Shown piece after piece: positions 1 to 64,000 of a stretch of DNA of 64,000 nucleotides. Origin of the DNA: Candidatus Berkelbacteria bacterium (GTDB lineage: Bacteria > Patescibacteriota > UBA1384 > JACPKC01). The notes beneath the pieces were generated by a model. The model had not been told where the DNA came from, did not search any database, and saw only the letters and a program-made list of their open reading frames with translations. The position numbers and the translations under genes are program-made. Each line of letters starts with the position of its first letter. Positions within the stretch are counted from its first letter, which is position 1. The stretch covers positions 67,541-131,540 of the forward strand of contig JACPKC010000010.1 in NCBI GenBank assembly GCA_016187225.1, given 5' to 3'.

Positions 1-1
1 C

Positions 2-484
2 TTTGGGCAGGGTGTTTCTGTGACGCCGATGCAAATCGTGCGAGCCTGGGCGGCGCTCATCAACGGTGGCAAGCTTGTCACGCCGCATGTCGTCAAAGCG
101 GTAACGGGTGAGCGTTCGATCACTCTCGCCGCCGATGCGCCGATTAAAGAAGGCGTAATTTCACAAGAAACGAGTTCCAAAGTTCGTGGTATGCTTGAAT
201 CGGTAGTTAAAAATGGCCCATATGGCCGCACGCGCATTAAGGGTTATCGGATTGGCGGTAAGACCGGCACAGCTCAAATTGCCTCCGATCAAGGCGGCTA
301 TTCTGAGACCGATTACACCCATTCACTGATTGGGTTTTTTCCAGTTGATGAGCCCAAATTTCTAATCCTCGTAAAACTTGACAAGCCTAAAAACGCCGAA
401 TTCGCCGAAAGTACTGCCGGTCCTATCTTTCACGACATTGCTCAATATCTTTTTGGCTACTATAAGATCCCGCCCACAGAATGA
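2..484 (+). CDS. ftsI: Penicillin-binding protein FtsI/PBP2-like transpeptidase, C-terminal fragment; the gene continues upstream of the window
   Basis: The frame is open from the window edge. It carries a KTG-type motif 'GGKTGTAQ' and the transpeptidase block 'FGQGVSVTPMQ'. It sits immediately upstream of murF in a dcw-type cluster. Confidence 0.8.
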   Translation, partial: FGQGVSVTPMQIVRAWAALINGGKLVTPHVVKAVTGERSITLAADAPIKEGVISQETSSKVRGMLESVVKNGPYGRTRIKGYRIGGKTGTAQIASDQGGYSETDYTHSLIGFFPVDEPKFLILVKLDKPKNAEFAESTAGPIFHDIAQYLFGYYKIPPTE

Positions 485-1647
485 GTATGAAAAAATTTGC
501 TAAATACATTCTTGAAAGCTTGCTTGCCTGGGGTGCGCATCGAACGATTAGGGTGCAAAAACCCTTGATTATCGGCATCACAGGCAGTTCTGGCAAAACT
601 AGCACTAAAGATGCTATTGGTCATGTGCTCAAATACACATTACACGACCGTGAAATAAATGTTGCGGAGGGCAATTTGAACACAGAATTTGGTTTGCCGT
701 TGGCTGTGCTTGGCCTGTCTAAACCAGAAACTAAACTTACTTGGTTGGAGGCTGGAATCAACGCTCTCTTGCTGGGCATGAGTCCAGTGCGCACGTCGCG
801 TTCGCCAATCTTAGTTTTGGAATATGGCGCCGAACAGCCCGGAGATATTCACCGTCTGGTTAAATTTGCCCGTCCCGATATTAGCGTGGTGACGAACATC
901 GGCGAAGCGCACACCGCCTTTCTCGGGTCGATCGAGGGAGTCGCGAAAGAAAAATCTTGGCTAGTCAAAGCACTGCCTAAATCCGGCATTGCAATTTTAA
1001 ATGGAGACGACAAGCGTGTCTGGGCAATGCGAGAATTTACACACTCAACGGTCGTTAAAGTGATAGGCAAGGGGCAAGATTTTGCTCGGTCAGCCGCACT
1101 TGCGGTGGCTGAATACGGTTTCGGAATTCAGGCGAAGAGTGCGCGCGCGGCGCTCAAAAGTTGGGAACCACCAGTTGGGCGGCTTCGCCTGCTAAAAGCG
1201 GTTAACGGCGCTTGGCTGTTAGATGATACCTATAACGCCAACCCGCTTTCAACCACTCTCGCTTTGTCTGAACTCGGACGTTTAGGGCGAGAGAAGAAGG
1301 CTAAGCGTTTGGTTGCGATTTTGGGCGATATGCTCGAACTTGGCTCTGAAGAACACCGGGCGCATCAGGGCATTGCTTTGCTTGGCGACCGGGTGGCTGA
1401 TCAACTCATTCTGGTCGGACCACGTTTTCGTCGAACTAAACTGGGAATCTGGTTTCCTGGCCCTATTCCAGCGGCCGCGTTTGTGCTCTCGCAAATTCAA
1501 AAAGGGGATTTGGTTCTCGTGAAAGGTTCGCAGAGTATGCGGATGGAAAAGGTAAGCGAAAGTTTGCTCGCCAATCAGCGTGAATCAAATCAGGTTCTTG
1601 TGCGCCAGACACGCTATTGGAAACAGAAACCGTACATTGCGCCCTGA
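481..1647 (+). CDS. murF: UDP-N-acetylmuramoyl-tripeptide--D-alanyl-D-alanine ligase
   Basis: Mur ligase P-loop 'GITGSSGKTSTKD' and the 'LLDDTYNANP' block are present. There is an ATGA overlap with the upstream gene. Confidence 0.9.
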   Translation: MSMKKFAKYILESLLAWGAHRTIRVQKPLIIGITGSSGKTSTKDAIGHVLKYTLHDREINVAEGNLNTEFGLPLAVLGLSKPETKLTWLEAGINALLLGMSPVRTSRSPILVLEYGAEQPGDIHRLVKFARPDISVVTNIGEAHTAFLGSIEGVAKEKSWLVKALPKSGIAILNGDDKRVWAMREFTHSTVVKVIGKGQDFARSAALAVAEYGFGIQAKSARAALKSWEPPVGRLRLLKAVNGAWLLDDTYNANPLSTTLALSELGRLGREKKAKRLVAILGDMLELGSEEHRAHQGIALLGDRVADQLILVGPRFRRTKLGIWFPGPIPAAAFVLSQIQKGDLVLVKGSQSMRMEKVSESLLANQRESNQVLVRQTRYWKQKPYIAP

Positions 1648-1671
1648 CGCACGCCTGTTTAGGATGTAAAT

Positions 1672-2700
1672 ATGGAAAGTATCTCGCTTGCAATTAGTGA
1701 TCTCGCCTTTGTTTTTTGGCTCACAACGCTTTCATTTTTGGTAGCGATCGCCTTGACGCCCATCTTAACTGACTATCTCTATACTCATCGAGTTTGGAAG
1801 CAAATTAAAGACACGGCAATAACAGGTGAAAAGGCGCCGGTATTCTACAAACTGCATAAAGCCAAACAGGCGCGCAGGATCCCGACAATGGCAGGCATCT
1901 TAATTTGGGGCGTGGTTGCGCTGGTCACCTTGCTTTTCAATCTTGATCGTGCCGGAACTTGGCTCCCACTCTTTACCTTAGCGGCTGCCGGCGCGCTTGG
2001 CTTAATCGATGACTATATTAATATTCATGCTGGTAAGACAGGGATCAAGGGTATTCGATTTTGGCTCAAGCTTGGTCTTCAGCTCTTAATCGGCATCGTT
2101 GGCGCGTGGTGGTTCTACTCTAAACTCGGTTTTGATGTGCTCCATGTGCCTGGAGTGGGTGACTTTTCGATTGGCTGGCTATATATCCCACTCTTTATTT
2201 TAGTCATTATTTCATCTGCCAATGCAGTGAATATTACTGATGGTCTAGATGGTCTGGCGGGCGGTTTGTTGGCGATCACATTTACAGCTTACGCCGTTAT
2301 TGCGCTGACAGAAGGCAAAATCGAACTCGCTGCCTTTTGCGGTACAATCGTTGGCGCAGTTCTAGCCTACACATGGTTCAATATTCATCCAGCTCGTTTT
2401 TTTATGGGCGATACCGGTTCGCTCGCGCTTGGAGCAACTTTGGGTGTAGTTGCAATGCTTACCGATACCGCCTTACCTTTAATAGTGATCGGCGGTGTGT
2501 TTGTCGCTGAAACATTTTCAGTCATTCTTCAGCTGGTTTCTAAAAAGATTTTTGGACGGAAAATTTTTTTTTCGACACCCATTCATCATCATTTCGAAGC
2601 AATTGGTTGGCCCGAAACTAAAGTTACGATGCGATTTTGGGTGATCGGAGCTGTTTTTGCCATCCTTGGTCTCGTCATCGCTCTTTTTGGTCGAGGTTAG
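1672..2700 (+). CDS. mraY: Phospho-N-acetylmuramoyl-pentapeptide transferase
   Basis: It is polytopic and carries the MraY signature 'NAVNITDGLDGLAGG'. It lies in dcw-cluster context. Confidence 0.92.
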   Translation: MESISLAISDLAFVFWLTTLSFLVAIALTPILTDYLYTHRVWKQIKDTAITGEKAPVFYKLHKAKQARRIPTMAGILIWGVVALVTLLFNLDRAGTWLPLFTLAAAGALGLIDDYINIHAGKTGIKGIRFWLKLGLQLLIGIVGAWWFYSKLGFDVLHVPGVGDFSIGWLYIPLFILVIISSANAVNITDGLDGLAGGLLAITFTAYAVIALTEGKIELAAFCGTIVGAVLAYTWFNIHPARFFMGDTGSLALGATLGVVAMLTDTALPLIVIGGVFVAETFSVILQLVSKKIFGRKIFFSTPIHHHFEAIGWPETKVTMRFWVIGAVFAILGLVIALFGRG

Positions 2701-2732
2701 AACTCTAGGTTGAGTTAACGTATAATAGTTAC

Positions 2733-4109
2733 ATGTTTCCCGATAGATTGCGACAGAGTCGAATCGGTATTTTAGGTTTTGGCGTGAATAACCGCGAATT
2801 GGCTCGTTGGTTAGTTCGTCATGGCGTTTCTAAATTAACAGTTTATGACGAAAATCCGGCCGTTACAGATGCACTTAAACGCCTTGGTCTGACTTCGATT
2901 CGAGTAGTTGCTGGCCCCGGCGCTTTCAAAAAAGTCGAAGCTGACGTTGCCTTTCGTTCACCTGGCATTCCACGCCATCGCCCGGAGTTTCAAGCGGCGC
3001 TTAAACGCGGCGTTGAAATCAGCTCGCAAACCGACCTTTTTCTAGAGTTTTGCCCGGCTCAAGTGATCGGTGTCACAGGAACAAAGGGCAAGGGGACAAC
3101 AAGCTCTCTTATAGCGCACTTGCTTGCCCAGGAGAAAAAATCGGGCGCCCTTCACTTGGCAGGAAATATCGGTCAAGATCCTTTTGAATTTTTAGATGCG
3201 CTGACAGCTCAAGATCGAGTCGTGTTAGAGCTTTCCAGCTTTCAATTAATCGATTTAAAGCATAGTCCAAGCGTTGCCGTGGTTTTGGCGGTATCGTCGG
3301 ATCATCTGGATCACCATTCAACACGTGAAGAGTATGTTGGCGCGAAGCAGAATATTGTTAAATACCAAAAATCGGACGACCTCGTGGTACTAAATTTAGA
3401 TAACGCAACCGCGCTCGCGTTCGGCGCCGCAACGCGCGCGCGCGCTTATTACTACTCGATCCGCAAAAGCGTCGATGTCGGCGCCTTCTATTCGAAAGAG
3501 ACAATTTATTGGCGTCAGCTTGGTCAGGAAATTCCGCAAGTTGTGGCGCACAGTGAAGATGTGTCTCTTATTGGAGAACATAATCGTCTAAACGTAGTCG
3601 CGGCGCTTACAACAGTGTTGGCTCTTGGTTACTCTCAAGATAAAATCGCGAGCGCCTTGCGTTCCTTTCCAGGTTTGTCGCATCGTCTCGAACTTGTTGC
3701 CGAGGATCAAGGCGTACGTTGGTACAACGATTCTTACGCCACCATTCCTGAAGCGACCATTGTCGCGCTCAATAGTTTTCAAGCGCCGATCCATCTCATC
3801 GTCGGCGGTTCGAATAAAGGCGCCGAGTGGCATGAATTGGGTGAGGCAATCGCGCATAGCCAAGTTAAGCAACTTTTAAGCATCGGCGAGACCGGGCCAA
3901 AGATCGCTGATGCGGCCCTGGAGGCTGGCTACGACAAAGCCCGGATTTTTGATGCCATAACCCTTGAGGCGGCTTTGCGACAAGCGCGGTCTCAAGCAAA
4001 ATTTGGTGATGTCGTTCTGCTTTCGCCAGCTTCGGCGTCGTTTGACCAATTTAAGAATGCCAGTCAGCGCGGTGAGATTTTTAAATCCTTGGTCAGAGGT
4101 CAAATATGA
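2733..4109 (+). CDS. murD: UDP-N-acetylmuramoylalanine--D-glutamate ligase
   Basis: Mur ligase motif 'GVTGTKGKGTTSSL' and the 'GEHNRLN' block are present, and its position is between mraY and ftsW. Confidence 0.9.
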   Translation: MFPDRLRQSRIGILGFGVNNRELARWLVRHGVSKLTVYDENPAVTDALKRLGLTSIRVVAGPGAFKKVEADVAFRSPGIPRHRPEFQAALKRGVEISSQTDLFLEFCPAQVIGVTGTKGKGTTSSLIAHLLAQEKKSGALHLAGNIGQDPFEFLDALTAQDRVVLELSSFQLIDLKHSPSVAVVLAVSSDHLDHHSTREEYVGAKQNIVKYQKSDDLVVLNLDNATALAFGAATRARAYYYSIRKSVDVGAFYSKETIYWRQLGQEIPQVVAHSEDVSLIGEHNRLNVVAALTTVLALGYSQDKIASALRSFPGLSHRLELVAEDQGVRWYNDSYATIPEATIVALNSFQAPIHLIVGGSNKGAEWHELGEAIAHSQVKQLLSIGETGPKIADAALEAGYDKARIFDAITLEAALRQARSQAKFGDVVLLSPASASFDQFKNASQRGEIFKSLVRGQI

Positions 4110-5242
4110 GCTTGTCGCGTTTCCGTGGTTCGAATCGCGACAAGGTTGATTCTTGGTTGCTTTTGAGCGTGCTCATGCTCGTCGGCGTCGGTTTGATCAT
4201 GATTTCATCAGCTTCAGTCGTGCTTTCATCAGAATACTTCGGCTCGAATTATGCCTATTCAAGCAAACAACTCCTACATTTTGGAATTGGTCTAGTCGCT
4301 CTGATTGTCGGTGTACTGGTTGACTATCGTCTATGGCAACGTTTAGCGCCGGCTCTTCTTGGCGTCATAATTCTGTTATTGCTTGCCACCCATATTCCTG
4401 GGTTGGCGCAAACTGCTCAAGGCGCCCAGCGCTGGATCGAACTTGGGCCGATCCAATTCCAGCCTTCGGAACTTGTCAAGATCTTTGCAATTCTTTACTT
4501 TGCCGCTTGGCTCGCGGCAAAAGGCAGTCATTTATCGAGTTTAACGCGAGGCCTTGTGCCATTTATCACCGTCCTCGGGGTGATTACTTTGCTTATTTTC
4601 GCTCAACCCGATGCTGGGACCGCGATGGTGATTCTATTTACGGTAACGACGATGTATTTTATTGCCGGTGCGCCTTGGATGCATTTGTTCTACGCAGGAA
4701 TTTTAGGCGGTAGTTTGTTTGGGCTCTTGATTCTTTCGGCGCCATATCGGCTTCAGCGGTTTTTGGTGTTTTTGAATCCCTCTGAAGAAACTCTCGGCGC
4801 CGCTTATCACATCAACCAGGCTCTCCTTGCGATCGGCGCCGGCGGCATGTTTGGCGTGGGTTTCGGCCAGAGTAAGCAGAAATTTCTCTACTTACCCGAA
4901 CCGCACACTGATTCAATTTTTGCAATTACGATTGAAGAACTTGGTTTTTTGCGGGCAATGTTAATCGTTGCTTTGCTTATTTTCGTAATGTTGCGGGGTT
5001 ATCAAATCGCCCGGGTGGTTCAGGATCCTTTTGGTCGTTACGTTGCCGTAGGGATAACAAGCTTGATTGCCATTCAGACATTTATCAATATCGGAGCCAT
5101 GTTAGGTCTAATGCCGCTGACGGGTGTCACCTTGCCATTTATCAGCTATGGCGGTTCCTCGTTAATCTCCTTGCTTTTTGGAGTTGGGATTCTACTTAAT
5201 ATCTCTCGACAAGCAGTTTTGATCCCGAAAGGAATGCATTAG
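4106..5242 (+). CDS. ftsW: SEDS-family cell division protein FtsW (peptidoglycan polymerase / lipid II flippase family)
   Basis: It is a roughly 10-TM protein with SEDS blocks 'GAQRWIELGPIQFQPSE' and 'LPEPHTDSIFA'. It lies between murD and murG. Confidence 0.9.
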   Translation: MSLSRFRGSNRDKVDSWLLLSVLMLVGVGLIMISSASVVLSSEYFGSNYAYSSKQLLHFGIGLVALIVGVLVDYRLWQRLAPALLGVIILLLLATHIPGLAQTAQGAQRWIELGPIQFQPSELVKIFAILYFAAWLAAKGSHLSSLTRGLVPFITVLGVITLLIFAQPDAGTAMVILFTVTTMYFIAGAPWMHLFYAGILGGSLFGLLILSAPYRLQRFLVFLNPSEETLGAAYHINQALLAIGAGGMFGVGFGQSKQKFLYLPEPHTDSIFAITIEELGFLRAMLIVALLIFVMLRGYQIARVVQDPFGRYVAVGITSLIAIQTFINIGAMLGLMPLTGVTLPFISYGGSSLISLLFGVGILLNISRQAVLIPKGMH

Positions 5243-5402
5243 ATGTGTTCCTCAATAACCTTTATGTCTAAATCGTCTCGAATTTGGCTAAACCAAACGC
5301 TTGCCTCGGTCAGTGTAACTCTCGTTACGTCTCTCTCGGCTTTCATTCGTTTCGCTCAAATTCAAACCAATTTCGAGCATGAAATTATTGGGGAACACAT
5401 CT
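5241..5402. repeat. 160-bp intergenic element flanked by imperfect 17-18 bp inverted repeats (AGATGTGTTCCTCAATAA ... TTATTGGGGAACACATCT); MITE-like or regulatory insert between ftsW and murG
   Basis: The left arm overlaps the ftsW stop codon and the right arm ends 2 nt before the murG ATG. The arms are reverse complements apart from one T/C difference. The same box recurs at 13148 and 63646. Confidence 0.5.
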
Positions 5403-5403
5403 A

Positions 5404-6480
5404 ATGAAGCGCATGATCGTCCTTGCCGGCGGGGGAACCGCCGGACACGTTTACCCGGTTTTAGAAGTGATACAGGCGTTGAGAAACTTAGACCCACTGC
5501 TAGATTTTGCTTATATCGGAAATCAGACTGGCCCCGAGAGTCAGTTGGTGCGAGCAGAGCAGGTGCCATTTTATGGCATTCCGGCCGAAAAACTTCGGCG
5601 TTATTGGGATTGGCGCACCTTTCTTCTACCCTTTCGAATTTTCAAAGGCACAGTCGAAGCCTTTGGGCTTTTAAGGATGTTAAAAGCGCAAGCGGTATTT
5701 TGTAAAGGCGGTTATGTGTGCGTGCCAGTTGCCTTAGCCGCTCGCTTCTTGCGTATTCCGATAATTTTACATGAGACGGATTCGATCATGGGACTTTCAA
5801 ATCGCTTAGTGGCGCCTTTTGCGCAAGCGGTTGCAATTAGTTTTCCACGGCCATCACTTATCGAAGCTGGTAAAAATACGCGCATCGTTTATACCGGTAA
5901 TCCAGTCCGACGAGAATTTTTTTCTCAAAAAAAGATCGAGCGTGTCGATGATCGTCCCTGCCTTGTCATAGTTGGTGGTTCGCAAGGCGCACATGCAATT
6001 AATTATTTCATTCAAGTGATTTTGCCCAAACTGCTCGAGCGCTATCGAGTGATTCATATTACGGGGCCCCAAGAGTTTTCAAATTTCCGTCAATTTACTC
6101 GCACAGATGTTTACGAGCCGGTTGCTTACGCCGAGAAAATCGTTGATCTTTTAGCGCAGGCGGATTTAGTTATCTCGCGCGCTGGTGGCACAATCTTCGA
6201 ATTGGCCGCTCTCGGCAAGCCGACAATCTTAATTCCAATTCCTAATTCAGCCAACAATCATCAGCGCGTGAATGCGGAAATTTTACTAAGTCGCGGGGCG
6301 GCGGTTATGCTGAATGAGCGTCAGCTTCAGCCCGCTCAACTTCTGAAAGAAATTACTACCCTTTTTCGAGATTCGATGCGTCGACAGAAGATGGGTGAAC
6401 GGATTCGAGAATTTGCTAGACCAAATGCCGCCCAAGATGTGGCGACTTTAATTTTAAACTCGATCGAGGACCGAGCATGA
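5404..6480 (+). CDS. murG: Undecaprenyl-PP-MurNAc-pentapeptide-UDPGlcNAc GlcNAc transferase
   Basis: N-terminal 'LAGGGTAGHVYP' glycosyltransferase family 28 motif is present, in dcw context. Confidence 0.9.
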   Translation: MKRMIVLAGGGTAGHVYPVLEVIQALRNLDPLLDFAYIGNQTGPESQLVRAEQVPFYGIPAEKLRRYWDWRTFLLPFRIFKGTVEAFGLLRMLKAQAVFCKGGYVCVPVALAARFLRIPIILHETDSIMGLSNRLVAPFAQAVAISFPRPSLIEAGKNTRIVYTGNPVRREFFSQKKIERVDDRPCLVIVGGSQGAHAINYFIQVILPKLLERYRVIHITGPQEFSNFRQFTRTDVYEPVAYAEKIVDLLAQADLVISRAGGTIFELAALGKPTILIPIPNSANNHQRVNAEILLSRGAAVMLNERQLQPAQLLKEITTLFRDSMRRQKMGERIREFARPNAAQDVATLILNSIEDRA

Positions 6481-7733
6481 GATATCATTTAATCGGCATT
6501 AACGGTTCGGCCATGAGCGGGTTGGCTGAAATTTTGCGTGGTTTTGGCCATACAGTAACCGGCTCCGATCTTGCAACTACCGGCCACAGCGCAACTAATG
6601 TGACTGGCGCCGAGCGGGTTATTTACACACCCGCCATTCGCGAGTCATCTCCGGGTTGGGTTGAACTTGCAGTGGCGCGAGCACAAGGGCTTGAAATCTT
6701 GCGCGCCGATGAGCTTCTTGGAGAACTTACACGGGACGCCAAACTAATTGCCATCACGGGCACACACGGCAAGTCAAGCACAACAGCGATGGTTGCTAAA
6801 ATCTGTGTAGACTTGGGTCTAAATCCGACTGTCCTAATTGGCGCACCCATTCCTGCTTGGAAAGGAAGAAACTATCGACTTGGCAATCCAAAGTTTTGGG
6901 TGCTTGAGGCGGACGATTACGATCGTAAATTTTTGACCCTTACGCCTGACATCGCCGTCGTGACCAATCTTGAGGTTGAACATTTGGACGTTTATCGAGA
7001 CCTCGCCGATATTCAATCCGCGTTCGCGAATTTTTTGCAGAAGGTCAAGGTTGATGGCACAATTATTGCTCATACTGAATCCACGGTCGACGAAATTTTG
7101 ACGAATCTTCCGGTTAGAATTATTCATTATGGAGGGGCAAGCGATGAGTATGTGCCCGCACTTTTGCCAAAACTTAAAGTTTTAGGCGAACACCAGCGCT
7201 TAAATGCCACGGCCGCGCTCGCTGTTGCTGATGCACTTGGTCTCGATCTAGGCGTAGCCAAACGATCTTTGGCGGGTTTCACTGGAACAGGGCGACGATT
7301 AGAGTATCTGGGTGAAAAAGCGGGTGTGCTCTTTTATGATGATTATGGTCATCATCCAACAGAAATTCATGTAAGTTTATCTGCCCTGAAACAAGCATTT
7401 CCCAACAGACGTTTGGTTGTTGCTTTTCAAGCCCATCAGCATAGTCGAGTCAAAGCTTTGTTTAATAGTTTTACCAAGGCTTTTAGTAATGCAACGGTCG
7501 TTTACCTTATCGATATCTATACAGTTCCCGGTCGTGATGAAAATGTTTGTGTGGAGACGCAAGACCTTGCCGCGGCTATTAGTGCCGCTGGCACAGAAGC
7601 GCGCTATCTTGGTTCTTTGCAAGATCTCAAACGCGTGTTGCCCACCCTTGTGGATAGAGGCGATGTGTTTTTAACTTTGGGCGCGACCGATATTACGAGA
7701 GTCGGTCGAGATTGGTTGGGGAAAGATAAATGA
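6477..7733 (+). CDS. murC: UDP-N-acetylmuramate--L-alanine ligase
   Basis: 'GINGSAMSGLAEIL' and 'ITGTHGKSSTTAM' Mur ligase motifs are present, with an ATGA overlap with murG. Confidence 0.9.
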   Translation: MRYHLIGINGSAMSGLAEILRGFGHTVTGSDLATTGHSATNVTGAERVIYTPAIRESSPGWVELAVARAQGLEILRADELLGELTRDAKLIAITGTHGKSSTTAMVAKICVDLGLNPTVLIGAPIPAWKGRNYRLGNPKFWVLEADDYDRKFLTLTPDIAVVTNLEVEHLDVYRDLADIQSAFANFLQKVKVDGTIIAHTESTVDEILTNLPVRIIHYGGASDEYVPALLPKLKVLGEHQRLNATAALAVADALGLDLGVAKRSLAGFTGTGRRLEYLGEKAGVLFYDDYGHHPTEIHVSLSALKQAFPNRRLVVAFQAHQHSRVKALFNSFTKAFSNATVVYLIDIYTVPGRDENVCVETQDLAAAISAAGTEARYLGSLQDLKRVLPTLVDRGDVFLTLGATDITRVGRDWLGKDK

Positions 7734-8713
7734 ACCAGCTTTATTCTAAACTTCAGCAGGAATTAAATGATCTCAAAGTTAATGAGTCGCTTGCACTTTT
7801 TTCCTATATGAAAGTTGGCGGTTCGGCTGATTATTTATATACAGCACGCACAACGGACGACCTGATCCAAGCTCTTCGCCTGGCGCGCAAATTTAATCTT
7901 CAATGGACAATTCTCGGCGGCGCAAGCAACGTTGTCATTTCCGACCAGGGGATTCGCGGTCTCGTAATTCGCAACCTCACCAATAATACTGGTTTTATCG
8001 TCGATGAAGGGCGAGCGATTGTCGATTCAGGTTTAAGTCTCGCGCGTTTTATTATGCTCGCAGCTCAACACGGCTTAGCTGGGCTCGAACCGCTTTACGG
8101 CATTCCAGGTACAGTCGGCGGCGCTCTCTATGGCAATGCTGGCGCGCATCAGACATCTATTAGCGATTATTTAGCTACCCTGACTGTTCTCACTGAAGCA
8201 GGTGAGATTGAGCAGTATGATAAGAGCTGGCTTAAACCTGAATATCGAGACACGGCGTTGAAATCCGCTCGCGCTCGGGGCGTAAAATCTGGCCCTGTAA
8301 TTTTATCGGCTCAATTTCAGTTGACACAGGCTAAACCTGAAGTGATTCTGAAACGCATTCGTGAATTCAATAGTTGGCGACTTGAGCATCAGCCGATTGG
8401 CGAACCGTGTTGCGGCTCTGTTTTTCGAAATCCCGATCCAAAAGTAAAAGAAAAAACAGCCGGTTTCCTTTTGGATACCGCAGGTGCTAAACAACTTAAG
8501 AATGGCGGGGCGCATGTTTCAAAGAAACACGCCAACTTTGTTGTTCACGATGGTACAGCAACCGCGTTTCAAATTAGAACACTCTTCGATAGAATGCGAG
8601 CACTTGTCCAAACCCAGCACGCTATCGCACTTCAGGAAGAGATTGAATATCTTGGCGACTGGAGCCTGACAGCTAAAGAGGGGAGTCACGATGCCCCAGC
8701 CGAATTGGCGTGA
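7730..8713 (+). CDS. murB: UDP-N-acetylenolpyruvoylglucosamine reductase
   Basis: FAD-binding PCMH-type N-terminus 'MKVGGSADYLY...ILGGASN' is present, with MurB C-terminal blocks. Confidence 0.88.
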   Translation: MNQLYSKLQQELNDLKVNESLALFSYMKVGGSADYLYTARTTDDLIQALRLARKFNLQWTILGGASNVVISDQGIRGLVIRNLTNNTGFIVDEGRAIVDSGLSLARFIMLAAQHGLAGLEPLYGIPGTVGGALYGNAGAHQTSISDYLATLTVLTEAGEIEQYDKSWLKPEYRDTALKSARARGVKSGPVILSAQFQLTQAKPEVILKRIREFNSWRLEHQPIGEPCCGSVFRNPDPKVKEKTAGFLLDTAGAKQLKNGGAHVSKKHANFVVHDGTATAFQIRTLFDRMRALVQTQHAIALQEEIEYLGDWSLTAKEGSHDAPAELA

Positions 8714-9485
8714 GCGTTATCGTCATCCTAAAATTTATCGCGCTACACCGACCTATGTCCAGCCGGTTAAGATTCGGCTTGACCCAAAATTAATCGGCAT
8801 GTCAGTCGGGTTGATTCTTTTCAGTGGTTTAATTTGGCTTATTCTCTTCTCAAAATTATTTATGATTCAGCAAATCGATATCGTCGGGACTGTTACGCCA
8901 GAAGTCCAAACCGAAATCACCAATCTGTATGGTAAAAATCTTTTAACTTATTCATCTGGCGGCATGGAGCGACGGCTCAAAGAGGCGCAATCATCAATTC
9001 GCGAGGTTCAGGTTTACAAAGGGCTACCTCGGACCTTGCGAATTGAAATTGCCGTTCGAACGCCGATCCTCGCTTGGCGATCCGGTGATACCACCTATCT
9101 TTTAGATGAACAGGGGATTGCTTTTCAAGCAGGCGTTGGTGTCGCAGTTGACGAACAAGGCAAATCGCTTATTACAGTTGTCGATAATTTTCGTCAGCCG
9201 ATTGTTTTGGGTAAACAGTTAGTCCGCCGCCAATTTATTACGATGGCAGCTGAATTGAGTCGCACTTTTCCAGTCCAATTCCCGTTGATAATTGATCGAT
9301 TGGAAGTTGGGCAAACCACTTTTGAACTCGTTGTTGTTACAAATGCCGGCTGGAAAGCGTATTTTGATACCACGCGTGATCTTGAGCCTCAACTCGAATC
9401 ACTTAAAAAAATCTTTGAAAACTTTCACGATGCAATTAAAGAGTACGTTGATTTACGCATCGTGGGTCGCGCTTATTATAAATAG
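8691..9485 (+). CDS. ftsQ: Cell division protein FtsQ/DivIB-like (POTRA domain)
   Basis: It has a single N-terminal TM helix followed by a POTRA-like region ('IDIVGTVTPEVQTEI'). It follows murB, where ftsQ/divIB normally sits. Confidence 0.7.
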   Translation: MPQPNWRERYRHPKIYRATPTYVQPVKIRLDPKLIGMSVGLILFSGLIWLILFSKLFMIQQIDIVGTVTPEVQTEITNLYGKNLLTYSSGGMERRLKEAQSSIREVQVYKGLPRTLRIEIAVRTPILAWRSGDTTYLLDEQGIAFQAGVGVAVDEQGKSLITVVDNFRQPIVLGKQLVRRQFITMAAELSRTFPVQFPLIIDRLEVGQTTFELVVVTNAGWKAYFDTTRDLEPQLESLKKIFENFHDAIKEYVDLRIVGRAYYK

Positions 9486-9494
9486 GAGGACAAG

Positions 9495-10181
9495 ATGCAT
9501 TTGCCGGAAACGCTGCGGATTGAAGAAGAAGTTGTCGAATCATTTGGTGTCTCAAAAAAGTATACGATTCTGATCATTTTGATCGGCTTCGCGATTATTG
9601 TTTTGAGTCTTGTGATTGGTACGGTTTTGGAAGAGTCGATTGCGACCGCTGTTCAAACCTTTGGCCCGCTTGCGCCTTTAATTGCAACCTTGCTTTTTTT
9701 AGTGCCGATTGTCCTTGGACTCTATCTTATTGCACTCGGACTTTACTTCCAGTTAGCTTACCAGTATTTTTTAACCACTGAACGCGTTATTCAGTCGATC
9801 GGACTCTTTGCTAAAGATACAACCAGCGCTGAATATAAAGGCATTACCGATATCACTTTGCGCCAGGATTTGTTTAATCGCTTGATCGGCACCGGGACAT
9901 TGCTCATCAATACCGCTGGTGGCCCGATGGTCGAAATTAAATTGGTCAATATCGATCGGCCGAGTGAACGTAAGGAACTCTTGCGTCAACTTGCCCAGGC
10001 CTCGCACCGTGGCAAGAAGATCACGCGTGATCTGTACCGCAAGTTCAAGCACGCGACAGCAATGGCAACTAGAGAAGAGATGATAGCATCTCCAGAACAT
10101 CCATCAATCGAAGATTTACACAGCGATGGGATCGATGAATCAGATCGATTGAGAGCCGCTCAAAAGCGAATTGCGGAATGA
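9495..10181 (+). CDS. Membrane protein with a bacterial PH domain (bPH_2/YdbS-YdbT-like)
   Basis: It has a strong SD (AGGAGG) and two TM helices. The bPH_2 pattern 'YFLTTERVIQSIGLF...GTGTLLINTAGG' is present. Confidence 0.65.
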   Translation: MHLPETLRIEEEVVESFGVSKKYTILIILIGFAIIVLSLVIGTVLEESIATAVQTFGPLAPLIATLLFLVPIVLGLYLIALGLYFQLAYQYFLTTERVIQSIGLFAKDTTSAEYKGITDITLRQDLFNRLIGTGTLLINTAGGPMVEIKLVNIDRPSERKELLRQLAQASHRGKKITRDLYRKFKHATAMATREEMIASPEHPSIEDLHSDGIDESDRLRAAQKRIAE

Positions 10182-10750
10182 GTTCTAGCTTATATATTCC
10201 AGTCATCTTGGGGACGATTCGTCCCGGACGTCTTTCAGAGCGAGTGGCGAGGCTTATTTATACCGAGTTGACAAAACTCTCAAATATTCAAACTGAACTC
10301 ATTGACATTCGTGCTTTGGATTTTGATTTCAAAAATGAAGGTCCGAGCGCCCGCATGCCTAAATTTTCTCGCCAAATGTGGCAGATGCACGGGTTAATTA
10401 TCGTGGCGCCTGAATATAATCACAGCTATCCTGGAAGTCTTAAAATGATTATGGATACCAATCTGGCAGAATATCGCGACAAAGCTGTCGGGCTCGTTGG
10501 GGTTTCAGATGGACCTTGGGGAGGCGCGCGCTTGGTTGAAAATTTGATCAACTACACGCAAACACTTGGCCTCAAGCCGCTTCGCACCGCGCTCTATTTT
10601 CCTCAAGCAGAGAAAATCATTGATCCAGAAGGGCAATTGGTCAATCCAAACTACTTGCCGAGAATAAATCGATTTTTCCAAGATCTTATCCTCCTCGCTC
10701 AAACTTTGGCGCCTATTCAAAAACACGCATCAAAGATAGAAGCACTATGA
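10178..10750 (+). CDS. NADPH-dependent FMN reductase family flavoprotein
   Basis: It has a flavodoxin-like N-terminus 'IPVILGTIRPGRLSERV' and the 'LIIVAPEYNHSYPGSLK' block typical of the FMN_red family (PF03358). Confidence 0.75.
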   Translation: MSSSLYIPVILGTIRPGRLSERVARLIYTELTKLSNIQTELIDIRALDFDFKNEGPSARMPKFSRQMWQMHGLIIVAPEYNHSYPGSLKMIMDTNLAEYRDKAVGLVGVSDGPWGGARLVENLINYTQTLGLKPLRTALYFPQAEKIIDPEGQLVNPNYLPRINRFFQDLILLAQTLAPIQKHASKIEAL

Positions 10751-12486
10751 GCTCACTGGAACGTCACTGGTTAGCGCCCGATCGCGTTCACGCTGATCTC
10801 GTTCGTCAACTTCTGGCGAATCGTTCGATTACCGATGAAGAAAAATTCTTTAATCCGGATTTTGAACGAGACAGCCATGATCCGTTTCTCTTAACTGGCA
10901 TGGACAAGGCAATCTTGCGAATTCAGCAAGCGCTTTCAGTAAAAGAAGTAATCGCAGTCTTTGGCGATTACGACGCCGACGGCATTCCGGGGACTGCCCT
11001 GCTGGTTAAAATTTTGCGGTCTCATCAGGCAACCGTTATTCCCTACATTCCCAATCGTGAGAGGGAGGGCTATGGCTTAAATGAAGCCGCTTTACGGCAT
11101 CTAAAAGATCAAAAGGTTGCCCTAGTGATCACAGTTGATCTTGGAATTACGAATAGGCATGAAGTCAAATTTGCGACCGAATTAGGTCTCGATGTGATTG
11201 TGACCGACCACCACCACATCGAGGCTCAACAGCTCCCTGACAAGGCGATCGCTCTTTTGCATCCCGCTCTGCCGGGTTCGCGCTACCCTTTTGCCAATTT
11301 GGCGGGCGGCGGTGTTGCTTGGAAGCTGACTCAAGCGCTTCAACGCACAACCGGAATTCCTTCCCTTGCACAACTTAAGTGGTGGTTCGAGCTCCCAGCT
11401 ATTAGCACCGTTTGCGATATTGTTCCAATCGTCGATGAAAATCGGATGATTGTTCACTTTGGTATGAAAGTTCTGGCGCAAACTCGCAATGAGGGTTTGC
11501 GGGCACTTTACAAGACGGGTGGAATTGATTCCACCCGTCTCACAGAGAGAGTGATTGGTTTTCAGATCGGCCCTCGCCTGAACGCGCCGGGGCGGATCGA
11601 TCATGCGGCTCTCGCGCTCGAACTTTTATTAACAGAAGATTCTCTTCAAGCCCAGGAGATTGCCGCTCGGATTGAGCTCCAAAATCGCACTCGACAGGAG
11701 CAGTTGGAAGCGATGGTCAATTCAGCGCGTCAAGAAATCTTACAGAACAAATACTACGATCAGGCGGCAATCGTACTTTTAAATGAACATTGGTCGATAG
11801 GTCTAATTGGACTAGCCGCCTCGCGCCTAGTCGAACAGTTCCATCGCCCAATTATCCTGCTTGGCGCCTATGGGAAAGAAGCGAAGGGTTCAGGACGGAG
11901 TATCGACGGTTTCAATTTATTCGGAGCCATTCATGCTCAAAGCCGATTTTTAACGAGTTATGGCGGACACGAAAAGGCGGCTGGATTTCATCTGCCGATT
12001 AAAAATGTCAACAAATTCAAGGCTCGATTTATTGAACATGCGCGGATACATCTCACGTCCGACCAACTTTTGCCGACGCTCAAAACTGACGCTGAAATCA
12101 AACCTGATGAAATCACCAATGAGCTGGTGACGAACCTCATGCGTTTCGCGCCTCATGGGCCGAGTAATCCAAAACCGCGCTTTATCATCGGACCGCTCAC
12201 GATTGCGTCAGTGAAAGCTGTTGGCGCCGAAAGTCAGCATGTTAAGTTCAGTTTCAATGAGGGCGCACCAAATCAGCTTGAGGCGATTGGTTTTCGATTG
12301 GGTGAAAAAGCGAGGAGCTATACATCTCACGACCGTATTTATATCGTTGGGTCGCTCGAGTTCAACGAGTGGAATGGTCTTGACCGAATTCAAATTAAGG
12401 CCGACGATATTAAACTGGCTCAAGCGTGGGAGATAGAACAGAAATCGAGCGATAACTTGCTTTTTGATACGATAAACAAAAGTTAA
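10747..12486 (+). CDS. recJ: Single-stranded-DNA-specific exonuclease RecJ
   Basis: DHH motifs 'VFGDYDADGIPG' and 'VTDHHH' are present, with a DHHA1 region and a C-terminal OB-like region. Confidence 0.9.
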   Translation: MSSLERHWLAPDRVHADLVRQLLANRSITDEEKFFNPDFERDSHDPFLLTGMDKAILRIQQALSVKEVIAVFGDYDADGIPGTALLVKILRSHQATVIPYIPNREREGYGLNEAALRHLKDQKVALVITVDLGITNRHEVKFATELGLDVIVTDHHHIEAQQLPDKAIALLHPALPGSRYPFANLAGGGVAWKLTQALQRTTGIPSLAQLKWWFELPAISTVCDIVPIVDENRMIVHFGMKVLAQTRNEGLRALYKTGGIDSTRLTERVIGFQIGPRLNAPGRIDHAALALELLLTEDSLQAQEIAARIELQNRTRQEQLEAMVNSARQEILQNKYYDQAAIVLLNEHWSIGLIGLAASRLVEQFHRPIILLGAYGKEAKGSGRSIDGFNLFGAIHAQSRFLTSYGGHEKAAGFHLPIKNVNKFKARFIEHARIHLTSDQLLPTLKTDAEIKPDEITNELVTNLMRFAPHGPSNPKPRFIIGPLTIASVKAVGAESQHVKFSFNEGAPNQLEAIGFRLGEKARSYTSHDRIYIVGSLEFNEWNGLDRIQIKADDIKLAQAWEIEQKSSDNLLFDTINKS

Positions 12487-12499
12487 GAAAGGCAACATA

Positions 12500-13132
12500 A
12501 TGTCTTATACATTACCTCAATTAGGGTACGCCTACGACGCGCTTGAGCCGGTGATCGACGCCCAGACCATGGAAATTCATCATAAAAAGCATCATCAAGC
12601 CTATATCGATAAACTCAATACTGTTCTCAAAAGCCAGGCTGATCTTGGTGAATACAACATTAATGCGCTGATGAGTCAGCTCGAATCGATTCCTGAAGAA
12701 ATACGAATGCTTGTTCGCAATCATGGCGGCGGTCATGCCAATCACTCATTTTTTTGGGAGATAATGTGCCCACTTCGTGACCGCGACGAGATGGCAGAAA
12801 AACAAGCCAAACAGATGCTTGCCAAAGTCTTAGAAGAAAATTTTGATAGTCTTGAAAAATTTCAAGCACAATTCACAGAAGCGGCGCTCAATCGTTTTGG
12901 TTCAGGTTGGACATGGCTCATGGTTAACAGTTTGGGCGATCTCGAGATCGCATCGACGCCAAATCAGGATAATCCCTGGATGGAGGGCAAGACACCGATT
13001 CTCGGTTTGGATGTTTGGGAGCATGCCTATTACTTAAAATATCAAAATCGTCGGGCTGACTATATCGAAGCCTGGTGGCAAGCAGTTAACTGGCCTAAGG
13101 CGGTCGAGTTTCTGAAATTAGCCCAGAAGTAA
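12500..13132 (+). CDS. sodA: Superoxide dismutase (Fe/Mn family)
   Basis: 'LPYAYDALEP', 'HHKKHHQAY' and 'DVWEHAYYLKYQNRR' metal-ligand blocks are present. Confidence 0.95.
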   Translation: MSYTLPQLGYAYDALEPVIDAQTMEIHHKKHHQAYIDKLNTVLKSQADLGEYNINALMSQLESIPEEIRMLVRNHGGGHANHSFFWEIMCPLRDRDEMAEKQAKQMLAKVLEENFDSLEKFQAQFTEAALNRFGSGWTWLMVNSLGDLEIASTPNQDNPWMEGKTPILGLDVWEHAYYLKYQNRRADYIEAWWQAVNWPKAVEFLKLAQK

Positions 13133-13147
13133 CATTGCATCATAAAA

Positions 13148-13165
13148 TTATTGGGGAACACATCG
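13148..13165 (+). repeat. Copy of the TTATTGGGGAACACATC box, ending 2 nt before the radA start codon
   Basis: It is an exact match to the box upstream of murG at 5385-5402, apart from the last base. Confidence 0.55.
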
Positions 13166-13166
13166 A

Positions 13167-14507
13167 ATGGCAAAAACAGCGACAAGCGTTTTTGTTTGCA
13201 CCGAATGCGGGAGTGAAACTGCGCAGTGGGTCGGGCGTTGCGGCGCTTGCGGCACTTGGAATAGTGTGCGAGTAATGCGTGGCTTATTGAGCCGATCACA
13301 AGTTCATCACGTTGAGCATAATCTTGGGTCAATCGACTTGACTCCGCTTGCGAACGCTAAACTTAAGGCGGCTCCGGAACGAAGGAGATCCTTGCAAGAA
13401 GTTGACCGTGTGTTGGGTGGTGGACTAATGCCGGGGAGCGCCATTCTTTTGGCGGGTGAGCCTGGGGTTGGCAAGTCGACACTGCTTCTTGAGATCGCAA
13501 AATGCGTCGCAGTTCAGGGCGAGGTGCGGTATATTTCGGGCGAAGAATCGGTTTTTCAAGTGAGTGATCGCGCTCGGCGCCTTCAAGCTCTCGCGTCCCA
13601 ACTCGTAGCTATATCACTCACGAACGTTGATCAAATAATCGAAATTATGCGCCAAACGCCTCGGCCGGGGCTCGTGATGATCGATTCAATTCAAACCGTC
13701 TATGATCCTCAATTTCCTTCCACGCCGGGGAGTTTGGTTCAAGTTCGAGAATGTGCTCTCAAGTTAGTCGCTGAAATTAAACTCCTTAACATCCCACTTA
13801 TTCTAACGAGTCATGTTACCAAAGAGGGTACCCTGGCGGGGCCGCGCGCGCTTGAACATTTAGTCGATGTCGTACTCTATTTAGAAGGGGAAAGGACACA
13901 TGCTTTACGCATGTTGCGCGGCGTTAAAAATCGCTACGGCCCAACCGATGAGATCGGTGTTTTTCAGATGAAAGAGTCCGGACTCGAGGCAGTTGAGAAC
14001 CCATCGGCACGTTTTTTAGCCGATCGCGCCGAGAATACATCTGGGTCAGTAGTTGCGCCAATTATTGAAGGCACGCGACCCTTTTTAGTTGAGGTGCAAT
14101 CGTTGGCGACAAAAACGACATTTGGTTATCCTAAGCGTCGGGCGCTGGGTGTTGAGACTAATCGACTCGAGCTCATTCTTGCCGTCCTCGAAACCCGTGT
14201 CGGTCTGTGTTTAGCTGAATATGATATCTTTGTTAATCTTGTCGGTGGCTTTCGTGTGACCGAGCCCGCCGTTGATTTGGCAATCGCAATGGCCGTGGCT
14301 TCCGCCGTTACTAATCTACCGCTTGATCCACATCTCGCTGTTTATGGTGAAATTGGTTTAAGTGGCGAGATTCGCCCAGTAACTTTTGCTCTGCGGCGCA
14401 AAAAAGAGATGGAACGGCTTGGCTTTCACCCGCTGACCGGTAAGCGTTTGGTTGATATTTTGAATCAAGTTTTGCCTGGCTGGCAAAAAATCAAGGGCAG
14501 GGGATAG
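13167..14507 (+). CDS. radA: DNA repair protein RadA/Sms
   Basis: It has an N-terminal C4 zinc finger '[23 protein letters not shown]', a RecA-like Walker A 'GEPGVGKST', the KNRYG motif and a Lon-like C-terminal domain. Confidence 0.93.
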
Positions 14508-14712
14508 AATCGTCGGGTGGCCAACAAGCATCGGCATCTGTTGGGGGCTGAATATCGGTGGTTGAAAGCGGCGGTTCGCCGATTGGTGTGATACTTGTCG
14601 CCCCGCCTACATTATTAGGCGGCTCTGCTTTGGGTATTGAAACCACGATCGTGATTAAAATGCCGAGAGCAAGAAATCCAATTAATAACCAGAATGAGAG
14701 TGGCCATTTCAT
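14491..14712 (-). CDS. Small membrane protein (73 aa) with an N-terminal TM helix and a Pro-rich extracytoplasmic tail; hypothetical
   Basis: Its start codon overlaps the PBP1A stop codon as ATGA, suggesting translational coupling. It has a clear hydrophobic helix. There is no homology signal, and its 3' end overlaps the radA 3' end. Confidence 0.35.
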
Positions 14713-17525
14713 AACGAGGGTGTAGCTGAATCTTGATATCGAACGCCAGTTGCTTGGTTGCCGGACGAATCAACGCTGATAAGTGTGAAGTAATACTTGA
14801 CCGCATTCGTCAGGCCGGTAACGGTATAGGTGCTGATTGTGTTTGGGTTTACTAGGACTTCAGTTGGATAGAGCGAGCCAATTTCGCTTGGCTTAGTTGA
14901 AAGATAAATGCGGACTCGTTCCAGATCTAGGTCAGTCGGATTCGTCCATGTTAGTTGAACTGCAGCATTGAGACCAGTGGCGTCGACATTGCTTACCGAT
15001 TCAGGTGGAGTAGCATCTGATCGAACAGTTACAGTTAAGGTTTGGCTAGTTGAGGCGCCATTTTGATCGTAAGTTGTGACGGTCAGCGTATGATCACCTT
15101 CCCCTAGATCAGATGCTTGCACTGTAAATTGATAAGGCGACACAGCATCAAAGCCTCGACCTTGACCATCTATCGCCAAGTCAACTGATCGGACTCCGAA
15201 GGTTGCACTCGCTTCCGCGGTAATGGTCACTGTTCCCGAAACTACCGCGCCATTGGTTGGCTCGAGAATATTAACGATCGGGATAGTGTCCTCGGTATAA
15301 TCAGTGTCAGTCTCAGTCGGCGGACTGCCAAGCTCGATTCCATTTGCTTGTGCCCAGGCAAGTACCGGATTCTCCCAACGCGGGTCGCCTGGTTTTTCAG
15401 AATGCAGAACGGTATAAGTTTTTTCCTCAACCAGACTTTGAGGCGTTAAGGATGTGGCGAGTTTACCGGTCAATTTGTTGATTTGAACTTTAACGTGAAT
15501 GTCGTCTTTCTCTTTCGGAATTTGCCACGGGGCAAAGAGATCGCTCACTAATTCGCCAGAGCTATCGGTTGGCAATTTGTTTGAAAATTTATCCACAGAG
15601 AGCGTTTTAAGTGTTTCCGGCTTCGTGAAGGTGCGATTGTCAGTTGGGTCAAGAGCGGCACTTAAATAATTGCGAAAGATTGGCGCCGCCACGACAGAGC
15701 CATCAGCGCCCTGACGCATCGGTGAATTATCGTTGTTACCAACCCAGACCGCGGTTGAAAGCCCGGGTGTGTAGCCAACGGTCCAGCCGTCGCGGAATTC
15801 CTGGGTCGTCCCGGTTTTGGCCGCGACCGCGCGATTTGGGAAATAGAGCGCCGAGCGCGGGCCAAAAATTGGAGTCCGAGCGTTGTTGTCGGAAAGAATG
15901 TTGGTAATCTGATAGGCAACGTTTGGGTCCAGGACTTCTTTTTCGCCCTTCCCAGGCCGGTGTTCTTTTAAAGTCCGGCCATTTGCGTCTTCCACTTTAA
16001 GAATTGAAACCGGTGGGCGGTAGGTGCCGCCGTTAGCGAAAACGGCAAACGCCGTGGCCATATCAAGCGGGCGCACCTCGCCGCCGCCTAAAACCAATGA
16101 TAAGCCGTAGCGTTCAGGTTGATTCAAAGTTGTAATACCCAGATCGTGGGCCGTCTTCAAGGTCTCATCGAGACCCACCAGCCATAGCATTTTTACGGCC
16201 GGGATATTAAGTGAATTTGCCAACGCGTGCCGAACTGTGACTGGCCCGCTGAACGATCCATTGTAGTTATTTGGCTCGTAGTTGCCAAAGTCAGTTTTTA
16301 CATCCCAGAGTACAGAGGCGGGATTGTATTTTTCCTTGAAACCTGTCGCGTAGACGATCGGTTTGAAACTTGAACCTGGCTGACGGGCGGCAAGGGTTAC
16401 GTTCACATTGCCGTCGTGTTCAGTGTCGAAATAGTTTGCCGATCCGACCATCGCTAGAATTTCACCAGTTTCAGGTTTAACCGAGACCAGTGCGGCGTTA
16501 TTTCCGCCCTGTCGACGAACATTTTCAATGCCTTTTGAGATTGCCGTTTGAGCGTCTCGCTGAAAGTCGAGATCGAGCGTCGTTGTTACACGCAGACCGC
16601 CTTCTTCCACCATCTGTTCACCAAATTCTTCCACGAGCTGTTCGCGGACATAGAAGACAAAGTGCGGCGCCTCAATCGAATCTCGGCGCGGCAAAACTGA
16701 AATCGGTTTCGCCAAAGCGATTTCAGTCTCATCTTTTGTGGCGTAGCCCAACTCAACCATGGAATTCAAAATCCAATCGCGTCGGATTTTGAGATCATCA
16801 GTATGCGTGCCATAAGGTGAATAATAGGTTGGTGCTTGAGGAATAGCCGCCAGCGTTGCCGCCTCATGAAGTTCAAGATCTTTAGCGTCTTTGCCAAAGA
16901 AAGCGCGCGAGGCAGCCTGAACACCATAGCTGTTCGAGCCATAAGGAATTTCGTTGAGATAAAAAGTCAGAATCTCGTCTTTGGAAAACATCGCTTCAAT
17001 CTCGAGCGTTAAGATTACTTCTTTAATCTTGCGGTCGAGAGTCTTTTTGTTGGTTAAGAGCGCGTTTTTAACATACTGTTGGGTGATCGTTGAACCGCCC
17101 ACTCGAGCGCCGGTGAAAACGTCTAAGAAAACGGCGCGCGCCAAACCTTTAAAATCGAGGCCAAAGTGTTCGTAGAATTTTCGATCTTCAGCTGTAATCG
17201 TGGCTTGTTTGATTGAAGAGGGGATATCCTTATCAGTTAAAATAGTGCGGTTTTGATCACCGTGGAGTTCGTACAAAAGCTCGCCGTCGCGGTCGTAAAT
17301 TTTAGTGGATTGAGCGGCTTCATACTTACGAATTTTGCCTGGTGTCGGCAAATCTTTAGAGTACCAAGCAAAGATCGCGGCCGTGGCGAACAAACTGACT
17401 ACGACCAACGCCTTCAGCGCCCGCCAAAAAAAACGCTTGTTCCAGCCCCGCTTCTTGAAAGCTTTTTGGACGCCTTTCTTGATTTGGCGAGGACGAATGT
17501 TGAGAGGATTATGAAAAACAGGCAT
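14709..17525 (-). CDS. Class A penicillin-binding protein (glycosyltransferase plus transpeptidase) with a roughly 300-aa C-terminal extension of Ig-like/FN3-like repeats
   Basis: The GT51 motif 'GGSTITQQYVKN' is present. Transpeptidase motifs 'SSFKP' and 'KTGTT' are present. The N-terminus is a TM anchor. The C-terminus is beta-rich and Thr/Ser/Val-rich ('TVTITAEASATFGV', 'LTVTTYDQNGASTSQTLTVTV'). Confidence 0.88.
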   Translation of the reverse strand: MPVFHNPLNIRPRQIKKGVQKAFKKRGWNKRFFWRALKALVVVSLFATAAIFAWYSKDLPTPGKIRKYEAAQSTKIYDRDGELLYELHGDQNRTILTDKDIPSSIKQATITAEDRKFYEHFGLDFKGLARAVFLDVFTGARVGGSTITQQYVKNALLTNKKTLDRKIKEVILTLEIEAMFSKDEILTFYLNEIPYGSNSYGVQAASRAFFGKDAKDLELHEAATLAAIPQAPTYYSPYGTHTDDLKIRRDWILNSMVELGYATKDETEIALAKPISVLPRRDSIEAPHFVFYVREQLVEEFGEQMVEEGGLRVTTTLDLDFQRDAQTAISKGIENVRRQGGNNAALVSVKPETGEILAMVGSANYFDTEHDGNVNVTLAARQPGSSFKPIVYATGFKEKYNPASVLWDVKTDFGNYEPNNYNGSFSGPVTVRHALANSLNIPAVKMLWLVGLDETLKTAHDLGITTLNQPERYGLSLVLGGGEVRPLDMATAFAVFANGGTYRPPVSILKVEDANGRTLKEHRPGKGEKEVLDPNVAYQITNILSDNNARTPIFGPRSALYFPNRAVAAKTGTTQEFRDGWTVGYTPGLSTAVWVGNNDNSPMRQGADGSVVAAPIFRNYLSAALDPTDNRTFTKPETLKTLSVDKFSNKLPTDSSGELVSDLFAPWQIPKEKDDIHVKVQINKLTGKLATSLTPQSLVEEKTYTVLHSEKPGDPRWENPVLAWAQANGIELGSPPTETDTDYTEDTIPIVNILEPTNGAVVSGTVTITAEASATFGVRSVDLAIDGQGRGFDAVSPYQFTVQASDLGEGDHTLTVTTYDQNGASTSQTLTVTVRSDATPPESVSNVDATGLNAAVQLTWTNPTDLDLERVRIYLSTKPSEIGSLYPTEVLVNPNTISTYTVTGLTNAVKYYFTLISVDSSGNQATGVRYQDSATPSL

Positions 17526-17573
17526 AGATTTAACTCATTGTTATTCTACCACATTCTTCTTATACTACTCATC

Positions 17574-18752
17574 ATGACGACTCCTTACTGGCGTCTTGCC
17601 GCCGATAAGATTTATCCAAGCAAAGATAGGCTCGTTCGTACGTTGAAGGCGCGTTCGTTAAGGATCTACTTTGGCGCCGATCCGACTGCGCCTTTTCTCC
17701 ATCTTGGGCACACTGTGCCGCTTAAAATTTTACGCGAACTGCAAGAGCAAGGTCATCGGGTCGTAGTCTTGTTTGGTGATTTTACAACTCTCATCGGAGA
17801 CCCGTCTGGTCGCGACCAGAGTCGACCGACACTTGACGAACAAGCGATTGCGACTAATCTTTTGACCTATCGCGAGCAAGTTCTAAAAATTCTTGACCCT
17901 AAGAAAACAGAGTTTCGTTCCAATAGCGAGTGGTATTTGAACCCCCGTTCAAGCGGCGCGCTTAGAGAATTCCTGCGTCTTGGCCTAAACTTTACCGCGG
18001 CTCAACTTTGGGAAAGAGATTTATTTCAGGAGCGTCAGAAAAAGGGCCAGCCAGTCTCTTTAACCGAATTTATTTATCCTGTGCTTCAAGCTTATGATTT
18101 CATCGCCTTGGAGGCCGATGCGCAAGTCGGTGGCACCGATCAAACCTTTAACATGCTAGCTGGCCGGGATTTGGCGAAAAAATTAGGTAAAGGAGAAAAG
18201 TTTGTCATCACGACCCAACTTTTGCGTGGCACAGACGGGCACAAGATGGGTAAATCGTTTAATAACTTCATCGCGCTTACAGATGCGCCAAATGAGATGT
18301 ATGGCAAACTGATGTCGGTTCGCGATGAACTTCTCCCAGAATATTTTATGCTTGCAGTTGGCATTGATCCAAATGCATCCAAAGTGCGAACACTAATCGA
18401 TGCGAATCCGCGCGAAGCGAAAGCAAAAATGGCCTACGAAGTTGTAGCTTTTTATCATGGCGCCGACAGAGCTTTGATGGCTCAAAAAGCCTTTGATCAG
18501 CAATTTCAAGCAAAAGAATTGCCAGGCGAGATTGAAAATCGGACACCATCGGTAACCGGGAATGAAAAGCTTGCCTTTTACTTGGTTGACCTTGACTTAG
18601 CGACATCTAAAACCGAAGCAGGTCGCCTCATTGAACAGGGTGGTGTCAAAGTCGATGGCGCTGTTATTGCCGATCTGCACGCGCTGATCACGCCGCATGA
18701 CGGCATGTTGATTCAGGTTGGCAAACGACACTTTGTCCGCATAAAATTATAG
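17574..18752 (+). CDS. tyrS: Tyrosyl-tRNA synthetase (compact, about 392 aa)
   Basis: It has the HIGH-type motif 'HLGH', the 'GGTDQTFN' block, the KMSKS-type motif 'KMGKS' and a C-terminal S4 domain. The ORF-track N-terminal extension from 17253 overlaps PBP1A on the opposite strand, so the internal ATG at 17574 is used. Confidence 0.85.
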   Translation: MTTPYWRLAADKIYPSKDRLVRTLKARSLRIYFGADPTAPFLHLGHTVPLKILRELQEQGHRVVVLFGDFTTLIGDPSGRDQSRPTLDEQAIATNLLTYREQVLKILDPKKTEFRSNSEWYLNPRSSGALREFLRLGLNFTAAQLWERDLFQERQKKGQPVSLTEFIYPVLQAYDFIALEADAQVGGTDQTFNMLAGRDLAKKLGKGEKFVITTQLLRGTDGHKMGKSFNNFIALTDAPNEMYGKLMSVRDELLPEYFMLAVGIDPNASKVRTLIDANPREAKAKMAYEVVAFYHGADRALMAQKAFDQQFQAKELPGEIENRTPSVTGNEKLAFYLVDLDLATSKTEAGRLIEQGGVKVDGAVIADLHALITPHDGMLIQVGKRHFVRIKL

Positions 18753-18762
18753 TTGCGAGATC

Positions 18763-20451
18763 ATGACCCACTTTGAAAATCTTATCCATCGAGTTCGTTC
18801 ATTGCTCAGTGGTGAATGCCAGATCACATTCGAGATTCCAAGCAATCAATCGGCATGGTTTTCGGTGCCAATTTTCCACTTGGCTCAAAAGCGCAATCAG
18901 TCAGTCGCCGAAGTTGCCAAGACGATCGTCTCTAGACTGAACTCTCTCTCTGGAGTGCAAGCGAAAGTCGTCGGCGGTTATGTCAATCTTGCGCCAACTT
19001 CAAGTTTCGCGAGGCAAATCTTGGCTGAACTGTCGACAAGTAAATATCAGCCAGAATCTCGCACCGAAACAATCGTCATTGATTATTCAAGCCCGAACGC
19101 CGCCAAACCGATGAGTATTGGCCATTTACGTTCGACTGTGATTGGGGATGCGCTCAAGCGCATTTACCAGTTTCTTGGTTATCAAGTAATTGGAGTAAAT
19201 CATCTTGGCGATTGGGGCACGCAATTTGGCAAACTCCTTGTGGCTTATAAACGCCAGTTTGGCGATCTCACTCCACGGCCAGAGTTGACAGTTAAAGATT
19301 TACTTAATCTTTATGTGCAATTTCATACTGACGCCGACCAGGATCGGGCGCTTGCTGACGGGGCCCGGGCGATGTTTTTTCAATTGGAACATGAACGGCG
19401 TGCGCAAGGACAGGCGAGTGAATTGGTCGCGCTTTGGCGGCAATTGGTGGATCTCTCTAAGCAGGAACTTCAGAGTGTTTATCGGCGTTTGGGGGTGGAA
19501 TTTTCTGACGAGGCGATTAAAGGTGAGAGTGAATATGATCTCGAAGTTAAGCAAGTAAGAAAACAAGCTCAAGAGATGGGGATTTTAGAAACAAGCGAGG
19601 GCGCTCAAATTATTCAAGTTGGAGATGCTTGTCCGCCTTTGATTTTTGAAAAAACTGATGGTTCCACTACCTACGGCGCCCGTGATCTGGGCGCGCTTCT
19701 TTATCGCTTAAAGACATATCGTCCAGCGCAAGTTCTCTATGTGGTCGGAAGCGAGCAGTCACTTCACTTTCAGCAGATTTTTGAGGCGGCGACTTCACTT
19801 GATCTTCTAGGTGTGAGAACGAATAAAACTATCCTTAAACATGTTAAATTTGGCCTTGTTCGTCTACCCGAAGGCAAGCTAAGCACGCGTCAGGGTCGCG
19901 TCATTTTACTCGAAGATGTTTTGAATGAGGCGGTGAAACGGGCGCAGGCGGTGATAGAAGCGCGAGTCGAAGGGCAACCAGGGGACGAGCGCATTAGCGA
20001 AGCAGTTGGAATTGGCGCCCTTAAGTATTTTGATCTCATGCATAATTGTCGCCACGATATCCTTTTCAATTGGGAACGCATGCTCTCACTCAAAGGCAAC
20101 TCGGCGCCGTATCTTCAATATTCCTACACGCGCGCCGTCCAGATTTTAGCTAAGGAGAGCGACATCGAGCAAGAAGTAGGCGTCGTTCCGGTTGAACTTA
20201 TGCCTTATATTCGCACCTTGGCTAGATTCCCATTGATTATTGAGCAAGTTGCCGAGCAGTCCACGCCGCATACCCTTGCTCAATATCTAGGTGAAGTCGC
20301 GGCGGATTTTCATGCCTTTTATGAACGCTTCCCAGTTTTGCAGGCGAGCGCCAGTGATAAGACAGTGCGCTTAGCCTACGTTCGGGCAACACAAAAAATT
20401 CTTAAGATTGGCCTTAATCTTCTGGGTATCGAAGCGCTTGAAAGGATGTAA
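18763..20451 (+). CDS. argS: Arginyl-tRNA synthetase
   Basis: It has a class I HIGH-like motif 'SPNAAKPMSIGHLRS', an ArgRS catalytic core and a C-terminal DALR anticodon-binding region. Confidence 0.88.
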   Translation: MTHFENLIHRVRSLLSGECQITFEIPSNQSAWFSVPIFHLAQKRNQSVAEVAKTIVSRLNSLSGVQAKVVGGYVNLAPTSSFARQILAELSTSKYQPESRTETIVIDYSSPNAAKPMSIGHLRSTVIGDALKRIYQFLGYQVIGVNHLGDWGTQFGKLLVAYKRQFGDLTPRPELTVKDLLNLYVQFHTDADQDRALADGARAMFFQLEHERRAQGQASELVALWRQLVDLSKQELQSVYRRLGVEFSDEAIKGESEYDLEVKQVRKQAQEMGILETSEGAQIIQVGDACPPLIFEKTDGSTTYGARDLGALLYRLKTYRPAQVLYVVGSEQSLHFQQIFEAATSLDLLGVRTNKTILKHVKFGLVRLPEGKLSTRQGRVILLEDVLNEAVKRAQAVIEARVEGQPGDERISEAVGIGALKYFDLMHNCRHDILFNWERMLSLKGNSAPYLQYSYTRAVQILAKESDIEQEVGVVPVELMPYIRTLARFPLIIEQVAEQSTPHTLAQYLGEVAADFHAFYERFPVLQASASDKTVRLAYVRATQKILKIGLNLLGIEALERM

Positions 20452-20516
20452 AAGATCGTTGAGAAAGTCTTATTCTTGCTCGAATGAAGTGATAGCAAAG
20501 TCGAGAATCGTTCTAT

Positions 20517-22826
20517 TTAGAACCCAGCCTTATAGAGTTTATTTTCCGCCAATACCCAGAAGACTTTACCATCTTCGTCAACTGCGATTTGATCGAGAGC
20601 TTGGACCCCATCCAAAACATACTGATTTTGGAATCGTCCGTCAGAGCCGAGAACCACAATTCGTTCGCCATCGACAACGTAAATTTTGCCACCCTCGCGA
20701 GTCGTTAGAATTTGTTTGGGCGAGGTGAAGTTCGAGGCTGGCGCTGGAATGTCATGGATACGAAATTCAACTCTTTTTCCGCGATTGAGTTTAATTACCT
20801 CTCCAAGTTTTGAAAGCACATAGACGTTGCCATCAATTGCTAAGTCGATGCCATCGCTAATTTGCGTGCCGTCGGTGATAAATGCTTCGGGCGCCTGAAG
20901 GGCGCCATCCACAGATGGAAATTTCCAGATCTGGTTTTCAGAGGGCGCTAGAAGATAGAGATTATTGAAGAATGCGGCGAGACTTTGGCCCAGCTTTGTA
21001 TTTGCGCCTTGAGGATTTAGGGCATTAAGTGGGCCGCTAGCGTCGGTTAATTCATAAAGCGCGGGTTTGTCGGTGCTGACAAGCGCGCCAATTTTTTCAT
21101 CGTAGACGCCAATAGCAGTGATTTTTTCATTGGCGGGCGAGACGACAGATACTTGCTCGCCTCCATTCTCGGGCAAGGTTATGAGTTTGCTATTCTCGAC
21201 TATCGTCAGTTTATTATCCCAACGCGTTAAAGATGATCCCTGCTCAAATTCTGCCAAACTTGCTAAGTTTTTAAGGCGCGTGGTTTTAGTTAACTCGTCC
21301 AGGGCGGTTTGCGCTTCGTCGCGAACCTGTGTAGCGATTTCAGTTACCGGGGAATTTTCAAGCGTTGCAACGCCGGTGATAACTTCAGCAAACAGTGTCT
21401 GGGCTTTTTCAGTCTGATTGAAAATTTTGGCAAGCTTTCCTTCCTCTAACTTATCTTCTAGGTTCTGCAGTTGAGCAGTTGCCTCAACCCGTTTTTGCTC
21501 CTCGCCGCGACGAGTCGCGAGCGCGCGCAAGTTTATTCCAAGCAAAACTATTAAGATCGCGGCGAGGACAATAAAACCCGCCGAGCGCGAGGCAAAATTG
21601 ACTTTTAATAAAGTTGGCAGAGGAAATTTGGCGGTCGGATGAGTTTGTGGGACTTGATCGTAGACGTGCACTGCGCCCACGGTTCCCAAGTTGTCTGAAG
21701 ATGGGGCCGTGTAATCATGAATCGCGAACACCGACTTGCCAATCAGGCTTTCTGTTTTTGTCGGCGGAGTGGGTAGATCGCTTGAGGGGTGAGTTTTTGA
21801 CAAGACGTCTGGTGGCGCCGCTGGGCGCCGATTTTTTAATTTTTCAATTTGATCGCGAAGAGCAGGCAGGGTCTTTTCACGAAATTCCTGATGGTGAGTT
21901 CGTGACCAGTTCTTAAATTGTGCCAGCGTTTGCTTGCTTCGCGGAAGCGCATGAATTCGAAAGGCGGTGTCTAATCTTCGATCCCAAACTTTCAGCCATC
22001 CACCTGCGGTTAAAGCAATTTCGTGCAAACGTTTCAGCCCTGCCAGACCAGTCAGACGCCAGTCGCTTACGCCGTTGCTGTCGAGATAAAACACTTCGGG
22101 GGATCGAGTTAAAGTTTGATTGGCTTGGGATGCGAGACTGGGAGATTCCAGAAGCAAAGCATTCACCCAACGCCCCTTTTTGGTTTTTAGAATGTTTGTC
22201 AAATGGTGAGCCGCTGTGCCTAGATCGGGTACTGAAAAGACATTTGCCTTGAGTTCCGGCACAGAGCTAACAGTTAAAAGGCCGATACTCCCGAAAAGAA
22301 AACGATCGCCGGATTCGAGTTTACCCGAAAGCACCGTCGAAAAAGTCTTGTTTGGTGTATTCACTGGGCTCGATGAGTCAAAAACATTCGAGGCCTTGCC
22401 TTCGCGAATCAACCAGCCGTGGATCGTGCCACAGGTTGTAATATGAATCTCATCTTGGATAACCAAAATTAACACGGCATTGAGGTGACCAAGCCAATCT
22501 GTTTGACCTGTCTGTGCCAAGTGTCCGAGAGTTTCATTGATTTTTTTAAGCGCCGTTTCAAAATTCACAAGTGGATCGCGATCAGCGCCGCGAAAATACT
22601 CTCTCGACGCAGTGTTGATGAGAGTTTGGCCAATTTGAGAGTTTGGGAACCATGGGCTCTCAATCTCGACTAAGGTAAAAATTCGACCAGCGGCGTTTGC
22701 CTCTGGATCGTGAGATTCCTTGACCTGGGTAGTTACATATCGATCCGAGAGTTTAGCGCTATTTGTAATGCGTACGTATCGAAACGCATCATTCGTTTTT
22801 ATATTCGCTTGTGACTCTGATTCCAT
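20517..22826 (-). CDS. Large membrane protein (769 aa): N-terminal cytoplasmic domain, Pro-rich linker, single TM helix, coiled coil and a C-terminal extracytoplasmic beta-propeller-like repeat region; hypothetical
   Basis: The TM helix is 'FIVLAAILIVLLGINL'. The C-terminal repeats are 'GNVYVLSKLGEVIKL', 'GGKIYVVDGERIVVLGSDGRF' and 'DGKVFWVLAENKLYKAGF', resembling YVTN/NHL/PQQ-type blades. The N-terminal domain is only loosely PP2C/SpoIIE-like and lacks a clear DGxGG motif. Confidence 0.6.
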   Translation of the reverse strand: MESESQANIKTNDAFRYVRITNSAKLSDRYVTTQVKESHDPEANAAGRIFTLVEIESPWFPNSQIGQTLINTASREYFRGADRDPLVNFETALKKINETLGHLAQTGQTDWLGHLNAVLILVIQDEIHITTCGTIHGWLIREGKASNVFDSSSPVNTPNKTFSTVLSGKLESGDRFLFGSIGLLTVSSVPELKANVFSVPDLGTAAHHLTNILKTKKGRWVNALLLESPSLASQANQTLTRSPEVFYLDSNGVSDWRLTGLAGLKRLHEIALTAGGWLKVWDRRLDTAFRIHALPRSKQTLAQFKNWSRTHHQEFREKTLPALRDQIEKLKNRRPAAPPDVLSKTHPSSDLPTPPTKTESLIGKSVFAIHDYTAPSSDNLGTVGAVHVYDQVPQTHPTAKFPLPTLLKVNFASRSAGFIVLAAILIVLLGINLRALATRRGEEQKRVEATAQLQNLEDKLEEGKLAKIFNQTEKAQTLFAEVITGVATLENSPVTEIATQVRDEAQTALDELTKTTRLKNLASLAEFEQGSSLTRWDNKLTIVENSKLITLPENGGEQVSVVSPANEKITAIGVYDEKIGALVSTDKPALYELTDASGPLNALNPQGANTKLGQSLAAFFNNLYLLAPSENQIWKFPSVDGALQAPEAFITDGTQISDGIDLAIDGNVYVLSKLGEVIKLNRGKRVEFRIHDIPAPASNFTSPKQILTTREGGKIYVVDGERIVVLGSDGRFQNQYVLDGVQALDQIAVDEDGKVFWVLAENKLYKAGF

Positions 22827-22845
22827 GTTGCCTCAATGTCTAACT

Positions 22846-22923
22846 TGGTCGGGGTGGGCGGATTTGAACCGCCGGTCTCCAGACCCCCAGCCTGGCGCAT
22901 TTGGCCAACTATGCTACACCCCG
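22846..22923 (-). tRNA. tRNA-Pro (anticodon GGG), CCA encoded
   Basis: Manual cloverleaf: acceptor CGGGGTG/CACCCCG, anticodon stem CCAGG/TCTGG with loop CTGGGGG, and T-loop GGTTCAAATCC. Confidence 0.8.
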
Positions 22924-22949
22924 GTTTGGTGCCCAGGAAAACAAGTATA

Positions 22950-22971
22950 ACAAAAGGAGGATCAGCCTCCT
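22950..22971 (-). terminator. Rho-independent terminator of the M50 protease gene; the hairpin overlaps the stop codon
   Basis: The stem is AGGAGG/CCTCCT with a 5-nt loop, followed on the minus strand by a U-run (plus-strand AAAA). Confidence 0.55.
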
Positions 22972-23573
22972 ATGAGAAACTGGGTAAGTCGAGTGACAGC
23001 TGAAACGAGTAAATCTCCGAGCGTCGTCGTTCTCAAGGCAATTAGAAGAAGGATGATAAGCAAAAAAGATGATGTTTCGAGCATTCGATATATTGGTTCA
23101 CCCAAGAAAGCTCGCAAGAACTTTGAGCCATCCAGCGGCGGTACGGGCAACAGATTAAAGAGCATTAAAAAGAGATTAAGTTGAATCATTAAGATGCCGA
23201 CCGTAGCGAGGTCAGATATTGGTATAACGCCGCTTCGGTATACAAGTGCGATTAGGCTGGCGAGGAGAAGATTGCTGGCTGGACCAGCGATGGCCACCAA
23301 GAATTCATCCAACGCTGGGCGGGTAAAGTATTGTGGGTTGACTGGCACCGGCTTGCCCCAACCAAATCCGAAAAAGAATAAGAAAACCGTGCCGAGCGGA
23401 TCGAGGTGGGCGAGAGGATTGAGAGTGACTCGACCTTGATTGCGGGCAGTTGGGTCACCTAATCGATCAGCAACATAGGCGTGAGCGCATTCGTGAACGG
23501 TAATCCCTGAAAGCAGGGCAAGACAAAAAGCGACAAAACCGAGTGGGTCAGTGAGAGCGTTGAGAAGAAGCAT
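22962..23573 (-). CDS. Site-2 protease family zinc metalloprotease (peptidase M50), small membrane form
   Basis: It has the HExxH motif 'VHECAHAYV' in a TM context, a second metal-ligand region 'LDG' and about six hydrophobic segments. Confidence 0.75.
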   Translation of the reverse strand: MLLLNALTDPLGFVAFCLALLSGITVHECAHAYVADRLGDPTARNQGRVTLNPLAHLDPLGTVFLFFFGFGWGKPVPVNPQYFTRPALDEFLVAIAGPASNLLLASLIALVYRSGVIPISDLATVGILMIQLNLFLMLFNLLPVPPLDGSKFLRAFLGEPIYRMLETSSFLLIILLLIALRTTTLGDLLVSAVTRLTQFLIGG

Positions 23574-23672
23574 AATTTGAGAGGGTTAAGATAGTAGAAA
23601 TAACACCATCATAAGTTGCATAGAAACCTAAATTATGATAACTTAACTCACGTTTTCTTGAAAGGATACTGT

Positions 23673-23876
23673 ATGCATGTTACTCACCTCTACGCGCCAG
23701 TGGCTTGGGTTTGCCAAGTGTGTGGTAAGAAGCCAGTCGCTGGTCGGGATCGATCGCACTCTATGCGTCAATCACATCGCTCAATCCGACCAAATCTTCA
23801 ATCCTATAAAAATGGGAAAATTTGCACTCGGTGTCTGCGGACTCTGAAACGCAAAACTAACGCTAACACGGTGTAA
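23673..23876 (+). CDS. rpmB: 50S ribosomal protein L28
   Basis: The 'VCQVCGKKPVAGRDRSHSMRQSHRSIRPNLQ' block matches the L28 core. The start is chosen at an ATG preceded by AAAGGA; the GTG at 23700 is an alternative start. Confidence 0.75.
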   Translation: MHVTHLYAPVAWVCQVCGKKPVAGRDRSHSMRQSHRSIRPNLQSYKNGKICTRCLRTLKRKTNANTV

Positions 23877-23881
23877 CTACA

Positions 23882-23907
23882 AAACCCCGCTTCTATGCGG
23901 GGTTTTG
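23882..23907. terminator. Bidirectional rho-independent terminator between rpmB (+) and the zinc-ribbon gene (-)
   Basis: It is a perfect hairpin AAAACCCCGC-TTCTAT-GCGGGGTTTT with A/T runs on both sides. Confidence 0.85.
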
Positions 23908-23929
23908 TGTAACGCTTGAGTAGTTAAAA

Positions 23930-24283
23930 CTACGCAGCTTTAGGCATATCCGTGCTTGCATCTGATGCACCTGCATCTGACCCCGAATCGGAGCCAGCCC
24001 CTTGATTGCGACGGGCATTGAAGCATTCGCCGCAGAGGACATCATCCCGCTTGGGCGGGAATGGCACTTGTCCTGGTTTACCGCACTGGGCGCAGACGAT
24101 GTCATACATCTGACCTCCGCCACCACGCTGTGAATCGCGCTCCGCGCGCTTTTTGGCGCGGCACTCTTTACAGCGAGTTGGGGCGCTCAAACCTTTAGTC
24201 GCGTAGAAATCTTGCTCACCTGCTGTCCAGGTAAACGTGTTCCCACAGTCTCGACAGGTGAGAGTTTGATCTTGATATTCCAC
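23930..24283 (-). CDS. Zinc-ribbon domain protein (two CxxC...C pairs, zf-TRCL-like), with a Gly/Ser/Asp-rich acidic tail
   Basis: The cysteine pairs are 'CRDCGNTF...RCKEC' and 'CAQCGKPG...CGEC'. Confidence 0.55.
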   Translation of the reverse strand: MEYQDQTLTCRDCGNTFTWTAGEQDFYATKGLSAPTRCKECRAKKRAERDSQRGGGGQMYDIVCAQCGKPGQVPFPPKRDDVLCGECFNARRNQGAGSDSGSDAGASDASTDMPKAA

Positions 24284-24427
24284 TGGAACCCTTTTTTATC
24301 CATAAAACTTGTTCGACCACTCAAGCGTCTTGCGACCGCGCAAGAACTTATTCGCAGTATAGGCGCGAATGCCCTAAAATGTCAACGTCTTGATTGTCAA
24401 TTTCTTGCCTGATACGCTACGAACATT

Positions 24428-25084
24428 ATGTTGCCCCAAGCTTTTCAGATTTTACTTAAGCGCAGAGTTATGAGCCAGACCACGCTTTTGAGCGGTCAAA
24501 CTCCTGCTAATCAACTCATGGTCGCTCGCAACATCGCTTCTATACTTAAAATCGCTCCAGTTGACACGCTTCTTGTTTTATCGCCGCCAAAAATCGCTGA
24601 CCTGCGTTCAATTCTAGAACGTCTCCAATTTAAGCCCTACCAATCAGAATATGTGCTGGCGCTTTTGATCTCGGTCGATCAATGGTCATCTGAAACAGCC
24701 ACGGCCCTGTTGAAAATTCTTGAAGAGCCGCCACCCCAGGCGCGCCTCGTTTTGTTTGCGCAGGACGAAGAGAGCGTTTTACCTACAATTCGATCACGAG
24801 CAAGCAGATTCAGGCTTCCTGTAACTTTTACGTCTCAAGAGCAGTCTTTGTCGCCCCTTGAAACACTTTTAAGCAAACCATTATCTTATCAAATGATGCA
24901 GACTGCTAAATATGCCGAGGAGTATTCAATTCCAGAAATTTTGAATTCTTGGCTTGTGCAGACTTCAAGCCGATCCCTTCAAGTTTATTTACTTACTTCT
25001 CTAACTGAAGTTGGAACACATCCGGTCAATAAACGCCTCTTTCTTGATTCATTACTCGTCAATGTTCCAGGAAGAAGAGTATGA
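24428..25084 (+). CDS. holB: DNA polymerase III delta-prime-like protein (truncated, no Walker A)
   Basis: The delta-prime signature 'ALLKILEEPPPQARLVLF...LPTIRSRA' is present. It is only 218 aa and lacks a P-loop. Confidence 0.6.
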   Translation: MLPQAFQILLKRRVMSQTTLLSGQTPANQLMVARNIASILKIAPVDTLLVLSPPKIADLRSILERLQFKPYQSEYVLALLISVDQWSSETATALLKILEEPPPQARLVLFAQDEESVLPTIRSRASRFRLPVTFTSQEQSLSPLETLLSKPLSYQMMQTAKYAEEYSIPEILNSWLVQTSSRSLQVYLLTSLTEVGTHPVNKRLFLDSLLVNVPGRRV

Positions 25085-25671
25085 TTCTTGAGATTCTAAT
25101 CATCGCGGCGATCATTGGCATGTTTATTATTTTGGCGCGGCGTCTGCCCGATGCACTTAAAGGTGAACAGGGTTCATTGCCGCCTCAAAACACACCCGCT
25201 CGTCCAGATTTTTTTACTAGAGCTCGAATTTGGTGGAAGACTGCTAAGCGAGAACAGTTGCGCCCGGCAAAATCACCAGTGGCTGTCGCTCAATCCGTCA
25301 AAGCGCCGAGCGAAGTGCTGACCGAAGATGTGCTCTTAAGAGAAGGCGATACTTACATGCAGGAGGGTAAGCTCAAGGAGGCCGAGCGGGCATTTTTAAG
25401 GGCGGTCGCCAAAAATCCTAAAAACCCCAAACTTTATAATCGCCTGGGTGCGATTTATCTTAAACAACGTAACTATTCAGATGCGCTCCAGGCATTTGAA
25501 GCCGCTCGCGATTTGGATTCGAGCAAAGCCTCGCGCCACTATAACGTCGCTCTCGCCGCCTGGCAGATGACTAATCTTTCCAAGGCTCGCCACTCGATTG
25601 CTCAAGCGATTAGCCTCGATCCGGTTTCGGCTAAATACCAAGAGCTTAAGCAACAGATTGAAGCGAAGTAA
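25081..25671 (+). CDS. Membrane-anchored TPR-repeat protein
   Basis: It has an N-terminal TM helix and TPR-like repeats ('AERAFLRAVAKNPKNPKLYNRLGAIYLKQRNYSDALQAFEAA'). There is an ATGA overlap with the upstream gene. Confidence 0.65.
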   Translation: MILEILIIAAIIGMFIILARRLPDALKGEQGSLPPQNTPARPDFFTRARIWWKTAKREQLRPAKSPVAVAQSVKAPSEVLTEDVLLREGDTYMQEGKLKEAERAFLRAVAKNPKNPKLYNRLGAIYLKQRNYSDALQAFEAARDLDSSKASRHYNVALAAWQMTNLSKARHSIAQAISLDPVSAKYQELKQQIEAK

Positions 25672-26668
25672 TTTGTCCCTCGAGCAATTCAATGAGTTCG
25701 GATTCGTTTTCGTCAGCCTCAATCTTGAGAGATTCAAGATGAGCGAGAAATTCTTGACCCTGCCGCGCAACCTCGTCGCCAGTTGCGTAATTCAGTTTTG
25801 GATCTAAAAATTGCCGGTTACCAATTTTCATTGATATATATTCTCGATAAAAATACTCATTACTCTCTGCGTTCACTAAGAGTGTTTGGACCATTGAGTG
25901 TAGTTCTTCTTGGTGCTGTTTGAAATATTCTTCGATAAAAATAAACTCTTGCGCATGGCGCGCAAGTCGCGGCAAAGAATTTCGTAAAATATCCCAGATT
26001 AAGGCGTGGGATTTGCGTTTTTGAGGTGGAGCAAAGGTGCCATCTTCTTGAATCATAAGCGTTGGTTCAATGTAAATACCCGAAGTTTGATTCACCTCAT
26101 CTTCATTATTGAGCGCTTCTTCAAGCACCAATCGCCATTCCTGCCGAGCAGTTTCAAGAAAAGCGATCTGCTCCGTTGCTTTCCACAACCTGCCTTCTAC
26201 CGATGATTCTGGCTTTTTTATCACTTTCTTGACGCGCAACATATCCACATAGAGTTTTTCTTGGTTACGGATCTTTTCCAAATGCAGATTAAACTGTTTC
26301 TCGGCGATCTCTTGGTTGAACCAAGTTTTTGTGCCATGAGGAATGTCGCCCTGGAATGGCCCAACTTCTTCAATGTCATGCGTTGTCAGGAGTAGGGCAT
26401 AAAATTTTCTGTCGATTTTAAGCTCCGGAACGCCGGCGTGGCCTCGCAACTTATTCTCGCGCGTCAAACATCCAAGGCCGCGTCGCAAACTGCCCTTGTG
26501 ATGAGTGGCCACCGTTCCTTCATGAGGGTAGGGCGCCTCGCCATGAACATAAGGCGCGTAGCGTTTTTCTGTTTGCGCCGCCGGTGAATAAGCAGTTTCC
26601 TTAAGAAATTCCTCTTCTTCAGGCGTAAAGATAAATTGTTCAGGTGAAAATTTTCTCGATCCCTCCAT
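25646..26668 (-). CDS. Hypothetical protein, 340 aa, with a possible HD-type metal-dependent phosphohydrolase motif
   Basis: A loose H...HD pattern is present ('ATHHKGS' ... 'LLLTTHDIEEVG'). It is otherwise helical and acidic, with no confident family assignment. It occupies the position downstream of rpmG-tRNA-Trp where secE-nusG normally lie. Confidence 0.5.
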   Translation of the reverse strand: MEGSRKFSPEQFIFTPEEEEFLKETAYSPAAQTEKRYAPYVHGEAPYPHEGTVATHHKGSLRRGLGCLTRENKLRGHAGVPELKIDRKFYALLLTTHDIEEVGPFQGDIPHGTKTWFNQEIAEKQFNLHLEKIRNQEKLYVDMLRVKKVIKKPESSVEGRLWKATEQIAFLETARQEWRLVLEEALNNEDEVNQTSGIYIEPTLMIQEDGTFAPPQKRKSHALIWDILRNSLPRLARHAQEFIFIEEYFKQHQEELHSMVQTLLVNAESNEYFYREYISMKIGNRQFLDPKLNYATGDEVARQGQEFLAHLESLKIEADENESELIELLEGQITSLQSVA

Positions 26669-26705
26669 CCCACCTCCTTTAGTTACCTAAAAAATAACAA
26701 ATATT

Positions 26706-26779
26706 TGGCAGGAGCTGGAGGAATCGAACCACCGACCGCGGTTTTGGAGACCGCTGTTATACCACTTAACTAAGCTCCC
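26706..26779 (-). tRNA. tRNA-Trp (anticodon CCA), CCA encoded
   Basis: Acceptor GGGAGCT/AGCTCCT, anticodon stem GCGGT/ACCGC with loop CTCCAAA, and T-loop GGTTCGATTCC. Confidence 0.8.
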
Positions 26780-26789
26780 TTTCTAATTG

Positions 26790-26978
26790 TTAGGTTCGCG
26801 GTTTTGGATTTGGCAATTTTGTCTCGTTATGTTGAGTGTGTTTGCGGCACCAAGTGCAGTATTTTTCAAGCACAAGCTTATCAGTTGTGTTCACAACATT
26901 TTTTGACACCACATAGTTGCGTCGCTTACATTCGACACAAGTGAGATTAAATTTTTGTCGTTTGCCTTTTTTTGCCAT
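26790..26978 (-). CDS. rpmG: 50S ribosomal protein L33
   Basis: '[27 protein letters not shown]...[16 protein letters not shown]' matches L33 with its Cys4 zinc-ribbon. The start is taken at the internal ATG (MAKKGK) rather than the ORF-track upstream extension. Confidence 0.85.
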
Positions 26979-27010
26979 ATTCTTCCTTTCTTTGTCTTTT
27001 TCTACAAAAC

Positions 27011-27085
27011 TGGAGCCCACGGGCGGATTTGAACCGCCGACCTATTCCTTACCATGGAATTGCTCTGCCTCTGAGCTACGTGGGC
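27011..27085 (-). tRNA. tRNA-Thr (anticodon GGT), CCA encoded
   Basis: Acceptor GCCCACG/CGTGGGC, anticodon stem ATTCC/GGAAT with loop ATGGTAA, and T-loop GGTTCAAATCC. Confidence 0.8.
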
Positions 27086-27086
27086 T

Positions 27087-27173
27087 TGGTGCTGGGGGTA
27101 GGATTCGAACCTACGAAGGCGCTGGGCCGTCAGATTTACAGTCTGATGCGTTTGACCGCTTCGCTACCCCAGC
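27087..27173 (-). tRNA. tRNA-Tyr (anticodon GTA), class II long variable arm, CCA encoded
   Basis: Acceptor GCTGGGG/CCCCAGC, anticodon stem TCAGA/TCTGA with loop CTGTAAA, a long variable arm and T-loop GGTTCGAATCC. Confidence 0.78.
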
Positions 27174-27181
27174 TTGTTATC

Positions 27182-27256
27182 TGGAGCCACCTGTCGGATT
27201 TGAACCGACGACCTTCACTTTACAAAAGTGTTGCTCTACCGCTGAGCTAAGGTGGC
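27182..27256 (-). tRNA. tRNA-Thr (anticodon TGT), CCA encoded
   Basis: Acceptor GCCACCT/AGGTGGC, anticodon loop TTTGTAA and T-loop GGTTCAAATCC. The anticodon stem has one mismatch. Confidence 0.7.
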
Positions 27257-27328
27257 AGGCAATTCTCCAGAAAAATAATACTAGCAAGGTAGAGAGGAAT
27301 ACTCAATGATGGGGGAGCTTATTTTATA

Positions 27329-27389
27329 CACTCTACGAACGTTAAATGATTAGAGAGTGTCTAGATACTCATTTAACGTTCGTAGAGTG
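27329..27389. promoter_or_regulatory. Perfect 21-bp inverted repeat (CACTCTACGAACGTTAAATGA / TCATTTAACGTTCGTAGAGTG) with a 19-nt spacer; candidate operator or RNA hairpin
   Basis: It is seen directly in the sequence. It lies between the tRNA array and the downstream hypothetical gene. It abuts a TATAAT hexamer at about 27390-27395. Confidence 0.6.
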
Positions 27390-27454
27390 TATAATTGACA
27401 GAAGTGGAGTATTCTGATATATTGCTAATGTACGAAGTGTTCTATGGAGGGAAA

Positions 27455-27961
27455 ATGGAAAAGAAGGATAAACAAAAAGACTTTCAACGTCTTTTCGATG
27501 AAATCGAGTTGCAAATTTTGTATGCCGAAACTCCAATTCAACTTTCTTCAGCGCTTGCAAAGATTACAAAAAACAATCGCTTAATCCAGCGAAATTTACA
27601 TCGTCTATATGATATCGCAAGCCCGGCACGGATTCTAGGGTTAGTCTTACGCGGTTACGAAATTCCTGATGCTCTAACGCGTCTAGAATCAAATCGTTCT
27701 TTGCTCGATCTAAATAGAACCCTAGAGACTCTGTCGAGAACAGCGCTTAAGGAGCAAATTTGGCTCATGCTGGCGCAACAACGTGAAGTTCTGCTTGCTC
27801 AAATAGAACAAGATTTAGAGACACTTGTGCTTAGGTCGTCTGATCAGCGAGCGATTGCAAGTAGAAAACAAATTTTACTTGCAACCTACGAGCTAATCCA
27901 GGAAAATACAAAAATTGCAGTTGAAAAGGTTTTTGGGCGCGCTTTGTCGGTGGAGGGGTGA
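27455..27961 (+). CDS. Hypothetical protein (about 168 aa, helical)
   Basis: The ORF has a strong SD (GGAGGG) 3-4 nt before its ATG. The ORF-track TTG start at 27395 lacks an SD. There is no recognizable family. Confidence 0.5.
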   Translation: MEKKDKQKDFQRLFDEIELQILYAETPIQLSSALAKITKNNRLIQRNLHRLYDIASPARILGLVLRGYEIPDALTRLESNRSLLDLNRTLETLSRTALKEQIWLMLAQQREVLLAQIEQDLETLVLRSSDQRAIASRKQILLATYELIQENTKIAVEKVFGRALSVEG

Positions 27962-28893
27962 TGATAACCGTTATTGAGGAATTTGAAGAACTGATTGACC
28001 ATGGTCACGAGCATTTTGCGTGGATAGAACGCTTTATTGCGATCTATCTTTTTCATTTTGTGATCAATGTTCTAGCCTAAGGGGCTATCCCGAACAAGAC
28101 AGTTTTTCTTCGTTTCAGGTAACCGGCTGAAAACTATTATTCTTCGACTCTCCGTTTTACGGCATTTTTTGAATGTCTCAAACAAGAGCCAGAAGTATAA
28201 ACCCGTCAGTGCGGGCAGATTTTGTTATCGCGAGTGAACCGTAGCGATCCTGGTAGATTGTCGCGGTTGCAACCTCGTAATTTTCAGGATTGCTTCGTCG
28301 TCCTTGGCTCCTCGCAATGACGACAATGAGAAAGCCCTGATAAATAGGGAAACAGGGGATTGAAGGTGGCGTGGATAACTGTGGATAACTTTCACAATGG
28401 GGGAGTGAAAAGGGGATGCCGCGCCTAAACTGTTTAGGCGATTATATGGTGCATGAAAAAGTTTATAAGAGGGGAGTAAAGATTATTTAATGCTAGGGAA
28501 GTGCAAATTTTTTTTATTGTGTGTAATTTTTTATCCTACAAACTCTCCCCCGCTTTCAGCTTGTCGTCGTAAGTCATCCAATTTTTGATAGGCGCATGTT
28601 GCGTACGCTAAAAAACTCATTGATATTTTAGAAATAAAATACTACTCCCCTGCTCCAAATTTTTGCATCATTTGAGATCGTTAGGAAATTTATTTTCTGC
28701 ACCTCGAAAAGAGCGCCAGCGACGCTTTTGCAGAGAAGTCCTCGACTATATAAATAATTCTCGATGCGCTTCGCTTACTCGAACAAGAATACTTTTTAAC
28801 CATCAAAAACTTTCGACACGCCCGGACAAGAACCCAAGGCCAGTCTTGAGCAAAACATTTCTTGCTAATGGGCGGGAGACTTAAGACAGAGAG
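27962..28893. other. About 930-bp gene-free AT-rich region between convergent genes; candidate ncRNA locus or replication-origin-like region
   Basis: No ORF of 60 aa or more on either strand across about 700 bp. Tandem DnaA-box-like motifs CGTGGATAA and TGTGGATAA at about 28370-28388. AT-rich tracts at about 28490-28540. A perfect 8-bp-stem hairpin at about 28422-28440. Confidence 0.4.
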
Positions 28894-30546
28894 TTACTCG
28901 TTCCCGTGGAAGGGTCGGCGGATAATAAAGTATGAGACAATACCCGAAAGGATCGATGCTATCAGAAGAACAATGATTAGATTCGCTCCAGAACTTGCGA
29001 GTTTGACGGGTGCGCCTTTGCCGTCGGTTTTGGTTTGGACGACAACCGGTTCTTTTGCTGTTACTGCTTGTGTGCCAAGTATCTTCTCGCCTTGACGAAC
29101 TGTAATCGTATAATTACCGGCCGTCGTGTAGGTATGTTTCAAAGTTGTTGGGCAAGTGACGTTGCTTTGCACAATGCCGTCTCCAAAATCAACAGTTAAG
29201 TTGGTAATCGTATCGCCGGTGCAAGTAAAGGCAACTTCAAACGGCACTGTGCCTGTGGTTGGGGTCACTGCAAAGGTTCCTGTTGGGGGAGTGACGACAG
29301 TTTGAATTTGGGTTTGTGAAATTGTAAAAGAGGCGCTCTTGCTTTGAGTTTTATTTTCGGCCAAATAACTAACAGTCACAATATAGTTGCCTGAAGCGGC
29401 CGTCAGGCCGTCGGATTTTTTCTGATCCCAGGTCCAGGTCTTCGACTGGCCAATACTTAAATCGATGAGCGCTTGAGTCGAGATCGGCTCAAAGATCGCC
29501 GTGGAACCTTGCAGAATCTTAAAGGGCGCCCCATTCGGCAATTGAACCTTTGCTTCGCCAGTGTTTTTAAGCGTAAATTCCACCAGTTCAGCCGGTTTGT
29601 AGATGCTTTTCGAGGTTGTCAAGCTAACCGAAATTACTTTAGGCTTCTCAATGGGTTTGGGTTCTTCTTTGGGCTGTGTAGTCGTGACGGTTTTTGTATC
29701 GACAGTCTTACCATTGACGATCAGAGTGACTGTAAAAGTTCCCACCGAAGTATAAGTATGGGTTTCAGCGGCATTTGCATCGTCTAGGGTTGTGCCATCG
29801 CCAAAGTTCCATTTAATCTTGGGCGAGGCGCTACCGCCTTGCGGCGGTGTATAGGTGGCTGTTACCTTTAAGGGAATATTTCCCGTTGTTGGCTCGACCA
29901 CCATTGTGCCCAAATCATTTGGATCATGCAGAGCACTAAACGCAAAATCATCAATTCCAAAACCGTCAGTAGTGCCAGGAGCATTTTTCTTTAAGCGAAT
30001 CTCGGCAATGCCACTATCCGCAGTGGTGGCAGCAAGAGTGACTGGTGAGTTTACGCACTGACCACCCCCAGGAGCATTAACGGTCTTTGTAGCGATGCTC
30101 TTACCGTCAATATCAAATGCTTCAATACTTACTTCGGCATTGCCAGCATTCCCAATAGAAAAATTCATAGAATCACTGACACGCCCCTGGGTAAACTTTA
30201 TCACTAGAGGAGCGTATGAGCTTGGTTTTGCGATTAGAATATTTGGCTCCGACGGCACTTTGTAGCTTGGGCAAGCCGCACTTGCCCCAGACGCCGCAAA
30301 AAGCGTTGCACCGCTACCGCCGCCGTCCGGACTCAAAATCTCTACACCTTTGTCGGCATAGGCATCGCCAGCAATATCGCCTGAAGATTTATCATCCCAG
30401 TTGAGAGTGGTTTTTTCTGTCGCAATGTCGGCTTGTGAGAGCTGAAAAGTTTGAATGCTCCAATAGCCTAAACTCGCACTAAAAATTAGCGCGCTCACAA
30501 CCAGCGCTTGCCGCACTCTCAAGTATAACGGTGGTATTTTAGCCAC
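28894..30546 (-). CDS. Cell-surface protein with PKD domains, an N-terminal signal/anchor and a C-terminal TM anchor
   Basis: PKD signatures 'KIKWNFGDGTT...THTYTSVGTFTVTL' and 'VDFGDGIVQ...HTYTTAGNYTITV'. The C-terminal tail 'KLASSGANLIIVLLIASILSGIVSYFIIRRP' has the form L-x-S-S-G-A-N + TM + RR. Confidence 0.75.
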   Translation of the reverse strand: MAKIPPLYLRVRQALVVSALIFSASLGYWSIQTFQLSQADIATEKTTLNWDDKSSGDIAGDAYADKGVEILSPDGGGSGATLFAASGASAACPSYKVPSEPNILIAKPSSYAPLVIKFTQGRVSDSMNFSIGNAGNAEVSIEAFDIDGKSIATKTVNAPGGGQCVNSPVTLAATTADSGIAEIRLKKNAPGTTDGFGIDDFAFSALHDPNDLGTMVVEPTTGNIPLKVTATYTPPQGGSASPKIKWNFGDGTTLDDANAAETHTYTSVGTFTVTLIVNGKTVDTKTVTTTQPKEEPKPIEKPKVISVSLTTSKSIYKPAELVEFTLKNTGEAKVQLPNGAPFKILQGSTAIFEPISTQALIDLSIGQSKTWTWDQKKSDGLTAASGNYIVTVSYLAENKTQSKSASFTISQTQIQTVVTPPTGTFAVTPTTGTVPFEVAFTCTGDTITNLTVDFGDGIVQSNVTCPTTLKHTYTTAGNYTITVRQGEKILGTQAVTAKEPVVVQTKTDGKGAPVKLASSGANLIIVLLIASILSGIVSYFIIRRPFHGNE

Positions 30547-30703
30547 AATCCCTCCTTTTGCTAGTATTTTAATACTAAATGGTAAATACTAAATGGTAAA
30601 TAGCGAACGGACCGAGTATTTTGATTGCTTTGCAAGTAAGCGGTGGAAAACATCGCTCACATATTTTTTCGGTCTGCTACAATATATATAATTGTTAGGC
30701 TAA

Positions 30704-31105
30704 ATGAATCTATGGAGGGGTATGTCGTTTTTAGATAAACGTTCGTCAAGGCGAACCATTATTTTTTTGATCTTACTCATCCTGATTGCTGGAGCGATTC
30801 GTTATTTTACAATTAAGCCTCAAACTATTATCACGCCAACCACCGCAACCATTAATGAGCAACTGGCAGAAAAAACTGGCATAATCCGTTCATTTGATGG
30901 CGCGACCGTAAAAGTTACCGATCAGGAAGGCAATGAGCAAGCTTTTACTTTAACAGATGACGTTAGAATTCGCGTCACGAATGACGAGGGTATTTTTGTG
31001 GAAGGTAAAAAAGATGATTTTAAGGCCGGTCGCGCCATTTCCTATTATCTTTTAATCGGCATCTCGAGTCCGATGAGTAGTTCAGTTGATATCGTGAAGG
31101 AGTAG
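30704..31105 (+). CDS. Small membrane-anchored hypothetical protein (alternative start at 30722)
   Basis: It has an N-terminal TM helix 'IIFLILLILIAGAI' followed by a beta-rich domain. It lies immediately upstream of, and is presumably co-transcribed with, the large secreted protein. Confidence 0.5.
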   Translation: MNLWRGMSFLDKRSSRRTIIFLILLILIAGAIRYFTIKPQTIITPTTATINEQLAEKTGIIRSFDGATVKVTDQEGNEQAFTLTDDVRIRVTNDEGIFVEGKKDDFKAGRAISYYLLIGISSPMSSSVDIVKE

Positions 31106-31107
31106 CC

Positions 31108-33114
31108 ATGACGCATGCTCGATTTTTAGCCCTTTTTGCTTTTGTTTGGGGATTGTTATTCTTAGGGTCGGCGCAAGCCCAGGTTTATGACCACCCGGGT
31201 TTGGGTCTTAAGGTGCCAGAAACTTCATGTTATACCTACCGAACTGGTGTTAGATTTGCCATAACTAATAGTTCTTCTATACCAATAATTGAGTCGAATA
31301 ATGATTCACAGTACGACTCATTCTATGCTTCATTAACAACGCCTGGCACAGGCGCACCAGCGAATAATTCAGTTTGTAACTTTGCAGTGCCGGCTGATAC
31401 CGCCGAAGTGAAATTACTTGCCATTCAACGGCCAGGAAGTCAACAAGCAATGCAACAATGGGCAAATTGTCCTAATTTACCTCAGTGGATGCAAAACATA
31501 TTTTGCCCCGGTGGCGCTAATCCAATGACTACGCCAGCTTCTATTAATTTCACGGGCGAATATCACAACTACGAGACCGGCAATCCTATCAATCCAAACG
31601 ATTTCACTCTTTATAAGCAAACTCAATATGCGCTGAATCCGGTTGTGCTCACAAGTAATAGCAATGGTATTGTCGACTTTTCAAACATTACTCCGGTGGA
31701 TGATCAGGTCTTGCCACCTCCGAATCTACCCACAGGCCGACCGTGGCAGTATCGAAATCAAAGAATCGGTATGAACAATGGGAGCAATGGGAATATTCAA
31801 ATCGCAACGGCTGGGTCGGTTTTCTACGTTAACATTCGCAAAGGTGCGATTCAGAGTCTACCGGGAAACTTTAATTTAAATTCTCCGACAACCTCATGTT
31901 CAGGCAACTCGCCTCGAGTAACATTAAATTGGGGATCATCGCAAAGCGCAACTTCGTACGCAGTTTACCGTAATAATGTGGCGCTTAGTTTGAATGTCAC
32001 AAGCCCTTGGACCGACAACTCCGTTGCGTCTGGCTCGCATACCTATAAAATTCGTGCTCAAAATTCAGTTGGCTATACCGAGAGCAACTCTCAATTAGTC
32101 AATGTGCCAACCTGCCAGCCTCAACCAGTATTATCCAGTGTTGCGATTAATCCACCTTTTGCCACAGTAATTACAAATAATATTGTGCAGTTTAGCGCCA
32201 ATTGCCGCGATCAGAATGGCGCCAACTTTAATGGCGCATCCGTGCTTTGGGGCGCGCAAAGAGGATCAATCAATCAATCAGGCCTTTATACTGCTCCGGC
32301 GACTGCGGGTTCCGATACCGTGACTGCCCAGTGCGCGGCTGTGGGCCAGAATCCAGTTACTGGCGCCGCGCCTGTGACAGTTAAAGGGGGGCAAATAACT
32401 GGGGATATCTTTGCCGAGGGCGATGTCAGCAATCTTAATATCGATCCGGATTCAGTTGTCTCATCGAATGGAAGCGTCACTGTGACTGGCACGAATAACA
32501 CAATTCAGCAATACGACAGCAATGCTTCTCAACAAGCAGATACTGTTATTCAAAAACTCATCAATGAGAAGGCCAATGTCCTTGGCGCTGGTAGTTCGGC
32601 AAGTTGCACTAATAGCAATAGCGGTAATTACACGCTCAATAGTGTCTTCAATCTAAATCCCAAACAAGCGGGCAATCCCAGTGACTCTGAAGAAAATGCC
32701 GCTAACCCAGAGGGCGGAGTTTGGTTTGTGCGTCACAATTTAATCATGCGCGGCGCTACCTTTAAGGGTAAAGGCACAATCATTGTCTGCGGAGATGTGA
32801 ATTTAATTTCACCTTCGAATGAGAAAACTATTGCTTACCAAGACGGTGGCACCGGCGATGATCTGGTTGGATTGATTAGCCTGAACGGCAATATCGATTT
32901 AAGAAATTATGATAATCTAGTCGGCGCTTATTACGCGCCAAATGGCACGATTGATGTTGGGCAGGGTAGTTCCTCGCTTGGGCTTTATATTGGGGAAAAT
33001 ATTACCCTTCAAGCCGCTGATGTGACTGTTGATTACGATGGTCGCATTACTAACGGTCCACCCCCAGGCTTCAGCAAATCCTTCGTACCCTCGCTTTCTG
33101 AGGTCGCGCCGTAA
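31108..33114 (+). CDS. Large secreted protein with an FN3-like domain, a Big_2 (bacterial Ig-like) domain and a C-terminal beta-helix-like region; candidate adhesin upstream of the pilus locus
   Basis: Signal peptide 'LALFAFVWGLLFLGSAQAQV'. FN3-like 'RVTLNWGSSQSATSYAVYRNN...HTYKIRAQNSVGY'. Big_2-like 'VAINPPFATVITNNIVQFSANCRDQNG...YTAPATAGSDTVTAQ'. Confidence 0.65.
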   Translation: MTHARFLALFAFVWGLLFLGSAQAQVYDHPGLGLKVPETSCYTYRTGVRFAITNSSSIPIIESNNDSQYDSFYASLTTPGTGAPANNSVCNFAVPADTAEVKLLAIQRPGSQQAMQQWANCPNLPQWMQNIFCPGGANPMTTPASINFTGEYHNYETGNPINPNDFTLYKQTQYALNPVVLTSNSNGIVDFSNITPVDDQVLPPPNLPTGRPWQYRNQRIGMNNGSNGNIQIATAGSVFYVNIRKGAIQSLPGNFNLNSPTTSCSGNSPRVTLNWGSSQSATSYAVYRNNVALSLNVTSPWTDNSVASGSHTYKIRAQNSVGYTESNSQLVNVPTCQPQPVLSSVAINPPFATVITNNIVQFSANCRDQNGANFNGASVLWGAQRGSINQSGLYTAPATAGSDTVTAQCAAVGQNPVTGAAPVTVKGGQITGDIFAEGDVSNLNIDPDSVVSSNGSVTVTGTNNTIQQYDSNASQQADTVIQKLINEKANVLGAGSSASCTNSNSGNYTLNSVFNLNPKQAGNPSDSEENAANPEGGVWFVRHNLIMRGATFKGKGTIIVCGDVNLISPSNEKTIAYQDGGTGDDLVGLISLNGNIDLRNYDNLVGAYYAPNGTIDVGQGSSSLGLYIGENITLQAADVTVDYDGRITNGPPPGFSKSFVPSLSEVAP

Positions 33115-33146
33115 TCCAATGTGCTATACTTTAAGCATACTTTCTA

Positions 33147-33809
33147 TTGAGGAGGGGCGTGTTAAGTTTCCAAAATGATGGCATTCAACCGGCTAAGACG
33201 CCGGCAAATGGAGCGGCAGGCCCAGCGCCTGTTCAACCAGCCAAATCTGCTCTTGACCCAAGTGTGGTAGCAATCAACCCGGAATCAAACGATTCGCTAA
33301 TCGCAATTTTTGCGGGTTTAAGTGTTGCTCTTAGTCTCCTCGGCGGTGTTGCGGCCTCATTTTTGCGGGCCCAAGCGAAAGGAGAAGCTGAAGCCTCAAG
33401 TCAAAAAGTGACGAGCCTTCAGCAGGAATTCGCCTCGGGCGATCTTAAAACTATGCTCGATAAGGCTGGTTTAGTTGAAAAACAGCTCGAGGTCACAAAA
33501 GAATTCTCTGCCGCCCTGCCTTGGCCAAAGCTCTTAAAAGCTCTAGCCGACAAAGTCCCTGGATCGGTTAAATTTACGGCCAATTCTTTTGAAACTGACA
33601 AGTCATTAAGAATTGACGGCTCGGCAAATAATTACGCCGAGGTAGCGCGACTCATGACCGCCATCGAGTCGACGGATGAGTTTTCGGAGATTGCGCTGAC
33701 GAGCGCAACTCTTTCTGAATCTGTCGACGGTAATTCGATTACTTTTTCAATCACGGCCAAATATGCGGCGCCAGTCGCTGGAGGGGATGATGGCGGAAAT
33801 ACAAACTGA
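33147..33809 (+). CDS. pilN: Type IV pilus assembly protein PilN-like
   Basis: It has a single TM helix, a coiled coil and the C-terminal PilN-like block 'LRIDGSANNYAEVARLMTAIESTDEFSEIAL'. It is the first gene of the pilus assembly operon. Confidence 0.65.
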   Translation: MRRGVLSFQNDGIQPAKTPANGAAGPAPVQPAKSALDPSVVAINPESNDSLIAIFAGLSVALSLLGGVAASFLRAQAKGEAEASSQKVTSLQQEFASGDLKTMLDKAGLVEKQLEVTKEFSAALPWPKLLKALADKVPGSVKFTANSFETDKSLRIDGSANNYAEVARLMTAIESTDEFSEIALTSATLSESVDGNSITFSITAKYAAPVAGGDDGGNTN

Positions 33810-34389
33810 ATCAACTAAACATAACACTTTGTTGTGGCTAATTTTAGGCGTGATTGGTTCAGCCGCGGCATTCTATTTATATACCTTGCCTCAAATTCGC
33901 GAGCTCAAGCTTTTGCGCACGCAGTCGGCGACGCTTGAGGCTGATCTTTCAAGCTTAAACGAAAAGAAAACCACTGTTGTTAAATTAAACGACGATCTTA
34001 AAAGGAGCACTGCGCTGACTGACAAACTTGCTCTGGCTGTGCCAGAGGATGAGGCTATCGATGAGCTCATTACTTCACTTGAAAAGATTGTTGAAAAAGC
34101 GGGCATTACTTTGTTGTCGGTTCAGCCGGCAAGCAATGTTGAAACAGGCAAGACAACCGCTATGCTTTCAACCCGAGGCTCATATTCCGGCACAACACTA
34201 TTTCTTGAATTTTTAGAAAAGAACCTTCGTCCGATTGGCGTCAATGATCTTGCACTCACAGCGACGTCGGATATTCAAGGCGCGTCGCTGATTAGCGCCT
34301 CATTCGAGATTACTCCTGCCCAGATTGCCAAGGCCGCACCGGCGGCAGAGACGTCCGCTCAAGACACAGAGACAAAAGGAGCCCAATGA
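33787..34389 (+). CDS. pilO: Type IV pilus assembly protein PilO-like
   Basis: It has a TM helix 'LLWLILGVIGSAAAFYLY', a coiled coil and a C-terminal PilO-like fold. The start is taken at an ATG after the GGAGGGG SD; the ORF-track start at 33763 overlaps pilN. Confidence 0.65.
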   Translation: MMAEIQTESTKHNTLLWLILGVIGSAAAFYLYTLPQIRELKLLRTQSATLEADLSSLNEKKTTVVKLNDDLKRSTALTDKLALAVPEDEAIDELITSLEKIVEKAGITLLSVQPASNVETGKTTAMLSTRGSYSGTTLFLEFLEKNLRPIGVNDLALTATSDIQGASLISASFEITPAQIAKAAPAAETSAQDTETKGAQ

Positions 34390-34637
34390 ATCGGCCCATA
34401 GTAATTGGCATCGGTTTAGGAGTGAATCTCATTCTTGCGGGTGTGACACTTTGGCTGATTATGCGCGCCGTGCCCATGACGTCGGATATTGAAAGCGCCC
34501 GGACAAAAGTTGAACCTGCGCCAAAATTTACGATCAAAGATATCGAGGCGCTTAAATTGGATGAAAAAACCCTGAATGGTGACTTGCCGATCTCGATTGA
34601 TGGAGTTGGGCGTGTCGATCCATACGCGGGGATTTAG
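34386..34637 (+). CDS. Small single-TM protein (83 aa) between pilO and pilB; possible minor pilus-assembly component
   Basis: There is an ATGA overlap with pilO. The TM helix is 'IVIGIGLGVNLILAGVTLWLI'. There is no family match. Confidence 0.45.
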   Translation: MNRPIVIGIGLGVNLILAGVTLWLIMRAVPMTSDIESARTKVEPAPKFTIKDIEALKLDEKTLNGDLPISIDGVGRVDPYAGI

Positions 34638-34642
34638 CAATT

Positions 34643-37153
34643 ATGGTGAACCCTCAAGCCCAAAATAATTTGGAGATTCTCAAAAAAACGGCCGCTGAAC
34701 TCGGCCTTGAGCTTGTCGCACTCACCCAGGACACTCCTGAACAATCCGCCCTGGCTCTGGTGCCCGAAGCATTGGCGCGTCAATATCAGTTACTGCCTTT
34801 AACTCTTAAAGAGAAATCACTCACTCTCGTCTTAACTGATCCAGCGCTCTTGACAAAACCAGCGCCCAAATTTCTGCAGGAACTCAAGCAAAACGGGTAT
34901 CATCTGCGTTTGCAACTCACATCCAGCGAGGATTTTCAAACTGCTTTGGGAGCTTATCGACCACAAGTCAATGGCCAGAGGCCACTATCCAGAGTGAATA
35001 ACGCTCAAAGTCAGAACATGCAAGCGAAAACAACTGTGCAGGCAGGTCCTCAACCAGTAACTAGTATACCCCCAGTCGCTTCACCCGCACTTTCGGTGCC
35101 AGCCTCGGTGCATTCGGCGCAAGTCGAGTTAGTTATATTGAAAAGCAGAGAAGTGCCTTTGAACGTTTTAAACAAATTCCCCCAGGACGTGGCGAAAAAG
35201 TATCAGATGGTTGTGTTTGAACTTTCAGCCGACGGTCAGGAGGCATCCGTTGCCGCCCTTAAACCTAACGACCGTCGAATTCGAGAAATTCTCAAGTTTA
35301 TTGAGGCGCGAAACAAGGTTCGAATTCATTTATTCTCGGCGAGTAAAGAGGATATTGAAGGAGTATTGAAGCAATATGACACAGAGCACAGAGAAGACAA
35401 AAAACCAGCCCAAGCTCCAACGCCAATTTCTTCGATCTCTACTCCGCCTGCGCAGAAGTCAGCCATGGTTTCGGCGCCACTAAAGCCGAGTTTTGCGCCG
35501 ACAATTCTCACTCCTTCAGTGAAACCTAATTCTGTGTCGCGCATTCCACCCAAACCCGTTTCAGCGCCGCTCCCAGTTGTCCCCAAAAGACCTATCTTGT
35601 CGCCTTTGCCGACGCCGCTGGCGGCGCGGCCAGTTACGCCCATTGGGCCCAAAATCGGCGGCCTTACACCAGCTCAACCAATTGCGCCCGAGACGCCAAA
35701 TAGTTTGGGCACGACCGATCTTAAATCATACCAAGAAGCAATCATTCGTAATTCTGCCACTCTTCGAGATCCAAGTACGCCGGTTCCAACGGTCGAAGTT
35801 GGTGATTTACAACTCCCAACCAATCAACTTGGCGTGGGCGAGTTGCCGGAAGGACAAGCGCCGATTATGATAACCAATATCGGCGCAGAAGATAAAAATC
35901 TCGACATAGTTCTCGGCACGACCGTTGAAACTTCTGAACAACTTGAGCAAATTCTTAAATCTGGCATGGTGCCAAAAATTGTCGCCGCGATCGTGTTTTA
36001 CGCCACTGCCGTGGCCGCATCCGATATTCACATGGAGGCTGGTGAGAAAGAGGTTCGGATTCGCTTTCGTGTTGATGGCACTTTACAGGAAATTATCAAA
36101 TTGCCGGTTCAACTTTTGGCGCCGATTGTGTCGCGCATCAAAATTTTAGCCAAACTCAAAATCGATGAATCGCGCATCCCGCAAGATGGCCGTTTCGGGG
36201 TGATTGTGCAAAAGCGGGAAATTGATCTGCGAGTTTCAACCCTGCCAACAGTTTTCGGCGAAAAAGTGGTTATGCGGATTCTCGATAAAGAAAAAAGTTT
36301 GAAAAAACTCACTGAATTGGGTATTCAGGGTACTAATCTCGCTCGAATCCAGTCAGCAATCAAAGACCCCTTTGGTATCATTTTAGTGACTGGTCCGACC
36401 GGTTCAGGCAAGACCACAACACTTTACGCGATGTTAACTGAACTCAATACCGCAAGTGTCAACATTGTTACTCTCGAAGACCCGGTCGAGTATCAGCTTG
36501 ATGGCATCAATCAGACCCAGGTCAAGCCAAAAATCGGCTTTGGTTTTGCCGATGGTTTACGTTCAATTCTGCGGCAAGACCCGAACATTATTATGGTTGG
36601 CGAGATTCGCGATGGAGAGACTGCCGGCCTGGCAACTCAAGCCGCGTTGACCGGTCACCTGGTGCTTTCAACTTTGCATACCAACGACTCATCTGGAGCG
36701 CTTCCCCGGATGATCGATATGCACGTTGAACCATTCCTCCTAGCTTCTTCGGTGAATATCGTGATTGCCCAGCGTTTGATTCGTCGCTTGTGCTCAAAGT
36801 GTCGCCAGCCAGCCTCAATTCCGGCCGAAACTCTCACTCGCATTCAGCAGGAGCTCGCCTCGGCATTCGCTCCTGAACTTAAATCAGCGGCGAGTAAGCA
36901 ACTTTCTTTCTTCGGCCCAAATCAAAAGGGCTGCAATGTCTGTCATAATGGTTATAAGGGTCGGGTCGGGATTTACGAAGTTCTAATTACCAGTCCGGCT
37001 ATCGCCGATCTCGTTCTTGCTAAATCCGCCTCGTCCAAAATTGCGGCTAAAGCTCACGAAGAGGGGATGATCACACTTAGAGAAGACGGCATCCTTAAAG
37101 CCATGCAAGGTGAAACATCGCTTGACGAAGTCATTCAAGCCACCAGCGAATAG
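34643..37153 (+). CDS. pilB: Type IV pilus assembly ATPase PilB (GspE family) with a duplicated N-terminal T2SSE_N-like domain and a Pro-rich linker
   Basis: Walker A 'VTGPTGSGKTTTLYAML', Asp box 'IMVGEIRD', His box 'GHLVLSTLHTND', and the tetracysteine motif 'CSKCRQ...CNVC'. Two N-terminal domains are separated by an approximately 150-aa Pro/Ala/Ser-rich segment. Confidence 0.9.
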   Translation: MVNPQAQNNLEILKKTAAELGLELVALTQDTPEQSALALVPEALARQYQLLPLTLKEKSLTLVLTDPALLTKPAPKFLQELKQNGYHLRLQLTSSEDFQTALGAYRPQVNGQRPLSRVNNAQSQNMQAKTTVQAGPQPVTSIPPVASPALSVPASVHSAQVELVILKSREVPLNVLNKFPQDVAKKYQMVVFELSADGQEASVAALKPNDRRIREILKFIEARNKVRIHLFSASKEDIEGVLKQYDTEHREDKKPAQAPTPISSISTPPAQKSAMVSAPLKPSFAPTILTPSVKPNSVSRIPPKPVSAPLPVVPKRPILSPLPTPLAARPVTPIGPKIGGLTPAQPIAPETPNSLGTTDLKSYQEAIIRNSATLRDPSTPVPTVEVGDLQLPTNQLGVGELPEGQAPIMITNIGAEDKNLDIVLGTTVETSEQLEQILKSGMVPKIVAAIVFYATAVAASDIHMEAGEKEVRIRFRVDGTLQEIIKLPVQLLAPIVSRIKILAKLKIDESRIPQDGRFGVIVQKREIDLRVSTLPTVFGEKVVMRILDKEKSLKKLTELGIQGTNLARIQSAIKDPFGIILVTGPTGSGKTTTLYAMLTELNTASVNIVTLEDPVEYQLDGINQTQVKPKIGFGFADGLRSILRQDPNIIMVGEIRDGETAGLATQAALTGHLVLSTLHTNDSSGALPRMIDMHVEPFLLASSVNIVIAQRLIRRLCSKCRQPASIPAETLTRIQQELASAFAPELKSAASKQLSFFGPNQKGCNVCHNGYKGRVGIYEVLITSPAIADLVLAKSASSKIAAKAHEEGMITLREDGILKAMQGETSLDEVIQATSE

Positions 37154-37161
37154 GAGTTCCG

Positions 37162-38268
37162 ATGGTTGAGACGCAATCCACGCAAGCCATGTTGGGCGCC
37201 AACGATCGCTCACTTTCACCACATTTAAGCGAGATGCTTAAATTCGCAATTGAACATAGCGCTTCTGACTTACACATTCAAATCGGCGTGCCGCCAGTTA
37301 TCCGCATCGACGGCAAACTTCGCTCGGTGCCAGATCAGCCCCTTTATACTCAAGAATCGGCGGCCGCCGACGTGCTTTCGAGTCTAGGGACCGTGCAACG
37401 CGAACGCTTTGCGACCGAACGCGAACTCGACTTTTCTTTTACCTTTGAAACGATGCGCTTACGTTGCAATGTTTACTATGAAAAAGGCAACATCGTCGGC
37501 GCTTACCGATTAATTCCAACTCAAATTCGAACTGTTGAACAACTTGGCTTGCCGCCGGTTTTGGTTCAGTTAACCGAACACAAACAAGGACTCGTGATTA
37601 TTACTGGCCCAACTGGCCATGGCAAATCCACCACGCTGGCGGCTTTAATCGACCATATTAATCACAATCGCTCCGAGCACATTATTACAATTGAGGATCC
37701 AATCGAGTACATTTTCGCAAATCAGAAAAGCGTCATCTCCCAACGTGAAGTGGGCTTCGATACCAAAACTTTCGCCAATGCCTTGCGCGCTTCCATGCGC
37801 CAAGACCCGAATGTAATTTTAGTCGGTGAGATGCGCGATTTGGAAACGATGGCTTCAGCGTTAACGCTCGCTGAAACTGGTCATTTAGTTTTCACAACTT
37901 TGCACACCAACTCCTCGGCCGAAACCGCTGATCGCATTATCGATGTCTTTCCGCCGCATCAACAACAGCAGATTCGCTCTCAACTTGCCTCGGTTTTATT
38001 GGGCGTCATTTCTCAACGTCTCCTGCCTAAAATCAATGGCGGGCGAGTTGCGGCGGCAGAAATTATGCTGGGCACAACCGCCGTTCGAAATACCATTCGC
38101 GAGGGCAAGACTCATCAGCTCGACAATATTATTCTCACCGGTTCAGCCGAGGGTATGATTAATCTCGATGCTGTGCTTGCCGGTCTCGTTAATAAGGGGG
38201 AAGTTACAATTGACGATGCGATCAACTGGGCGCGCGATTCTAAACAACTCAAGATTAATATCTTTTAG
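37162..38268 (+). CDS. pilT: Twitching motility (pilus retraction) ATPase PilT
   Basis: 'ITGPTGHGKSTTLAALIDHIN', 'ILVGEMRD', 'GHLVFTTLHTNS' and the AIRNLIRE-like block 'AVRNTIREGK' are present. Confidence 0.9.
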   Translation: MVETQSTQAMLGANDRSLSPHLSEMLKFAIEHSASDLHIQIGVPPVIRIDGKLRSVPDQPLYTQESAAADVLSSLGTVQRERFATERELDFSFTFETMRLRCNVYYEKGNIVGAYRLIPTQIRTVEQLGLPPVLVQLTEHKQGLVIITGPTGHGKSTTLAALIDHINHNRSEHIITIEDPIEYIFANQKSVISQREVGFDTKTFANALRASMRQDPNVILVGEMRDLETMASALTLAETGHLVFTTLHTNSSAETADRIIDVFPPHQQQQIRSQLASVLLGVISQRLLPKINGGRVAAAEIMLGTTAVRNTIREGKTHQLDNIILTGSAEGMINLDAVLAGLVNKGEVTIDDAINWARDSKQLKINIF

Positions 38269-38270
38269 TT

Positions 38271-39353
38271 ATGCCCGAGCCCGTAAAAAAACCCGCCCTC
38301 AAGTTCGAGATTGATATTCCTTTTTTGAATAATGTTTCAGTGAGAGAGAAGTCTTTTTTAGCGCGCCAGCTGGCCACGATGCTTGCAAGCGGTTTGGCGC
38401 TTAATCGTGCCGTGGCTATTCTCGTAGCTCAAACTCAAAACAAAACCCTTAAAACGGCGCTTCAGGGTATTGAAACAGATCTCGAGGGCGGCTTGCCGTT
38501 TTCGGGCGCAATTGCCAAACATCCAAAGATTTTTGACCGAGTTTTCGTGAACGTGGTAATTTCGGGCGAAAGCGTGGGGCGCTTGGCGGATGTGCTCAAT
38601 CAACTTGCCGACCAGCTTGAAAAAGATTCCGGCTTCATGAATCGAGTTAAAGGCGCTCTGGCTTATCCAGCCTTTGTCTTTGTGGCGATGATCGTTGTCG
38701 GCGCAATTACGATGGTTTACATCATTCCGCAACTTCAAAGTGTCTTCGAGGAAGCCGGCGCCGAATTGCCATTTTTAACTCGCATGATTATCGCTATAAG
38801 TCATTTTCTACAAAACTATTGGTGGTTAATTATTATTTTTGTCGTCGTAGGTTTAGCTGTTGGTCGCACATATTTTCGTTCCAAAGCGGGCGAGCGTCTC
38901 TGGGGGCTGATTCAACTTCACCTTCCAGGGCATCTTGGCTACGATATCTATATGGCCAGGTTTAATCGCACCCTGGGAATGCTCGTGCAAGCCGGCACAC
39001 CAATTATCGAAGCAATCAGTGTCACGGCGTCGGTGATGGATAATCTGCTTTATCGCGAGTATTTGGCGGCGGCGGCCGATCAAGTTAAACGCGGCGTCCC
39101 GCTTTCCGTGCCTCTTCAAAAAACCGCGCTTTTTCCGCTCATTGTTGGCCAGATGATCGCAGTTGGCGAGCAAACAGGTCGCCTCGATCAGATTCTCTTA
39201 AAACTCGCCGAGTATTATGAAGAGGAAGCAGATAGTAAAATCAAGCAATTAAGCAGTTTAATTGAGCCGATTGTAATCGTTTTGATCGGTGTTGGAGTGG
39301 GGATTCTTGTCTATGCGATCCTGGTGCCAATCTATAATATCGCACAGTTCTAA
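38271..39353 (+). CDS. pilC: Type IV pilus platform protein PilC (GspF family)
   Basis: It has two T2SSF repeats and about three TM segments. A GspF-type block 'AYPAFVFVAMIVV' is present. Confidence 0.88.
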   Translation: MPEPVKKPALKFEIDIPFLNNVSVREKSFLARQLATMLASGLALNRAVAILVAQTQNKTLKTALQGIETDLEGGLPFSGAIAKHPKIFDRVFVNVVISGESVGRLADVLNQLADQLEKDSGFMNRVKGALAYPAFVFVAMIVVGAITMVYIIPQLQSVFEEAGAELPFLTRMIIAISHFLQNYWWLIIIFVVVGLAVGRTYFRSKAGERLWGLIQLHLPGHLGYDIYMARFNRTLGMLVQAGTPIIEAISVTASVMDNLLYREYLAAAADQVKRGVPLSVPLQKTALFPLIVGQMIAVGEQTGRLDQILLKLAEYYEEEADSKIKQLSSLIEPIVIVLIGVGVGILVYAILVPIYNIAQF

Positions 39354-39870
39354 GGGTTTTACGCTTTTAGAGCTCATGATCGTTATCACGATCGGCGGTA
39401 TTTTAATTAGTGTTGTCGGCATGAATTTTTCGTCAACGCGAAGGCAGGCGCGGGACGCGGTGCGGAAAAGTGACGTTGAGGCGATTCAAACGGCGCTCGA
39501 GCTTTATTACAACGCTCACAATGAGTTTCCCAATTTCAATACCTGGGCAACGAGCAATAACTCGATCGGATCTGGCAATTGGGCCTCGCTTCAGCAGGAT
39601 TTAAGCCCATATTTAAGTTCAATGCCGACCGATCCGGTGAATGCGAGTGGAACTACGCCTGAAAATGGCGGGCTGGCTTACGGCTATCTATCCACAGCCG
39701 CCTATGGTTGCACTGGACAATGGTATGTTCTTGTTTATACACTTGAAGTTGAGAACGATCCCGCTTTAACTCGAAGCCCAGGGATTTCTACTTGCAACAG
39801 TCAAACGCTTAACGATAGCAACCTTGCAAGCGCTCCTTGGACGTTTTGGGTCGGTGTCTCTGGGAGTTAA
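39313..39870 (+). CDS. Type IV pilin-like protein (prepilin with an N-terminal methylation motif)
   Basis: Class III signal 'KG/FTLLELMIVITIGGIL'. The start is ambiguous (GTG 39289 or ATG 39313) because the leader overlaps the pilC 3' end. Confidence 0.75.
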   Translation: MRSWCQSIISHSSKGFTLLELMIVITIGGILISVVGMNFSSTRRQARDAVRKSDVEAIQTALELYYNAHNEFPNFNTWATSNNSIGSGNWASLQQDLSPYLSSMPTDPVNASGTTPENGGLAYGYLSTAAYGCTGQWYVLVYTLEVENDPALTRSPGISTCNSQTLNDSNLASAPWTFWVGVSGS

Positions 39871-39970
39871 AATATGCTAGAGTAATCAAAAGGTATTTAT
39901 CGATCGAAGTTGAGAACGTCTTGGCTCTATCGGACAAAAATTATCACTCACAATAATAAAAGGAGGCAGA

Positions 39971-40465
39971 ATGAATTTACATAGAAGTAAACAACGAGGT
40001 TTCACGCTCCTCGAGCTCCTCGTTGTGGTTGCGATTATCGCGATTTTAGCCGCGGTGATTGTGGCAAACTTAAACTCGGCGCGAAGTAAGGCAAATGATG
40101 CCAAGGTGAAGCAGGATCTCAATGGCGTCGATCAGGCACTTGCAGTTGCGACCGCTGACCCATCGGTTCTTGGATCGGCGCCTTTAAACGCCTTAAATAA
40201 TGGCGGCGGCGTTTTAGTTGATATCGACACCGAAACGGCGCTAACAGTTAATGGTTATCTTAAGACTTTTCCAATTCCACCATCGGGTATAACGCAATAT
40301 AACTATCGTAGCAACTATTCCAATGGGATTTTCGGCTATGTGTTGTGGGGTACACTCTCAACAAAAACTGGCGCAAACAATGACTGCTGGGTTATAAACA
40401 CCGGTAACGCTTTTCAGTCGAACGGCTGTCTTGCCGCCGATACAACTGGTGTAACACTTCCGTAA
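39971..40465 (+). CDS. pilA: Type IV pilin, probable major pilin PilA
   Basis: Strong SD AAAGGAGG. Leader 'MNLHRSKQRG' is followed by 'FTLLELLVVVAIIAILAAV', which is the canonical prepilin peptidase site. Confidence 0.85.
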   Translation: MNLHRSKQRGFTLLELLVVVAIIAILAAVIVANLNSARSKANDAKVKQDLNGVDQALAVATADPSVLGSAPLNALNNGGGVLVDIDTETALTVNGYLKTFPIPPSGITQYNYRSNYSNGIFGYVLWGTLSTKTGANNDCWVINTGNAFQSNGCLAADTTGVTLP

Positions 40466-40478
40466 TTTAAGAATTTTC

Positions 40479-41273
40479 ATGTCGGAGTTTGAGCAAGCGG
40501 TCAATTTTTGGCCGCTTGCGGCGATTTTTGGTCTGTTTTGGGGTTCATTCTTGAATGTTCTTGCTTTGCGCTGGGGTTCAAAGTATCGAGGCTTGACACT
40601 CGCAGAACGGAGTCACTGCCCAAAGTGCCAAAAAATTTTAAATTGGCACGAGCTTCTGCCCCTAATAAGTCTTATACTTTTACACGGCCGTTGCCGAGGC
40701 TGTCGAAAAAAAATTGACTTGCGCTATCCAGGCGTTGAAATTTTAACCGCAGTTTTTCTTGGGGGAATAGTTTTTAAGTATGGGTTGTCAGCTCAAGCCT
40801 TAACTCTGTCAGTTGCCGGGAGTTTGCTTTTGATCGCGGCGCTAGTTGATTTTGAAACTCAAATTTTACCCGATTCTTTAGTTGCAAGCGCTTTCGTTTT
40901 AACTCTCCTTGTAACACTTTTACTGGGTCAATCAGCGCTTGTGAATCTAGCGTTTCCAGTTTCCAGTTGGTGGCGGGGCGCCTTAACCGGCGGGTTGATC
41001 ATCGGCGCGATTTTTCTTCTTACGCGTGGGAAGGGGATTGGTTTTGGCGATGTTAAATTAGCGACCGTGCTCGGATCAGTAGTCGGTATGAGCGGCGCCC
41101 TACTTATGTTGTGGAGCGCGTTTATTTTGGGCAGTCTTGTGGGCGGAACACTTCTACTTCGTCGCCGCGCAACCTTAAAGACCGCTCTTCCATTCGGCCC
41201 CTTTTTATTTGCTGGCTGGCTGATCGCGCTTTTTTGGGGTCGTGACATCATTGCATGGTATACTCAATTATAA
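40479..41273 (+). CDS. pilD: Prepilin peptidase PilD (A24 family)
   Basis: N-terminal zinc-binding 'CPKCQ...CRGC', a polytopic membrane domain and the catalytic Asp motif 'GFGDVKL'. Confidence 0.85.
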   Translation: MSEFEQAVNFWPLAAIFGLFWGSFLNVLALRWGSKYRGLTLAERSHCPKCQKILNWHELLPLISLILLHGRCRGCRKKIDLRYPGVEILTAVFLGGIVFKYGLSAQALTLSVAGSLLLIAALVDFETQILPDSLVASAFVLTLLVTLLLGQSALVNLAFPVSSWWRGALTGGLIIGAIFLLTRGKGIGFGDVKLATVLGSVVGMSGALLMLWSAFILGSLVGGTLLLRRRATLKTALPFGPFLFAGWLIALFWGRDIIAWYTQL

Positions 41274-41292
41274 TATTGACGGGTAATAAGTT

Positions 41293-41796
41293 ATGCGTAA
41301 AAACGATACTAATCAGGGTTTCTCGCTTATCGAACTCTTAATCGTCATGGTTATTATTGGTATGTTGGCAACCGTCGTTACTATTTCGTCTTCAGCCTCA
41401 AGGGCGCAGGCGCGCGATAGTCGCCGCAAATCCGATGTCCAGACCGTGGCCGCGGCGCTTGAAACTTATCGAGTTGAGAACAAAGTTTACCCAACCGAGA
41501 ATAACTTCTCCGGAAGCTGGGACGACCTCAAAGTCGTGCTTTTCCCCGATTTTATTTCCGAATGGCCCGACGATCCACAAGGCAATGCCAGTCAATATGG
41601 CGAGGGGTATGTGTACGCAACCGACTCGCTTGGTTCGGCTTACGCGCTTGACGTCACCTTAGAAGGGGATGAAGACGTAACCTTGCAACCCAACGAAATC
41701 GACGAAACTTTGACAGTTAATCCAGATGAAGATTTTTTCGTCACAGGTATCTATAGTTATGGCGGCGACACCCATTACCGCTTCAGCGGCCGGTAA
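41293..41796 (+). CDS. Type IV minor pilin/pseudopilin-like protein
   Basis: Leader 'MRKNDTNQG/FSLIELLIVMVIIGMLA' is a prepilin motif. Confidence 0.78.
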   Translation: MRKNDTNQGFSLIELLIVMVIIGMLATVVTISSSASRAQARDSRRKSDVQTVAAALETYRVENKVYPTENNFSGSWDDLKVVLFPDFISEWPDDPQGNASQYGEGYVYATDSLGSAYALDVTLEGDEDVTLQPNEIDETLTVNPDEDFFVTGIYSYGGDTHYRFSGR

Positions 41797-42283
41797 GGGC
41801 TTTACCCTTATTGAACTTATCATTTCGATGGCGATCATCGTGATGCTTTTAGGTTTGGGAATTCCAGCTTTTCGACGCTATGGTTTACGAGCTGATCTAG
41901 AAAATGCAGGTGTGACTTTAGCCACTAATATCTTTCGGGCGCGCACTTTAAGTTTGGCGCCCGAAGCGAGCAAAGAAGGTAATATCACGGCCTACGGCGT
42001 TGCTTTTGATGCTCTGAATAATAAATACCGCATTGCGCGCTTTAGTGGCGAGGGGGCAAACGTTCAAGAAGAAAGCGTCGTCGATCAATTTCTTTTACCC
42101 AATCAGGTCGCTTTTTCGGTTGCGCCTGCCGAGCCGATTCTTTTTCCGCTTGCTCTTCAAGGCGAGCCGGCCCAGCTGCCCGCGGATAGCAACCTCGCTC
42201 TTTTACACACTCGACTCGCCCAAAACAACTCGCGGACTATAAACATCAATCAAGTTACCGGTCAAGTCAGCTTAGAGGAGTAA
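41759..42283 (+). CDS. Type IV minor pilin-like protein
   Basis: Prepilin motif 'AGKG/FTLIELIISMAIIVMLLGL'. The start is taken at the internal ATG; the ORF-track start at 41726 overlaps the upstream pilin. Confidence 0.7.
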   Translation: MAATPITASAAGKGFTLIELIISMAIIVMLLGLGIPAFRRYGLRADLENAGVTLATNIFRARTLSLAPEASKEGNITAYGVAFDALNNKYRIARFSGEGANVQEESVVDQFLLPNQVAFSVAPAEPILFPLALQGEPAQLPADSNLALLHTRLAQNNSRTININQVTGQVSLEE

Positions 42284-42284
42284 A

Positions 42285-42905
42285 GTGAAGACAGCTTTCA
42301 ACGCGCCACCGGCGACAAGAGGTTTCGGCTTGCTTGAGGTTGTGCTCGCAACCGGTATTTTGGCGCTCGTTGTTACTGGCGCAGTGGCGCTTTTGAATGG
42401 CGCCTTGCGCCGAGCGAATTTGTCAGCCGAGCGAACGACGGCTATGAACCTTGCGCAAGAGGGGATTGAGCTTGTTCGAGCCGCTCGCGATATCACCTTC
42501 ATTGACGATGAGAATAATGCTTGGGATGCAAATTTACCGATCTCAACCGATGAAGGCACTTTGCAAGCGGCTGGTAGCGATCCTTATGGAATTGCTTATG
42601 TGCTTGTACCGGGAAGCGGTGGTCTTTATGCATGGCAACTTAGAAAAAATTACCCGCCCACAGCATTCATTGGCGGTGGGATCGCAAATGGCATCCAAAC
42701 CATCCCACTCAATGATATCGATTACCAGCGTGAGGTTTATGTAACCGTGCCATCACTTGGTTACGTTACGCAGGCTGGCTTGCCAAATGGCGTCACCGAT
42801 GACGATATTATCCGCAAGATTAAGGTAATTGTGCGATGGGGAGATAGCGCCGGGCAGGCGGTTGAGTCGATTACTTATCTCACTAATTGGCGAACGGGAA
42901 CGTGA
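42285..42905 (+). CDS. Type IV minor pilin-like protein (PilV/FimT-like)
   Basis: Prepilin-like N-terminus 'RG/FGLLEVVLATGILALVV'. Confidence 0.65.
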   Translation: MKTAFNAPPATRGFGLLEVVLATGILALVVTGAVALLNGALRRANLSAERTTAMNLAQEGIELVRAARDITFIDDENNAWDANLPISTDEGTLQAAGSDPYGIAYVLVPGSGGLYAWQLRKNYPPTAFIGGGIANGIQTIPLNDIDYQREVYVTVPSLGYVTQAGLPNGVTDDDIIRKIKVIVRWGDSAGQAVESITYLTNWRTGT

Positions 42906-43492
42906 TGACCAAAGGCTTCACTCTTATAGAGGTGCTTATTGCTTCATCGATTTTTGTTGGAGTGCTAATGATCGGCACAATCTCTTTCAGTTCAACAAGC
43001 ACAAAAAGTGAAGAGGTGAAGCACATTCAAACCACAGCGCAAACCGCGAGATTGATTGCCGAGGCGATTTCACGCGATGTGCGAGCCTCTACCGGTGAGA
43101 AAGCGCCCGATGGCACATATCTGCAGTATCCTTTTACGCTTTTTAGTAACAATCAAAAAGTAACCTCTCTCGTATTGGGCGTAGCGAGTGGCGACGCACT
43201 CGAAATTGCGCGCTACGATCCGACTACGCAAGCTATCGTTACAAAGAAATATGCCGTAACTCTAAATGGCAATGGCGAAGAAATTTTTTCGGTCAGTAAA
43301 AATGGGGGAGTGGCCGAATCGCTTCTTCCAACTGGTTACTCAATTCAAGGCGTCTATTTTTGGGCTGTAACGCATGAACTTGCGGCCGATCGTTTTTATC
43401 CTTTTGTGAAATTCAGTTTTGCTGTTGTTCATAATGAGTCGGGCACTTCACAAAGAATCAGCTCGGCCGTTGCCACGCGGGAACTGTTCTAA
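42905..43492 (+). CDS. Type IV minor pilin-like protein (PilW-like)
   Basis: Prepilin motif 'MTKG/FTLIEVLIASSIFVGVL'. The ATG at 42905 gives a short leader; the ORF-track TTG at 42887 is an alternative. Confidence 0.72.
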   Translation: MTKGFTLIEVLIASSIFVGVLMIGTISFSSTSTKSEEVKHIQTTAQTARLIAEAISRDVRASTGEKAPDGTYLQYPFTLFSNNQKVTSLVLGVASGDALEIARYDPTTQAIVTKKYAVTLNGNGEEIFSVSKNGGVAESLLPTGYSIQGVYFWAVTHELAADRFYPFVKFSFAVVHNESGTSQRISSAVATRELF

Positions 43493-43644
43493 ACACAGTT
43501 GATATCCGCGTATCATTACGAGGAGCCAAGGGCGACGGAGTAATCTGGTAAAGATTACCGCATAGTCGAAAAGTCTCGACAAATTTGAGCAGAAACATGT
43601 ACACTCGGCGGAGTTTTGTAATCTTTCCAAGGAGGTAAGTTGTT

Positions 43645-44778
43645 GTGCGTATTTTCTTCATTCTGGCTTTCAGCCTCCTCTCGGCCGTGCCTACCTGGGC
43701 GAAGCTAAGCGAGCAGGAGGTCCGAGCTGTTCTCATCGGAGTGGAAGAAGACAATTTAAACGATCGCTATAGCGAGTCGTGGTGGACACGAGAATTTCGT
43801 CTTTTCAGTGGCACGAACGACGAGTGGTCGCTTGATTCTTACACTCGACAACATGTGCAAAAAGAAATCAGTCGACTCCGGAGTGGCAAAACTCCACTCC
43901 GTATCTGGGAGTATGATCCAGGTCATGCGATTGTAGTCATTTACCATCTCTGGGATAAAGATCAATCCAGGCTTGTAACGAGTTCAATCGCGCACCTTGT
44001 GCGAGAGGAGGGTCGCTGGAAACAGTCGGCAAGTTCCGGAATCTGGTTGAATTATAGTGTCCTCGGTTTCCCGCGAGCAACTCCAGCTTATCTTGATCAG
44101 GATTTCGCAAAGTCTAAAAGGAACTTCTTGAACAAGAAACCCAAGAAGACTTTGGTGACCGCGGCTCAAAAAGCGCTTAAAACACTTATCCCAAAGTACG
44201 ATCTGGGGGGAACATTGTCTTCGAGTAAGTGTCTGCGTGTCATACTTTGCGAGGGTTGGAACGAGCAACGTAAAAAGTCAACCATCAAACTTTTAATTGA
44301 GCTCAATCAACCACTTACTTCAAACACATACTCAAAATACGTCTTGTTCGAGGTTGGATTGGACGACCTGGCAACAGGGAAAACGCTTGTCGTGCGTCCA
44401 CTCGATGAAAATGGAATTTTTGATTTCCCAAAGGTAGCGATTTCATACGAACTAGCCCCTCAAGTTGCGTTTGGGCCGACACGCCAGGCGCTTGCCGAAG
44501 CGAAAGGCGCGTATAAACAGGGGTGTGTTTTGTTTGCATCCTGGTGCGCCCTGAACCGACTCGATCGCGTTCAGACCTACTTTTCTTCTGACAAGCAGGG
44601 GAAAGTATGGTGGCAGGCGGCTTTCCCATTCGCCAAACTAACGTGGCAGAATGTCGAGCTCGTTGAGTTTAGCTCCGCCAAGGTCAAGCTCATCTTGCCC
44701 ACCCGGCACGGAAAAACCGCGGTTGTCTTAGTGAAAGAAGGTAATCGTTGGCGCGCCCAGTCGGTCGACAATGAGTAG
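43645..44778 (+). CDS. Secreted hypothetical protein (377 aa) downstream of the pilin genes
   Basis: GTG start with an AGGAGG SD. Signal peptide 'FFILAFSLLSAVPTWA'. No family assignment. Confidence 0.6.
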   Translation: MRIFFILAFSLLSAVPTWAKLSEQEVRAVLIGVEEDNLNDRYSESWWTREFRLFSGTNDEWSLDSYTRQHVQKEISRLRSGKTPLRIWEYDPGHAIVVIYHLWDKDQSRLVTSSIAHLVREEGRWKQSASSGIWLNYSVLGFPRATPAYLDQDFAKSKRNFLNKKPKKTLVTAAQKALKTLIPKYDLGGTLSSSKCLRVILCEGWNEQRKKSTIKLLIELNQPLTSNTYSKYVLFEVGLDDLATGKTLVVRPLDENGIFDFPKVAISYELAPQVAFGPTRQALAEAKGAYKQGCVLFASWCALNRLDRVQTYFSSDKQGKVWWQAAFPFAKLTWQNVELVEFSSAKVKLILPTRHGKTAVVLVKEGNRWRAQSVDNE

Positions 44779-44809
44779 ATGAGTGGCGGGGCAGGTCGCT
44801 CAATTTTCC

Positions 44810-44834
44810 AGGCCCCACAAGGGCCTTTTCTTTT
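44810..44834 (+). terminator. Rho-independent terminator after the pilus-locus secreted protein
   Basis: Hairpin AGGCCC-CACAA-GGGCCT followed by TTTTCTTTT. Confidence 0.6.
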
Positions 44835-44869
44835 ACAGCTCACCCGAGCTTGTTATACTGCCACCATCT

Positions 44870-45304
44870 ATGCAACCCCTTGAGTATATTGTTAACACCG
44901 ACGGCGGCGCCCGTGGCAACCCAGGCCCCGCTGGCGCGGGCATTGTCATCCAAACCCAAACGGGCGAAATTTTAAGTGAGCTTAAAAAATCACTCGGCAC
45001 GCTCACGAATAATCAAGCCGAATACTGGGGCGTTATTTTTGCCCTTGAAGAGCTCAAGCAGTTTATCGTGAATGATATTGCGCCAGTTCGTTTCCATCTC
45101 GATAGCCTGCTCGTAGTTGAACAACTCAAGGGAAACTATAAAATCAAGAATGAAGGTTTAAAGCCGCTTTTTTGGAAAGTAAAAACTTTAATCGACGAAC
45201 TTGGTGTCGTGGTGAGTTTTAAGCACATTCCGCGCCGGGAAAATACTCGCGCTGACGAACTCGCCAACCAGGCGATGGATGAAGTAGATAGGTCACGAAC
45301 GTGA
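44870..45304 (+). CDS. rnhA: Ribonuclease HI
   Basis: 'NTDGGARGNPGPAGAG', 'NNQAEY' and 'HIPRRENTRADELAN' catalytic blocks. The start is taken at the internal ATG downstream of the terminator. Confidence 0.88.
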   Translation: MQPLEYIVNTDGGARGNPGPAGAGIVIQTQTGEILSELKKSLGTLTNNQAEYWGVIFALEELKQFIVNDIAPVRFHLDSLLVVEQLKGNYKIKNEGLKPLFWKVKTLIDELGVVVSFKHIPRRENTRADELANQAMDEVDRSRT

Positions 45305-48171
45305 AAAATATGCCGACGAGTAAATTGCAATCAGAAAAAAACGCAATTGTTCTTGCTGAAGAAAAAGTTTTAGATTTTTGGCGCGCCAAAAAGATTTTTC
45401 AAAAATCTCTCGAAGCACGAAAGAATGCCGAGCGGTATGTTTTTTATGATGGCCCGCCTTTTGCGACCGGCACTCCGCACTATGGCCACATCCTTGCCAG
45501 CGCCATTAAAGATGCTGTGCCACGTTACCAAACGATGCGGGGCAAGTACGTCGAGCGCCGTTGGGGGTGGGATACGCATGGTTTACCGATCGAGAACATA
45601 GTTGAGCGAAAACTTGCAATTTCGGGTCGAAAAGAAATCGAAAAAATTGGCATTGGAAAGTTTAACACAGCCGCCCGCGCGCAAGTGCTTGAGTATGCGC
45701 GGGAATGGAAAAAAACAATCGAACGCATGGCGCGTTGGGTTGATTTCGATGGTTCCTATAAAACAATGGATAACAGTTACATCGAGTCAGTCTGGTGGGC
45801 GTTTAGTCAGCTTTATGACAAGGGTCTTATTTATGAGAGCACGCGTGTTCTACCTTATTGTCCACGTTGTGAAACTCCAGTGGCTCAATCTGAAATTGCA
45901 ATGGATAACAGCTACAAGAAAATTAGCGATCTTTCAGTCTATGTCGCGCTTGAACTTAGCGACCGTCCGGGCACGTATCTAGTGGTCTGGACAACGACGC
46001 CTTGGACCTTGCCGGGCAATACTGCGGTTGCAATTGGTAGCGACATCGACTATGTGCTTGTCGAGCAAGGCCATAAACAGTATTTTGTCGCGGTTTTTGC
46101 GAAAGAAAAACTTTTTCCAAATTCAAGCGTGATCGAGCAAAAACGCGGGCGTGACCTTGTGGGTCTCTCATATAAACCGCCCTTTGACTATTATTTGGAG
46201 CGAGAATTTCCCAACAAAAAAAATGCTTGGAAAATCTACGCCGCTTCATTTATAAGCAATCAAACGGGGAGTGGACTCGTGCATATTGCTCCGGCTTTTG
46301 GCGAAGAAGATATGGAGCTTGCGCGCACCAAAAACTTACCGTCTATTTGGCACGTGACAGGGCAGGGTAAATTCGCGCTCGAAGTCAAAGATTTTGCCGG
46401 TTTCGATGTTAAACCTAAAAACAATCATCAGCGCACTGATGTGGAAATTATCAAATATCTATTCGCAAAAGAAATCCTGTTTAAAAAAGAAATCGTTATT
46501 CACCCTTATCCGCATTGTTATCGTTGTGAAACGCCGCTTTATTACTATGCAATTCCAGCCTGGTTTGTGAAGATTCAGGCAGCTAAGCCGCGACTTGAAG
46601 AGCTCAATGAAAAAATTCACTGGGTGCCAACTCATCTCAAGCATGGCCGTTTCCTAAAAAGTATGCGTGAGGCGCCTGATTGGAATATCTCGCGCAATCG
46701 TTACTGGGCTTCTCCACTTCCAATTTGGAAGTGTCCAAATAGTCATCTCACGATCGTTAGATCTATAGCGCATCTGCGAGAATTAAGCGGCTTAGAATTG
46801 TCTGATTTGCATCGTCCGCATATCGATGCTGTCACTTTTGCCTGTCCTACGTGTCAGACAGAAACCAAACGTGTCCCAGAGGTTTTTGATTGTTGGTTTG
46901 AATCCGCCTCAATGCCATTTGCGGCCGTCCACTATCCTTTTGAAAACAAAGATTGGTTTAAAGCCAATTTCCCGGCCGACTTTGTCGTTGAATATATTGC
47001 ACAAACCCGTACTTGGTTTTACTACATGCATGTTTTATCGACACTTTTATTCGACGAAGCGCCGTTCCGCCACGTGGTCACGACGGGTAATGTTTTAGCG
47101 CAAGACGGTCAGAAAATGTCAAAATCAAAACAAAATTTTCCTAATCCTTGGCAGATTTTTGATACCTATGGCGCGGATGCTCTTCGTTATTATCTCTTGG
47201 CCTCGCCGCTCATGAAGGCGGAGGATCTGAACTTTTCCGAAACAGGTGTCCTAGAAATTTACAAGCGTAACTTTCTTCGACTCAAAAATGTTCTTTCATT
47301 CTATTCTCTCTATCCTGCTGAAATTGAGGGCCAAGCGCCAAACGCACAATCAGCTAATATTCTTGATATTTGGATTTTGGAGCGTCTTCAGGAAAGCGTA
47401 AGCTTAATTACGAATGCCATGGAGCATTACGAGTTGGATTCAGCATTTAGGCCGGTCGAAACTTTGGTTGATGATCTTTCGGTTTGGTACCTGCGTCGTT
47501 CGCGGGAACGCTTAAAAGATGATTCTCCTGGCGCTCGGCTTACTTTAAGAGAGGCTCTGCTTAAAATGAGCCTGCTCTTGGCGCCTTTTGTGCCTTTTAT
47601 CGCAGAAGAAATTTTTTTACAACTGCGTAGTCCAAAAGACTCGGAAAGTGTGCACCTAGCTGACTGGCCAGTCAGTCGCTCGGTCGATCAAAAAATTCTT
47701 GATCAGATGGCAACGATTCGTCAGGCGGTCTCGCTTGGGCTCGAAAAGCGGAGTGCGCTCAATCTTCGCGTTCGTCAGCCTTTAAGTTCGGCTAAAATTA
47801 TGGGTCTGCCTTTTAAATTAAACGAACATTATGCAGAATTAATGCGAGCTGAACTTAATGTTCAAAATCTCGAATGGCACACCGGCGAAAAACTAACCGT
47901 TGAACTTAACCCACTCCTCACCGACGAGCTTCGTGTTGAGGGTTTAACGCGCGATCTTATCCACGCCATTCAAATTCTTCGTAAAAATGCTCAACTTAAA
48001 CCCAACGAACAAGTGCTCATCGCAATTCATGGGGTTGGCGATCAATTCTTAGATATGAAGCAAAAACAAACTCAAATTGAACAAGCAACTCATGTTCGCA
48101 TTGAGTGGCGAGCAAGCAGTAGTCAATACTCTACGACCGTCGATAAATTGACGATCATGCTCGAGCGATGA
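45301..48171 (+). CDS. ileS: Isoleucyl-tRNA synthetase (type 2 / eukaryote-like signature)
   Basis: HIGH region 'FYDGPPFATGTPHYGH', 'WNISRNRYWASPLPIW' and KMSKS 'KMSKSKQN'. The length is 956 aa. Confidence 0.85.
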   Translation: MKNMPTSKLQSEKNAIVLAEEKVLDFWRAKKIFQKSLEARKNAERYVFYDGPPFATGTPHYGHILASAIKDAVPRYQTMRGKYVERRWGWDTHGLPIENIVERKLAISGRKEIEKIGIGKFNTAARAQVLEYAREWKKTIERMARWVDFDGSYKTMDNSYIESVWWAFSQLYDKGLIYESTRVLPYCPRCETPVAQSEIAMDNSYKKISDLSVYVALELSDRPGTYLVVWTTTPWTLPGNTAVAIGSDIDYVLVEQGHKQYFVAVFAKEKLFPNSSVIEQKRGRDLVGLSYKPPFDYYLEREFPNKKNAWKIYAASFISNQTGSGLVHIAPAFGEEDMELARTKNLPSIWHVTGQGKFALEVKDFAGFDVKPKNNHQRTDVEIIKYLFAKEILFKKEIVIHPYPHCYRCETPLYYYAIPAWFVKIQAAKPRLEELNEKIHWVPTHLKHGRFLKSMREAPDWNISRNRYWASPLPIWKCPNSHLTIVRSIAHLRELSGLELSDLHRPHIDAVTFACPTCQTETKRVPEVFDCWFESASMPFAAVHYPFENKDWFKANFPADFVVEYIAQTRTWFYYMHVLSTLLFDEAPFRHVVTTGNVLAQDGQKMSKSKQNFPNPWQIFDTYGADALRYYLLASPLMKAEDLNFSETGVLEIYKRNFLRLKNVLSFYSLYPAEIEGQAPNAQSANILDIWILERLQESVSLITNAMEHYELDSAFRPVETLVDDLSVWYLRRSRERLKDDSPGARLTLREALLKMSLLLAPFVPFIAEEIFLQLRSPKDSESVHLADWPVSRSVDQKILDQMATIRQAVSLGLEKRSALNLRVRQPLSSAKIMGLPFKLNEHYAELMRAELNVQNLEWHTGEKLTVELNPLLTDELRVEGLTRDLIHAIQILRKNAQLKPNEQVLIAIHGVGDQFLDMKQKQTQIEQATHVRIEWRASSSQYSTTVDKLTIMLER

Positions 48172-49265
48172 GGTTCCAACTCTTGCGCTTTATCGACTGG
48201 TACCTCGTCGGGATAGTTTTAATTTTAGTAGTTGGTGGTGTGGCGATGATCTACAGTCTCACTTTTGCCCGCTCCGGTTCCGAACTCGCTTTCACACAAG
48301 GCGCGTTCGTGATTTTGGGCTGGATCACGGCGTCCATTTTGGCAGTTTTTGATTACCGCCGACTGCGTTCGTTCAGTCTGCTATTGTATCTTGCAGTTGG
48401 CTTACTGCTCTTGGGCGTTACGTTTTACGGTACGGTCGTTTTCGGTGCGCGTCGCTGGATCGAGATTGGCGCATTCCAACTCCAACCATCTGAATTGTTC
48501 AAGCTAGTCGCGGTCATCTTAATTGCCCGAGTCCTCGCCGCTCGCTTTGGCGCGATTCGTTTTAGAGATTTATTTGTTGTTAGTCTCTTATTAGGTCTTC
48601 CGATTACTCTAGTGCTGAAACAGCCGGACTTAGGGACAGCCGGTGTTATATTTTTAACGTTCGTAATAATTCTGACGATCGCAAAACTGCCGCGCTCGCT
48701 TTGGGTTAGCATCGGCCTAAGCCTGCCCATCCTTATGTTGGCGATTTTTTTGAATCTTAAAGACTATCAAATTGACCGGGTTCAAGTTTTCCTCAATCCT
48801 GCGTCCGATCGTTACGGCTCTGGCTATAACGTCCTTCAGTCCTTAATTGCAGTTGGCAATGGCGGTCTGTTTGGTCAGGGACTGGGTCAGGGAACGCAGA
48901 GCCAGCTTGATTTTTTACCCGTCATTCATACCGACTTTATCTTTGCCGGCATGGCTGAAGCAGTTGGCTTTTTTGGCTCTTTTGCCTTTCTCGTACTTTT
49001 CGCCGCTTTAATCATTCGAGCGCTAATGATTTCTCATCGAGCGCCGGATGCATTTGGTTCATTCTTGGCCTTTGGCATCGCTAGCCTGTGGTTCGTTCAA
49101 CTGGCGATTAATGTGGGGATGAATTTAGGGCTTGCGCCCGTAACAGGCATCCCACTTCCTTTCATCTCTTACGGAGGCACCGCGATTGTGTGTAATTTTA
49201 TCGCACTGGGGATTCTTGAAAGCATTGCAATTCGGTCACAGCAAGGTTATTTTCGCACATATTGA
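48168..49265 (+). CDS. rodA: SEDS-family protein RodA-like (second SEDS paralog in the window)
   Basis: 'GARRWIEIGAFQLQPSE' and 'LPVIHTDFIFA' SEDS blocks. It has about 10 TM segments and an ATGA overlap with ileS. Confidence 0.8.
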   Translation: MRFQLLRFIDWYLVGIVLILVVGGVAMIYSLTFARSGSELAFTQGAFVILGWITASILAVFDYRRLRSFSLLLYLAVGLLLLGVTFYGTVVFGARRWIEIGAFQLQPSELFKLVAVILIARVLAARFGAIRFRDLFVVSLLLGLPITLVLKQPDLGTAGVIFLTFVIILTIAKLPRSLWVSIGLSLPILMLAIFLNLKDYQIDRVQVFLNPASDRYGSGYNVLQSLIAVGNGGLFGQGLGQGTQSQLDFLPVIHTDFIFAGMAEAVGFFGSFAFLVLFAALIIRALMISHRAPDAFGSFLAFGIASLWFVQLAINVGMNLGLAPVTGIPLPFISYGGTAIVCNFIALGILESIAIRSQQGYFRTY

Positions 49266-49349
49266 CCGGATTGGGAGAAAAGTATATTCTAATGGAACGC
49301 TCCGCGAGAAATTTTTTATATTGATGAATTAGTAATCCTCTGGAGAGAT

Positions 49350-49634
49350 ATGAAAAAAGCTCAAGCTAAAAAAGTAGCGATTATCGAAACCGGCGGCAAG
49401 CAATATCTTGTCCAGCCAGGCGATACCCTTAAGGTGGAACTGATTAGAACGGAGAAAAATCAACTTACTCTCCGCGATCTCTTGGCCAACAAAAATGTGA
49501 CCGCAACCATTTTAACAGAAGGTCGTCATCCAAAAGTCTCCGGTCGCATCTTTCGCAATAAAGTCCGTTCCTCGCGTTTCCCTCGTGGCCATAAACAGCG
49601 CTATACTGCTCTTAAAATCGAATCAATGATTTAA
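49350..49634 (+). CDS. rplU: 50S ribosomal protein L21
   Basis: 'VAIIETGGKQYLVQPGDTLKVE' is the L21 core motif. Confidence 0.75.
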   Translation: MKKAQAKKVAIIETGGKQYLVQPGDTLKVELIRTEKNQLTLRDLLANKNVTATILTEGRHPKVSGRIFRNKVRSSRFPRGHKQRYTALKIESMI

Positions 49635-49645
49635 GAATACGTATC

Positions 49646-49834
49646 ATGATCCGCCCCATTGCATATCTTCGAGAAAGTTACGACGAATTACGGAAGGTGA
49701 AATGGCCAAGTCGCGAAACTACGATTCAATACACTTTAACCGTGATTGGCGCTGTTATTCTCCTGACAACTTTCTATGGCTTAATCGATTTTGGCCTTTC
49801 AGAAATTATCAGCCGGATGCTTAACCGTAGCTAA
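49646..49834 (+). CDS. secE: Preprotein translocase subunit SecE
   Basis: 'ELRKVKWPSRETTIQYTLTVIGAVILLTTFYGLID' is the SecE C-terminal TM signature. Confidence 0.85.
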   Translation: MIRPIAYLRESYDELRKVKWPSRETTIQYTLTVIGAVILLTTFYGLIDFGLSEIISRMLNRS

Positions 49835-49843
49835 AGAGTCAGC

Positions 49844-50482
49844 ATGACAGACATTTTTGATCAACCAGAAGAATTAGATTCCGAAACCTTAATCGGTGAA
49901 ACTATTAAACATGCAAGTCGACGGCCGCGACCTTCGCTTCTTGGGCAGAAACAAGCCGGTGAGCGCGGTTGGTATGTGATTCACACCTACACTGGCTACG
50001 AGGATCAGGTAGCCGAAACTCTCCGCCAGCGTATTGAATCACTTGGCATGGACGACAAGATTTTTGATGTGATCGTGCCAGTCGAGAAACAGATTGAGAT
50101 TCGCAATGGCAAACGCCGGACCGTTGAGCGCAAAATTTTTCCGGGTTACGTTTTGGTTGAAATGCTAGTGACAGACGACTCATGGTATGTTGTCAGAAAT
50201 ACTCCGAACGTTACTGGCTTTATTGGCTTGGGTGTCCGTCCAACGCCGATTCCGCTTGCCGAAGTTGATCGAATAAAAAAGAGAATGGGCGTTGAAGAAC
50301 CCAAATATCAGATCGATTTCACAATCAACGATCTTGTAACAATTACCGATGGTCCACTTAAAGGTTTTCAGGCGACTGTGAGTGAGATTGATGAAGAAAA
50401 AGGGAAAGTTAAGGTTCTCGTCAACATGTTTGGGCGTGAAACGCCCGCTCTACTCGATTTCTTACAAGTTAAGAAAGTTTAG
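49844..50482 (+). CDS. nusG: Transcription termination/antitermination factor NusG
   Basis: NGN domain '[14 protein letters not shown]...FPGYVLVEM' and KOW '[19 protein letters not shown]'. It has an approximately 35-aa N-terminal extension. Confidence 0.9.
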
Positions 50483-50501
50483 TAAATCTCAAAGGATGAC
50501 T

Positions 50502-50927
50502 ATGGCAAAAGCAATTAAGACCATGATTAAACTCCAAATTCCCGCTGGCAAGGCTAATCCGGCGCCGCCTGTTGGAACGGCTCTCGGGCCGCACGGCGTA
50601 AATATTATGGATTTTTGCAATCAATTTAATGAGCGCACCAAGCAACTTGGCAACACAATCATTCCGGTTGAACTTACGCTCTATGTGGATAGAAGTTTCG
50701 ATTTCATCCTTAAACAACCACCAGCCGCCGTCCTATTGCGTCAAGCCGCTGGTGTTGAAAAAGGAGCAAGTGAGGTTGGTAAGCAAAAAGTCGGTAAAAT
50801 TTCCCAAGCTAGACTTCGTGAATTAGCCGAGCAAAAAATGTCCGATTTAAATGCAAACGATATCGAATCAGCTATGAAAATTCTGACTGGCACCGCTCGC
50901 TCCATGGGAATTGAGATCCAGAACTAA
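50502..50927 (+). CDS. rplK: 50S ribosomal protein L11
   Basis: '[35 protein letters not shown]' is present. AAAGGA SD. The internal ATG is used rather than the ORF-track extension. Confidence 0.92.
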
Positions 50928-50942
50928 AAGAGGCTGTCAGGA

Positions 50943-52037
50943 GTGGAAAGAATTACGCCAGCCGAAAGAGCCATCTGGGCAGCGTTTGCGAGCGATCTCT
51001 ACTTCGGTCCAACTCATCTGAACGAACTTCTGGCATTGAATGAAACGTTGCAGAGCATTTGGGAAAAACCCGAGCATGAGCTCAAAAAAATTCCTATCCG
51101 ATCGGCCACTCTTCAAGCGATCGTCAAATTACGGACGAACGTTGATCCTATAAAAGTTCTGACTAACCTCCAGAAACAAGGAATTAAATTTATTACTCGA
51201 TTCGATGCCGATTACCCGGCGCTTCTTGGTGAGATTACTGTTCCGCCAGTAGTATTATATATACGCGGAAAATTAGAAAACAAAAATCATACGAACGTAG
51301 CAATCGTAGGCAGTCGACGCATGACAACCTATGGCAAGCGGACGGCTGAATATATCAGTCGGTCGCTCGCACAGAGCGGCATTACGATTGTATCTGGGCT
51401 CGCGCTTGGTATCGATTCGGTTTCTCACAAGGCCGCACTGGAGGCAGAGGGAATTACCTGGGCAGTTTTAGGTTGCGGATTAGATCAGATTTACCCATCC
51501 AGCCATACCCAATTAGGCGAAAGAATTTTGTCGAATGGCGGCGCTTTGATAAGTGAATTTCCGCCTGGTACGCCAGCGCTCCGCCACCATTTTCCGATCC
51601 GCAATCGTATTATTGCTGGCTTGTGTAGCGCAACAATTATTGTTGAGGCGACCGAACGCTCGGGGACGCTCAGCACTGCGCGCGCGGCCTTGGACGCAAA
51701 TCGCGAAGTTTTTGCCGTGCCTGGCTCGATTTTTTCACCCAATTCAGTTGGTTCTCATGCACTCCTCAAATCTGGAGCTGGGCTTTTACATACTCCAAAT
51801 GACATTCTCGAAGCGCTCGGCCTTGAAATGAAGTCATCGGATCGTCCAGTTACACAACTTACGAGCGTAGAAAGTGTAATTTTTGCCACCCTTTCACATG
51901 AACCGATGCTTCTCGACGACCTGATCACTGCCACCCAACTGACGTCGAGTGCGATTGTTAGCACTTTAACGTTAATGGAAATCAAAGGTCTTGTTCAAAC
52001 GGCTGGGCAAGGGCGATACGTTCGATCGCACTCTTGA
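50943..52037 (+). CDS. dprA: DNA processing protein DprA/Smf
   Basis: Rossmann-like 'VAIVGSRRMTTYGKRTAEYISRSLAQSGITIVSGLALGIDS' and a C-terminal winged-helix region. Confidence 0.88.
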   Translation: MERITPAERAIWAAFASDLYFGPTHLNELLALNETLQSIWEKPEHELKKIPIRSATLQAIVKLRTNVDPIKVLTNLQKQGIKFITRFDADYPALLGEITVPPVVLYIRGKLENKNHTNVAIVGSRRMTTYGKRTAEYISRSLAQSGITIVSGLALGIDSVSHKAALEAEGITWAVLGCGLDQIYPSSHTQLGERILSNGGALISEFPPGTPALRHHFPIRNRIIAGLCSATIIVEATERSGTLSTARAALDANREVFAVPGSIFSPNSVGSHALLKSGAGLLHTPNDILEALGLEMKSSDRPVTQLTSVESVIFATLSHEPMLLDDLITATQLTSSAIVSTLTLMEIKGLVQTAGQGRYVRSHS

Positions 52038-54037
52038 CGCATGAGTGCATCTTGCGTTTACTAGAACCCATTGTTATGCCAGCCAAACATCTTGTCATTG
52101 TCGAGTCGCCTGCTAAGGGTAAGACGATTGAGCGCTATTTGGGCAAGGATTTTCACGTTCTGGCTTCATACGGACATGTGCGTGATTTGCCAGAGCATAA
52201 CCTTGGTGTTGATGTCGAGCACAAGTTCAAACCAACGTATGTCATTCCGCAAAAAGCTAAGAAAACGATCAGCGCCTTAAAGACTGCCTTAAAGGGCGCT
52301 GACTCCCTTTATTTGGCAACAGACTATGATCGAGAAGGCGAGGCGATTGCCTGGCACATTCTTGAGGCGCTTAACCTCGAAAAGATGAAAATTCCTGTCG
52401 CTCGGATTACCTTCCATGAAATCACAAAATCGGCACTACAGGCGGCGATTAAAAAGCCGCGGTCTCTCGATCTTAACTTAGTTAATGCCCAACAGGCGCG
52501 ACGGATTCTCGATCGTCTAGTCGGTTATACTTTAAGTCCGTTTTTGTGGAAAAAAGTAATGAAAGGTCTTTCGGCGGGGCGCGTGCAATCAGTTGCAGTG
52601 CGTTTGGTCGTTGACCGAGAGCGCGAGATTAAGGCTTTTGTGCCCCAAGAGCACTGGAGTCTTGAAGCGCTTTTGGCAACACGCAAAAAGGAAGAATTTC
52701 GAGCGTCGTTGGCTGAATTTAAGGGGAAGAAGCTTGATAAACTTGGAATTAAAACCGAAAAAGAGGCGCGCGCGCTTGAATCGGCGTTGGCTGGTGTGAC
52801 TTACCAGGTTAAGTTGGTTGAAGAAAAAGAAATCACTAAACGCCCTTCGCCGCCGTTTACAACCTCCACTCTCCAGCAACAGGCCTCGCATCGTTTGCAT
52901 TTTTCAGCCAAGCAGACCATGAAGCTTGCTCAGGATCTATATGAGGCCGGTCACATTACCTATATGCGTACCGACTCAACTAATCTGGCTGGCGAGGCTA
53001 TTTCTGCCACCCGAGGATATATCGAAAAAACATTTGGCGCAAATTATCTTCCGTCTGTGCCTCAATACTACCGAACAAAAAGCAAAGGCGCTCAAGAAGC
53101 GCATGAAGCCATCCGCCCAACCGATGCAACCAAACAGAGTTCGGATTTAAACTTGCCTTCTGATAAACATGCAAAACTTTATGAATTGATTTGGCAGAGA
53201 ATGATTGCTTGTCAGATGGCGCCCGCGCGCCTTAAAGCGACGACCGCCTTAATTCAGGCTGGAGAAGGAATTTTTAAGGCGCATGGCAACGTCGTGGCTT
53301 TCGACGGTTATCTAAGGGTCTGGCCGAGTGATCGAACTGATTCAATTCTACCCAAGTTAGCATCGAATGATTCGCTCACCCTACAAGAATTTTTTACAGA
53401 ACAGCATTTTACCGAACCGCCGGCTCGTTATTCAGAAGCAACTCTCGTTAAGGCGCTTGAGGAACATGGCATTGGTCGACCGAGCACTTACGCGCCAATC
53501 ATCAGCACAATTCAAGATCGAGGCTATGTTCAGCTATTTGAGCGTCGTTTTCAGCCGACTGAAACCGGCGAGATTGTGACTAATCTGCTCGTTGAGCATT
53601 TTCCTGAAATTGTGGACTTAACCTTCACCGCCTCAATGGAAAAAAAGCTCGATCAAGTCGCTGAAGGCGAACAGGATTGGACTAAACTTCTAGGTGATTT
53701 TTACACACCTTTTGACCACAAACTTGAAGTTAAGCAAAAGGAAGTTGAAAAACTTGATCTTACTGAAAAAACCGACAAAACTTGTCCAAAATGCGGCAAG
53801 CCACTCATTATTCGTCGGGGCCGATTCGGTCGATTTTTAGCTTGTACGGGTTTCCCAGAGTGTCGGCATACTGAAGCCATTGTGGAAAAAACAGGGATTC
53901 AATGCCCTGAATGTGGTCAGGGCGAGCTCATCGAAAAGAAGACTCGTCGAGGTAAGACTTTTTGGGGCTGTGAGCGGTACCCAGAATGCAAACATGCCAC
54001 TTGGAATGACCCGCGTAGTCATGAATCATCTTCCTAA
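52034..54037 (+). CDS. topA: DNA topoisomerase I
   Basis: Toprim 'LVIVESPAKGKTI' and 'TDYDREGEAIAWH'. Active-site Tyr region 'SPPFTTSTLQQ'. C-terminal zinc ribbons 'CPKCGK...C', 'CPECGQ' and 'CERYPEC'. The alternative start at 52076 is also possible. Confidence 0.92.
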   Translation: MTHECILRLLEPIVMPAKHLVIVESPAKGKTIERYLGKDFHVLASYGHVRDLPEHNLGVDVEHKFKPTYVIPQKAKKTISALKTALKGADSLYLATDYDREGEAIAWHILEALNLEKMKIPVARITFHEITKSALQAAIKKPRSLDLNLVNAQQARRILDRLVGYTLSPFLWKKVMKGLSAGRVQSVAVRLVVDREREIKAFVPQEHWSLEALLATRKKEEFRASLAEFKGKKLDKLGIKTEKEARALESALAGVTYQVKLVEEKEITKRPSPPFTTSTLQQQASHRLHFSAKQTMKLAQDLYEAGHITYMRTDSTNLAGEAISATRGYIEKTFGANYLPSVPQYYRTKSKGAQEAHEAIRPTDATKQSSDLNLPSDKHAKLYELIWQRMIACQMAPARLKATTALIQAGEGIFKAHGNVVAFDGYLRVWPSDRTDSILPKLASNDSLTLQEFFTEQHFTEPPARYSEATLVKALEEHGIGRPSTYAPIISTIQDRGYVQLFERRFQPTETGEIVTNLLVEHFPEIVDLTFTASMEKKLDQVAEGEQDWTKLLGDFYTPFDHKLEVKQKEVEKLDLTEKTDKTCPKCGKPLIIRRGRFGRFLACTGFPECRHTEAIVEKTGIQCPECGQGELIEKKTRRGKTFWGCERYPECKHATWNDPRSHESSS

Positions 54038-54629
54038 AAGCATCCAACGAGTCATTGAAGAATTGAGCAAACTGCCGGGCATCGGGGGGAAAACTGCCGG
54101 TCGGTTGGCATTTTATCTTGTCCGTCAGCCCCCAAGTCAGAGCGAGCGCTTGGGGCAGGCTCTGATCGAGCTACGAACTCAACTTAAATTTTGCTCAAAT
54201 TGTTTTAATATTACCGAGCTCGATCCCTGCTCAATCTGTGCCAATGCTCGGCGTGATCAAACTTTACTGTGCGTTGTAGAACAGCCGCTCGATACAGTCG
54301 CTCTGGAAAAAACAGAGTATCAGGGACTGTATCATGTGCTTGGTGGTGTTATCTCGCCGATTGAAGGTGTTAGTCCAGATCAGTTAAGAATTCGGGAACT
54401 AATCATTCGTCTTGAGAGTTCATCCAGAATCAAGGAGCTCATCATCGCGACCAATCCCTCGCTTGAAGGGGAGGCGACTGCCTTGTATTTGCAAAAACTG
54501 ATAGCCGATCAAGGTCTCAAAAAAATTAAGTTGAGCCGAATTGCTCATGGCTTGCCAGTTGGGGGAGACCTTGAGTATGCTGACGCCGTTACACTCACAC
54601 GCGCAATTGAGGGGCGCCGTAGTTATTAA
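54021..54629 (+). CDS. recR: Recombination protein RecR
   Basis: HhH 'LSKLPGIGGKTAGRLAFYL', C4 zinc finger 'CSNCFNITELDPCSIC' and Toprim. The start is taken at the internal ATG (MNHLPKS) overlapping the topA end. Confidence 0.88.
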   Translation: MNHLPKSIQRVIEELSKLPGIGGKTAGRLAFYLVRQPPSQSERLGQALIELRTQLKFCSNCFNITELDPCSICANARRDQTLLCVVEQPLDTVALEKTEYQGLYHVLGGVISPIEGVSPDQLRIRELIIRLESSSRIKELIIATNPSLEGEATALYLQKLIADQGLKKIKLSRIAHGLPVGGDLEYADAVTLTRAIEGRRSY

Positions 54630-54657
54630 ACCCGTTTATAGCGGGAGAAGGAGGGGA

Positions 54658-54825
54658 ATGGCAGCGTATTTTTGCAGTGAATGCAACTATGAAACCGAAG
54701 AGAAACAATGTCCGCTCTGCGGGGGCGCAACCGAGATTCTAGACGTAAAAGACGATCCTTTGCTTGGTCAACTTTCACAGCATCCCCAGTATGCATTCGA
54801 TGATGAGGAGCAAACATATATCTAA
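54658..54825 (+). CDS. Small zinc-ribbon protein (55 aa)
   Basis: Strong SD GGAGAAGGAGGGG. 'CSECN...CPLCGG' is a Cys4 ribbon followed by an acidic tail. Confidence 0.5.
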   Translation: MAAYFCSECNYETEEKQCPLCGGATEILDVKDDPLLGQLSQHPQYAFDDEEQTYI

Positions 54826-56225
54826 AATTATTTAACACTGCAACGCAGAAACTTGAGTCGTTCAAGCCAATTCGTCCGAATGAGGTAGGTCTTTATGCGT
54901 GCGGCCCAACGGTCTATCAGTTTGCCCATCTGGGTAATTTTCGCACCTACCTTTTTGAAGATTGGCTCCGTCGCGTTCTTGAGTACCACGGATATGCCGT
55001 CAAGCACGTGATGAACATTACCGATGTCGGGCATTTGGTGAGCGATGCCGACTCGGGAGAAGATAAGCTTGCCCTCGCCGCCAAGAAAGAGGGAAAATCC
55101 GCTTGGCAAATTGCCTCGTTCTATACAGACGCTTTCTTTTTTGACACTGATCGGCTGAATATTGAACGGCCGCACAGTACGCCAAAAGCAGCCGATCACA
55201 TCAAGGATCAGATCGCGCTCATTCAACAACTCGACGCAAAAGGCTTTATCTATCAAACGAGTGATGGCGTCTACTTTGATATTCAGAAGTTCCCCGGGTA
55301 TGCAATCTTAGGTGGCCAATCACTGACTGATCTTGAGGCCGGCGCGCGGGTTGAAATTAATCCAGACAAGCGCCATTGGGCAGACTTTGCCCTGTGGAAG
55401 TTTTCTCCTTCTGATACTAAGCGGGATATGGAATGGGAAAGCCCGTGGGGGACTGGGTTCCCCGGTTGGCATCTTGAATGTAGCGCCATGAGTGTCAACG
55501 AGCTTGGTCAACCGTTTGATCTTCATGCCGGTGGCATTGATCACATTTTTCCACATCATACGAATGAGATTGCTCAAAGTCAGGCGGCCACGGGCCTGCC
55601 ACTGGCAAATTTTTGGCTCCATGGCGCGTTTATGCTTGTTGATAGCCAAAAAATGGGTAAATCCCTCGGCAACACTTTTACGCTTCAAGATATAGTTGAG
55701 CGTGGGCACGCGCCGCTGGCTTTTCGCTACCTCGCTTTGCAAACCCACTATCGCAAACAGTTAAACTTCACCTGGCAAGCGCTTGCAAGCGCCGAGCAGG
55801 CGCTTTTCAAGCTCTCGGCGTTGGCGGAATGTTTGCCAGAACAGGGGAATAAAGTGCCGGTGGAAATTGAAGAGAATTTTCGAGCGTTCATTGCCGACGA
55901 CCTAGCTCTCCCTCAAGCAATCGCGCTTTTTTGGGAGGTCTTGAAATCCAATCAACCTGATGAAGTTAAGGCTCAAGTGATTGTTCATTGGGATCAGATT
56001 TTCGGCTTGGGGCTTAAAGAAAAGTTGGGGCAAGGACAAAAGATCCCATTTGAAATTCAACGCCTGCTTAAAGAGCGCGACCAGGCAAGATTAAACAAGA
56101 ATTTCGTTATTGCCGATCGTTTGCGCCAGCAAATTGAGGAGCAAGGTTTTACGGTGCACGATAAAGATGCAGAGTCTTTCGCCACTCGAAATCCGAATGC
56201 CGATAGACAACCTTTCAACCATTGA
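54816..56225 (+). CDS. cysS: Cysteinyl-tRNA synthetase; the N-terminal 61 codons contain no ATG/GTG/TTG. The candidate start is AUA at 54816 with a GAGGAG SD 5 nt upstream.
   Basis: In-frame translation from 54825 gives 'KLFNTATQKLESFKPIRPNEVGLYACGPTVYQFAHLGNFRTY', which aligns with the CysRS N-terminus and its HIGH motif. Downstream are 'WHLECSAM' and KMSKS 'KMGKSLGN'. The in-frame stop is at 54804. Confidence 0.8.
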   Translation: MYLKLFNTATQKLESFKPIRPNEVGLYACGPTVYQFAHLGNFRTYLFEDWLRRVLEYHGYAVKHVMNITDVGHLVSDADSGEDKLALAAKKEGKSAWQIASFYTDAFFFDTDRLNIERPHSTPKAADHIKDQIALIQQLDAKGFIYQTSDGVYFDIQKFPGYAILGGQSLTDLEAGARVEINPDKRHWADFALWKFSPSDTKRDMEWESPWGTGFPGWHLECSAMSVNELGQPFDLHAGGIDHIFPHHTNEIAQSQAATGLPLANFWLHGAFMLVDSQKMGKSLGNTFTLQDIVERGHAPLAFRYLALQTHYRKQLNFTWQALASAEQALFKLSALAECLPEQGNKVPVEIEENFRAFIADDLALPQAIALFWEVLKSNQPDEVKAQVIVHWDQIFGLGLKEKLGQGQKIPFEIQRLLKERDQARLNKNFVIADRLRQQIEEQGFTVHDKDAESFATRNPNADRQPFNH

Positions 56226-56280
56226 CAGAAGAAAAGGTATCTGCTAGATTTTCACGTTCGTTAATGATATAAATAAATAG

Positions 56281-56308
56281 AAACCAGTGGAGGGCCGCTG
56301 GTTTTTTT
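56281..56308 (+). terminator. Rho-independent terminator after cysS
   Basis: Hairpin AAACCAGTGG-AGGG-CCGCTGGTTT followed by TTTTTTTG. Confidence 0.75.
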
Positions 56309-56461
56309 GTTCTTTCTCGCGTTCTGACTAGGAGCCGCGGAGAGTTGTCGGAGAGCGTTGCTCAAAGACAGTGCCCCTCCTTCCCGGCTGCCCCTCGGGT
56401 CTGGTTCCAGCTTGCTGGCGCCGGCCTGGTCAGAACATGGGGAAGAATAAAGAGGAAGCTA

Positions 56462-59434
56462 ATGTCAGAAAATCACGAGCAATCGAGAGCTAATCCAACG
56501 CCTGAAGGTTCGCATCAAGTTGAGAGTCAGGCAATTTCGCATATCCAAAATGCAATTCCTGAATATCAGCAGAATACGCCAAGTTTCGTAGCGTACAACT
56601 CGCACACTACTCAATCTATTGCTTCTGTTCGCGCTCAAATTGCAAACTACACTGAAAAACATCGCTTGAGTCAGGAAGCGCTTGCTATCCCGCGCGCGAG
56701 CATGCTTGGCAAAATTAAACAATCGCTCACGGTTCCCGCCACACCCGAACACCCAACTCGACTCCAGACTTTTTCCTCAAAGTTTCGAGAGTTTTGGCAC
56801 AAATCAAGCACGCGGTGGGCGCGTTTCGGCGCTGGCGCCGTTGCGACCGGTACAGCCTTCGTGGGCGTTGCCACAGCTAATCCGGTTTTAATTGGTCTTG
56901 GTTTAAGTGGCCGAGTCGCGCTTTCTGGAGCGGGCGCTTTCGCCACCTCTCAAACTTCTATGGAGGGCCGCGATTTGCGCCGTGAAACTAACACCAGCGA
57001 AAAACTCTCACCAATTCGTTGGCTAAAGGGTATCTTTAATAAAAACGCGCTTGCTTTAACTCCTCGAGAGCTTCAATCGATGCAAGTTGAGGAAAGGCAG
57101 GAGCGTTTAGGCAAAACTCTTGCAACGGCCCGAGCAATGGGCGCCGGGAATGTTTTTGATGTTACCAGCCAGCCAACGGCTCTTGAGCAACTCGTCACTT
57201 ATTCTCTGCATACCACGCGCCGGGTTGAACAAGTGCGCCAGGCGCTTCAGAATCGTTTAGAGAGAACTAAATCGAAAGATGCCGGAGTTCAAGCGCAGGC
57301 GCTTCAAAAGTTTGATCAATACAAACTCAACGCAACTCTAAATCGAATTCATATTCACCGATCAAAGTTTTTTGATAATCAAGAAGCCAAGATCGAGCGT
57401 GAAAATTTTGTTCAAGCGGTGGAAAATCATGCAGTCAACAATTTGGTTGAGGCTAAGCAGACTGCTAAAAAGCGCACCTGGATTGCCGCCGCATGGGGCG
57501 CGGGTGCGGCTTTGGTAACGGGATTAACGGGTTTAAAACGCATTGAAACGGCTGAACTTTCCTCCAATTACGGCGAAGGTGTTGGGCCGGCGCTCAAACG
57601 TCTAGTCGAAGGAATTAAGAACATTCCGGGCAATCTAAAAGCGATGGCTGAACGCATCTACGACGATTATTTGCGGCCGACGCCAGAAGTGACGGTTCCC
57701 CCTGCCAGTATTTCTTCTACCGTTCCTGAAGTCATTGGCAGTTACGCTTATCAAAAATCACTCTTGCAAGCCATCGAGAAGGCGCGTGAAACTGGCACGA
57801 ATGCGCCAATTTGGCAAGCGCTCACTGATCTTAAGAAGCAGGGAATTGTTTTAAGCGATGTCTTGACAGCAGACAATAAGAACGAACAGGGTCTCTCTTT
57901 CATTGATTACCTCAAGTTAAACGTTGATCGTTTTCAATCGCCAGAGGAACAGCCGGCGTTGCACAAGCTACTTTCCAGTCAGATCGATGCTCATGGCATC
58001 AGTTCAAGCTATGTCAATGAAAGTCATATCAACTACGCCAACGCGCGCGGTATCAGCACAACTCTTCACGGCAAAAAACTTGAAGCGATGTTCGATAGTC
58101 ATGGCCGTGTGGCGGATTTAGAACTTGGCGGCGTCAATCGTCCGGATCTAATTGAATATATCTCAACTAGCGATGGCCGCTTGTGCTTTGATGAAGTTGC
58201 TTTTAGCGCCGATCACCCGATGCCGGAAGTTGCGCGTCGAAATCCTTTTGCTTTGCCGCAACTGGTTCAAGATGAAATGGTACAGGCAACCGGTAAATTG
58301 CCAGCCACCGACGTTATTGAGCAGCCACAACCGATCGATGCTTTTATTGGGGCGCATAAAGGCGTTAAATACTATGAATATAACTTTGGTGATCATGAGC
58401 TAGTGACTTTCACGCAACCGAGTGGAACATTTGAAGTTTGGGAAAAAGTTGATCTAGGCGTGCGCGGAGTCGGCATTCAACCGGCGGCCGAATTTAGGGA
58501 AATTTTTCAGGGCGCGGAACTGCCAAAGCCAGATTATGGCGTTGAGTATCAGGGCGAGTATCAGGTTTCATTTGAGAATGACTTTGGCGGTCCGATCACG
58601 GCCGAGCGAGTTGCTGGTTTCAGTCAAGAAGAGTTAGCGCACTTCAAGAAAGTGGCCGCCGATCGAGAATCGATCACTCGGTTCTTGAGTCGGCACAGTA
58701 TTGAGAGCCAAAATTTCTTTGTGAATGCGGAATTAGTTAATAGCAAGAATGCGGCTGATGGTACCTGGACAACGTTCTATAATCCAAACGCCCAGTTTGG
58801 TAGCCCCGATACCGGTGTAAAGATTCGTTTCGACGAAGTTGGTCAGGTACAAGAAGTCAAAATGGCCCACATTCCAGTGAACGTTGAGGAAACCCGTCGC
58901 CTCGATGCCTATGTGAGCGAAATGGCCCGTCAGGCGGAGCAGAGTGGTACTGGCGTGAACACTGCCGAAACCGCACGGCTCGATGATGCAGTTCGCGCAC
59001 TGGCTCGCGGAGATCAGGCCAAAGCCACAGTTACTCCAGTTGCTTCGTTTGTAACGAACTCAATGGTGAATACATCGGTTCTGGATGCGCGACCTGAAGT
59101 TGTAGCCCCGCCTATTCAACAAGATGTTATCCATGAGCCAGTAGTAAAGGTTCCAGCGCATACTGATTTTCAAACGTCGATAATGTCGCCTGCGATAGAG
59201 CAGGTTCAGACTCAAAATGAACTTCCTCGAATCGATCTCGCGCCTGAAATTGCGCAACCAGAAGCAATCACTTCAAGCGAAGTACCATTTATGCAAGTCA
59301 TTCCTGAATCGGTTAACGAGACATCTCAAGCGCCGCGCTTGCCTGTAATTTCAGAAAATGTTGAACCGGCTGGATCGGTAGGAGAGAGCGGAGTTTTGCC
59401 GGTGATTCAAGTTGATTCCGAACTCGAAAAATAA
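56462..59434 (+). CDS. Large hypothetical protein (about 990 aa) with two Gly/Ala-rich hydrophobic segments and a Pro/Val/Glu-rich C-terminus
   Basis: The start is taken at the ATG after the AAGAGGAAG SD. The hydrophobic segments are 'GAGAVATGTAFVGVATANPVLIGLGLSG' and 'WIAAAWGAGAALVTGLTGL'. No recognizable catalytic motif. Confidence 0.6.
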   Translation: MSENHEQSRANPTPEGSHQVESQAISHIQNAIPEYQQNTPSFVAYNSHTTQSIASVRAQIANYTEKHRLSQEALAIPRASMLGKIKQSLTVPATPEHPTRLQTFSSKFREFWHKSSTRWARFGAGAVATGTAFVGVATANPVLIGLGLSGRVALSGAGAFATSQTSMEGRDLRRETNTSEKLSPIRWLKGIFNKNALALTPRELQSMQVEERQERLGKTLATARAMGAGNVFDVTSQPTALEQLVTYSLHTTRRVEQVRQALQNRLERTKSKDAGVQAQALQKFDQYKLNATLNRIHIHRSKFFDNQEAKIERENFVQAVENHAVNNLVEAKQTAKKRTWIAAAWGAGAALVTGLTGLKRIETAELSSNYGEGVGPALKRLVEGIKNIPGNLKAMAERIYDDYLRPTPEVTVPPASISSTVPEVIGSYAYQKSLLQAIEKARETGTNAPIWQALTDLKKQGIVLSDVLTADNKNEQGLSFIDYLKLNVDRFQSPEEQPALHKLLSSQIDAHGISSSYVNESHINYANARGISTTLHGKKLEAMFDSHGRVADLELGGVNRPDLIEYISTSDGRLCFDEVAFSADHPMPEVARRNPFALPQLVQDEMVQATGKLPATDVIEQPQPIDAFIGAHKGVKYYEYNFGDHELVTFTQPSGTFEVWEKVDLGVRGVGIQPAAEFREIFQGAELPKPDYGVEYQGEYQVSFENDFGGPITAERVAGFSQEELAHFKKVAADRESITRFLSRHSIESQNFFVNAELVNSKNAADGTWTTFYNPNAQFGSPDTGVKIRFDEVGQVQEVKMAHIPVNVEETRRLDAYVSEMARQAEQSGTGVNTAETARLDDAVRALARGDQAKATVTPVASFVTNSMVNTSVLDARPEVVAPPIQQDVIHEPVVKVPAHTDFQTSIMSPAIEQVQTQNELPRIDLAPEIAQPEAITSSEVPFMQVIPESVNETSQAPRLPVISENVEPAGSVGESGVLPVIQVDSELEK

Positions 59435-59540
59435 TCTTTGAGAGTCTTAGAGCTTTTCACTTTGTGTGTAAAGCTTGATAGGCGTTCAAAGCGGAACGTT
59501 AAAAATTTAGAAAAAATAAGAAGGAAGGGGGTACTCAAAG

Positions 59541-60455
59541 ATGGGTACTCGTAAAAATGGGAACGTTTTTTTTCTTATCGTCGCGCTGGTGGTGAGTGTG
59601 ATGACGATACCAGTGTTCGCACTGGGTTTTCTCGGGCCAATCCTGACTTTCGGGATGTGGTTAGCCGAACAGTTTCGTGACCAGCACCATCGGGCGGAGA
59701 CTCATTCGCCGACGGTTTCATTCGTAATTCAGGTGCCTGACAAGTATCGTCAGCGCGCCGATGAATTTCGGATCGAAACCGACATGGTGATAATCCCGCC
59801 AAGCGAGTCGGGCTACACGTACCGACTCATTAAGGAAGATGGTGGGATGCTTTGGCCAACGACCGTCCGCGTCTGGACTCCGACTTCGGGGTATGAGATT
59901 GAAAAGGTCGAACTGCGGGAGGGGAACCACGTTGTCGATAAGATCGAAGGCAAGCGACTGAAGGCGATGAAGTATTTCGACCTTCAGTTGCCAGATTCGG
60001 TCGGTAACGCGCGGGGTTCGCCCGACCACTTCGAAGTGGTCTTCTACCTTCCGGACGATGAGGAGGAGCGCGTGTCGTGTTCCTTCAGTGTTTTGGCGCT
60101 GACGATCTACGACTGGTATCTGCAGTACGATGAACTGCAAAACCAGCGGATTGGGCGCCGAATGGCTGAAACGCCGCGCCAACTCCACCCTGAGCGGACC
60201 GAGACGGTGACGGTAATCGTTGAGACCGAGACCGGTCTGACGGTTATCGACACCGTAGGGGTGAATCCGCAGGACCGGGCGGCAATCGCTTTCTCGGAGA
60301 AGGTTCAGCCGGGTGTCTATCGCATTCGGGTCAAACCGGGTGCGGTCCGCATCGGTCTGGACCGGCCCGGAGTGGCGACTCCGCCGCCGATTCAAGACGG
60401 TTTCTACGCCGTCGCGCCTGGGTCGCAAACCCAGATCACATTGAAAGGGAGGTAG
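59541..60455 (+). CDS. Membrane-anchored hypothetical protein (304 aa) in a GC-rich segment
   Basis: SD AAGGAAGGGGG. N-terminal TM hairpin 'VFFLIVALVVSVMTIPVFALGFLGPILTFGMWL'. Local GC and codon usage (CGG/GGG/GTC-rich) differ from the flanks. Confidence 0.6.
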   Translation: MGTRKNGNVFFLIVALVVSVMTIPVFALGFLGPILTFGMWLAEQFRDQHHRAETHSPTVSFVIQVPDKYRQRADEFRIETDMVIIPPSESGYTYRLIKEDGGMLWPTTVRVWTPTSGYEIEKVELREGNHVVDKIEGKRLKAMKYFDLQLPDSVGNARGSPDHFEVVFYLPDDEEERVSCSFSVLALTIYDWYLQYDELQNQRIGRRMAETPRQLHPERTETVTVIVETETGLTVIDTVGVNPQDRAAIAFSEKVQPGVYRIRVKPGAVRIGLDRPGVATPPPIQDGFYAVAPGSQTQITLKGR

Positions 60456-60460
60456 AAAAG

Positions 60461-61237
60461 ATGAAAATTTTTTTCATCTTGTTAGCAGTTTTTTTTCTGG
60501 CGGGTCTGCCCACCAGTGCGCGTGGGTATTTGGTACCCGGCAAGAACCCGCAGTCGCCGGCGATCCGGAACGCGGGCAACGAAGTGACGGCGCTCCGGAT
60601 CGCCCAGGAGAAGGGCTGGCGGGTCTACCAGTTGCCCGTCAATACCTACGTGGGTAACTACGGCGCTTCCGGCGAGTTTGTCCGGGGTGTCTTGCCCAGG
60701 GGCGCCTGGATGGGCACAGACGGTACCCACGAGTACGTCGTGGGTTATACCGACGGCCGAGGGGTTTGGCGTGGGTGCGGAAACCTGACCGATCGCATCC
60801 CACCGCCGCCGCCAGTGCGCATTCCACCACCATCGCCGCCGAAGCCGCCGCCCCTCATCCCCTTCATACCGATCACTTCGGGTCTCGTGGTGACTCACGA
60901 GTGGCGGGGTGAGAAGAGTGGCGCGGCGACCGCCAGCGAGTTCTTAACTCGCAACCCGGTTCAAGCGCCGACTATTGTCGGGGATGCCAAGGTGAGCATC
61001 AGCCAGGTGCAAACCCAGGCTCAACCCCTGGCCTTCCCAGACTTTAATATTTCGGCTTTGTCTTCGGCAAACGCCGAAACCGGGCCGATCCAAAACAACA
61101 ACTCCGCCACCTCCCAGGCGAGTAACGTGAACACCGTGCCGATCGGTGTGAACACCGGGCCTGGGAGCGTGACGGTGACTGGGAGTGGCGCGGGTACGCA
61201 AACCGCGCCCACCCAGCAGAACAATTTGATCAGATAG
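60461..61237 (+). CDS. Secreted hypothetical protein (258 aa) with a Pro-rich linker and an N/S/T-rich C-terminal repeat-like segment
   Basis: SD AAAGGGAGG. Signal peptide 'FFILLAVFFLAGLPTSARG'. Polyproline 'IPPPPPVRIPPPSPPKPPPLIP'. The C-terminus 'IQNNNSATSQASNVNTVPIGVNTGPGSVTVTGSG' resembles the repeats of the next gene. Confidence 0.6.
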   Translation: MKIFFILLAVFFLAGLPTSARGYLVPGKNPQSPAIRNAGNEVTALRIAQEKGWRVYQLPVNTYVGNYGASGEFVRGVLPRGAWMGTDGTHEYVVGYTDGRGVWRGCGNLTDRIPPPPPVRIPPPSPPKPPPLIPFIPITSGLVVTHEWRGEKSGAATASEFLTRNPVQAPTIVGDAKVSISQVQTQAQPLAFPDFNISALSSANAETGPIQNNNSATSQASNVNTVPIGVNTGPGSVTVTGSGAGTQTAPTQQNNLIR

Positions 61238-61399
61238 CAACAAGGAGGAGTTGCTGTCTGACAGAGTCTTACCCCGAGCTTCGGCTCGGGGGATATTTCC
61301 TCTAGTCAAATCATGTTGACTGGAGGAAAGTATCAATTGAGGGCGTGCGCTGGTCGAAGCGGGCGAGAGTGCAAATATCGGAAAGGTGGTGAATAAACT

Positions 61400-62230
61400 A
61401 TGCAAAAATCTATCGCAATCGTTGCGTTTGCCTTGATGGTGACAGCTGGATCCTCAAGTGTATTCGCGGCGACCGTGCAAAATAACAACAGCTCTACGAG
61501 TCAGAGCCAGAACACTAACGCCGTTACAACGGTTGTTAATACTGGCAGTGGCTCCGCGGCTGGTTCAAGTAGTTCGGCGAGCGCCCAGGATTCGTCAACG
61601 AATCAATCGAACGAGAGGCAATCAACTTCGACTTCGCAAAGTTCGGGCACTGCGACTACAGGTTTGGTGCAAAATAACAATGTTAGCACCAGTCAAAGCC
61701 AGAACGTAAACGCCACCACAACGGTTGTTAACACCGGCAGTGGGAATGTGAGCGGCTCGGCGAGCGCCAGTGGCGGTCAAGCGTCAGAAACAACGCAAAG
61801 CAACTTTGCTTCTGGAAACAGCCAAAATCGGACCGAAAATAACAACAGTTCGATTAGCCAAAGCCAGAACGTGAATTGCGGCACAACCGTTGTCAATACC
61901 TCATCAGGTGATGCCTCTGGTGCGTGTGCGGCGGCAGGTAGCCAAACGGCAACTACGACACAGTCGAACACAACCGAACAGACTCAAACGAAAAAGAATG
62001 AGACCAAGATTGAACAAGCCCAATCAGTGGCACAAGCAACTTCAGTGGCTGGTGTTCCAACCACAACCACTCAAGTCCCGCCGGTTACAACCAAAACCGA
62101 GCTTCCGAAAGAGCTCCTGAAGACGGGTGCAAATACGGTTGCTCTCGCGCTTGGTAGCGCAGTGATCTCAGCCGGTGGCGCAGCATTCGCTCGTCGCAAG
62201 CAGATGGTCGCAGATCTCATCGTTGGCTAA
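61400..62230 (+). CDS. Surface repeat protein: signal peptide, three tandem repeats of about 38 aa (VQNNNxSTSQSQNxNAxTTVVNTGSG...), Thr-rich stalk and a C-terminal LPXTG-like sorting signal
   Basis: Three tandem repeats are visible. The C-terminus 'LPKELLKTGANTVALALGSAVISAGGAAFARRKQ' is a motif + hydrophobic helix + basic tail. Confidence 0.7.
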   Translation: MQKSIAIVAFALMVTAGSSSVFAATVQNNNSSTSQSQNTNAVTTVVNTGSGSAAGSSSSASAQDSSTNQSNERQSTSTSQSSGTATTGLVQNNNVSTSQSQNVNATTTVVNTGSGNVSGSASASGGQASETTQSNFASGNSQNRTENNNSSISQSQNVNCGTTVVNTSSGDASGACAAAGSQTATTTQSNTTEQTQTKKNETKIEQAQSVAQATSVAGVPTTTTQVPPVTTKTELPKELLKTGANTVALALGSAVISAGGAAFARRKQMVADLIVG

Positions 62231-62255
62231 TGCTAACGGTATGTTTTAAGGGGCC

Positions 62256-62281
62256 AAAACGACGCGGAAACGCGTCGTTTT
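62256..62281 (+). terminator. Rho-independent terminator after the repeat protein gene
   Basis: Perfect 11-bp stem AAAACGACGCG-GAAA-CGCGTCGTTTT followed by T-rich sequence. Confidence 0.85.
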
Positions 62282-62321
62282 GCGTTGAAGGAGGGGGAGC
62301 CATCTGGTACACTACCGAACC

Positions 62322-63305
62322 ATGGAAGAGCAATTCGATGAGGGTAAACTCAAACTCTACGATCTTCTCAAACTCGGAGAGAAAGAAACGTTGATCCGGA
62401 CCATCGAAGCCGAAATGGCACTGCCGGAGTTTTGGGCTGACCGAATCCGCGCTGAAACTCGTTCAAAAGAGCTGGCGAGTGCCAAATCACTCATCGAGGA
62501 GTGGGAGCGCGCAGAGACTCCAGAGAGTTTACGAACGTTAGAACTCAAAGCAGTGTTGGCCGGCCAGTACGATGCCAGCAACGCAATCGTCTCGCTTCAT
62601 GCCGGTGCTGGTGGCACTGAAGCGCAGGATTGGACGAGTATGCTCAAGCGAATGGTAGAGCGCTGGGCGGAGCACAAGGGATTTTCAGTGACCCTGCTTG
62701 ATGAATCCCGCGGCGAAGAAGCCGGACTCAAATCCGCAACGCTCAAGATTGAGGGGCCATACGCCTATGGATACCTCAAGGCTGAAGCTGGGGTTCACCG
62801 TCTTGTCAGGATCTCTCCGTTTGATTCCGATAAAGCCCGCCATACATCATTCTCGCTCGTAGAAGTTGTACCGGAACTACGCGAGGTAGGGGATATAGAG
62901 ATCGACGAAAAAGATCTACGGATCGATCTCTTCCGAGCCGGTGGCCATGGTGGTCAGAATGTGAATAAAGTAGAAACGGCGGTTCGCCTTACACATATTC
63001 CGACCGGAATTGTTGTAACATCACAGAACGAACGATCACAGGCACAGAATCGAGAGTTGGCAATGAAGGTGCTGATTGCAAAGCTACAGGTACTTGCCGA
63101 ACAGGCACATCTCGACAAGATCTCTGAACTGAAAGGTGAGCATCGGAAGGTAGAGTGGGGGAGTCAAATTCGTTCATACGTCCTCCAGCCGTACCGGCTG
63201 GTGAAGGATGTTCGAACGGGTCATGAAGAGTCTAATGTTGATGCCGTGCTCGATGGTAATCTCGATCCATTTATAGAAGCGTATCTCGAACAACAGGTAA
63301 AATAA
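62322..63305 (+). CDS. prfB: Peptide chain release factor 2 (short form, 327 aa)
   Basis: SPF motif '[15 protein letters not shown]' and GGQ motif '[25 protein letters not shown]'. No in-frame upstream extension (stop at 62286) and no CUU-UGA-C frameshift site found. Confidence 0.85.
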
Positions 63306-63338
63306 CCAACAAAAGACGAATAGAAGAAAGGAACATCA

Positions 63339-63641
63339 ATGCCAGGCATGTTTGACCAAGCGAAAGCGCTCCTTAAGGCGCGGAAGGCCCAGCAAGAGTT
63401 AAAAAAAACCGAGATTGAGGCGAGTGGGGGAGAGGGTAAGGTATTGCTCGTTTTTACCGGAGATCTCAAGCTGAAATCGATTACTCTTGACGAGTCATTG
63501 CTTGCGCCAGAGCGTAAAGCCGAGCTCGAGCGCTTACTCAAGGACACTTTTACTCAAGGTATGCAGGAAACCCAGCAAGTGGCGGCCGATAAAACGCGGG
63601 GCGTGATGCGCGATCTCGGCATGAATATCCCGGGGATGTAG
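63339..63641 (+). CDS. ybaB: Nucleoid-associated protein YbaB/EbfC family
   Basis: 'MFDQAKALLKARKAQQEL...GEGKVLLVFTGDLKLKSITLDESLL...LERLLKDTF' is the YbaB pattern. Confidence 0.8.
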   Translation: MPGMFDQAKALLKARKAQQELKKTEIEASGGEGKVLLVFTGDLKLKSITLDESLLAPERKAELERLLKDTFTQGMQETQQVAADKTRGVMRDLGMNIPGM

Positions 63642-63645
63642 TGCT

Positions 63646-63662
63646 AGATGTGTTCCCAATAA
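63646..63662 (-). repeat. Inverted-orientation copy of the TTATTGGGGAACACATC box (plus strand AGATGTGTTCCCAATAA), 4 nt upstream of the pth start
   Basis: It matches copies at 5241-5258, 5385-5402 and 13148-13165, with one G fewer. Confidence 0.5.
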
Positions 63663-63666
63663 TTTT

Positions 63667-64000
63667 ATGAAAATAATCGTTGGATTAGGAAATCCGGATA
63701 TATTCTACGAACGCACAAGGCATAACATCGGTTGGCTGGCGCTCGATGTTTTGCGTAAGCAGTTGGTTTTAGAGCCAGATTGGCAAGTATCAGAGTGGGC
63801 CGAAAGCGAAAAATTTGAGGCTTTTATCGCAGAGGCGCATTTTAAAAAAGAAAAAGTCTTACTCATCAAACCGACTACTTTCATGAATAACTCCGGTCGA
63901 AGCGTTGAGCGGATTCGAGCCTTTTATCGTTTGGCGCCTGAACAAATTTTGGCTGTTTATGATGAGCTTGCTGTTTCCCTGGGTAGTATCCGGATTCGTT
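63667..64000 (+). CDS. pth: Peptidyl-tRNA hydrolase, N-terminal part (the gene runs off the window end)
   Basis: 'MKIIVGLGNPDIFYERTRHNIGW' and 'LIKPTTFMNNSGRSV' are Pth signatures. There is no stop before position 64000. Confidence 0.85.
   Translation, partial: MKIIVGLGNPDIFYERTRHNIGWLALDVLRKQLVLEPDWQVSEWAESEKFEAFIAEAHFKKEKVLLIKPTTFMNNSGRSVERIRAFYRLAPEQILAVYDELAVSLGSIRIR

Follow-up and report, generated by a model that had tools for sequence, protein, structure and literature searches.

A palindromic, MITE-like repeat element proposed at the ftsW/murG junction of a Candidatus Berkelbacteria bacterium

In the window analyzed here, which is the whole stretch of 64,000 nucleotides from a Candidatus Berkelbacteria contig, the stop codon of ftsW (TAG, 5240-5242) and the start codon of murG (5404) are separated by a gap of 161 nt, while the other neighboring genes of the dcw cluster are spaced by −4 to +32 nt. 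This confirms the original prediction of an unusual spacer in an otherwise tightly packed cluster. The features discussed below, in the spacer and at two other loci of the window, are the following:

5240 to 5241, unstranded: left TA flank, a putative target-site duplication (direct sequence reading)
5242 to 5401, plus strand: 160-bp palindromic non-autonomous repeat element, MITE-like (inverted repeat, hairpin, profile matches and empty sites in relatives)
5242 to 5266, plus strand: left terminal inverted repeat, a 25-nt box, GATGTGTTCCTCAATAACCTTTATG, with two substitutions and one insertion relative to the consensus
5264 to 5404, plus strand: 46-codon pass-through ORF, the GenBank hypothetical protein HYW32_03125, with its ATG inside the left box
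5315 to 5328, plus strand: apical stem-loop GTAAC-TCTC-GTTAC at the center of the palindrome
5340 to 5380, plus strand: 41-nt stretch necessarily identical at a second locus in the same samples (Logan contig breaks)
5378 to 5401, minus strand: right terminal inverted repeat, a 24-nt box with one substitution relative to the consensus
5402 to 5403, unstranded: right TA flank, a putative target-site duplication, with the murG ATG (5404) directly after it
13141 to 13164, minus strand: solo box at radA, identical to the 24-nt consensus and taking up most of the 34-nt sodA-radA spacer
63647 to 63669, plus strand: solo box at pth, 23 nt long with one C deleted, preceded by TA (63645-63646)

The ends of the spacer had been described as inverse-complementary, and they do pair: the terminal 24-25 nt are complementary (5242-5266 with 5378-5401), and the arms reach 50 nt at 74% complementarity. 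The symmetry is, however, not limited to the ends, as the two halves of the element can be aligned in register over ca 85 nt. Folding of the 160-bp unit, which had been suggested as a check, yields one single hairpin comprising the whole element, with an energy of −58.1 kcal/mol and a z-score of −9.7, and none of 200 shuffled sequences folded equally well. The ends of the element are of the GATGTGTTCCCCAATAA type.

The flanks are TA on both sides, and the TAG stop codon of ftsW is composed of the left TA and the first base of the element, G. At the right end, a GGGGAA motif is located 11-16 nt 5' of the murG ATG. When positions 5242-5403, that is, the element together with one TA, are deleted, the junction reads CAT-TAATG-AAG (CATTAATG), which is a normal stop/start overlap. 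The element is small and has no coding capacity for a transposase, its sole ORF being 46 codons long, as is generic for MITEs.

A 17-nt box within the terminal repeats, TTATTGGGGAACACATC, is found exactly at 5385-5401 and 13148-13164, and inverted with one mismatch at 5242-5258. The original prediction of four copies of an 18-mer thus stands for three copies, but the fourth (63647-63662, inverted) is a 16-mer with a 1-nt deletion, having CCC where the others have CCCC, and was overlooked by a mismatch-only search for that reason. Moreover, the full conserved unit is 24 nt rather than 18 nt long, GATGTGTTCCCCAATAATTTTATG. That the number of boxes is far above chance holds: when up to three mismatches are allowed, 0.12 matches per window are expected, and 0 of 100 shuffles gave three matches. 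The outer end of the radA box is 2 nt from the radA ATG (13167), with GA at the position where the pth box has TA. At pth, the inner ATG of the box (63667-63669) is itself the start codon, and the gene call begins there. The solo boxes show 0-1 differences from the consensus, compared to three in the left arm of the full copy.

One reading of these data, which we consider improbable, is that the 17-24-nt box is the functional unit, namely an operator at start codons for a DNA-binding protein or for translational control, and that the 160-bp structure is only a pair of facing sites. Three of the four boxes indeed adjoin a start codon at a fixed distance (2 nt before the ATG at both murG and radA, and with the inner ATG as the start at pth), and the solo boxes are almost identical to the consensus. 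However, the boxes occur in both orientations relative to the mRNA, such that an RNA-level operator would be unable to read all copies, and they have neither internal dyad symmetry nor a hairpin, all four folding with a minimum free energy of 0 kcal/mol, no better than shuffles, and none being a self-palindrome of the REP type. A scan for sigma-70-like promoters at the element, radA and pth loci gave no match at any of the three, and in relatives murG and radA have no such box before them. The similarity of the two arms also runs past the box through the whole 160 bp, and the full-length unit recurs elsewhere with the box as its most diverged part. The translational operator put forward in the original prediction is not supported, given the two orientations, the lack of the box upstream of the same genes in relatives, and the ordinary GGAGG Shine-Dalgarno sites that the genome otherwise uses.

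Several side observations concern the box. In a terminator scan of the three loci, one weak terminator-like match overlaps the pth box and was judged incidental. The box and the Tn5 mosaic end at the head of L138 have AGATGTGT in common, but a Nextera adapter artefact was rejected because the likeness ends after 8 nt and because the boxes are internal in independent assemblies. A possible resemblance of the box to the outside end of IS10 does not fit a 2-bp duplication.

We consider next the corresponding loci in other genomes. Comparison of the ftsW-murG spacing in relatives had been proposed as a check, and in four of them (L126, L128, L135/L136 and L137) the two genes overlap by 4-8 nt, with no spacer at all. 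The distance between the SOD gene and radA is 3 nt in the relative L136. A diverged copy of the element, also matched by the profile, lies at another junction in L133/L134, between murC and the next gene (ftsQ-like in L134). The host has 59% GC, and its MurG and MurC share 41% and 39% identity with those of the present organism. The element is thus present at non-homologous sites and has empty sites in relatives, as is generic for MITEs. The two copies are identical at 113 of 159 positions (71%), with a single 1-nt gap, and a hairpin is likewise obtained on folding the L133/L134 copy (−45.5 kcal/mol, z −3.5). Its terminal inverted repeats are kept with compensating changes: five stem pairs are changed on both sides and yet paired, four of them in the terminal repeats. 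The flanks of this copy are TC and TA, and the putative 2-nt duplication is seen in one copy only, that of the window. A profile search with nhmmer over ca 1 Mb of loci, including ca 100 kb from the four relatives, gave no further copies.

A second full copy was found within the same genome by a protein match. Its ORF, P0121 (MBI2589696.1, HYW32_01570), has 46 amino acids, is 83% identical to that of the window, and sits on a 161-kb contig, while the window copy is on a contig of 320 kb. The Logan contigs (k=31) of two samples end at 5369 and start at 5351, which implies an exact repeat at 5340-5380. This stretch is bounded exactly by codons 26 (5339) and 40 (5381), at both of which P0121 differs. 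The 41-nt exact repeat shared with the HYW32_01570 copy thus accounts for the breaks inside the element, where short-read assemblies of the source organism break. Since both halves of the element are reproduced in two independent Logan assemblies, an assembly artefact can be dismissed. Two full copies and two solo boxes are documented in this genome, and the other 83 kb that could be read contain no more. A protein-level search among 1.8 billion representatives returned four clusters only, and with so few documented copies the copy number looks low.

The breaks are relevant also for another reading, in which the element is an inverton, with the two inverted repeats enclosing 112 bp that a site-specific recombinase would flip as a switch. 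Such a short segment between 24-nt inverted repeats, with short-read assemblies breaking inside it, is what this reading would predict. The breaks are nevertheless fully explained by the 41-nt repeat and are not at the inner edges of the inverted repeats. Furthermore, the interior is itself palindromic, so that a flip would change little, it has no promoter-like site, and no recombinase Pfam domain was found in the window ORFs scanned. The combination typical of invertons, a non-palindromic interior with a promoter and a nearby invertase, was not found in the window, and we regard this possibility as extremely unlikely.

The statement that the interior has no credible ORF requires some modification. 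A 46-codon ORF is present at 5264-5404 and is annotated as HYW32_03125, but it bears no coding signature. It could be argued that it is a genuine small-protein gene encoding a partly hydrophobic peptide of 46 amino acids translationally coupled to murG. The GenBank annotation, the paralogue HYW32_01570 of the same length, two more homologous ORFs, and the overlap of its TAA stop with the murG ATG (TAATG) would all be consistent with this. However, the differences from the L133 copy are distributed over the codon positions as 16/11/11, and the amino acid identity is only 48% at a nucleotide identity of 71%. This even spread, together with an amino acid identity far below the nucleotide identity, indicates that the frame is not coding. 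No Shine-Dalgarno sequence is found 5' of the ATG in this GGAGG-using genome, the DNA is palindromic from end to end, and the ORF boundaries are unequal among the copies, with lengths of 57 and 84 amino acids elsewhere. In the protein-level search, the only homologues of the ORF are other copies of the element, and since these were located through their ORF, the open frames in them carry no weight, being an ascertainment effect of the translation-based search. HYW32_03125 is thus probably not a conserved protein, both it and HYW32_01570 are probably not genes, and a small-protein gene at this place is very unlikely.

Searches for known relatives of the sequence gave the following results. With Rfam 15 at gathering thresholds, only five tRNAs were found in the whole window, and at permissive settings nothing in 5150-5500 rose above noise (E above 3). 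Plasmids and phages gave no match to the element by BLAST, viral contigs none to a composite pattern built from its conserved interior, and a minus-strand translation search for copies called on the opposite strand was equally negative. A scan of JGI metagenomes with a 20-mer gave one chance match, inside a coding region. Scanning of 596 Gb of contigs with TTATTG[N]GGAACACATC gave 120 chance matches, the pattern being too short for this amount of sequence, and many of them fall on the codons for NYWEHI in IS200-like/RAYT transposase genes. That the 16-mer TTATTGGGAACACATC matches these codons exactly, in many phyla, appears to be coincidental. No transposase was seen among the window ORFs that were scanned or covered by precomputed Pfam matches, and the window ORFs checked contain no RAYT (IS200-like Y1) transposase gene.

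Taken together, the results are best explained by the spacer being one copy of a small family of non-coding, hairpin-forming mobile repeats of ca 160 bp, MITE-like in character and resident in Candidatus Berkelbacteria, and we assign this interpretation a probability of roughly 0.6. It agrees with one of the two alternatives in the original prediction, a MITE-like repeat at gene boundaries. The inverted ends, the TA/TA flanks and the restoration of TAATG upon removal argue for it, as do the empty sites in four relatives, the second copy in the same genome, and the diverged copy at another junction elsewhere.

Ancestrally, ftsW and murG would have shared a TAATG stop/start overlap, and the element would have inserted at its TA, with duplication of this dinucleotide. 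Transposases of the IS630/Tc1-mariner type, acting in trans, typically use such a target. The first base of the element, G, would rebuild a TAG stop for ftsW in place, while TA-ATG would be kept for murG, with the end of the element supplying a G-rich, A/U-rich leader. If left unmelted, the hairpin would bury the murG start. The 46-codon frame running from the ATG at the left end to TAATG may here serve as a translated bridge: ribosomes could read through it, melt the −58 kcal/mol hairpin, and re-initiate at murG. The insertion could thus be tolerated because the ftsW stop is rebuilt, the TA-ATG and leader of murG are kept, and an open frame passes through the element. The solo boxes at radA and pth would be one-arm remnants of former copies, left after internal deletions, and would persist because they now provide the radA leader and the pth start codon.

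In the Candidate Phyla Radiation, genomes are tiny and tightly packed, and are thought to be poor in mobile DNA. The case would show how a palindromic repeat can survive in an essential, translationally coupled operon, by landing on the TA of TAATG such that the upstream stop is rebuilt and the downstream start is kept, and how the start codon of pth and the leader of radA can derive from repeat ends. No description of MITE-type repeats in the Candidate Phyla Radiation was found in the searchable literature; the kind of element is ordinary, but it is not yet described in this bacterial group.

Some of the observations are less easily reconciled with mobility. Both copies of known context are inside dcw clusters, at ftsW|murG and at murC|next gene, which is suggestive of a function, or of local hopping, more than of insertion at random. 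If this association is real, the element would regulate the expression of cell-wall genes in a lineage-specific manner. A possible, although rather unlikely, reading is hence that the element is a conserved, functional, cis-acting structure of Berkelbacteria dcw operons, perhaps once mobile but now domesticated, in which an RNA hairpin or processing site, or a protein-binding palindrome, sets the relative expression of the cell-wall genes. In addition to the dcw placement, this would be in line with the 71% nucleotide identity with one 1-nt gap between hosts in which MurG and MurC are only ca 40% identical, and with the GC content of the element, which is shifted toward that of the respective host (42% versus 52%). 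The apical stem is kept in the L133/L134 copy and, as amino acids (V-T-x-V-T), in P0121 and P0122, and little or no variation is seen among all copies in the interior blocks ATTTGGCT, GTAAC-N4-GTTAC and CGTTTCGCTCAAAT. The hairpin is also kept through the five stem pairs changed on both sides; as only two independent DNA sequences are compared, such compensatory changes are equally expected for two transposon ends. On the other hand, four closer relatives lack the element in their dcw clusters, the junction is not the same in the two genomes, the second copy is on another contig, the ends stand alone beside the unrelated genes radA and pth, and the element belongs to no Rfam family.

Two further observations speak against a MITE. 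Between the genomes, the interior is conserved to 75% and the terminal repeats to 58-68%, while recognition by a transposase alone would predict the opposite. Compared with the left arm of the full copy, the solo boxes have departed less from the consensus, which would be unexpected of old remnants in the absence of selection. These two observations, and the dcw placement of both copies with known context, would be explained by a domesticated operon-junction cassette of Berkelbacteria dcw operons, in which a site for binding or processing resides in a conserved palindromic core, the ends supply stop, leader and start, and the pass-through ORF keeps the coupling. We consider such a cassette unlikely; if it were true, insertion between overlapping essential genes could uncouple or tune their expression.

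Returning to the preferred reading, a MITE-like mobile repeat, comparison can be made with several known families. REP/REPIN sequences, which are mobilized by RAYT, similarly combine an inverted doublet of a short repeat, forming a long hairpin, with decaying singlets. The REP unit is, however, a small palindrome with a 5' GTAG, whereas the present box has no self-complementarity and no GTAG, and this genome has no known RAYT gene. The palindromic elements of Rickettsia (RPE) are, like the present one, palindromic repeats of ca 100-150 bp in the reduced genome of a host-dependent bacterium, and are described as keeping an open frame so that the insertion spares translation (PMC10969869). They are located in-frame inside coding genes and become part of the protein, whereas the present element is intergenic and its open frame is a separate 46-codon ORF bridging stop and start.

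The ERIC elements of Enterobacteria are reported as sequences of ca 127 bp that are imperfectly palindromic throughout and occupy transcribed spacers between the genes of operons, where a co-transcribed ERIC affects mRNA stability (PMC10969869). The palindrome along the full length and the position within an operon are thus shared with the present element. ERIC differs in its unrelated sequence, in having no clear TA duplication, and in being widespread at fairly high copy number, whereas the present family is rare and lineage-restricted.

The Correia elements of Neisseria (CREE/nemis) share further properties with the present element. They are ca 105-157 bp long with terminal inverted repeats of ca 26 bp around a core, lack a transposase of their own, and lie beside or between genes; when co-transcribed, their hairpin RNA is cut by RNase III at the repeats. 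The target that they duplicate is the TA dinucleotide. The present element differs in its host, a member of the CPR/Patescibacteria, in its apparent handful of copies compared to 100-250, in being palindromic throughout and not at the ends alone, and in that no promoter-like or IHF-like site was detected in it; the boxes also have no apparent sequence resemblance to the Correia repeat. Duplication of the target sequence upon insertion is described for Correia elements in PMC2649163, and cleavage by RNase III at MITE inverted repeats has precedent in PMC10969869. By analogy to Correia and ERIC, the hairpin in the dcw transcript is a plausible RNase III or stability determinant. Finally, 123 CREE and nine single Correia repeats are counted in Neisseria in PMC2649163, where the singles are read as deletion fragments of full elements, and the solo boxes at radA and pth may be deletion remnants of the same kind.

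The gap between ftsW (stop TAG at 5240-5242) and murG (ATG at 5404) is 161 nt. This is exceptional in a dcw cluster where neighbouring genes have 4-nt overlaps or gaps of 9-32 nt, which confirms the long spacer of the original prediction. The repeated unit in the spacer, here called the box, is 24 nt long, GATGTGTTCCCCAATAATTTTATG, as defined by an alignment of its four sites.

Element and boxes in the window (differences from the 24-nt consensus in the four-site alignment)
5242-5401, element proper as read from the sequence, with TA on either side (5240-5241 and 5402-5403)
5242-5258 (17-mer), inverted, spacer left arm: 2 substitutions and 1 insertion
5385-5401 (17-mer), spacer right arm: 1 substitution
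13148-13164 (17-mer), radA box: 0 differences
63647-63662 (16-mer), inverted, pth box: one deletion, CCC where the others have CCCC

The 17-mer TTATTGGGGAACACATC is found exactly at 5385-5401 and 13148-13164, and inverted with 1 mismatch at 5242-5258. With up to 3 mismatches, 0.12 matches are expected under a dinucleotide-preserving null, and at least three were obtained in 0 of 100 shuffles, so the box is indeed far above chance, as had been claimed. The pth copy was missed by the mismatch-only search because of its CCC; the fourth box proposed there is real, though it has lost 1 nt. No boxes beyond these four were found in the 82.8 kb made up of the window and its Logan flanks, and a 20-mer scan of JGI metagenomes gave one match, a chance one.

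The pth form of the box, the 16-mer TTATTGGGAACACATC, is the exact codon string for NYWEHI, a piece of the conserved motif WQRNYWEHIIRNE that we ascribe to IS200-like/RAYT tyrosine transposases. This 16-mer is found in genomes of many phyla and dominates the collection scan (L012, L017, L023, L026, L030, L032, L033, L046 and about 25 more). We judge this match to be a coincidence, though a curious one at a mobile-repeat end. The window also contains a second short repeat family, the 33-nt TCATTACGAGGAGCCAAGGGCGACGGAGTAATC at 28288-28320 and 43513-43545 (inverted, 88% identical, BLAST E 4e-8), with both copies between ORFs according to rough ORF calls. Three 64-nt direct repeats at 61479-61899 (75% identical, spacing 192 and 165 nt) lie within an uncharacterised 276-aa ORF (61400-62230) and indicate an internally repeated protein.

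The ends of the spacer are inverted repeats, as originally described, but the symmetry is not limited to them: a repeat finder gives 50-nt arms with 74% complementarity, and in the alignment the two halves stay in register up to the centre. A 170-nt stretch with the element folds into a single imperfect hairpin, with an RNA energy of -58.1 kcal/mol compared to -26.1 ± 3.3 in shuffles (z -9.7; with DNA parameters, z -7.2). At the base of the predicted hairpin, the ftsW stop region is paired with GGGGAA...UAAUG of murG. The element has no match among the known RNA families in Rfam. Elsewhere in the window, a near-perfect 29-bp inverted repeat (27324-27394, 97% complementary, 13-nt loop) adjoins the tRNA cluster at 26709-27256. 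This repeat has a fold of -41.5 kcal/mol (z -8.3), is followed by TATAATTGACA, and may serve as a terminator, operator or attachment site.

We now turn to the relatives. The MurG encoded in the window has the GenBank accession MBI2589985.1; it belongs to a Candidatus Berkelbacteria MAG (CPR/Patescibacteria), where its gene lies on a contig of 320,597 bp. The closest MurG sequences in a search of 5.8 billion proteins are only 54-56% identical. In all four relatives compared (L126, L128, L135/L136, L137) the dcw cluster is syntenic, and ftsW and murG overlap by 4-8 nt with neither spacer nor box between them. The SOD-radA spacing is only 3 nt in L136 vs 34 nt in the window, 24 nt of which are the box. 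This makes the spacer and the radA box lineage-specific additions.

The murD-ftsW spacer of L137 (6144-6247; GCA_016198525.1, a related Berkelbacteria genome) is 104 nt long, AT-rich and has short inverted repeats, TTTTCAATTTTCAAT / ATTGCAAATTGAAAA; its fold is no better than shuffles (z -0.4) and its sequence is unrelated to the element. In the window, a further protein of the FtsW/RodA/SpoVE family (365 aa, ORF 48168-49265) is encoded downstream of an isoleucyl/valyl-type tRNA synthetase gene, and the 72% DNA identity over 60 nt between 4421-4480 (ftsW) and 48444-48503 reflects this paralogy. At 33147-42283 there is a type IV pilus block (PilN, PilO, two T2SSE ATPases, a T2SSF platform protein, N-methylation-motif prepilins and an A24 prepilin peptidase), typical of CPR episymbionts; no link between it and the element was seen.

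Deleting the element and one TA in silico gives ...ATG CAT TAATG AAG..., where the ftsW TAA overlaps the murG ATG by one base, a standard junction. The present ftsW stop TAG consists of the left TA and the first G of the element, its position being unchanged by the insertion, while the right TA and the ATG retain TAATG ahead of murG. The TA flanks may represent a target-site duplication.

The inner about 120 bp of the spacer had been said to hold no credible ORF. A 46-codon ORF does exist at 5264-5404; it begins at an ATG within the left box, its TAA overlaps the murG ATG, and GenBank annotates it as HYW32_03125 (MBI2589984.1). Searching 1.84 billion representative proteins with its translation (phmmer) gave three relatives, and a profile search of 90% clusters gave no further ones.

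Proteins similar to the element ORF (phmmer identities)
P0121, 46 aa: 83%
P0122, 84 aa: 59%
P0123, 57 aa: 51% (48% in a four-sequence alignment), with a near-identical cluster member, P0124

P0121 is HYW32_01570 (MBI2589696.1), from the window's own genome and a different contig (161,004 bp). In Logan contigs from two samples, those bearing ftsW both stop at 5369 and those bearing murG both begin at 5351. In Logan assemblies, built as de Bruijn graphs at k=31, each 31-mer occurs only once (PMC12424806). Contigs therefore stop 30 nt inside an exact repeat, which here implies a repeat over 5340-5380. Compared with the window ORF, P0121 is changed at codon 26, which begins at 5339, and again at codon 40, which begins at 5381, and is identical throughout the codons in between. 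The breakpoints match the paralogue to the base, and a second, near-identical copy of the element is thus present in the sequenced population.

The P0123/P0124 copy is carried by L133 (an ENA contig) and L134 (GCA_900206355.1), from a host distant from the window organism (MurG 41% and MurC 39% identical, GC 59% vs 48%). It occupies the junction of murC with a probably ftsQ-like gene whose product starts MTKRR, and likewise ends ...TC TAATG; its left flank is TC, not TA, so this copy does not confirm the TA duplication. It shares 113 of 159 positions with the window element, with a single 1-nt gap, the interior being 75% identical vs 58-68% for the terminal boxes. This copy is also one hairpin (-45.5 kcal/mol, z -3.5), and in the consensus fold of the two, 5 stem pairs are changed on both sides yet still paired, 4 of them in the terminal repeats. 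The GC content of the element tracks the host (42% in the window, 52% in L133/L134), which argues for long residence over very recent transfer. No plasmid, phage or viral similarity to the element was found.

The ORF itself carries no coding signature. Substitutions relative to the L133 copy number 16/11/11 at codon positions 1/2/3, while a selected protein at such divergence is expected to have a large third-position excess, and the amino-acid identity of 48% is far below the nucleotide identity of 71%. There is no Shine-Dalgarno sequence before it, though the genome has clear GGAGG sites. That the relatives have open frames is an ascertainment effect, as they were found via translation. We conclude that the ORF does not appear to be a conserved protein. 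It might be translated as a bridge, with ribosomes opening the hairpin and re-initiating at murG.

At radA, the outer end of the box is 2 nt from the ATG, the same distance as at murG. The pth box is inverted, with TA before it, and pth itself starts at the inner ATG of the box (N-terminus MKIIVGLGNP), where the L129 gene call also begins. Aligned to the element, neither site has similarity outside the box. Each could be derived from a full element through one internal deletion, which at pth would join the element's ATG to that of the gene, the only kind leaving this essential gene intact. The Correia repeats of Neisseria, full elements with a few single repeats, are a direct precedent for solo boxes as deletion remnants: one account gives 123 CREE and 9 single repeats per genome, the singles being read as deletion fragments (PMC2649163). 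One observation is at odds with the remnant reading: the left arm of the full copy departs further from the consensus than either solo box. This suggests that the solo boxes arose recently or that selection acts on them as initiation regions.

Of the two ideas in the original prediction, the MITE-like repeat is supported by the second copy on another contig, the copy at another dcw junction and the empty sites in relatives. A translational operator or leader motif is rejected: the box occurs in both orientations, has no dyad or hairpin, and is not conserved in relatives, and promoter scans found no promoter-like sites at the box loci. An inverton is likewise rejected, as the interior is palindromic and promoterless, no recombinase is present among the window ORFs scanned, and the exact repeat explains the assembly breaks. 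An adapter artefact is excluded, as the Nextera/Tn5 mosaic end has only its own first 8 nt in common with the box and the boxes are internal in independent assemblies. The Logan contig L138 (SRR12113383, from a related Berkelbacteria genome) does have this adapter, AGATGTGTATAAGAGACAG, at positions 1-19, which shows that these assemblies contain adapter contamination.

The main rival to a purely selfish MITE is a functional or domesticated element. We retain it because conservation is higher in the core than at the ends and both copies with known context sit inside dcw clusters, neither of which fits a purely selfish repeat. The interest of the element would rise if the tie to cell-wall operons proves systematic.

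As to known systems, REP/REPIN sequences have a similar doublet-plus-singlet pattern, but their self-palindromic unit is missing here, the box not being a palindrome. In the literature searched, no palindromic repeats of the Correia/ERIC kind were found documented for the Patescibacteria. The element works in the same way as these repeats, while its sequence is outside any described family.

Follow-up and report, generated by a model that had tools for sequence, protein, structure and literature searches.

A long inverted repeat in a Berkelbacteria genome holds two copies of a conserved, putatively regulatory promoter motif of CPR bacteria

Why should a long perfect inverted repeat lie in the short gap between a tRNA array and a hypothetical gene? 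The question was raised by an earlier note on the 64,000 nt of Candidatus Berkelbacteria DNA analyzed here (the window), which described two perfect 21-bp arms spaced by 19 nt and suggested a repressor operator, a hairpin for processing or stability of the tRNA operon transcript (at its 3' end), or the terminal repeat of a small mobile element. The anatomy was recovered as described, including a TATAAT hexamer right after the right arm (27390-27395), the strong Shine-Dalgarno sequence of the downstream ORF (ATG at 27455) and the absence of an immediate T-run. The 21-mer, CACTCTACGAACGTTAAATGA, occupies 27329-27349 on the plus strand and 27369-27389 on the minus strand. The perfect arms are in fact longer than first noted, extending to 26 nt with 19 nt between them, and if one mismatch is allowed they reach 29 nt (27324-27352 and 27366-27394) with 13 nt between. 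The spacer adds another 4-5 pairs, leaving a 5-nt loop and a 4-nt bulge. The features of the locus are as follows.

26706..26779, minus strand: tRNA-Trp, after rpmG
26790..26978, minus strand: rpmG, after the tRNA array
27011..27256, minus strand: array of tRNA-Thr(TGT), tRNA-Tyr(GTA) and tRNA-Thr(GGT), called by ARAGORN and Rfam
27278..27306, minus strand: candidate promoter of the tRNA operon (8/12 matches plus TG), better than any other minus-strand candidate in 27240-27480
27324..27349, no strand: left arm, TTATACACTCTACGAACGTTAAATGA, apparently a lineage-specific inverted copy of a conserved promoter-upstream element
27332..27345, no strand: left dyad, TCTACGAACGTTAA, with core ACGAACGT at 27335-27342
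27350..27368, no strand: 19-nt spacer, holding a third copy of the arms' outer 10-mer and GATAC
27369..27394, no strand: right arm, the conserved promoter-upstream element (a dyad, O1, and a GTGTATA-like stretch), abutting the -35 hexamer
27373..27386, no strand: right dyad, TTAACGTTCGTAGA, with core ACGTTCGT at 27376-27383, at the orthologous position in about ten other lineages
27395..27423, plus strand: predicted sigma-70-type promoter of the 168-aa gene, 11/12 matches plus TG (extended -10)
27455..27961, plus strand: gene of the 168-aa protein HYW32_03260, specific to bacteria of the candidate phyla radiation (CPR) and all-helical (HEAT/ARM-like), with Shine-Dalgarno sequence GGAGGG at 27446-27451
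27958..28080, plus strand: 40-aa ORF overlapping the stop codon of the 168-aa gene (GTGATG)

Among the spaced perfect inverted repeats of the window, the next in length has arms of only 13 nt. Further copies of the 21-mer, which the earlier note had proposed to look for, did not turn up, as no third CACTCTACGAACGTTAAATGA site occurs elsewhere in the window at up to 3 mismatches (shuffle expectation 0). Folding of the RNA from both strands, proposed as well, gave energies far below those of shuffled controls, with -41.5 kcal/mol (z -8.3) for the plus strand and -38.1 kcal/mol (z -11.4) for the minus strand; DNA folding yielded -27.2 kcal/mol (z -11.5). The source is a MAG, and chimeric reads can create palindromes, so that a chimeric fold-back generated during assembly needs to be weighed. 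We find this explanation barely credible. A segment of 10,734 nt that includes the repeat is identical in a Logan contig of SRR12113420, a separate public assembly (its reads are possibly the same as those of the MAG), and the two assemblies are thereby equal base for base over 10.7 kb. Moreover, the repeat is internal, its distinct flanks are syntenic with those of relatives on both sides, and other genomes have real sequence orthologous to the right arm.

We then consider in which direction the flanking genes are transcribed. The tRNA genes are on the minus strand, and hence it is the 5' (promoter) end of their operon, not the 3' end, that is turned toward the repeat. The near-consensus promoter of the 168-aa gene begins at the very base 3' of the right arm, and consists of TTGACA (27395-27400), 17 nt, TG (27415-27416) and TATATT (27418-27423), with a predicted start site at about 27430. 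The tRNA operon candidate is composed of TTGAGT (27306-27301), 17 nt and TGnTAGTAT (-10 at 27283-27278), with a predicted start at about 27271; it is known from the window only, and all promoters and start sites given here are predictions. The 71-bp repeat takes up most of the 88 bp that separate the two back-to-back -35 hexamers. On both sides the best predicted promoters point outward, and the repeat is therefore part of neither predicted transcript. The TATAAT hexamer is probably not a -10 element; its own -35 is poor, and its last T is shared with TTGACA.

These arrangements bear directly on the idea of a transcribed RNA hairpin, be it a terminator, an element for processing or stability of the tRNA precursor, or a structure in the 5' leader of the 168-aa mRNA. 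The predicted folds are indeed very stable on both strands, as expected of the stem-loop of an intrinsic terminator, and transcription from a weak plus-strand site resembling a promoter (27252-27279, 9/12 matches) might in principle extend across the repeat. Sites of this quality are however expected by chance, at 2.8 per shuffle, and the repeat precedes the tRNA operon on its 5' side and, for either strand, lies upstream of the best promoter. The stem is followed by no U-run on either strand, and no terminator was called. Rfam, searched at and below gathering scores, returned only generic miRNA-precursor matches of 23-29 bits against gathering scores of 86-200; only the tRNAs pass these thresholds, so no known Rfam family accounts for the repeat. 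In relatives the conserved part of the repeat is found upstream of the -35 or, in one locus (L004), in the promoter spacer, and hence outside the mRNA. An intrinsic terminator or tRNA 3' processing hairpin was rejected also on its anatomy, the stem being 26-31 pairs long, AT-rich, without U-tract and located between divergent promoters instead of after a gene. Thus, the reading as a 3'-terminal hairpin of the tRNA transcript did not hold up, and we judge any transcribed hairpin to be very improbable.

The gene downstream of the repeat encodes a protein with no Pfam, NCBIfam or PHROG match. The predicted structure of HYW32_03260 (pLDDT 86.5) is an all-helical solenoid resembling HEAT/ARM repeats, so that the protein looks like such a solenoid and not like a known DNA binder. 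A word-indexed search with this single protein matched only itself; homologues were recovered through L33 synteny and then by profile searches. Synteny led to L002, a Patescibacteria MAG with the same arrangement, where the homologue is 31% identical (E 2e-21), and the profile searches also yielded the loci L012-L021 and the homologue of L004. The family is small, with 22 clusters among 1.8 billion representatives. Identities are 22-41% among about ten other CPR lineages, with the pair L016/L017 (66%) as the exception. In most lineages the gene is followed by an ORF of 33-43 aa with a hydrophobic C-terminus (L013 1321-1443; L014 762-884; L016 2608-2730; L017 3537-3668; L015 3545-3646), the product of which is probably a co-translated small membrane peptide.

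The order of the neighboring genes is informative as well. In most lineages, for example L003, L004, L012, L015, L016 and L021, the 168-aa gene is downstream of, and co-directional with, a tRNA(Thr-Tyr-Thr)-rpmG-tRNA(Trp) block. This block (26706-27256 in the window) is inverted relative to the gene in the window and in L002/L013/L014, and judging from the gene order one breakpoint must be near the repeat. Long, spurious ORFs run antisense to the tRNA array (window 26917-27309, plus strand; L013 93-602; L002 1491-1994, minus strand), the one of L013 being called as a 169-aa gene in public gene calls.

Such rearrangement, together with the tRNA gene that the repeat adjoins and a non-coding stretch of about 930 nt located 600 nt further on, invites the view that the repeat is a relic or site of DNA rearrangement, whether as the terminal inverted repeat (TIR) of a miniature mobile element, as a site for a recombinase or integrase beside a tRNA, or as a scar left when the tRNA-rpmG block was inverted. 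Several observations oppose it. The L002 group is inverted too and has no long repeat, so the inversion neither needed nor left one. It is the 5' end of the tRNA that is faced, not the 3' end, and the right arm is orthologous promoter DNA. The suggestion of a small mobile element was likewise abandoned, as was assignment to the MITE, REP or TIR classes: the two arms are the only ones in the 64 kb and lie just 19 nt apart, no transposase or integrase is found in the window, and viral, plasmid and phage collections hold no copy. A relic of this kind is in our assessment even less probable than a transcribed hairpin.

The 930-nt stretch itself (27962-28893, between the 40-aa ORF and a PKD-domain gene) has no convincing ORF and no Rfam match. 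It contains DnaA-box-like 9-mers on the minus strand (28370-28378 and 28380-28388) and an imperfect 26-nt inverted repeat (28453-28478 and 28643-28668), and could be an insertion remnant or an unannotated RNA; the equivalent gap in L002, L013 and L014 is just about 50-190 nt. An origin of replication was considered for the two adjacent 9-mers (28370-28388) and rejected, with neither a cluster of boxes nor a GC-skew turn. Elsewhere, positions 59000-62300 have a GC content of 0.55-0.57 versus 0.43-0.50 in the rest of the window, and the ORFs at 56345-62230 are without Pfam match; this region may be foreign or fast-evolving DNA.

To return to the repeat, its promoter-proximal part was compared in 13 loci anchored on the -35 hexamer (the window, L002, L013, L014, L003, L004, L012, L015-L019 and L021). 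A promoter of the form TTGACn-17-TAnnnT is present in all 13 homologue-carrying loci, with TAnnnT 24-43 nt before the start codon. The sequence between the -35 and -10 hexamers is not conserved across the 13 loci, and serves as an internal control. A dyad, ACGnnCG, is shared by the window and 11 of the 12 relative loci, covering about ten lineages, and ends in each of them 11-12 nt before the -35 (L002/L013/L014, with one substitution in L014, and L003, L012, L015, L016, L017, L018, L019 and L021). The flanks of this site, O1, come close to the palindrome TCACG-ww-CGTGA, and the -35 is directly preceded by a GTGTATA(C)-like stretch. In relatives O1 lies upstream of the -35, just after an upstream terminator hairpin; in L004 the dyad sits within the -35/-10 spacer instead. 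The promoter spacer is a classic repressor position. The dyad is accordingly fixed at the orthologous promoter amid neighboring positions that have been randomized, and its retention at a protein identity of only 22-41% argues for selection on non-coding sequence. In L012 and L015 another gene separates the tRNAs from the 168-aa homologue and the motif is still at the promoter of the homologue, thus it follows the 168-aa gene and not the tRNAs.

In the window, O1 is contained in the right arm, where ACGTTCG ends 12 nt before the -35 and the dyad is centered at about -50.5. The relatives share GATAC upstream of the dyad, found here at 27364-27368 in the spacer. The outer 10-mer of the arms (AGAGTGTATA at 27384-27393 and TATACACTCT at 27325-27334) has a third copy in the spacer, AGAGTGTCTA at 27354-27363, 30 nt from the copy of the right arm. 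Elsewhere in the window no promoter-located copy of the dyad was found; the weaker PWM matches are all inside coding sequences, with the exception of one weak match (score 13.0, at 49683). Near-matches of the dyad include one at 48649, inside an FtsW/RodA coding sequence, and CACGAACGTTGA at 13613-13635 in a radA-like gene (13167-14507), the latter probably by chance. No description of the motif was found in the literature searched.

Each arm holds one complete 12-14-bp dyad, with centers 41 bp apart; the left one is at about -91.5 from the predicted start of the 168-aa gene and about -67.5 from that of the tRNA operon. The whole repeat is therefore best described as two full sites and not as the half-sites of one dimer site. 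This modifies the notion of a repressor operator, of which one part stood, as about ten other CPR lineages keep the arm motif at a constant spacing to the -35, and another did not, as the arms are not halves of a single dimeric site. Similarly, conservation in relatives was found for the short dyad at the promoter, while the long palindrome is present in none.

Is more than one site a property of the window alone? In eight of the nine other lineages where this is checkable, at least two sites are present. In L012, L015, L016, L017 and L018 an invariant 11-nt sequence, TCTACGAACGT, is found inside the coding sequence, at about +78 to +95 (within L012 2166-2188; L015 3074-3096; L016 2157-2179; L017 3077-3099; L018 242-264). 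It is the sole invariant run of at least 6 nt in the codon alignment, and encodes S-T-N-V with the third positions invariant too, in proteins that are 33-41% identical; overall, 4.5% of third-codon positions are invariant. This pattern is indicative of a DNA-level constraint embedded in the gene. In L019 the in-CDS motif is at +136 in a demonstrably different codon register, and in L021 at +139 over different codons. L004 has two extra copies, a perfect 18-bp palindrome at about -104.5 and another copy at +123.5. The former, TAATCACGTCCGTGATTA at 5750-5767, is contained in the 3'-terminal part of the gene upstream, some 105 nt ahead of the predicted start site of the homologue. Extra copies of the motif near the same promoter are in other words independent of coding constraint. 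No in-CDS copy was found in the window gene or the L002 group, the latter having a single site that is more self-palindromic there.

The spacing and orientation of the sites are less strict than their sequence. Measured from O1, the downstream sites are at distances of about 159-165, 213 and 229 bp, without tight phasing, and the site pair forms direct repeats in L016, L017, L018 and L021 and inverted ones in some other lineages. Since pairs exist in either orientation, what is conserved is the sequence and not the ability to pair, which favors recognition of duplex DNA by a protein and argues against an RNA or DNA stem.

The same consideration weighs on a cruciform, extruded by supercoiling between the divergent units and altering promoter geometry or meeting a structure-specific protein. 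With 26 bp plus 4-5 bp and an effective loop of 5 nt the stem is close to perfect, its DNA folding energy is as low as reported above, and the site is exactly between back-to-back promoters, one of which belongs to a tRNA operon; following the twin-domain model, negative supercoils gather between divergent promoters. Nevertheless, none of the relatives shows a palindrome of such length at this position. The conserved part is a short motif in either orientation, including the direct repeats of the four loci just named, which is the signature of sequence recognition, and the asymmetric 4-nt bulge and the imperfect 19-nt center would hinder extrusion. We consider a cruciform improbable.

How did the left arm arise? 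The segment TCTACGAACGTTAAA (27332-27346, the left dyad and the next base) is identical at 15 of 15 positions to the in-CDS site of L015. The left arm also has the GTGTATA-like flank that is specific to upstream sites, suggesting that it was derived from the right arm by inverted duplication. A counterpart of the left arm is absent from the closest relatives, L002/L013/L014. Identity of the arms over 26 nt, far past the 12-14-nt motif, is suggestive of a recent duplication, from which selection on the left copy is not inferable. A serious alternative, if a rather unlikely one, is hence that the right arm alone is functional and that the left arm is a recent neutral by-product of template switching or fold-back at a quasi-palindrome. 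The ancestral element is quasi-palindromic (outer ATAC...GTAT, central ACGwwCGT), and quasi-palindromes are the type of substrate on which template switching acts. Moreover, the arms are 100% identical where only about 12-14 nt are conserved across lineages, and the three closest relatives do with one site. Against neutrality, at least two sites are the rule in the other checkable lineages, the window alone has an extra upstream copy and is among those without an in-CDS site, and the copy falls near helical phase, at 41 bp.

Taken together, we hold with middling confidence that the repeat represents two operator sites for a putative regulator, born of a lineage-specific inverted duplication. 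The repeat would then be double-stranded regulatory DNA and not a transcribed hairpin. Its right arm would be the ancestral upstream operator O1 of a CPR-specific operon encoding the 168-aa helical-repeat protein and the peptide of about 40 aa, in the form of a 12-14-bp dyad, T(C/A)ACG-ww-CGT(G/A)A, centered about 50 bp upstream of the predicted start site. The left arm would be an inverted duplicate of the whole O1 element, producing a second operator 41 bp away, or about four helical turns. A sequence-specific DNA-binding protein, probably one dimer per dyad, would bind both sites cooperatively. In relatives the second site is in the coding sequence (+108 to +180) or further upstream, which suggests repression via paired operators and looping. 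As both sites are between the back-to-back promoters, the 168-aa operon, and possibly the tRNA operon too, could come under the control of this factor. It is thus from the anatomy and positions of the repeat, and from the conservation of the motif and of the site pairs, that we infer protein binding, the sign of regulation and a function for the left copy. Speaking against an operator pair, the closest relatives (the L002 group) manage with one site, and a site centered at -50 is atypical for simple steric repression.

The putative regulator was looked for as well. The nearby HTH regulator that the earlier note had advised to seek was not found, as the 64 kb contain no gene for an HTH-type regulator, the only DNA-binding family found there being YbaB/EbfC (63339-63641). 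A 223/224-aa protein encoded upstream of the gene in L012, L015 and L004 was considered, as it has an apparent N-terminal HTH by eye, and was rejected; Pfam lends no support, and the protein is absent from L016-L019 and also from the window. The 340-aa neighbor is unrelated to it.

The proposed arrangement can be compared with established operator pairs. In the gal system, GalR acts via OE (-60.5) and OI (+53.5, inside galE), and LacI via lac O1, O2 (inside lacZ) and O3. Congruent with these, the same dyad is repeated, with one copy upstream of the -35 and, in most relatives, the other in the first gene, bracketing the promoter. In contrast to operators of the LacI/GalR family, the ACG-ww-CGT dyad has no central CG step, and both window copies are upstream (-50.5 and -91.5) without bracketing. 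Looping would here be an analogy of mechanism only. Tn10 tet represents another parallel, with two palindromic tetO sites between the divergent tetA and tetR promoters. Here too, two complete palindromic sites occupy a short gap between back-to-back promoters. The divergent partners are however a tRNA operon and a HEAT-like gene, with no regulator gene, and the window sites, centered 41 bp apart, are located outside the promoters, upstream of each -35 hexamer.

Upstream activating sequences with FIS sites are known at stable-RNA promoters, for example thrU(tufB) and tyrT of E. coli. Similarly, the putative protein-binding DNA of the window is about -50 to -100 from the promoter of a Thr-Tyr-Thr tRNA operon. 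Unlike FIS-type elements, the motif of the relatives follows the 168-aa gene and not the tRNAs, and it is unrelated to the degenerate FIS consensus.

The Gram-positive LexA (Cheo/SOS) box is CGAAC-N4-GTTCG, and each dyad shares with it one CGAAC/GTTCG pentamer. As there is but a single pentamer per dyad, with the partner 35 nt away in the window and not 4, and as the position at -50 is atypical, a Cheo box was rejected. In relatives, in contrast to the box, the partner pentamers are about 160 nt apart and in the wrong orientation. The diversity of LexA motifs is summarized in PMC8565304. The dyad could conceivably be a non-canonical LexA motif.

Further known classes were tried and dismissed. 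For CIRCE, the operator of HrcA (TTAGCACTC-N9-GAGTGCTAA), the elements ACACTC...GAGTGT do occur, yet they are spaced by about 20 and 50 nt and lack the TTAGC/GCTAA parts. An UP element would be A/T-rich at -40 to -60 and active at this position alone, while the core here is ACG..CG and copies occur also in coding sequences and in a promoter spacer. An inverton agrees neither with window arms enclosing 19 nt nor with the direct repeats of L016, L017, L018 and L021, and no recombinase was seen. Patterns of the LacI, parS, Rex and CRP-like types, compared by eye, do not fit.

A bolder version of the operator reading, which we regard as doubtful, would have the dyad define an undescribed regulatory circuit, deeply conserved in CPR bacteria, whose regulator is a new type of DNA binder, possibly the HEAT-like product itself, or a sensor of structure, and in which the 71-bp cruciform-capable palindrome of this genome couples tRNA output via supercoiling. 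If true, the operator pairs of this circuit would stay invariant even within a coding sequence.

Next to nothing is known of how CPR bacteria regulate transcription; they have few recognizable regulators and are hard to grow. The present comparison provides a promoter architecture, TTGACn-17-TAnnnT, and a defined cis-element, T(C/A)ACG-ww-CGT(G/A)A, that is paired and in some cases invariant within the gene, and which on the comparative data presented here appears to be a conserved regulatory motif of CPR bacteria, previously undescribed. The target operon is tied to the rpmG/tRNA-Trp locus in genomes labeled as Saccharibacteria, Berkelbacteria and other Patescibacteria. With the motif as bait, the regulator may become accessible to DAP-seq or a DNA pull-down, and the motif may also help to approach what the operon of the 168-aa protein and the 40-aa peptide does. 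The long palindrome that raised the question is perhaps best seen as an evolutionary snapshot, in which a second operator would have been made by inverted duplication.

Follow-up and report, generated by a model that had tools for sequence, protein, structure and literature searches.

A type IVa-like pilus operon without secretin or detected pilM in a Candidatus Berkelbacteria genome segment

Secretin-less type IV pili are already known in CPR bacteria, where such a pilus is ordinary for the group and PilQ is absent (PMC6744442). T4P-1 of Nanosynbacter lyticus TM7x is encoded in the order pilM1-N1-O1-[TM7x_00430]-pilB1-pilT-pilC1-pilA1-pilD-minor pilins (PMC12206443, PMC6744442). In Thermus, PilF/PilB is coupled to PilN-PilO through PilM (PMC6325625), and piliation of Streptococcus sanguinis, the one monoderm tested, requires PilM, PilN and PilO, all three (PMC6916266). 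Here we analysed a pilus locus within a 64-kb window (the whole stretch of DNA under study, 64,000 nucleotides), whose genes have their NCBI counterparts in a 'Candidatus Berkelbacteria' MAG (locus tags HYW32_03270-03345, on a contig of 320,597 nt), and compared it with about 170 related loci, with some counts taken from the first 80 loci or from 69 pilN loci. Two features probably set this lineage apart: PilM was dropped, and an undescribed secreted protein adjoins the pilus genes.

All genes of the locus lie on the forward strand. Gene calls and Pfam matches for pilN, pilO, pilB, pilT, pilC and pilD confirmed as genuine the order proposed by the sequence-only reading, namely pilN-pilO-83-aa ORF-pilB-pilT-pilC-pilin-pilA-pilD-minor pilins. 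Intergenic gaps between 30722 and 39870 range from -41 to +44 nt, and the best explanation is a single transcription unit covering approximately 30.7-43.5 kb. These data support a type IVa-like pilus operon without secretin, as expected for the CPR envelope. All 15 genes are intact, no frameshift was detected and at least ten divergent genomes keep this layout, which argues that the operon is under selection. The absence of PilM and the strong divergence of PilN, PilO and the pilins might point to a locus that stopped functioning when PilM was lost and is now decaying. However, given the intact genes, the maintained layout and the catalytic and cleavage motifs kept in every pilin, we regard such decay as highly improbable.

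The PilM, secretin and PilP families were found in no sizeable ORF of the window, in agreement with what had been read from the letters alone, nor among the called genes within 10 kb beyond either end. Across the window and these flanks, a PilM profile built from CPR proteins gave no match at E<=1, while tblastn with five CPR PilM proteins returned chance-level fragments only and no remnant of a pilM pseudogene. Where relatives have PilM (PF11104, E down to 1.7e-50), its gene lies directly upstream of pilN, and it was present at 47 of the first 80 related loci. At four loci (L006, L018, L087 and L090) it was not found within up to 10 kb per side. The PilM-less loci are mostly labelled Berkelbacteria. 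In a neighbour-joining tree of the PilB core, those other than the window formed one clade with no PilM-positive members, and the window's own PilB branched outside this main clade. On sequence comparison, the operon is best explained as a member of a group of related loci without pilM.

PilN (HYW32_03280, 33159-33809, ORF start 33147) was recognized by PF05137 (E=1.6e-10) and PilO (33790-34389, ORF start 33763) by PF04350 (E=3.9e-6, 27.5 bits versus a cut-off of 22). The N-terminal INLL(P) peptide of PilN binds PilM in canonical systems. Motif analysis revealed that the cytoplasmic tail of the window's PilN, about 50 aa long and Pro/Ala-rich, does not carry this motif. An INLL(P)-type motif is present in 54 of the 55 PilN proteins encoded beside PilM and missing from 13 of the 14 encoded without it, the window's own among the 13; the sole exception belongs to a locus that is cut by its contig end (L105). 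Both this co-loss of the PilN motif and the gene layout common to a group of related lineages had been overlooked in the sequence-only reading. Weak conserved patterns remain in the PilM-less tails, for example E-P-x-L-E-I-N-T and, in one subgroup, F-T-D-H-P-S-F-N-F. These tails therefore appear still to bind something, and their partner could be a divergent PilM.

The retained residues would also fit a canonical CPR pilus machine with PilM encoded elsewhere, where it would still couple PilB to PilN-PilO, the gene order alone having changed. The contig is at least 320 kb long, of which the search covered about 84 kb, CPR genomes can carry several pilus loci (four in TM7x, PMC12206443), and the systems investigated to date cannot do without PilM (PMC6916266, PMC6325625). 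Nevertheless, we consider this arrangement unlikely, since the motif accompanies an adjacent PilM so closely and is missing at all 13 PilM-less loci, since no PilM was found within up to 10 kb per side of the four loci named above or in the wider span covered around the window, and since the locus retains no pseudogene remnant.

Between pilO and pilB lies a gene for an 83-aa single-pass membrane protein (HYW32_03290, 34386-34637), identified by alignment and profile matches. Its C-terminal G-R-V-D-P-Y conforms to the pattern G-R-x-[DN]-P-[FY] of a family, typically ending in G-R-x-N-P-F, that is widespread but unannotated in CPR bacteria and placed between pilO and pilB in most of their pilus loci. 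Such a small ORF occurs at at least 38 of 69 pilN loci, versus 49 of 8,370 small ORFs in the background. The protein has no sequence relative in Pfam, NCBIfam or the PDB, and no homology to PilP is detectable by sequence; the suggestion that it is a minimal stand-in for PilP was not upheld. The family is a conserved pilN-pilO partner across CPR bacteria. It occurs both with and without PilM, and therefore does not compensate for a component missing from this lineage.

The PilB assembly ATPase (34643-37153, 836 aa; T2SSE, E=4.5e-132) contains two MshEN stretches. MshEN-1 (residues 20-107) is followed by a spacer of about 55 aa, by MshEN-2 (approximately 161-245) and by a Pro-rich disordered linker of about 165 aa (approximately 255-420) that leads to the ATPase core. 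That is, the N-terminal domain is duplicated as previously claimed, but the Pro-rich stretch, put at about 150 aa, follows MshEN-2 instead of splitting the two copies. Since PilB is of normal length at L018 and L167, both in the PilM-less group, the extra domain is not a general replacement for PilM. The PilT retraction ATPase (37162-38268, 368 aa; T2SSE, E=6.6e-45) has orthologues in the same position at 41 of 80 loci, and the platform protein PilC (38271-39353) matched T2SSF in two stretches (E=1.1e-55).

Six ORFs, and no others in the window, combine an N_methyl match with a G|F-x-L-[IL]-E motif, in line with the six pilin-like genes originally counted. Prepilin 1 (39313-39870, 185 aa, SKG|FTLLE; E=1.9e-8) is followed by prepilin 2 (39971-40465, 164 aa, QRG|FTLLE; E=1.6e-10), which is preceded by a 100-nt gap and followed by a strong hairpin at 40493-40519. 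Prepilin 2, of the type that is commonest after pilC in relatives, is likely the major pilin. Downstream, the prepilin peptidase PilD (40479-41273; A24_N_bact, E=4.4e-25; Peptidase_A24, E=1.8e-13) precedes four minor pilins: pilin 3 (41293-41796, NQG|FSLIE) with a weak T2SSG match, pilin 4 (41759-42283, GKG|FTLIE) with a TIGR02532 match, pilin 5 (42285-42905, TRG|FGLLE) with weak PilV/GspI/GspJ likeness and pilin 6 (42905-43492, TKG|FTLIE) with weak GspJ/PilV likeness. The gene for a secreted 377-aa protein (HYW32_03345, 43645-44778) adjoins the pilus genes and had been thought to close the operon. On its 5' side lies a gap of 152 nt that contains a promoter-like site, and on its 3' side a terminator-like hairpin at 44810-44826. 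The protein has no family or PDB relative, forms a singleton cluster and is absent from all related loci compared. It is not co-conserved with the pilus genes but is an insertion specific to this lineage, placed after the minor pilins and before a conserved RNase H/IleRS block.

Upstream of pilN, two genes separated by 2 nt encode a small N-terminally membrane-anchored protein (HYW32_03270, 30722-31105, 127 aa, or 133 aa from the ORF start at 30704) and a secreted 668-aa 'Family B' protein with a Sec signal peptide (HYW32_03275, 31108-33114). This is the only large secreted Ig-like protein within the locus, where two had been announced. A second candidate, a PKD-domain protein, is encoded outside the locus on the opposite strand (28894-30546). 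The small protein has no Pfam or NCBIfam family and no detectable homologue, forms a singleton cluster and is not matched by the profile of the larger membrane-anchored 'Family A' proteins that fill its slot in related loci. Its proposed association with the pilus gained no support for the protein itself; what is conserved is the position of an anchored protein ahead of a secreted one. In the 668-aa protein, residues 25-251 form an orphan N-terminal region and residues 252-427 two Ig-like domains; the conserved C-terminal part (approximately 470-665) comprises a helix and a predicted beta-solenoid domain, about 190 aa, that has no Pfam family. It had been labelled FN3/Big_2. AlphaFold (pLDDT 80-96), Foldseek matches to LigA Big_2 and CbhA FN3-like modules and partial sequence matches to Big_2/I-set proteins support the Ig-like folds, but Pfam found neither FN3 nor Big_2.

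The association of the 668-aa protein with the pilus genes was corroborated. In 10 of 10 close contexts, all independent PilM-less loci, the C-terminal domain of Family B is encoded just ahead of pilN and on the strand of pilN, and four homologues fetched independently by this domain are likewise encoded just before a motif-less pilN. Among the approximately 170 loci the domain was found only where PilM is missing, and at no PilM-containing locus examined. In the window, 44 nt separate the 668-aa gene from the annotated start of pilN (32 nt from the ORF start). These observations make it quite unlikely that 30722-33114 encodes ordinary surface proteins whose genes happen to adjoin the pilus genes and which play no part in pilus function, even though the 133-aa protein is an orphan, as is most of the 668-aa protein, surface proteins often contain Ig-like and beta-solenoid modules, S-layer matches included, and a distant subgroup that has the domain (P0068, L169) lies away from pilus genes. 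The first model with the beta-solenoid fold was of moderate confidence (pLDDT 62.8) and the fold is generic; its resemblance to ComZ and tapirins suggests that the 668-aa protein may act as a tip factor or adhesin.

ComZ, a competence pilin, is the nearest pilus-related structural match of Family B, and DNA uptake has been proposed for CPR pili (PMC6744442). DprA is encoded 6 kb downstream (50943-52037), with RecR, TopA and RadA also nearby. It nevertheless seems rather doubtful that the locus serves mainly a short DNA-uptake pilus and not an adhesive or motility pilus: ComEA and ComEC were not found in the window, PilT and PilN-PilO are present, in contrast to ComG systems, and the homologous T4P-1 of TM7x drives twitching, with host binding via pili (PMC12206443). 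Uptake and adhesion or motility can also coexist.

Overall, the best explanation, and in our view a fairly probable one, is a retractile type IVa-like pilus belonging to the secretin-less, PilM-less group, with a Family B accessory. As established for the respective families, PilD would cut the six prepilins, PilB would power assembly via the PilC platform and PilT retraction, PilN and PilO would form the stator across the membrane, and the four downstream minor pilins would prime the fibre. No secretin would be needed, since the cell presumably has no outer membrane. In the PilM-less group, where PilN would have lost its INLL(P) peptide, the machine may operate without PilM, and in the window PilB, whose extra GSPII domain is carried by a long flexible linker, might dock directly on PilC or else on the re-modelled tail of PilN. 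The 83-aa protein would be an extracytoplasmic partner of PilN-PilO. From the slot before pilN, a membrane-anchored protein and then the secreted beta-solenoid protein would be supplied, the latter as an extracellular pilus accessory: an adhesin, a tip factor or an aid to the fibre's crossing of the envelope.

Compared with T4P-1 of TM7x, a cultivated Saccharibacterium, the locus shares the core order pilN-pilO-small ORF-pilB-pilT-pilC-pilin-pilD-minor pilins, the absence of PilQ and PilP and the presence of PilT, and the unnamed TM7x_00430 between pilO1 and pilB1 matches the slot of the 83-aa ORF. In contrast, the window's locus lacks pilM and the INLL(P) motif of PilN, adds the upstream pair of membrane-anchored and secreted beta-solenoid proteins, and encodes a PilB extended by one more GSPII domain and by a long linker. 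Like PilP (PF04351), the diderm lipoprotein that links PilN-PilO to the secretin, the 83-aa protein is small, extracytoplasmic and encoded beside pilO, and it may similarly stabilize PilN-PilO; unlike PilP, it is anchored by a transmembrane helix, has no lipobox and is, at about 83 aa, too short for the secretin-binding beta-sandwich domain. Monoderm type IVa pili of Firmicutes (Streptococcus sanguinis, Clostridium; PMC6916266) likewise lack secretin and PilP and are encoded in a compact single operon with PilN, PilO and PilT, but they require PilM, which in C. difficile is fused to PilN. The traffic ATPase PilF of Thermus thermophilus (PMC6325625) also carries more than one N-terminal GSPII/MshEN domain before its ATPase core, three as against two in the window's PilB, which adds the low-complexity linker of about 165 aa after them; PilF is stimulated through PilM, which the window's locus lacks. 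Finally, the Family B beta-solenoid domain is structurally similar to ComZ of T. thermophilus (PDB 6qvi) and to the tapirins, adhesins encoded at pilus loci of Caldicellulosiruptor (PDB 6n2b, 4wa0).

The ORF listing, together with Pfam and NCBIfam scans, confirmed the pilus gene order of the sequence-only reading as a row of genes on the plus strand. The row opens with a small membrane-anchored protein (30722-31105) and a secreted 668-aa protein (31108-33114), followed by PilN (33159-33809; PF05137, E=1.6e-10) and PilO (33790-34389; PF04350, E=3.9e-6), both above gathering score. An 83-aa single-pass membrane ORF (34386-34637) precedes PilB (34643-37153; T2SSE, E=4.5e-132), the 368-aa PilT (37162-38268), which is the T2SSE protein directly 3' of pilB, and PilC (38271-39353; T2SSF in two stretches). 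Then come two prepilins (39313-39870 and 39971-40465), PilD (40479-41273; A24_N_bact and Peptidase_A24), four further prepilins (41293-43492) and a secreted 377-aa protein (43645-44778). All six pilin-like ORFs matched N_methyl and carried the G|F-x-L-[IL]-E motif, and no other such ORF was found in the 64-kb window. Intergenic gaps stay between -41 and +44 nt up to the first pilin, then widen to 100 nt before the second pilin and to 152 nt before the 377-aa gene. A terminator-like hairpin (44810-44826) and a promoter-like site (44832-44859) set the row apart from the RNase H gene. Its proteins are identical to NCBI entries HYW32_03270 to HYW32_03345 (MBI2590008-MBI2590023) of a 'Candidatus Berkelbacteria bacterium' metagenome-assembled genome, where they lie on a contig of 320,597 nt.

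A PilB ATPase, PilC, PilD, pilins with class III signal peptides, PilT, PilN and PilO are thus all present, as in a type IVa pilus (T4aP). The ComG competence pseudopilus was considered as an alternative identity. It comprises ComGA, ComGB and ComGC-GG only and does without PilT, PilN and PilO. We rejected it because these three proteins are encoded here and because PilB scored 521 bits against the type IV-A PilB model TIGR02538, its best NCBIfam match, versus 247 bits for ComGA; the 521 bits lie below the equivalog cut-off of 675. The locus is an operon for a retractile type IVa-like pilus that has no secretin. Most likely it would work in the standard mode, minus the cytoplasmic PilM ring: PilD would process the prepilins, PilB and PilC would build the fibre and PilT retract it, with PilN and PilO as the stator and the minor pilins priming assembly. 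Directly 3' of the second pilin gene, and overlapping the first pilD codons, lies a strong hairpin (40493-40519) with a 12-bp stem, seven G-C pairs and a following T-run; acting as an attenuator, it could favour transcripts of the major pilin over those of the machinery.

The sequence-only reading had seen no pilM, pilQ or pilP in the window and had named pilM or pilQ just outside it as one finding that would speak against its view. Pfam scans of all sizeable ORFs bore out the former, and neither gene was found in the 10 kb on each side, where precomputed Pfam matches were used. For PilM, an actin-like ATPase, neither Pfam nor a profile made from five PilM proteins of Patescibacteria (E<=1) nor tblastn gave a match in the window or these flanks; the same profile detected PilM in 47 of the 80 related loci retrieved first. 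The tblastn search returned chance fragments only, and no remnant of a pilM pseudogene was found. A 340-aa ORF on the minus strand (25646-26668) and the other ORFs without a family were considered as PilM candidates and dismissed, as they gave no actin-fold signal and no profile match. The PilQ secretin (PF00263) and PilP (PF04351) had no Pfam match in the window or its flanks either; secretin-less pili are expected in the candidate phyla radiation (CPR; PMC6744442). Other genes of the window encode cell-wall synthesis proteins (mur genes, PBPs, FtsW/RodA), RecJ, SodA, RadA, tRNA synthetases, NusG, DprA and TopA.

For comparison, PilB was used as query, since PilN is too divergent (16-22% identity) to retrieve loci, and it fetched 80 loci from GTDB species genomes and 80 from metagenomes (related loci carry L numbers below). 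Where relatives possess pilM, it lies directly 5' of pilN (PF11104, E down to 1.7e-50), and the neighbouring PilN begins M-x-(x)-I-N-L-L-(P/K/Q). Such an INLL(P)-type motif occurred in 54 of 55 PilN proteins with adjacent PilM. Among the 14 whose locus shows no PilM, 13 were without it; the remaining one is from L105, which a contig end truncates. These 13 are the window PilN and those of L003, L006, L007, L010, L018, L087, L088, L090, L091, L093, L167 and L168, none of which contained the peptide. It is this peptide of PilN that reportedly binds PilM. The joint loss of pilM and of the docking peptide on PilN is our main argument that PilM is truly absent and not relocated, and we infer such an absence. 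In a neighbour-joining tree of the PilB core, the 12 PilM-less loci other than the window formed one clade without any PilM-positive member, its named members being mostly Berkelbacteria; the window PilB branched alone, near this clade. Lack of PilM is therefore a lineage character, and it may go back to one loss or to a small number of them rather than to 13 independent events. One subgroup of PilM-less PilN proteins (L168:3116-3784, L170:851-1474, L171:3044-3508 and L087:5055-5777) shares a new, membrane-adjacent cytoplasmic motif, roughly [EK]-F-[TS]-[DE]-[HR]-[PG]-[SG]-F-N-[FY], which suggests that the PilN tail may still bind some partner.

The N-terminal extension of PilB was weighed as a substitute for PilM. 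Pfam gave two MshEN stretches in the window protein, which reads MshEN-1 (residues 20-107), a spacer of ~55 aa, MshEN-2 (~161-245), a linker (256-420) of which 19% is proline, and the ATPase core. Thus the duplicated domain is split by the short spacer, and the proline-rich segment, to which the split had been attributed, follows MshEN-2. A second MshEN domain with a long low-complexity linker is common to L003, L006, L087, L091 and L168, and L090 has the long linker with no evident second domain. The linker is Lys- and Glu-rich in relatives, so that its length and disorder alone are conserved and its proline content is not. L018 and L167 are PilM-less yet have PilB of normal length. The extension is therefore no constant companion of PilM loss, and we rejected it as a general PilM substitute.

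For the 668-aa protein upstream of pilN there is no homologue over the full length; matches to Big_2 and I-set proteins cover its Ig-like middle only. Its C-terminal ~190 residues matched the protein directly 5' of pilN in L006, L018, L087, L090 and L091, and we refer to the proteins that share this domain as Family B. A profile of the domain retrieved 15 unannotated proteins, four of which (P0057, P0059, P0064 and P0065) are encoded directly 5' of a motif-less pilN, with no pilM. L167, L168 and L170 also have pilO, a small ORF and pilB further 3'; L171 ends inside pilN. Among the ~170 loci compared, the domain was confined to those without PilM. It had 858 relatives among 1.84 billion cluster representatives (139 at E<=1e-30) and was always C-terminal, in proteins of 230-1431 aa, mostly ~370 aa. 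In many members the signal peptide is closely followed by an 'LPEPMVGQT' motif, of which the window protein has no clear copy.

The model predicted for the 668-aa protein shows two Ig-like domains at residues 252-427 (pLDDT 80-96), for which Foldseek returned LigA Big_2 and CbhA FN3-like modules, and a helix with a beta-solenoid at residues 472-660 (pLDDT 75-91). As beta-solenoids are generic, a resemblance of this part to ComZ and tapirin is a lead and not proof. ComZ has a prepilin leader and a pilin-type N-terminal helix, whereas the 668-aa protein starts with a Sec-type signal peptide (…GSAQAQ|VYD) and has no G|F-x-x-x-E motif.

Proteins of 488-814 aa that are membrane-anchored at the N-terminus make up a second family (Family A), which precedes Family B in L006, L018, L087, L090, L091 and L171, and in L168 with a weak match. 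The corresponding slot of the window holds only the 127-aa anchored orphan. The 133-aa version of this protein was considered as a truncated Family A member and dismissed, as the Family A profile did not match it even at E<=10. Of the two upstream proteins taken earlier as pilus-associated, the 668-aa protein is thus co-conserved with the pilus genes through its C-terminal domain, and the anchored protein is not. Of the two large secreted Ig/FN3 proteins announced upstream, one is the product of 31108-33114; the second is probably a surface protein (550 aa, two PKD domains) encoded on the opposite strand (28894-30546) and divergent from the pilus operon. Its N-terminus is a signal or anchor, a transmembrane anchor lies at its C-terminus, and it was not found in related loci.

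The 83-aa ORF belongs to a family of small transmembrane proteins that end in G-[RK]-x-[DN]-P-[FY] and are encoded between pilO and pilB or after pilO. They occur in loci with and without PilM, Saccharibacteria included, and since they also stand alongside PilM, they are not specific to the window locus. At least 38 of 69 pilN loci encode one, against a background of 49 among 8,370 small ORFs, which are mostly these same genes. Database relatives are all 'hypothetical' and without a Pfam family. The sequence-only reading had proposed the ORF as a stand-in for PilP. PilP proper would be homologous to PF04351, have a lipoprotein signal and end in a beta-sandwich domain; 15 family members gave no Pfam match at E<=10, PF04351 included, NCBIfam lent no support, and the only PDB matches were driven by the transmembrane helix. 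Beyond its anchor the ORF has only ~55 extracytoplasmic residues. Homology to PilP was therefore rejected, and the proposal survives as a functional analogy only. In Saccharibacterium TM7x, published tables skip TM7x_00430, between pilO1 (TM7x_00425) and pilB1 (TM7x_00435); matched by gene position, it appears to be this small protein. On comparison of gene neighbourhoods, the secreted beta-solenoid protein and the small protein are conserved companions of the pilus machine.

The 377-aa protein had been read as closing the operon. It has no homologue in the ~170 loci, forms a singleton cluster and has no Pfam family or PDB relative; in L006, L087 and L090 TrpRS occupies the place between minor pilins and RNase H, which is empty in L018. 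We therefore rejected the 377-aa protein as a pilus component and as a conserved operon end; by this comparison it is a lineage-specific insertion. The block of minor pilins, (TrpRS) and RNase H is kept in L003, L006, L018, L087 and L090 (44870-48171 in the window), and IleRS follows 3' of RNase H wherever the locus is long enough (window, L006, L087). The chromosomal context of the pilus operon is thus stable.

Several further features were noted around these loci. A minus-strand cluster at 26706-27256 comprises four tRNAs (Trp, Thr, Tyr, Thr); two Logan assemblies of this organism also contain this DNA, and both break at ~27228, inside the cluster, and a plus-strand ORF (26917-27309) that reads across the tRNAs was discarded as spurious. 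In related loci, small genes resembling selfish elements are inserted between pilus genes (L090:7467-7763, L090:13892-14269, L167:7673-8041, L088:14824-15417). Judged by eye from the N-termini, one looks like a GIY-YIG protein and another like an IS200-type transposase; L167:7673-8041 has a precomputed Pfam 23S_rRNA_IVP match, and the product of L090:13892-14269 looks similar. Some 8-13 kb past the right end of the window (L082:16185-20984), adjacent 799-aa and 934-aa proteins have DUF8128 and coupling-protein-like TrwB/T4SS-DNA_transf matches, on a contig shared with DprA, RecR and TopA. ORFs of 769 aa (20517-22826, minus strand), 1029 aa (56345-59434) and 304 aa (59541-60455) had no Pfam family at E<=1e-5.

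PilM, PilN and PilO are regarded as the defining assembly sub-complex of T4aP. All three are essential for piliation of Streptococcus sanguinis (PMC6916266), and Thermus PilM couples the motor ATPase to the membrane platform (PMC6325625). If real, a natural lineage with PilN, PilO, PilB, PilT and PilC but without PilM and its docking peptide would show how the ATPase can be coupled free of PilM. PilB might be recruited directly by the re-modelled cytoplasmic tail of PilN, or by PilC alone, and in most PilM-less members a second GSPII domain on its long flexible linker might help. The beta-solenoid family (~860 sequence clusters, no Pfam family) would add a novel extracellular part to the machine, and the small G-R-x-N-P-F protein would be a universal, unnamed fourth subunit of the PilN-PilO platform in CPR, functionally analogous to PilP in secretin-less cells. 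That all of this holds together, for a lineage of mostly Berkelbacteria within the Patescibacteria, we put forward tentatively, as a joint reading that is rather doubtful in its entirety. Pili are thought central to host attachment and DNA uptake of CPR episymbionts. The comparison singles out two unannotated protein families that accompany CPR pilus genes; as the small protein apparently occurs in the cultivated and genetically tractable TM7x, by its matching position, its role is directly testable.

A CPR pilus locus without secretin is already known. In the literature searched, we found no description of the PilM-less layout with re-modelled PilN or of Family B, nor any recognition that the small protein forms a conserved family, and these we regard as the new elements. 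Nothing was found there on the INLLP peptide with PilN and PilM, and for Berkelbacteria pilM the only finds were a paper on CPR protein families in general and the preprint of that paper. The order pilB-pilT-pilC-pilin-pilD-minor pilins is widespread in Patescibacteria, which fits the published secretin-less pili of CPR (PMC6744442, PMC12206443). Multiple GSPII domains are known in Thermus PilF (PMC6325625), and the window PilB likewise carries more than one N-terminal GSPII/MshEN domain.
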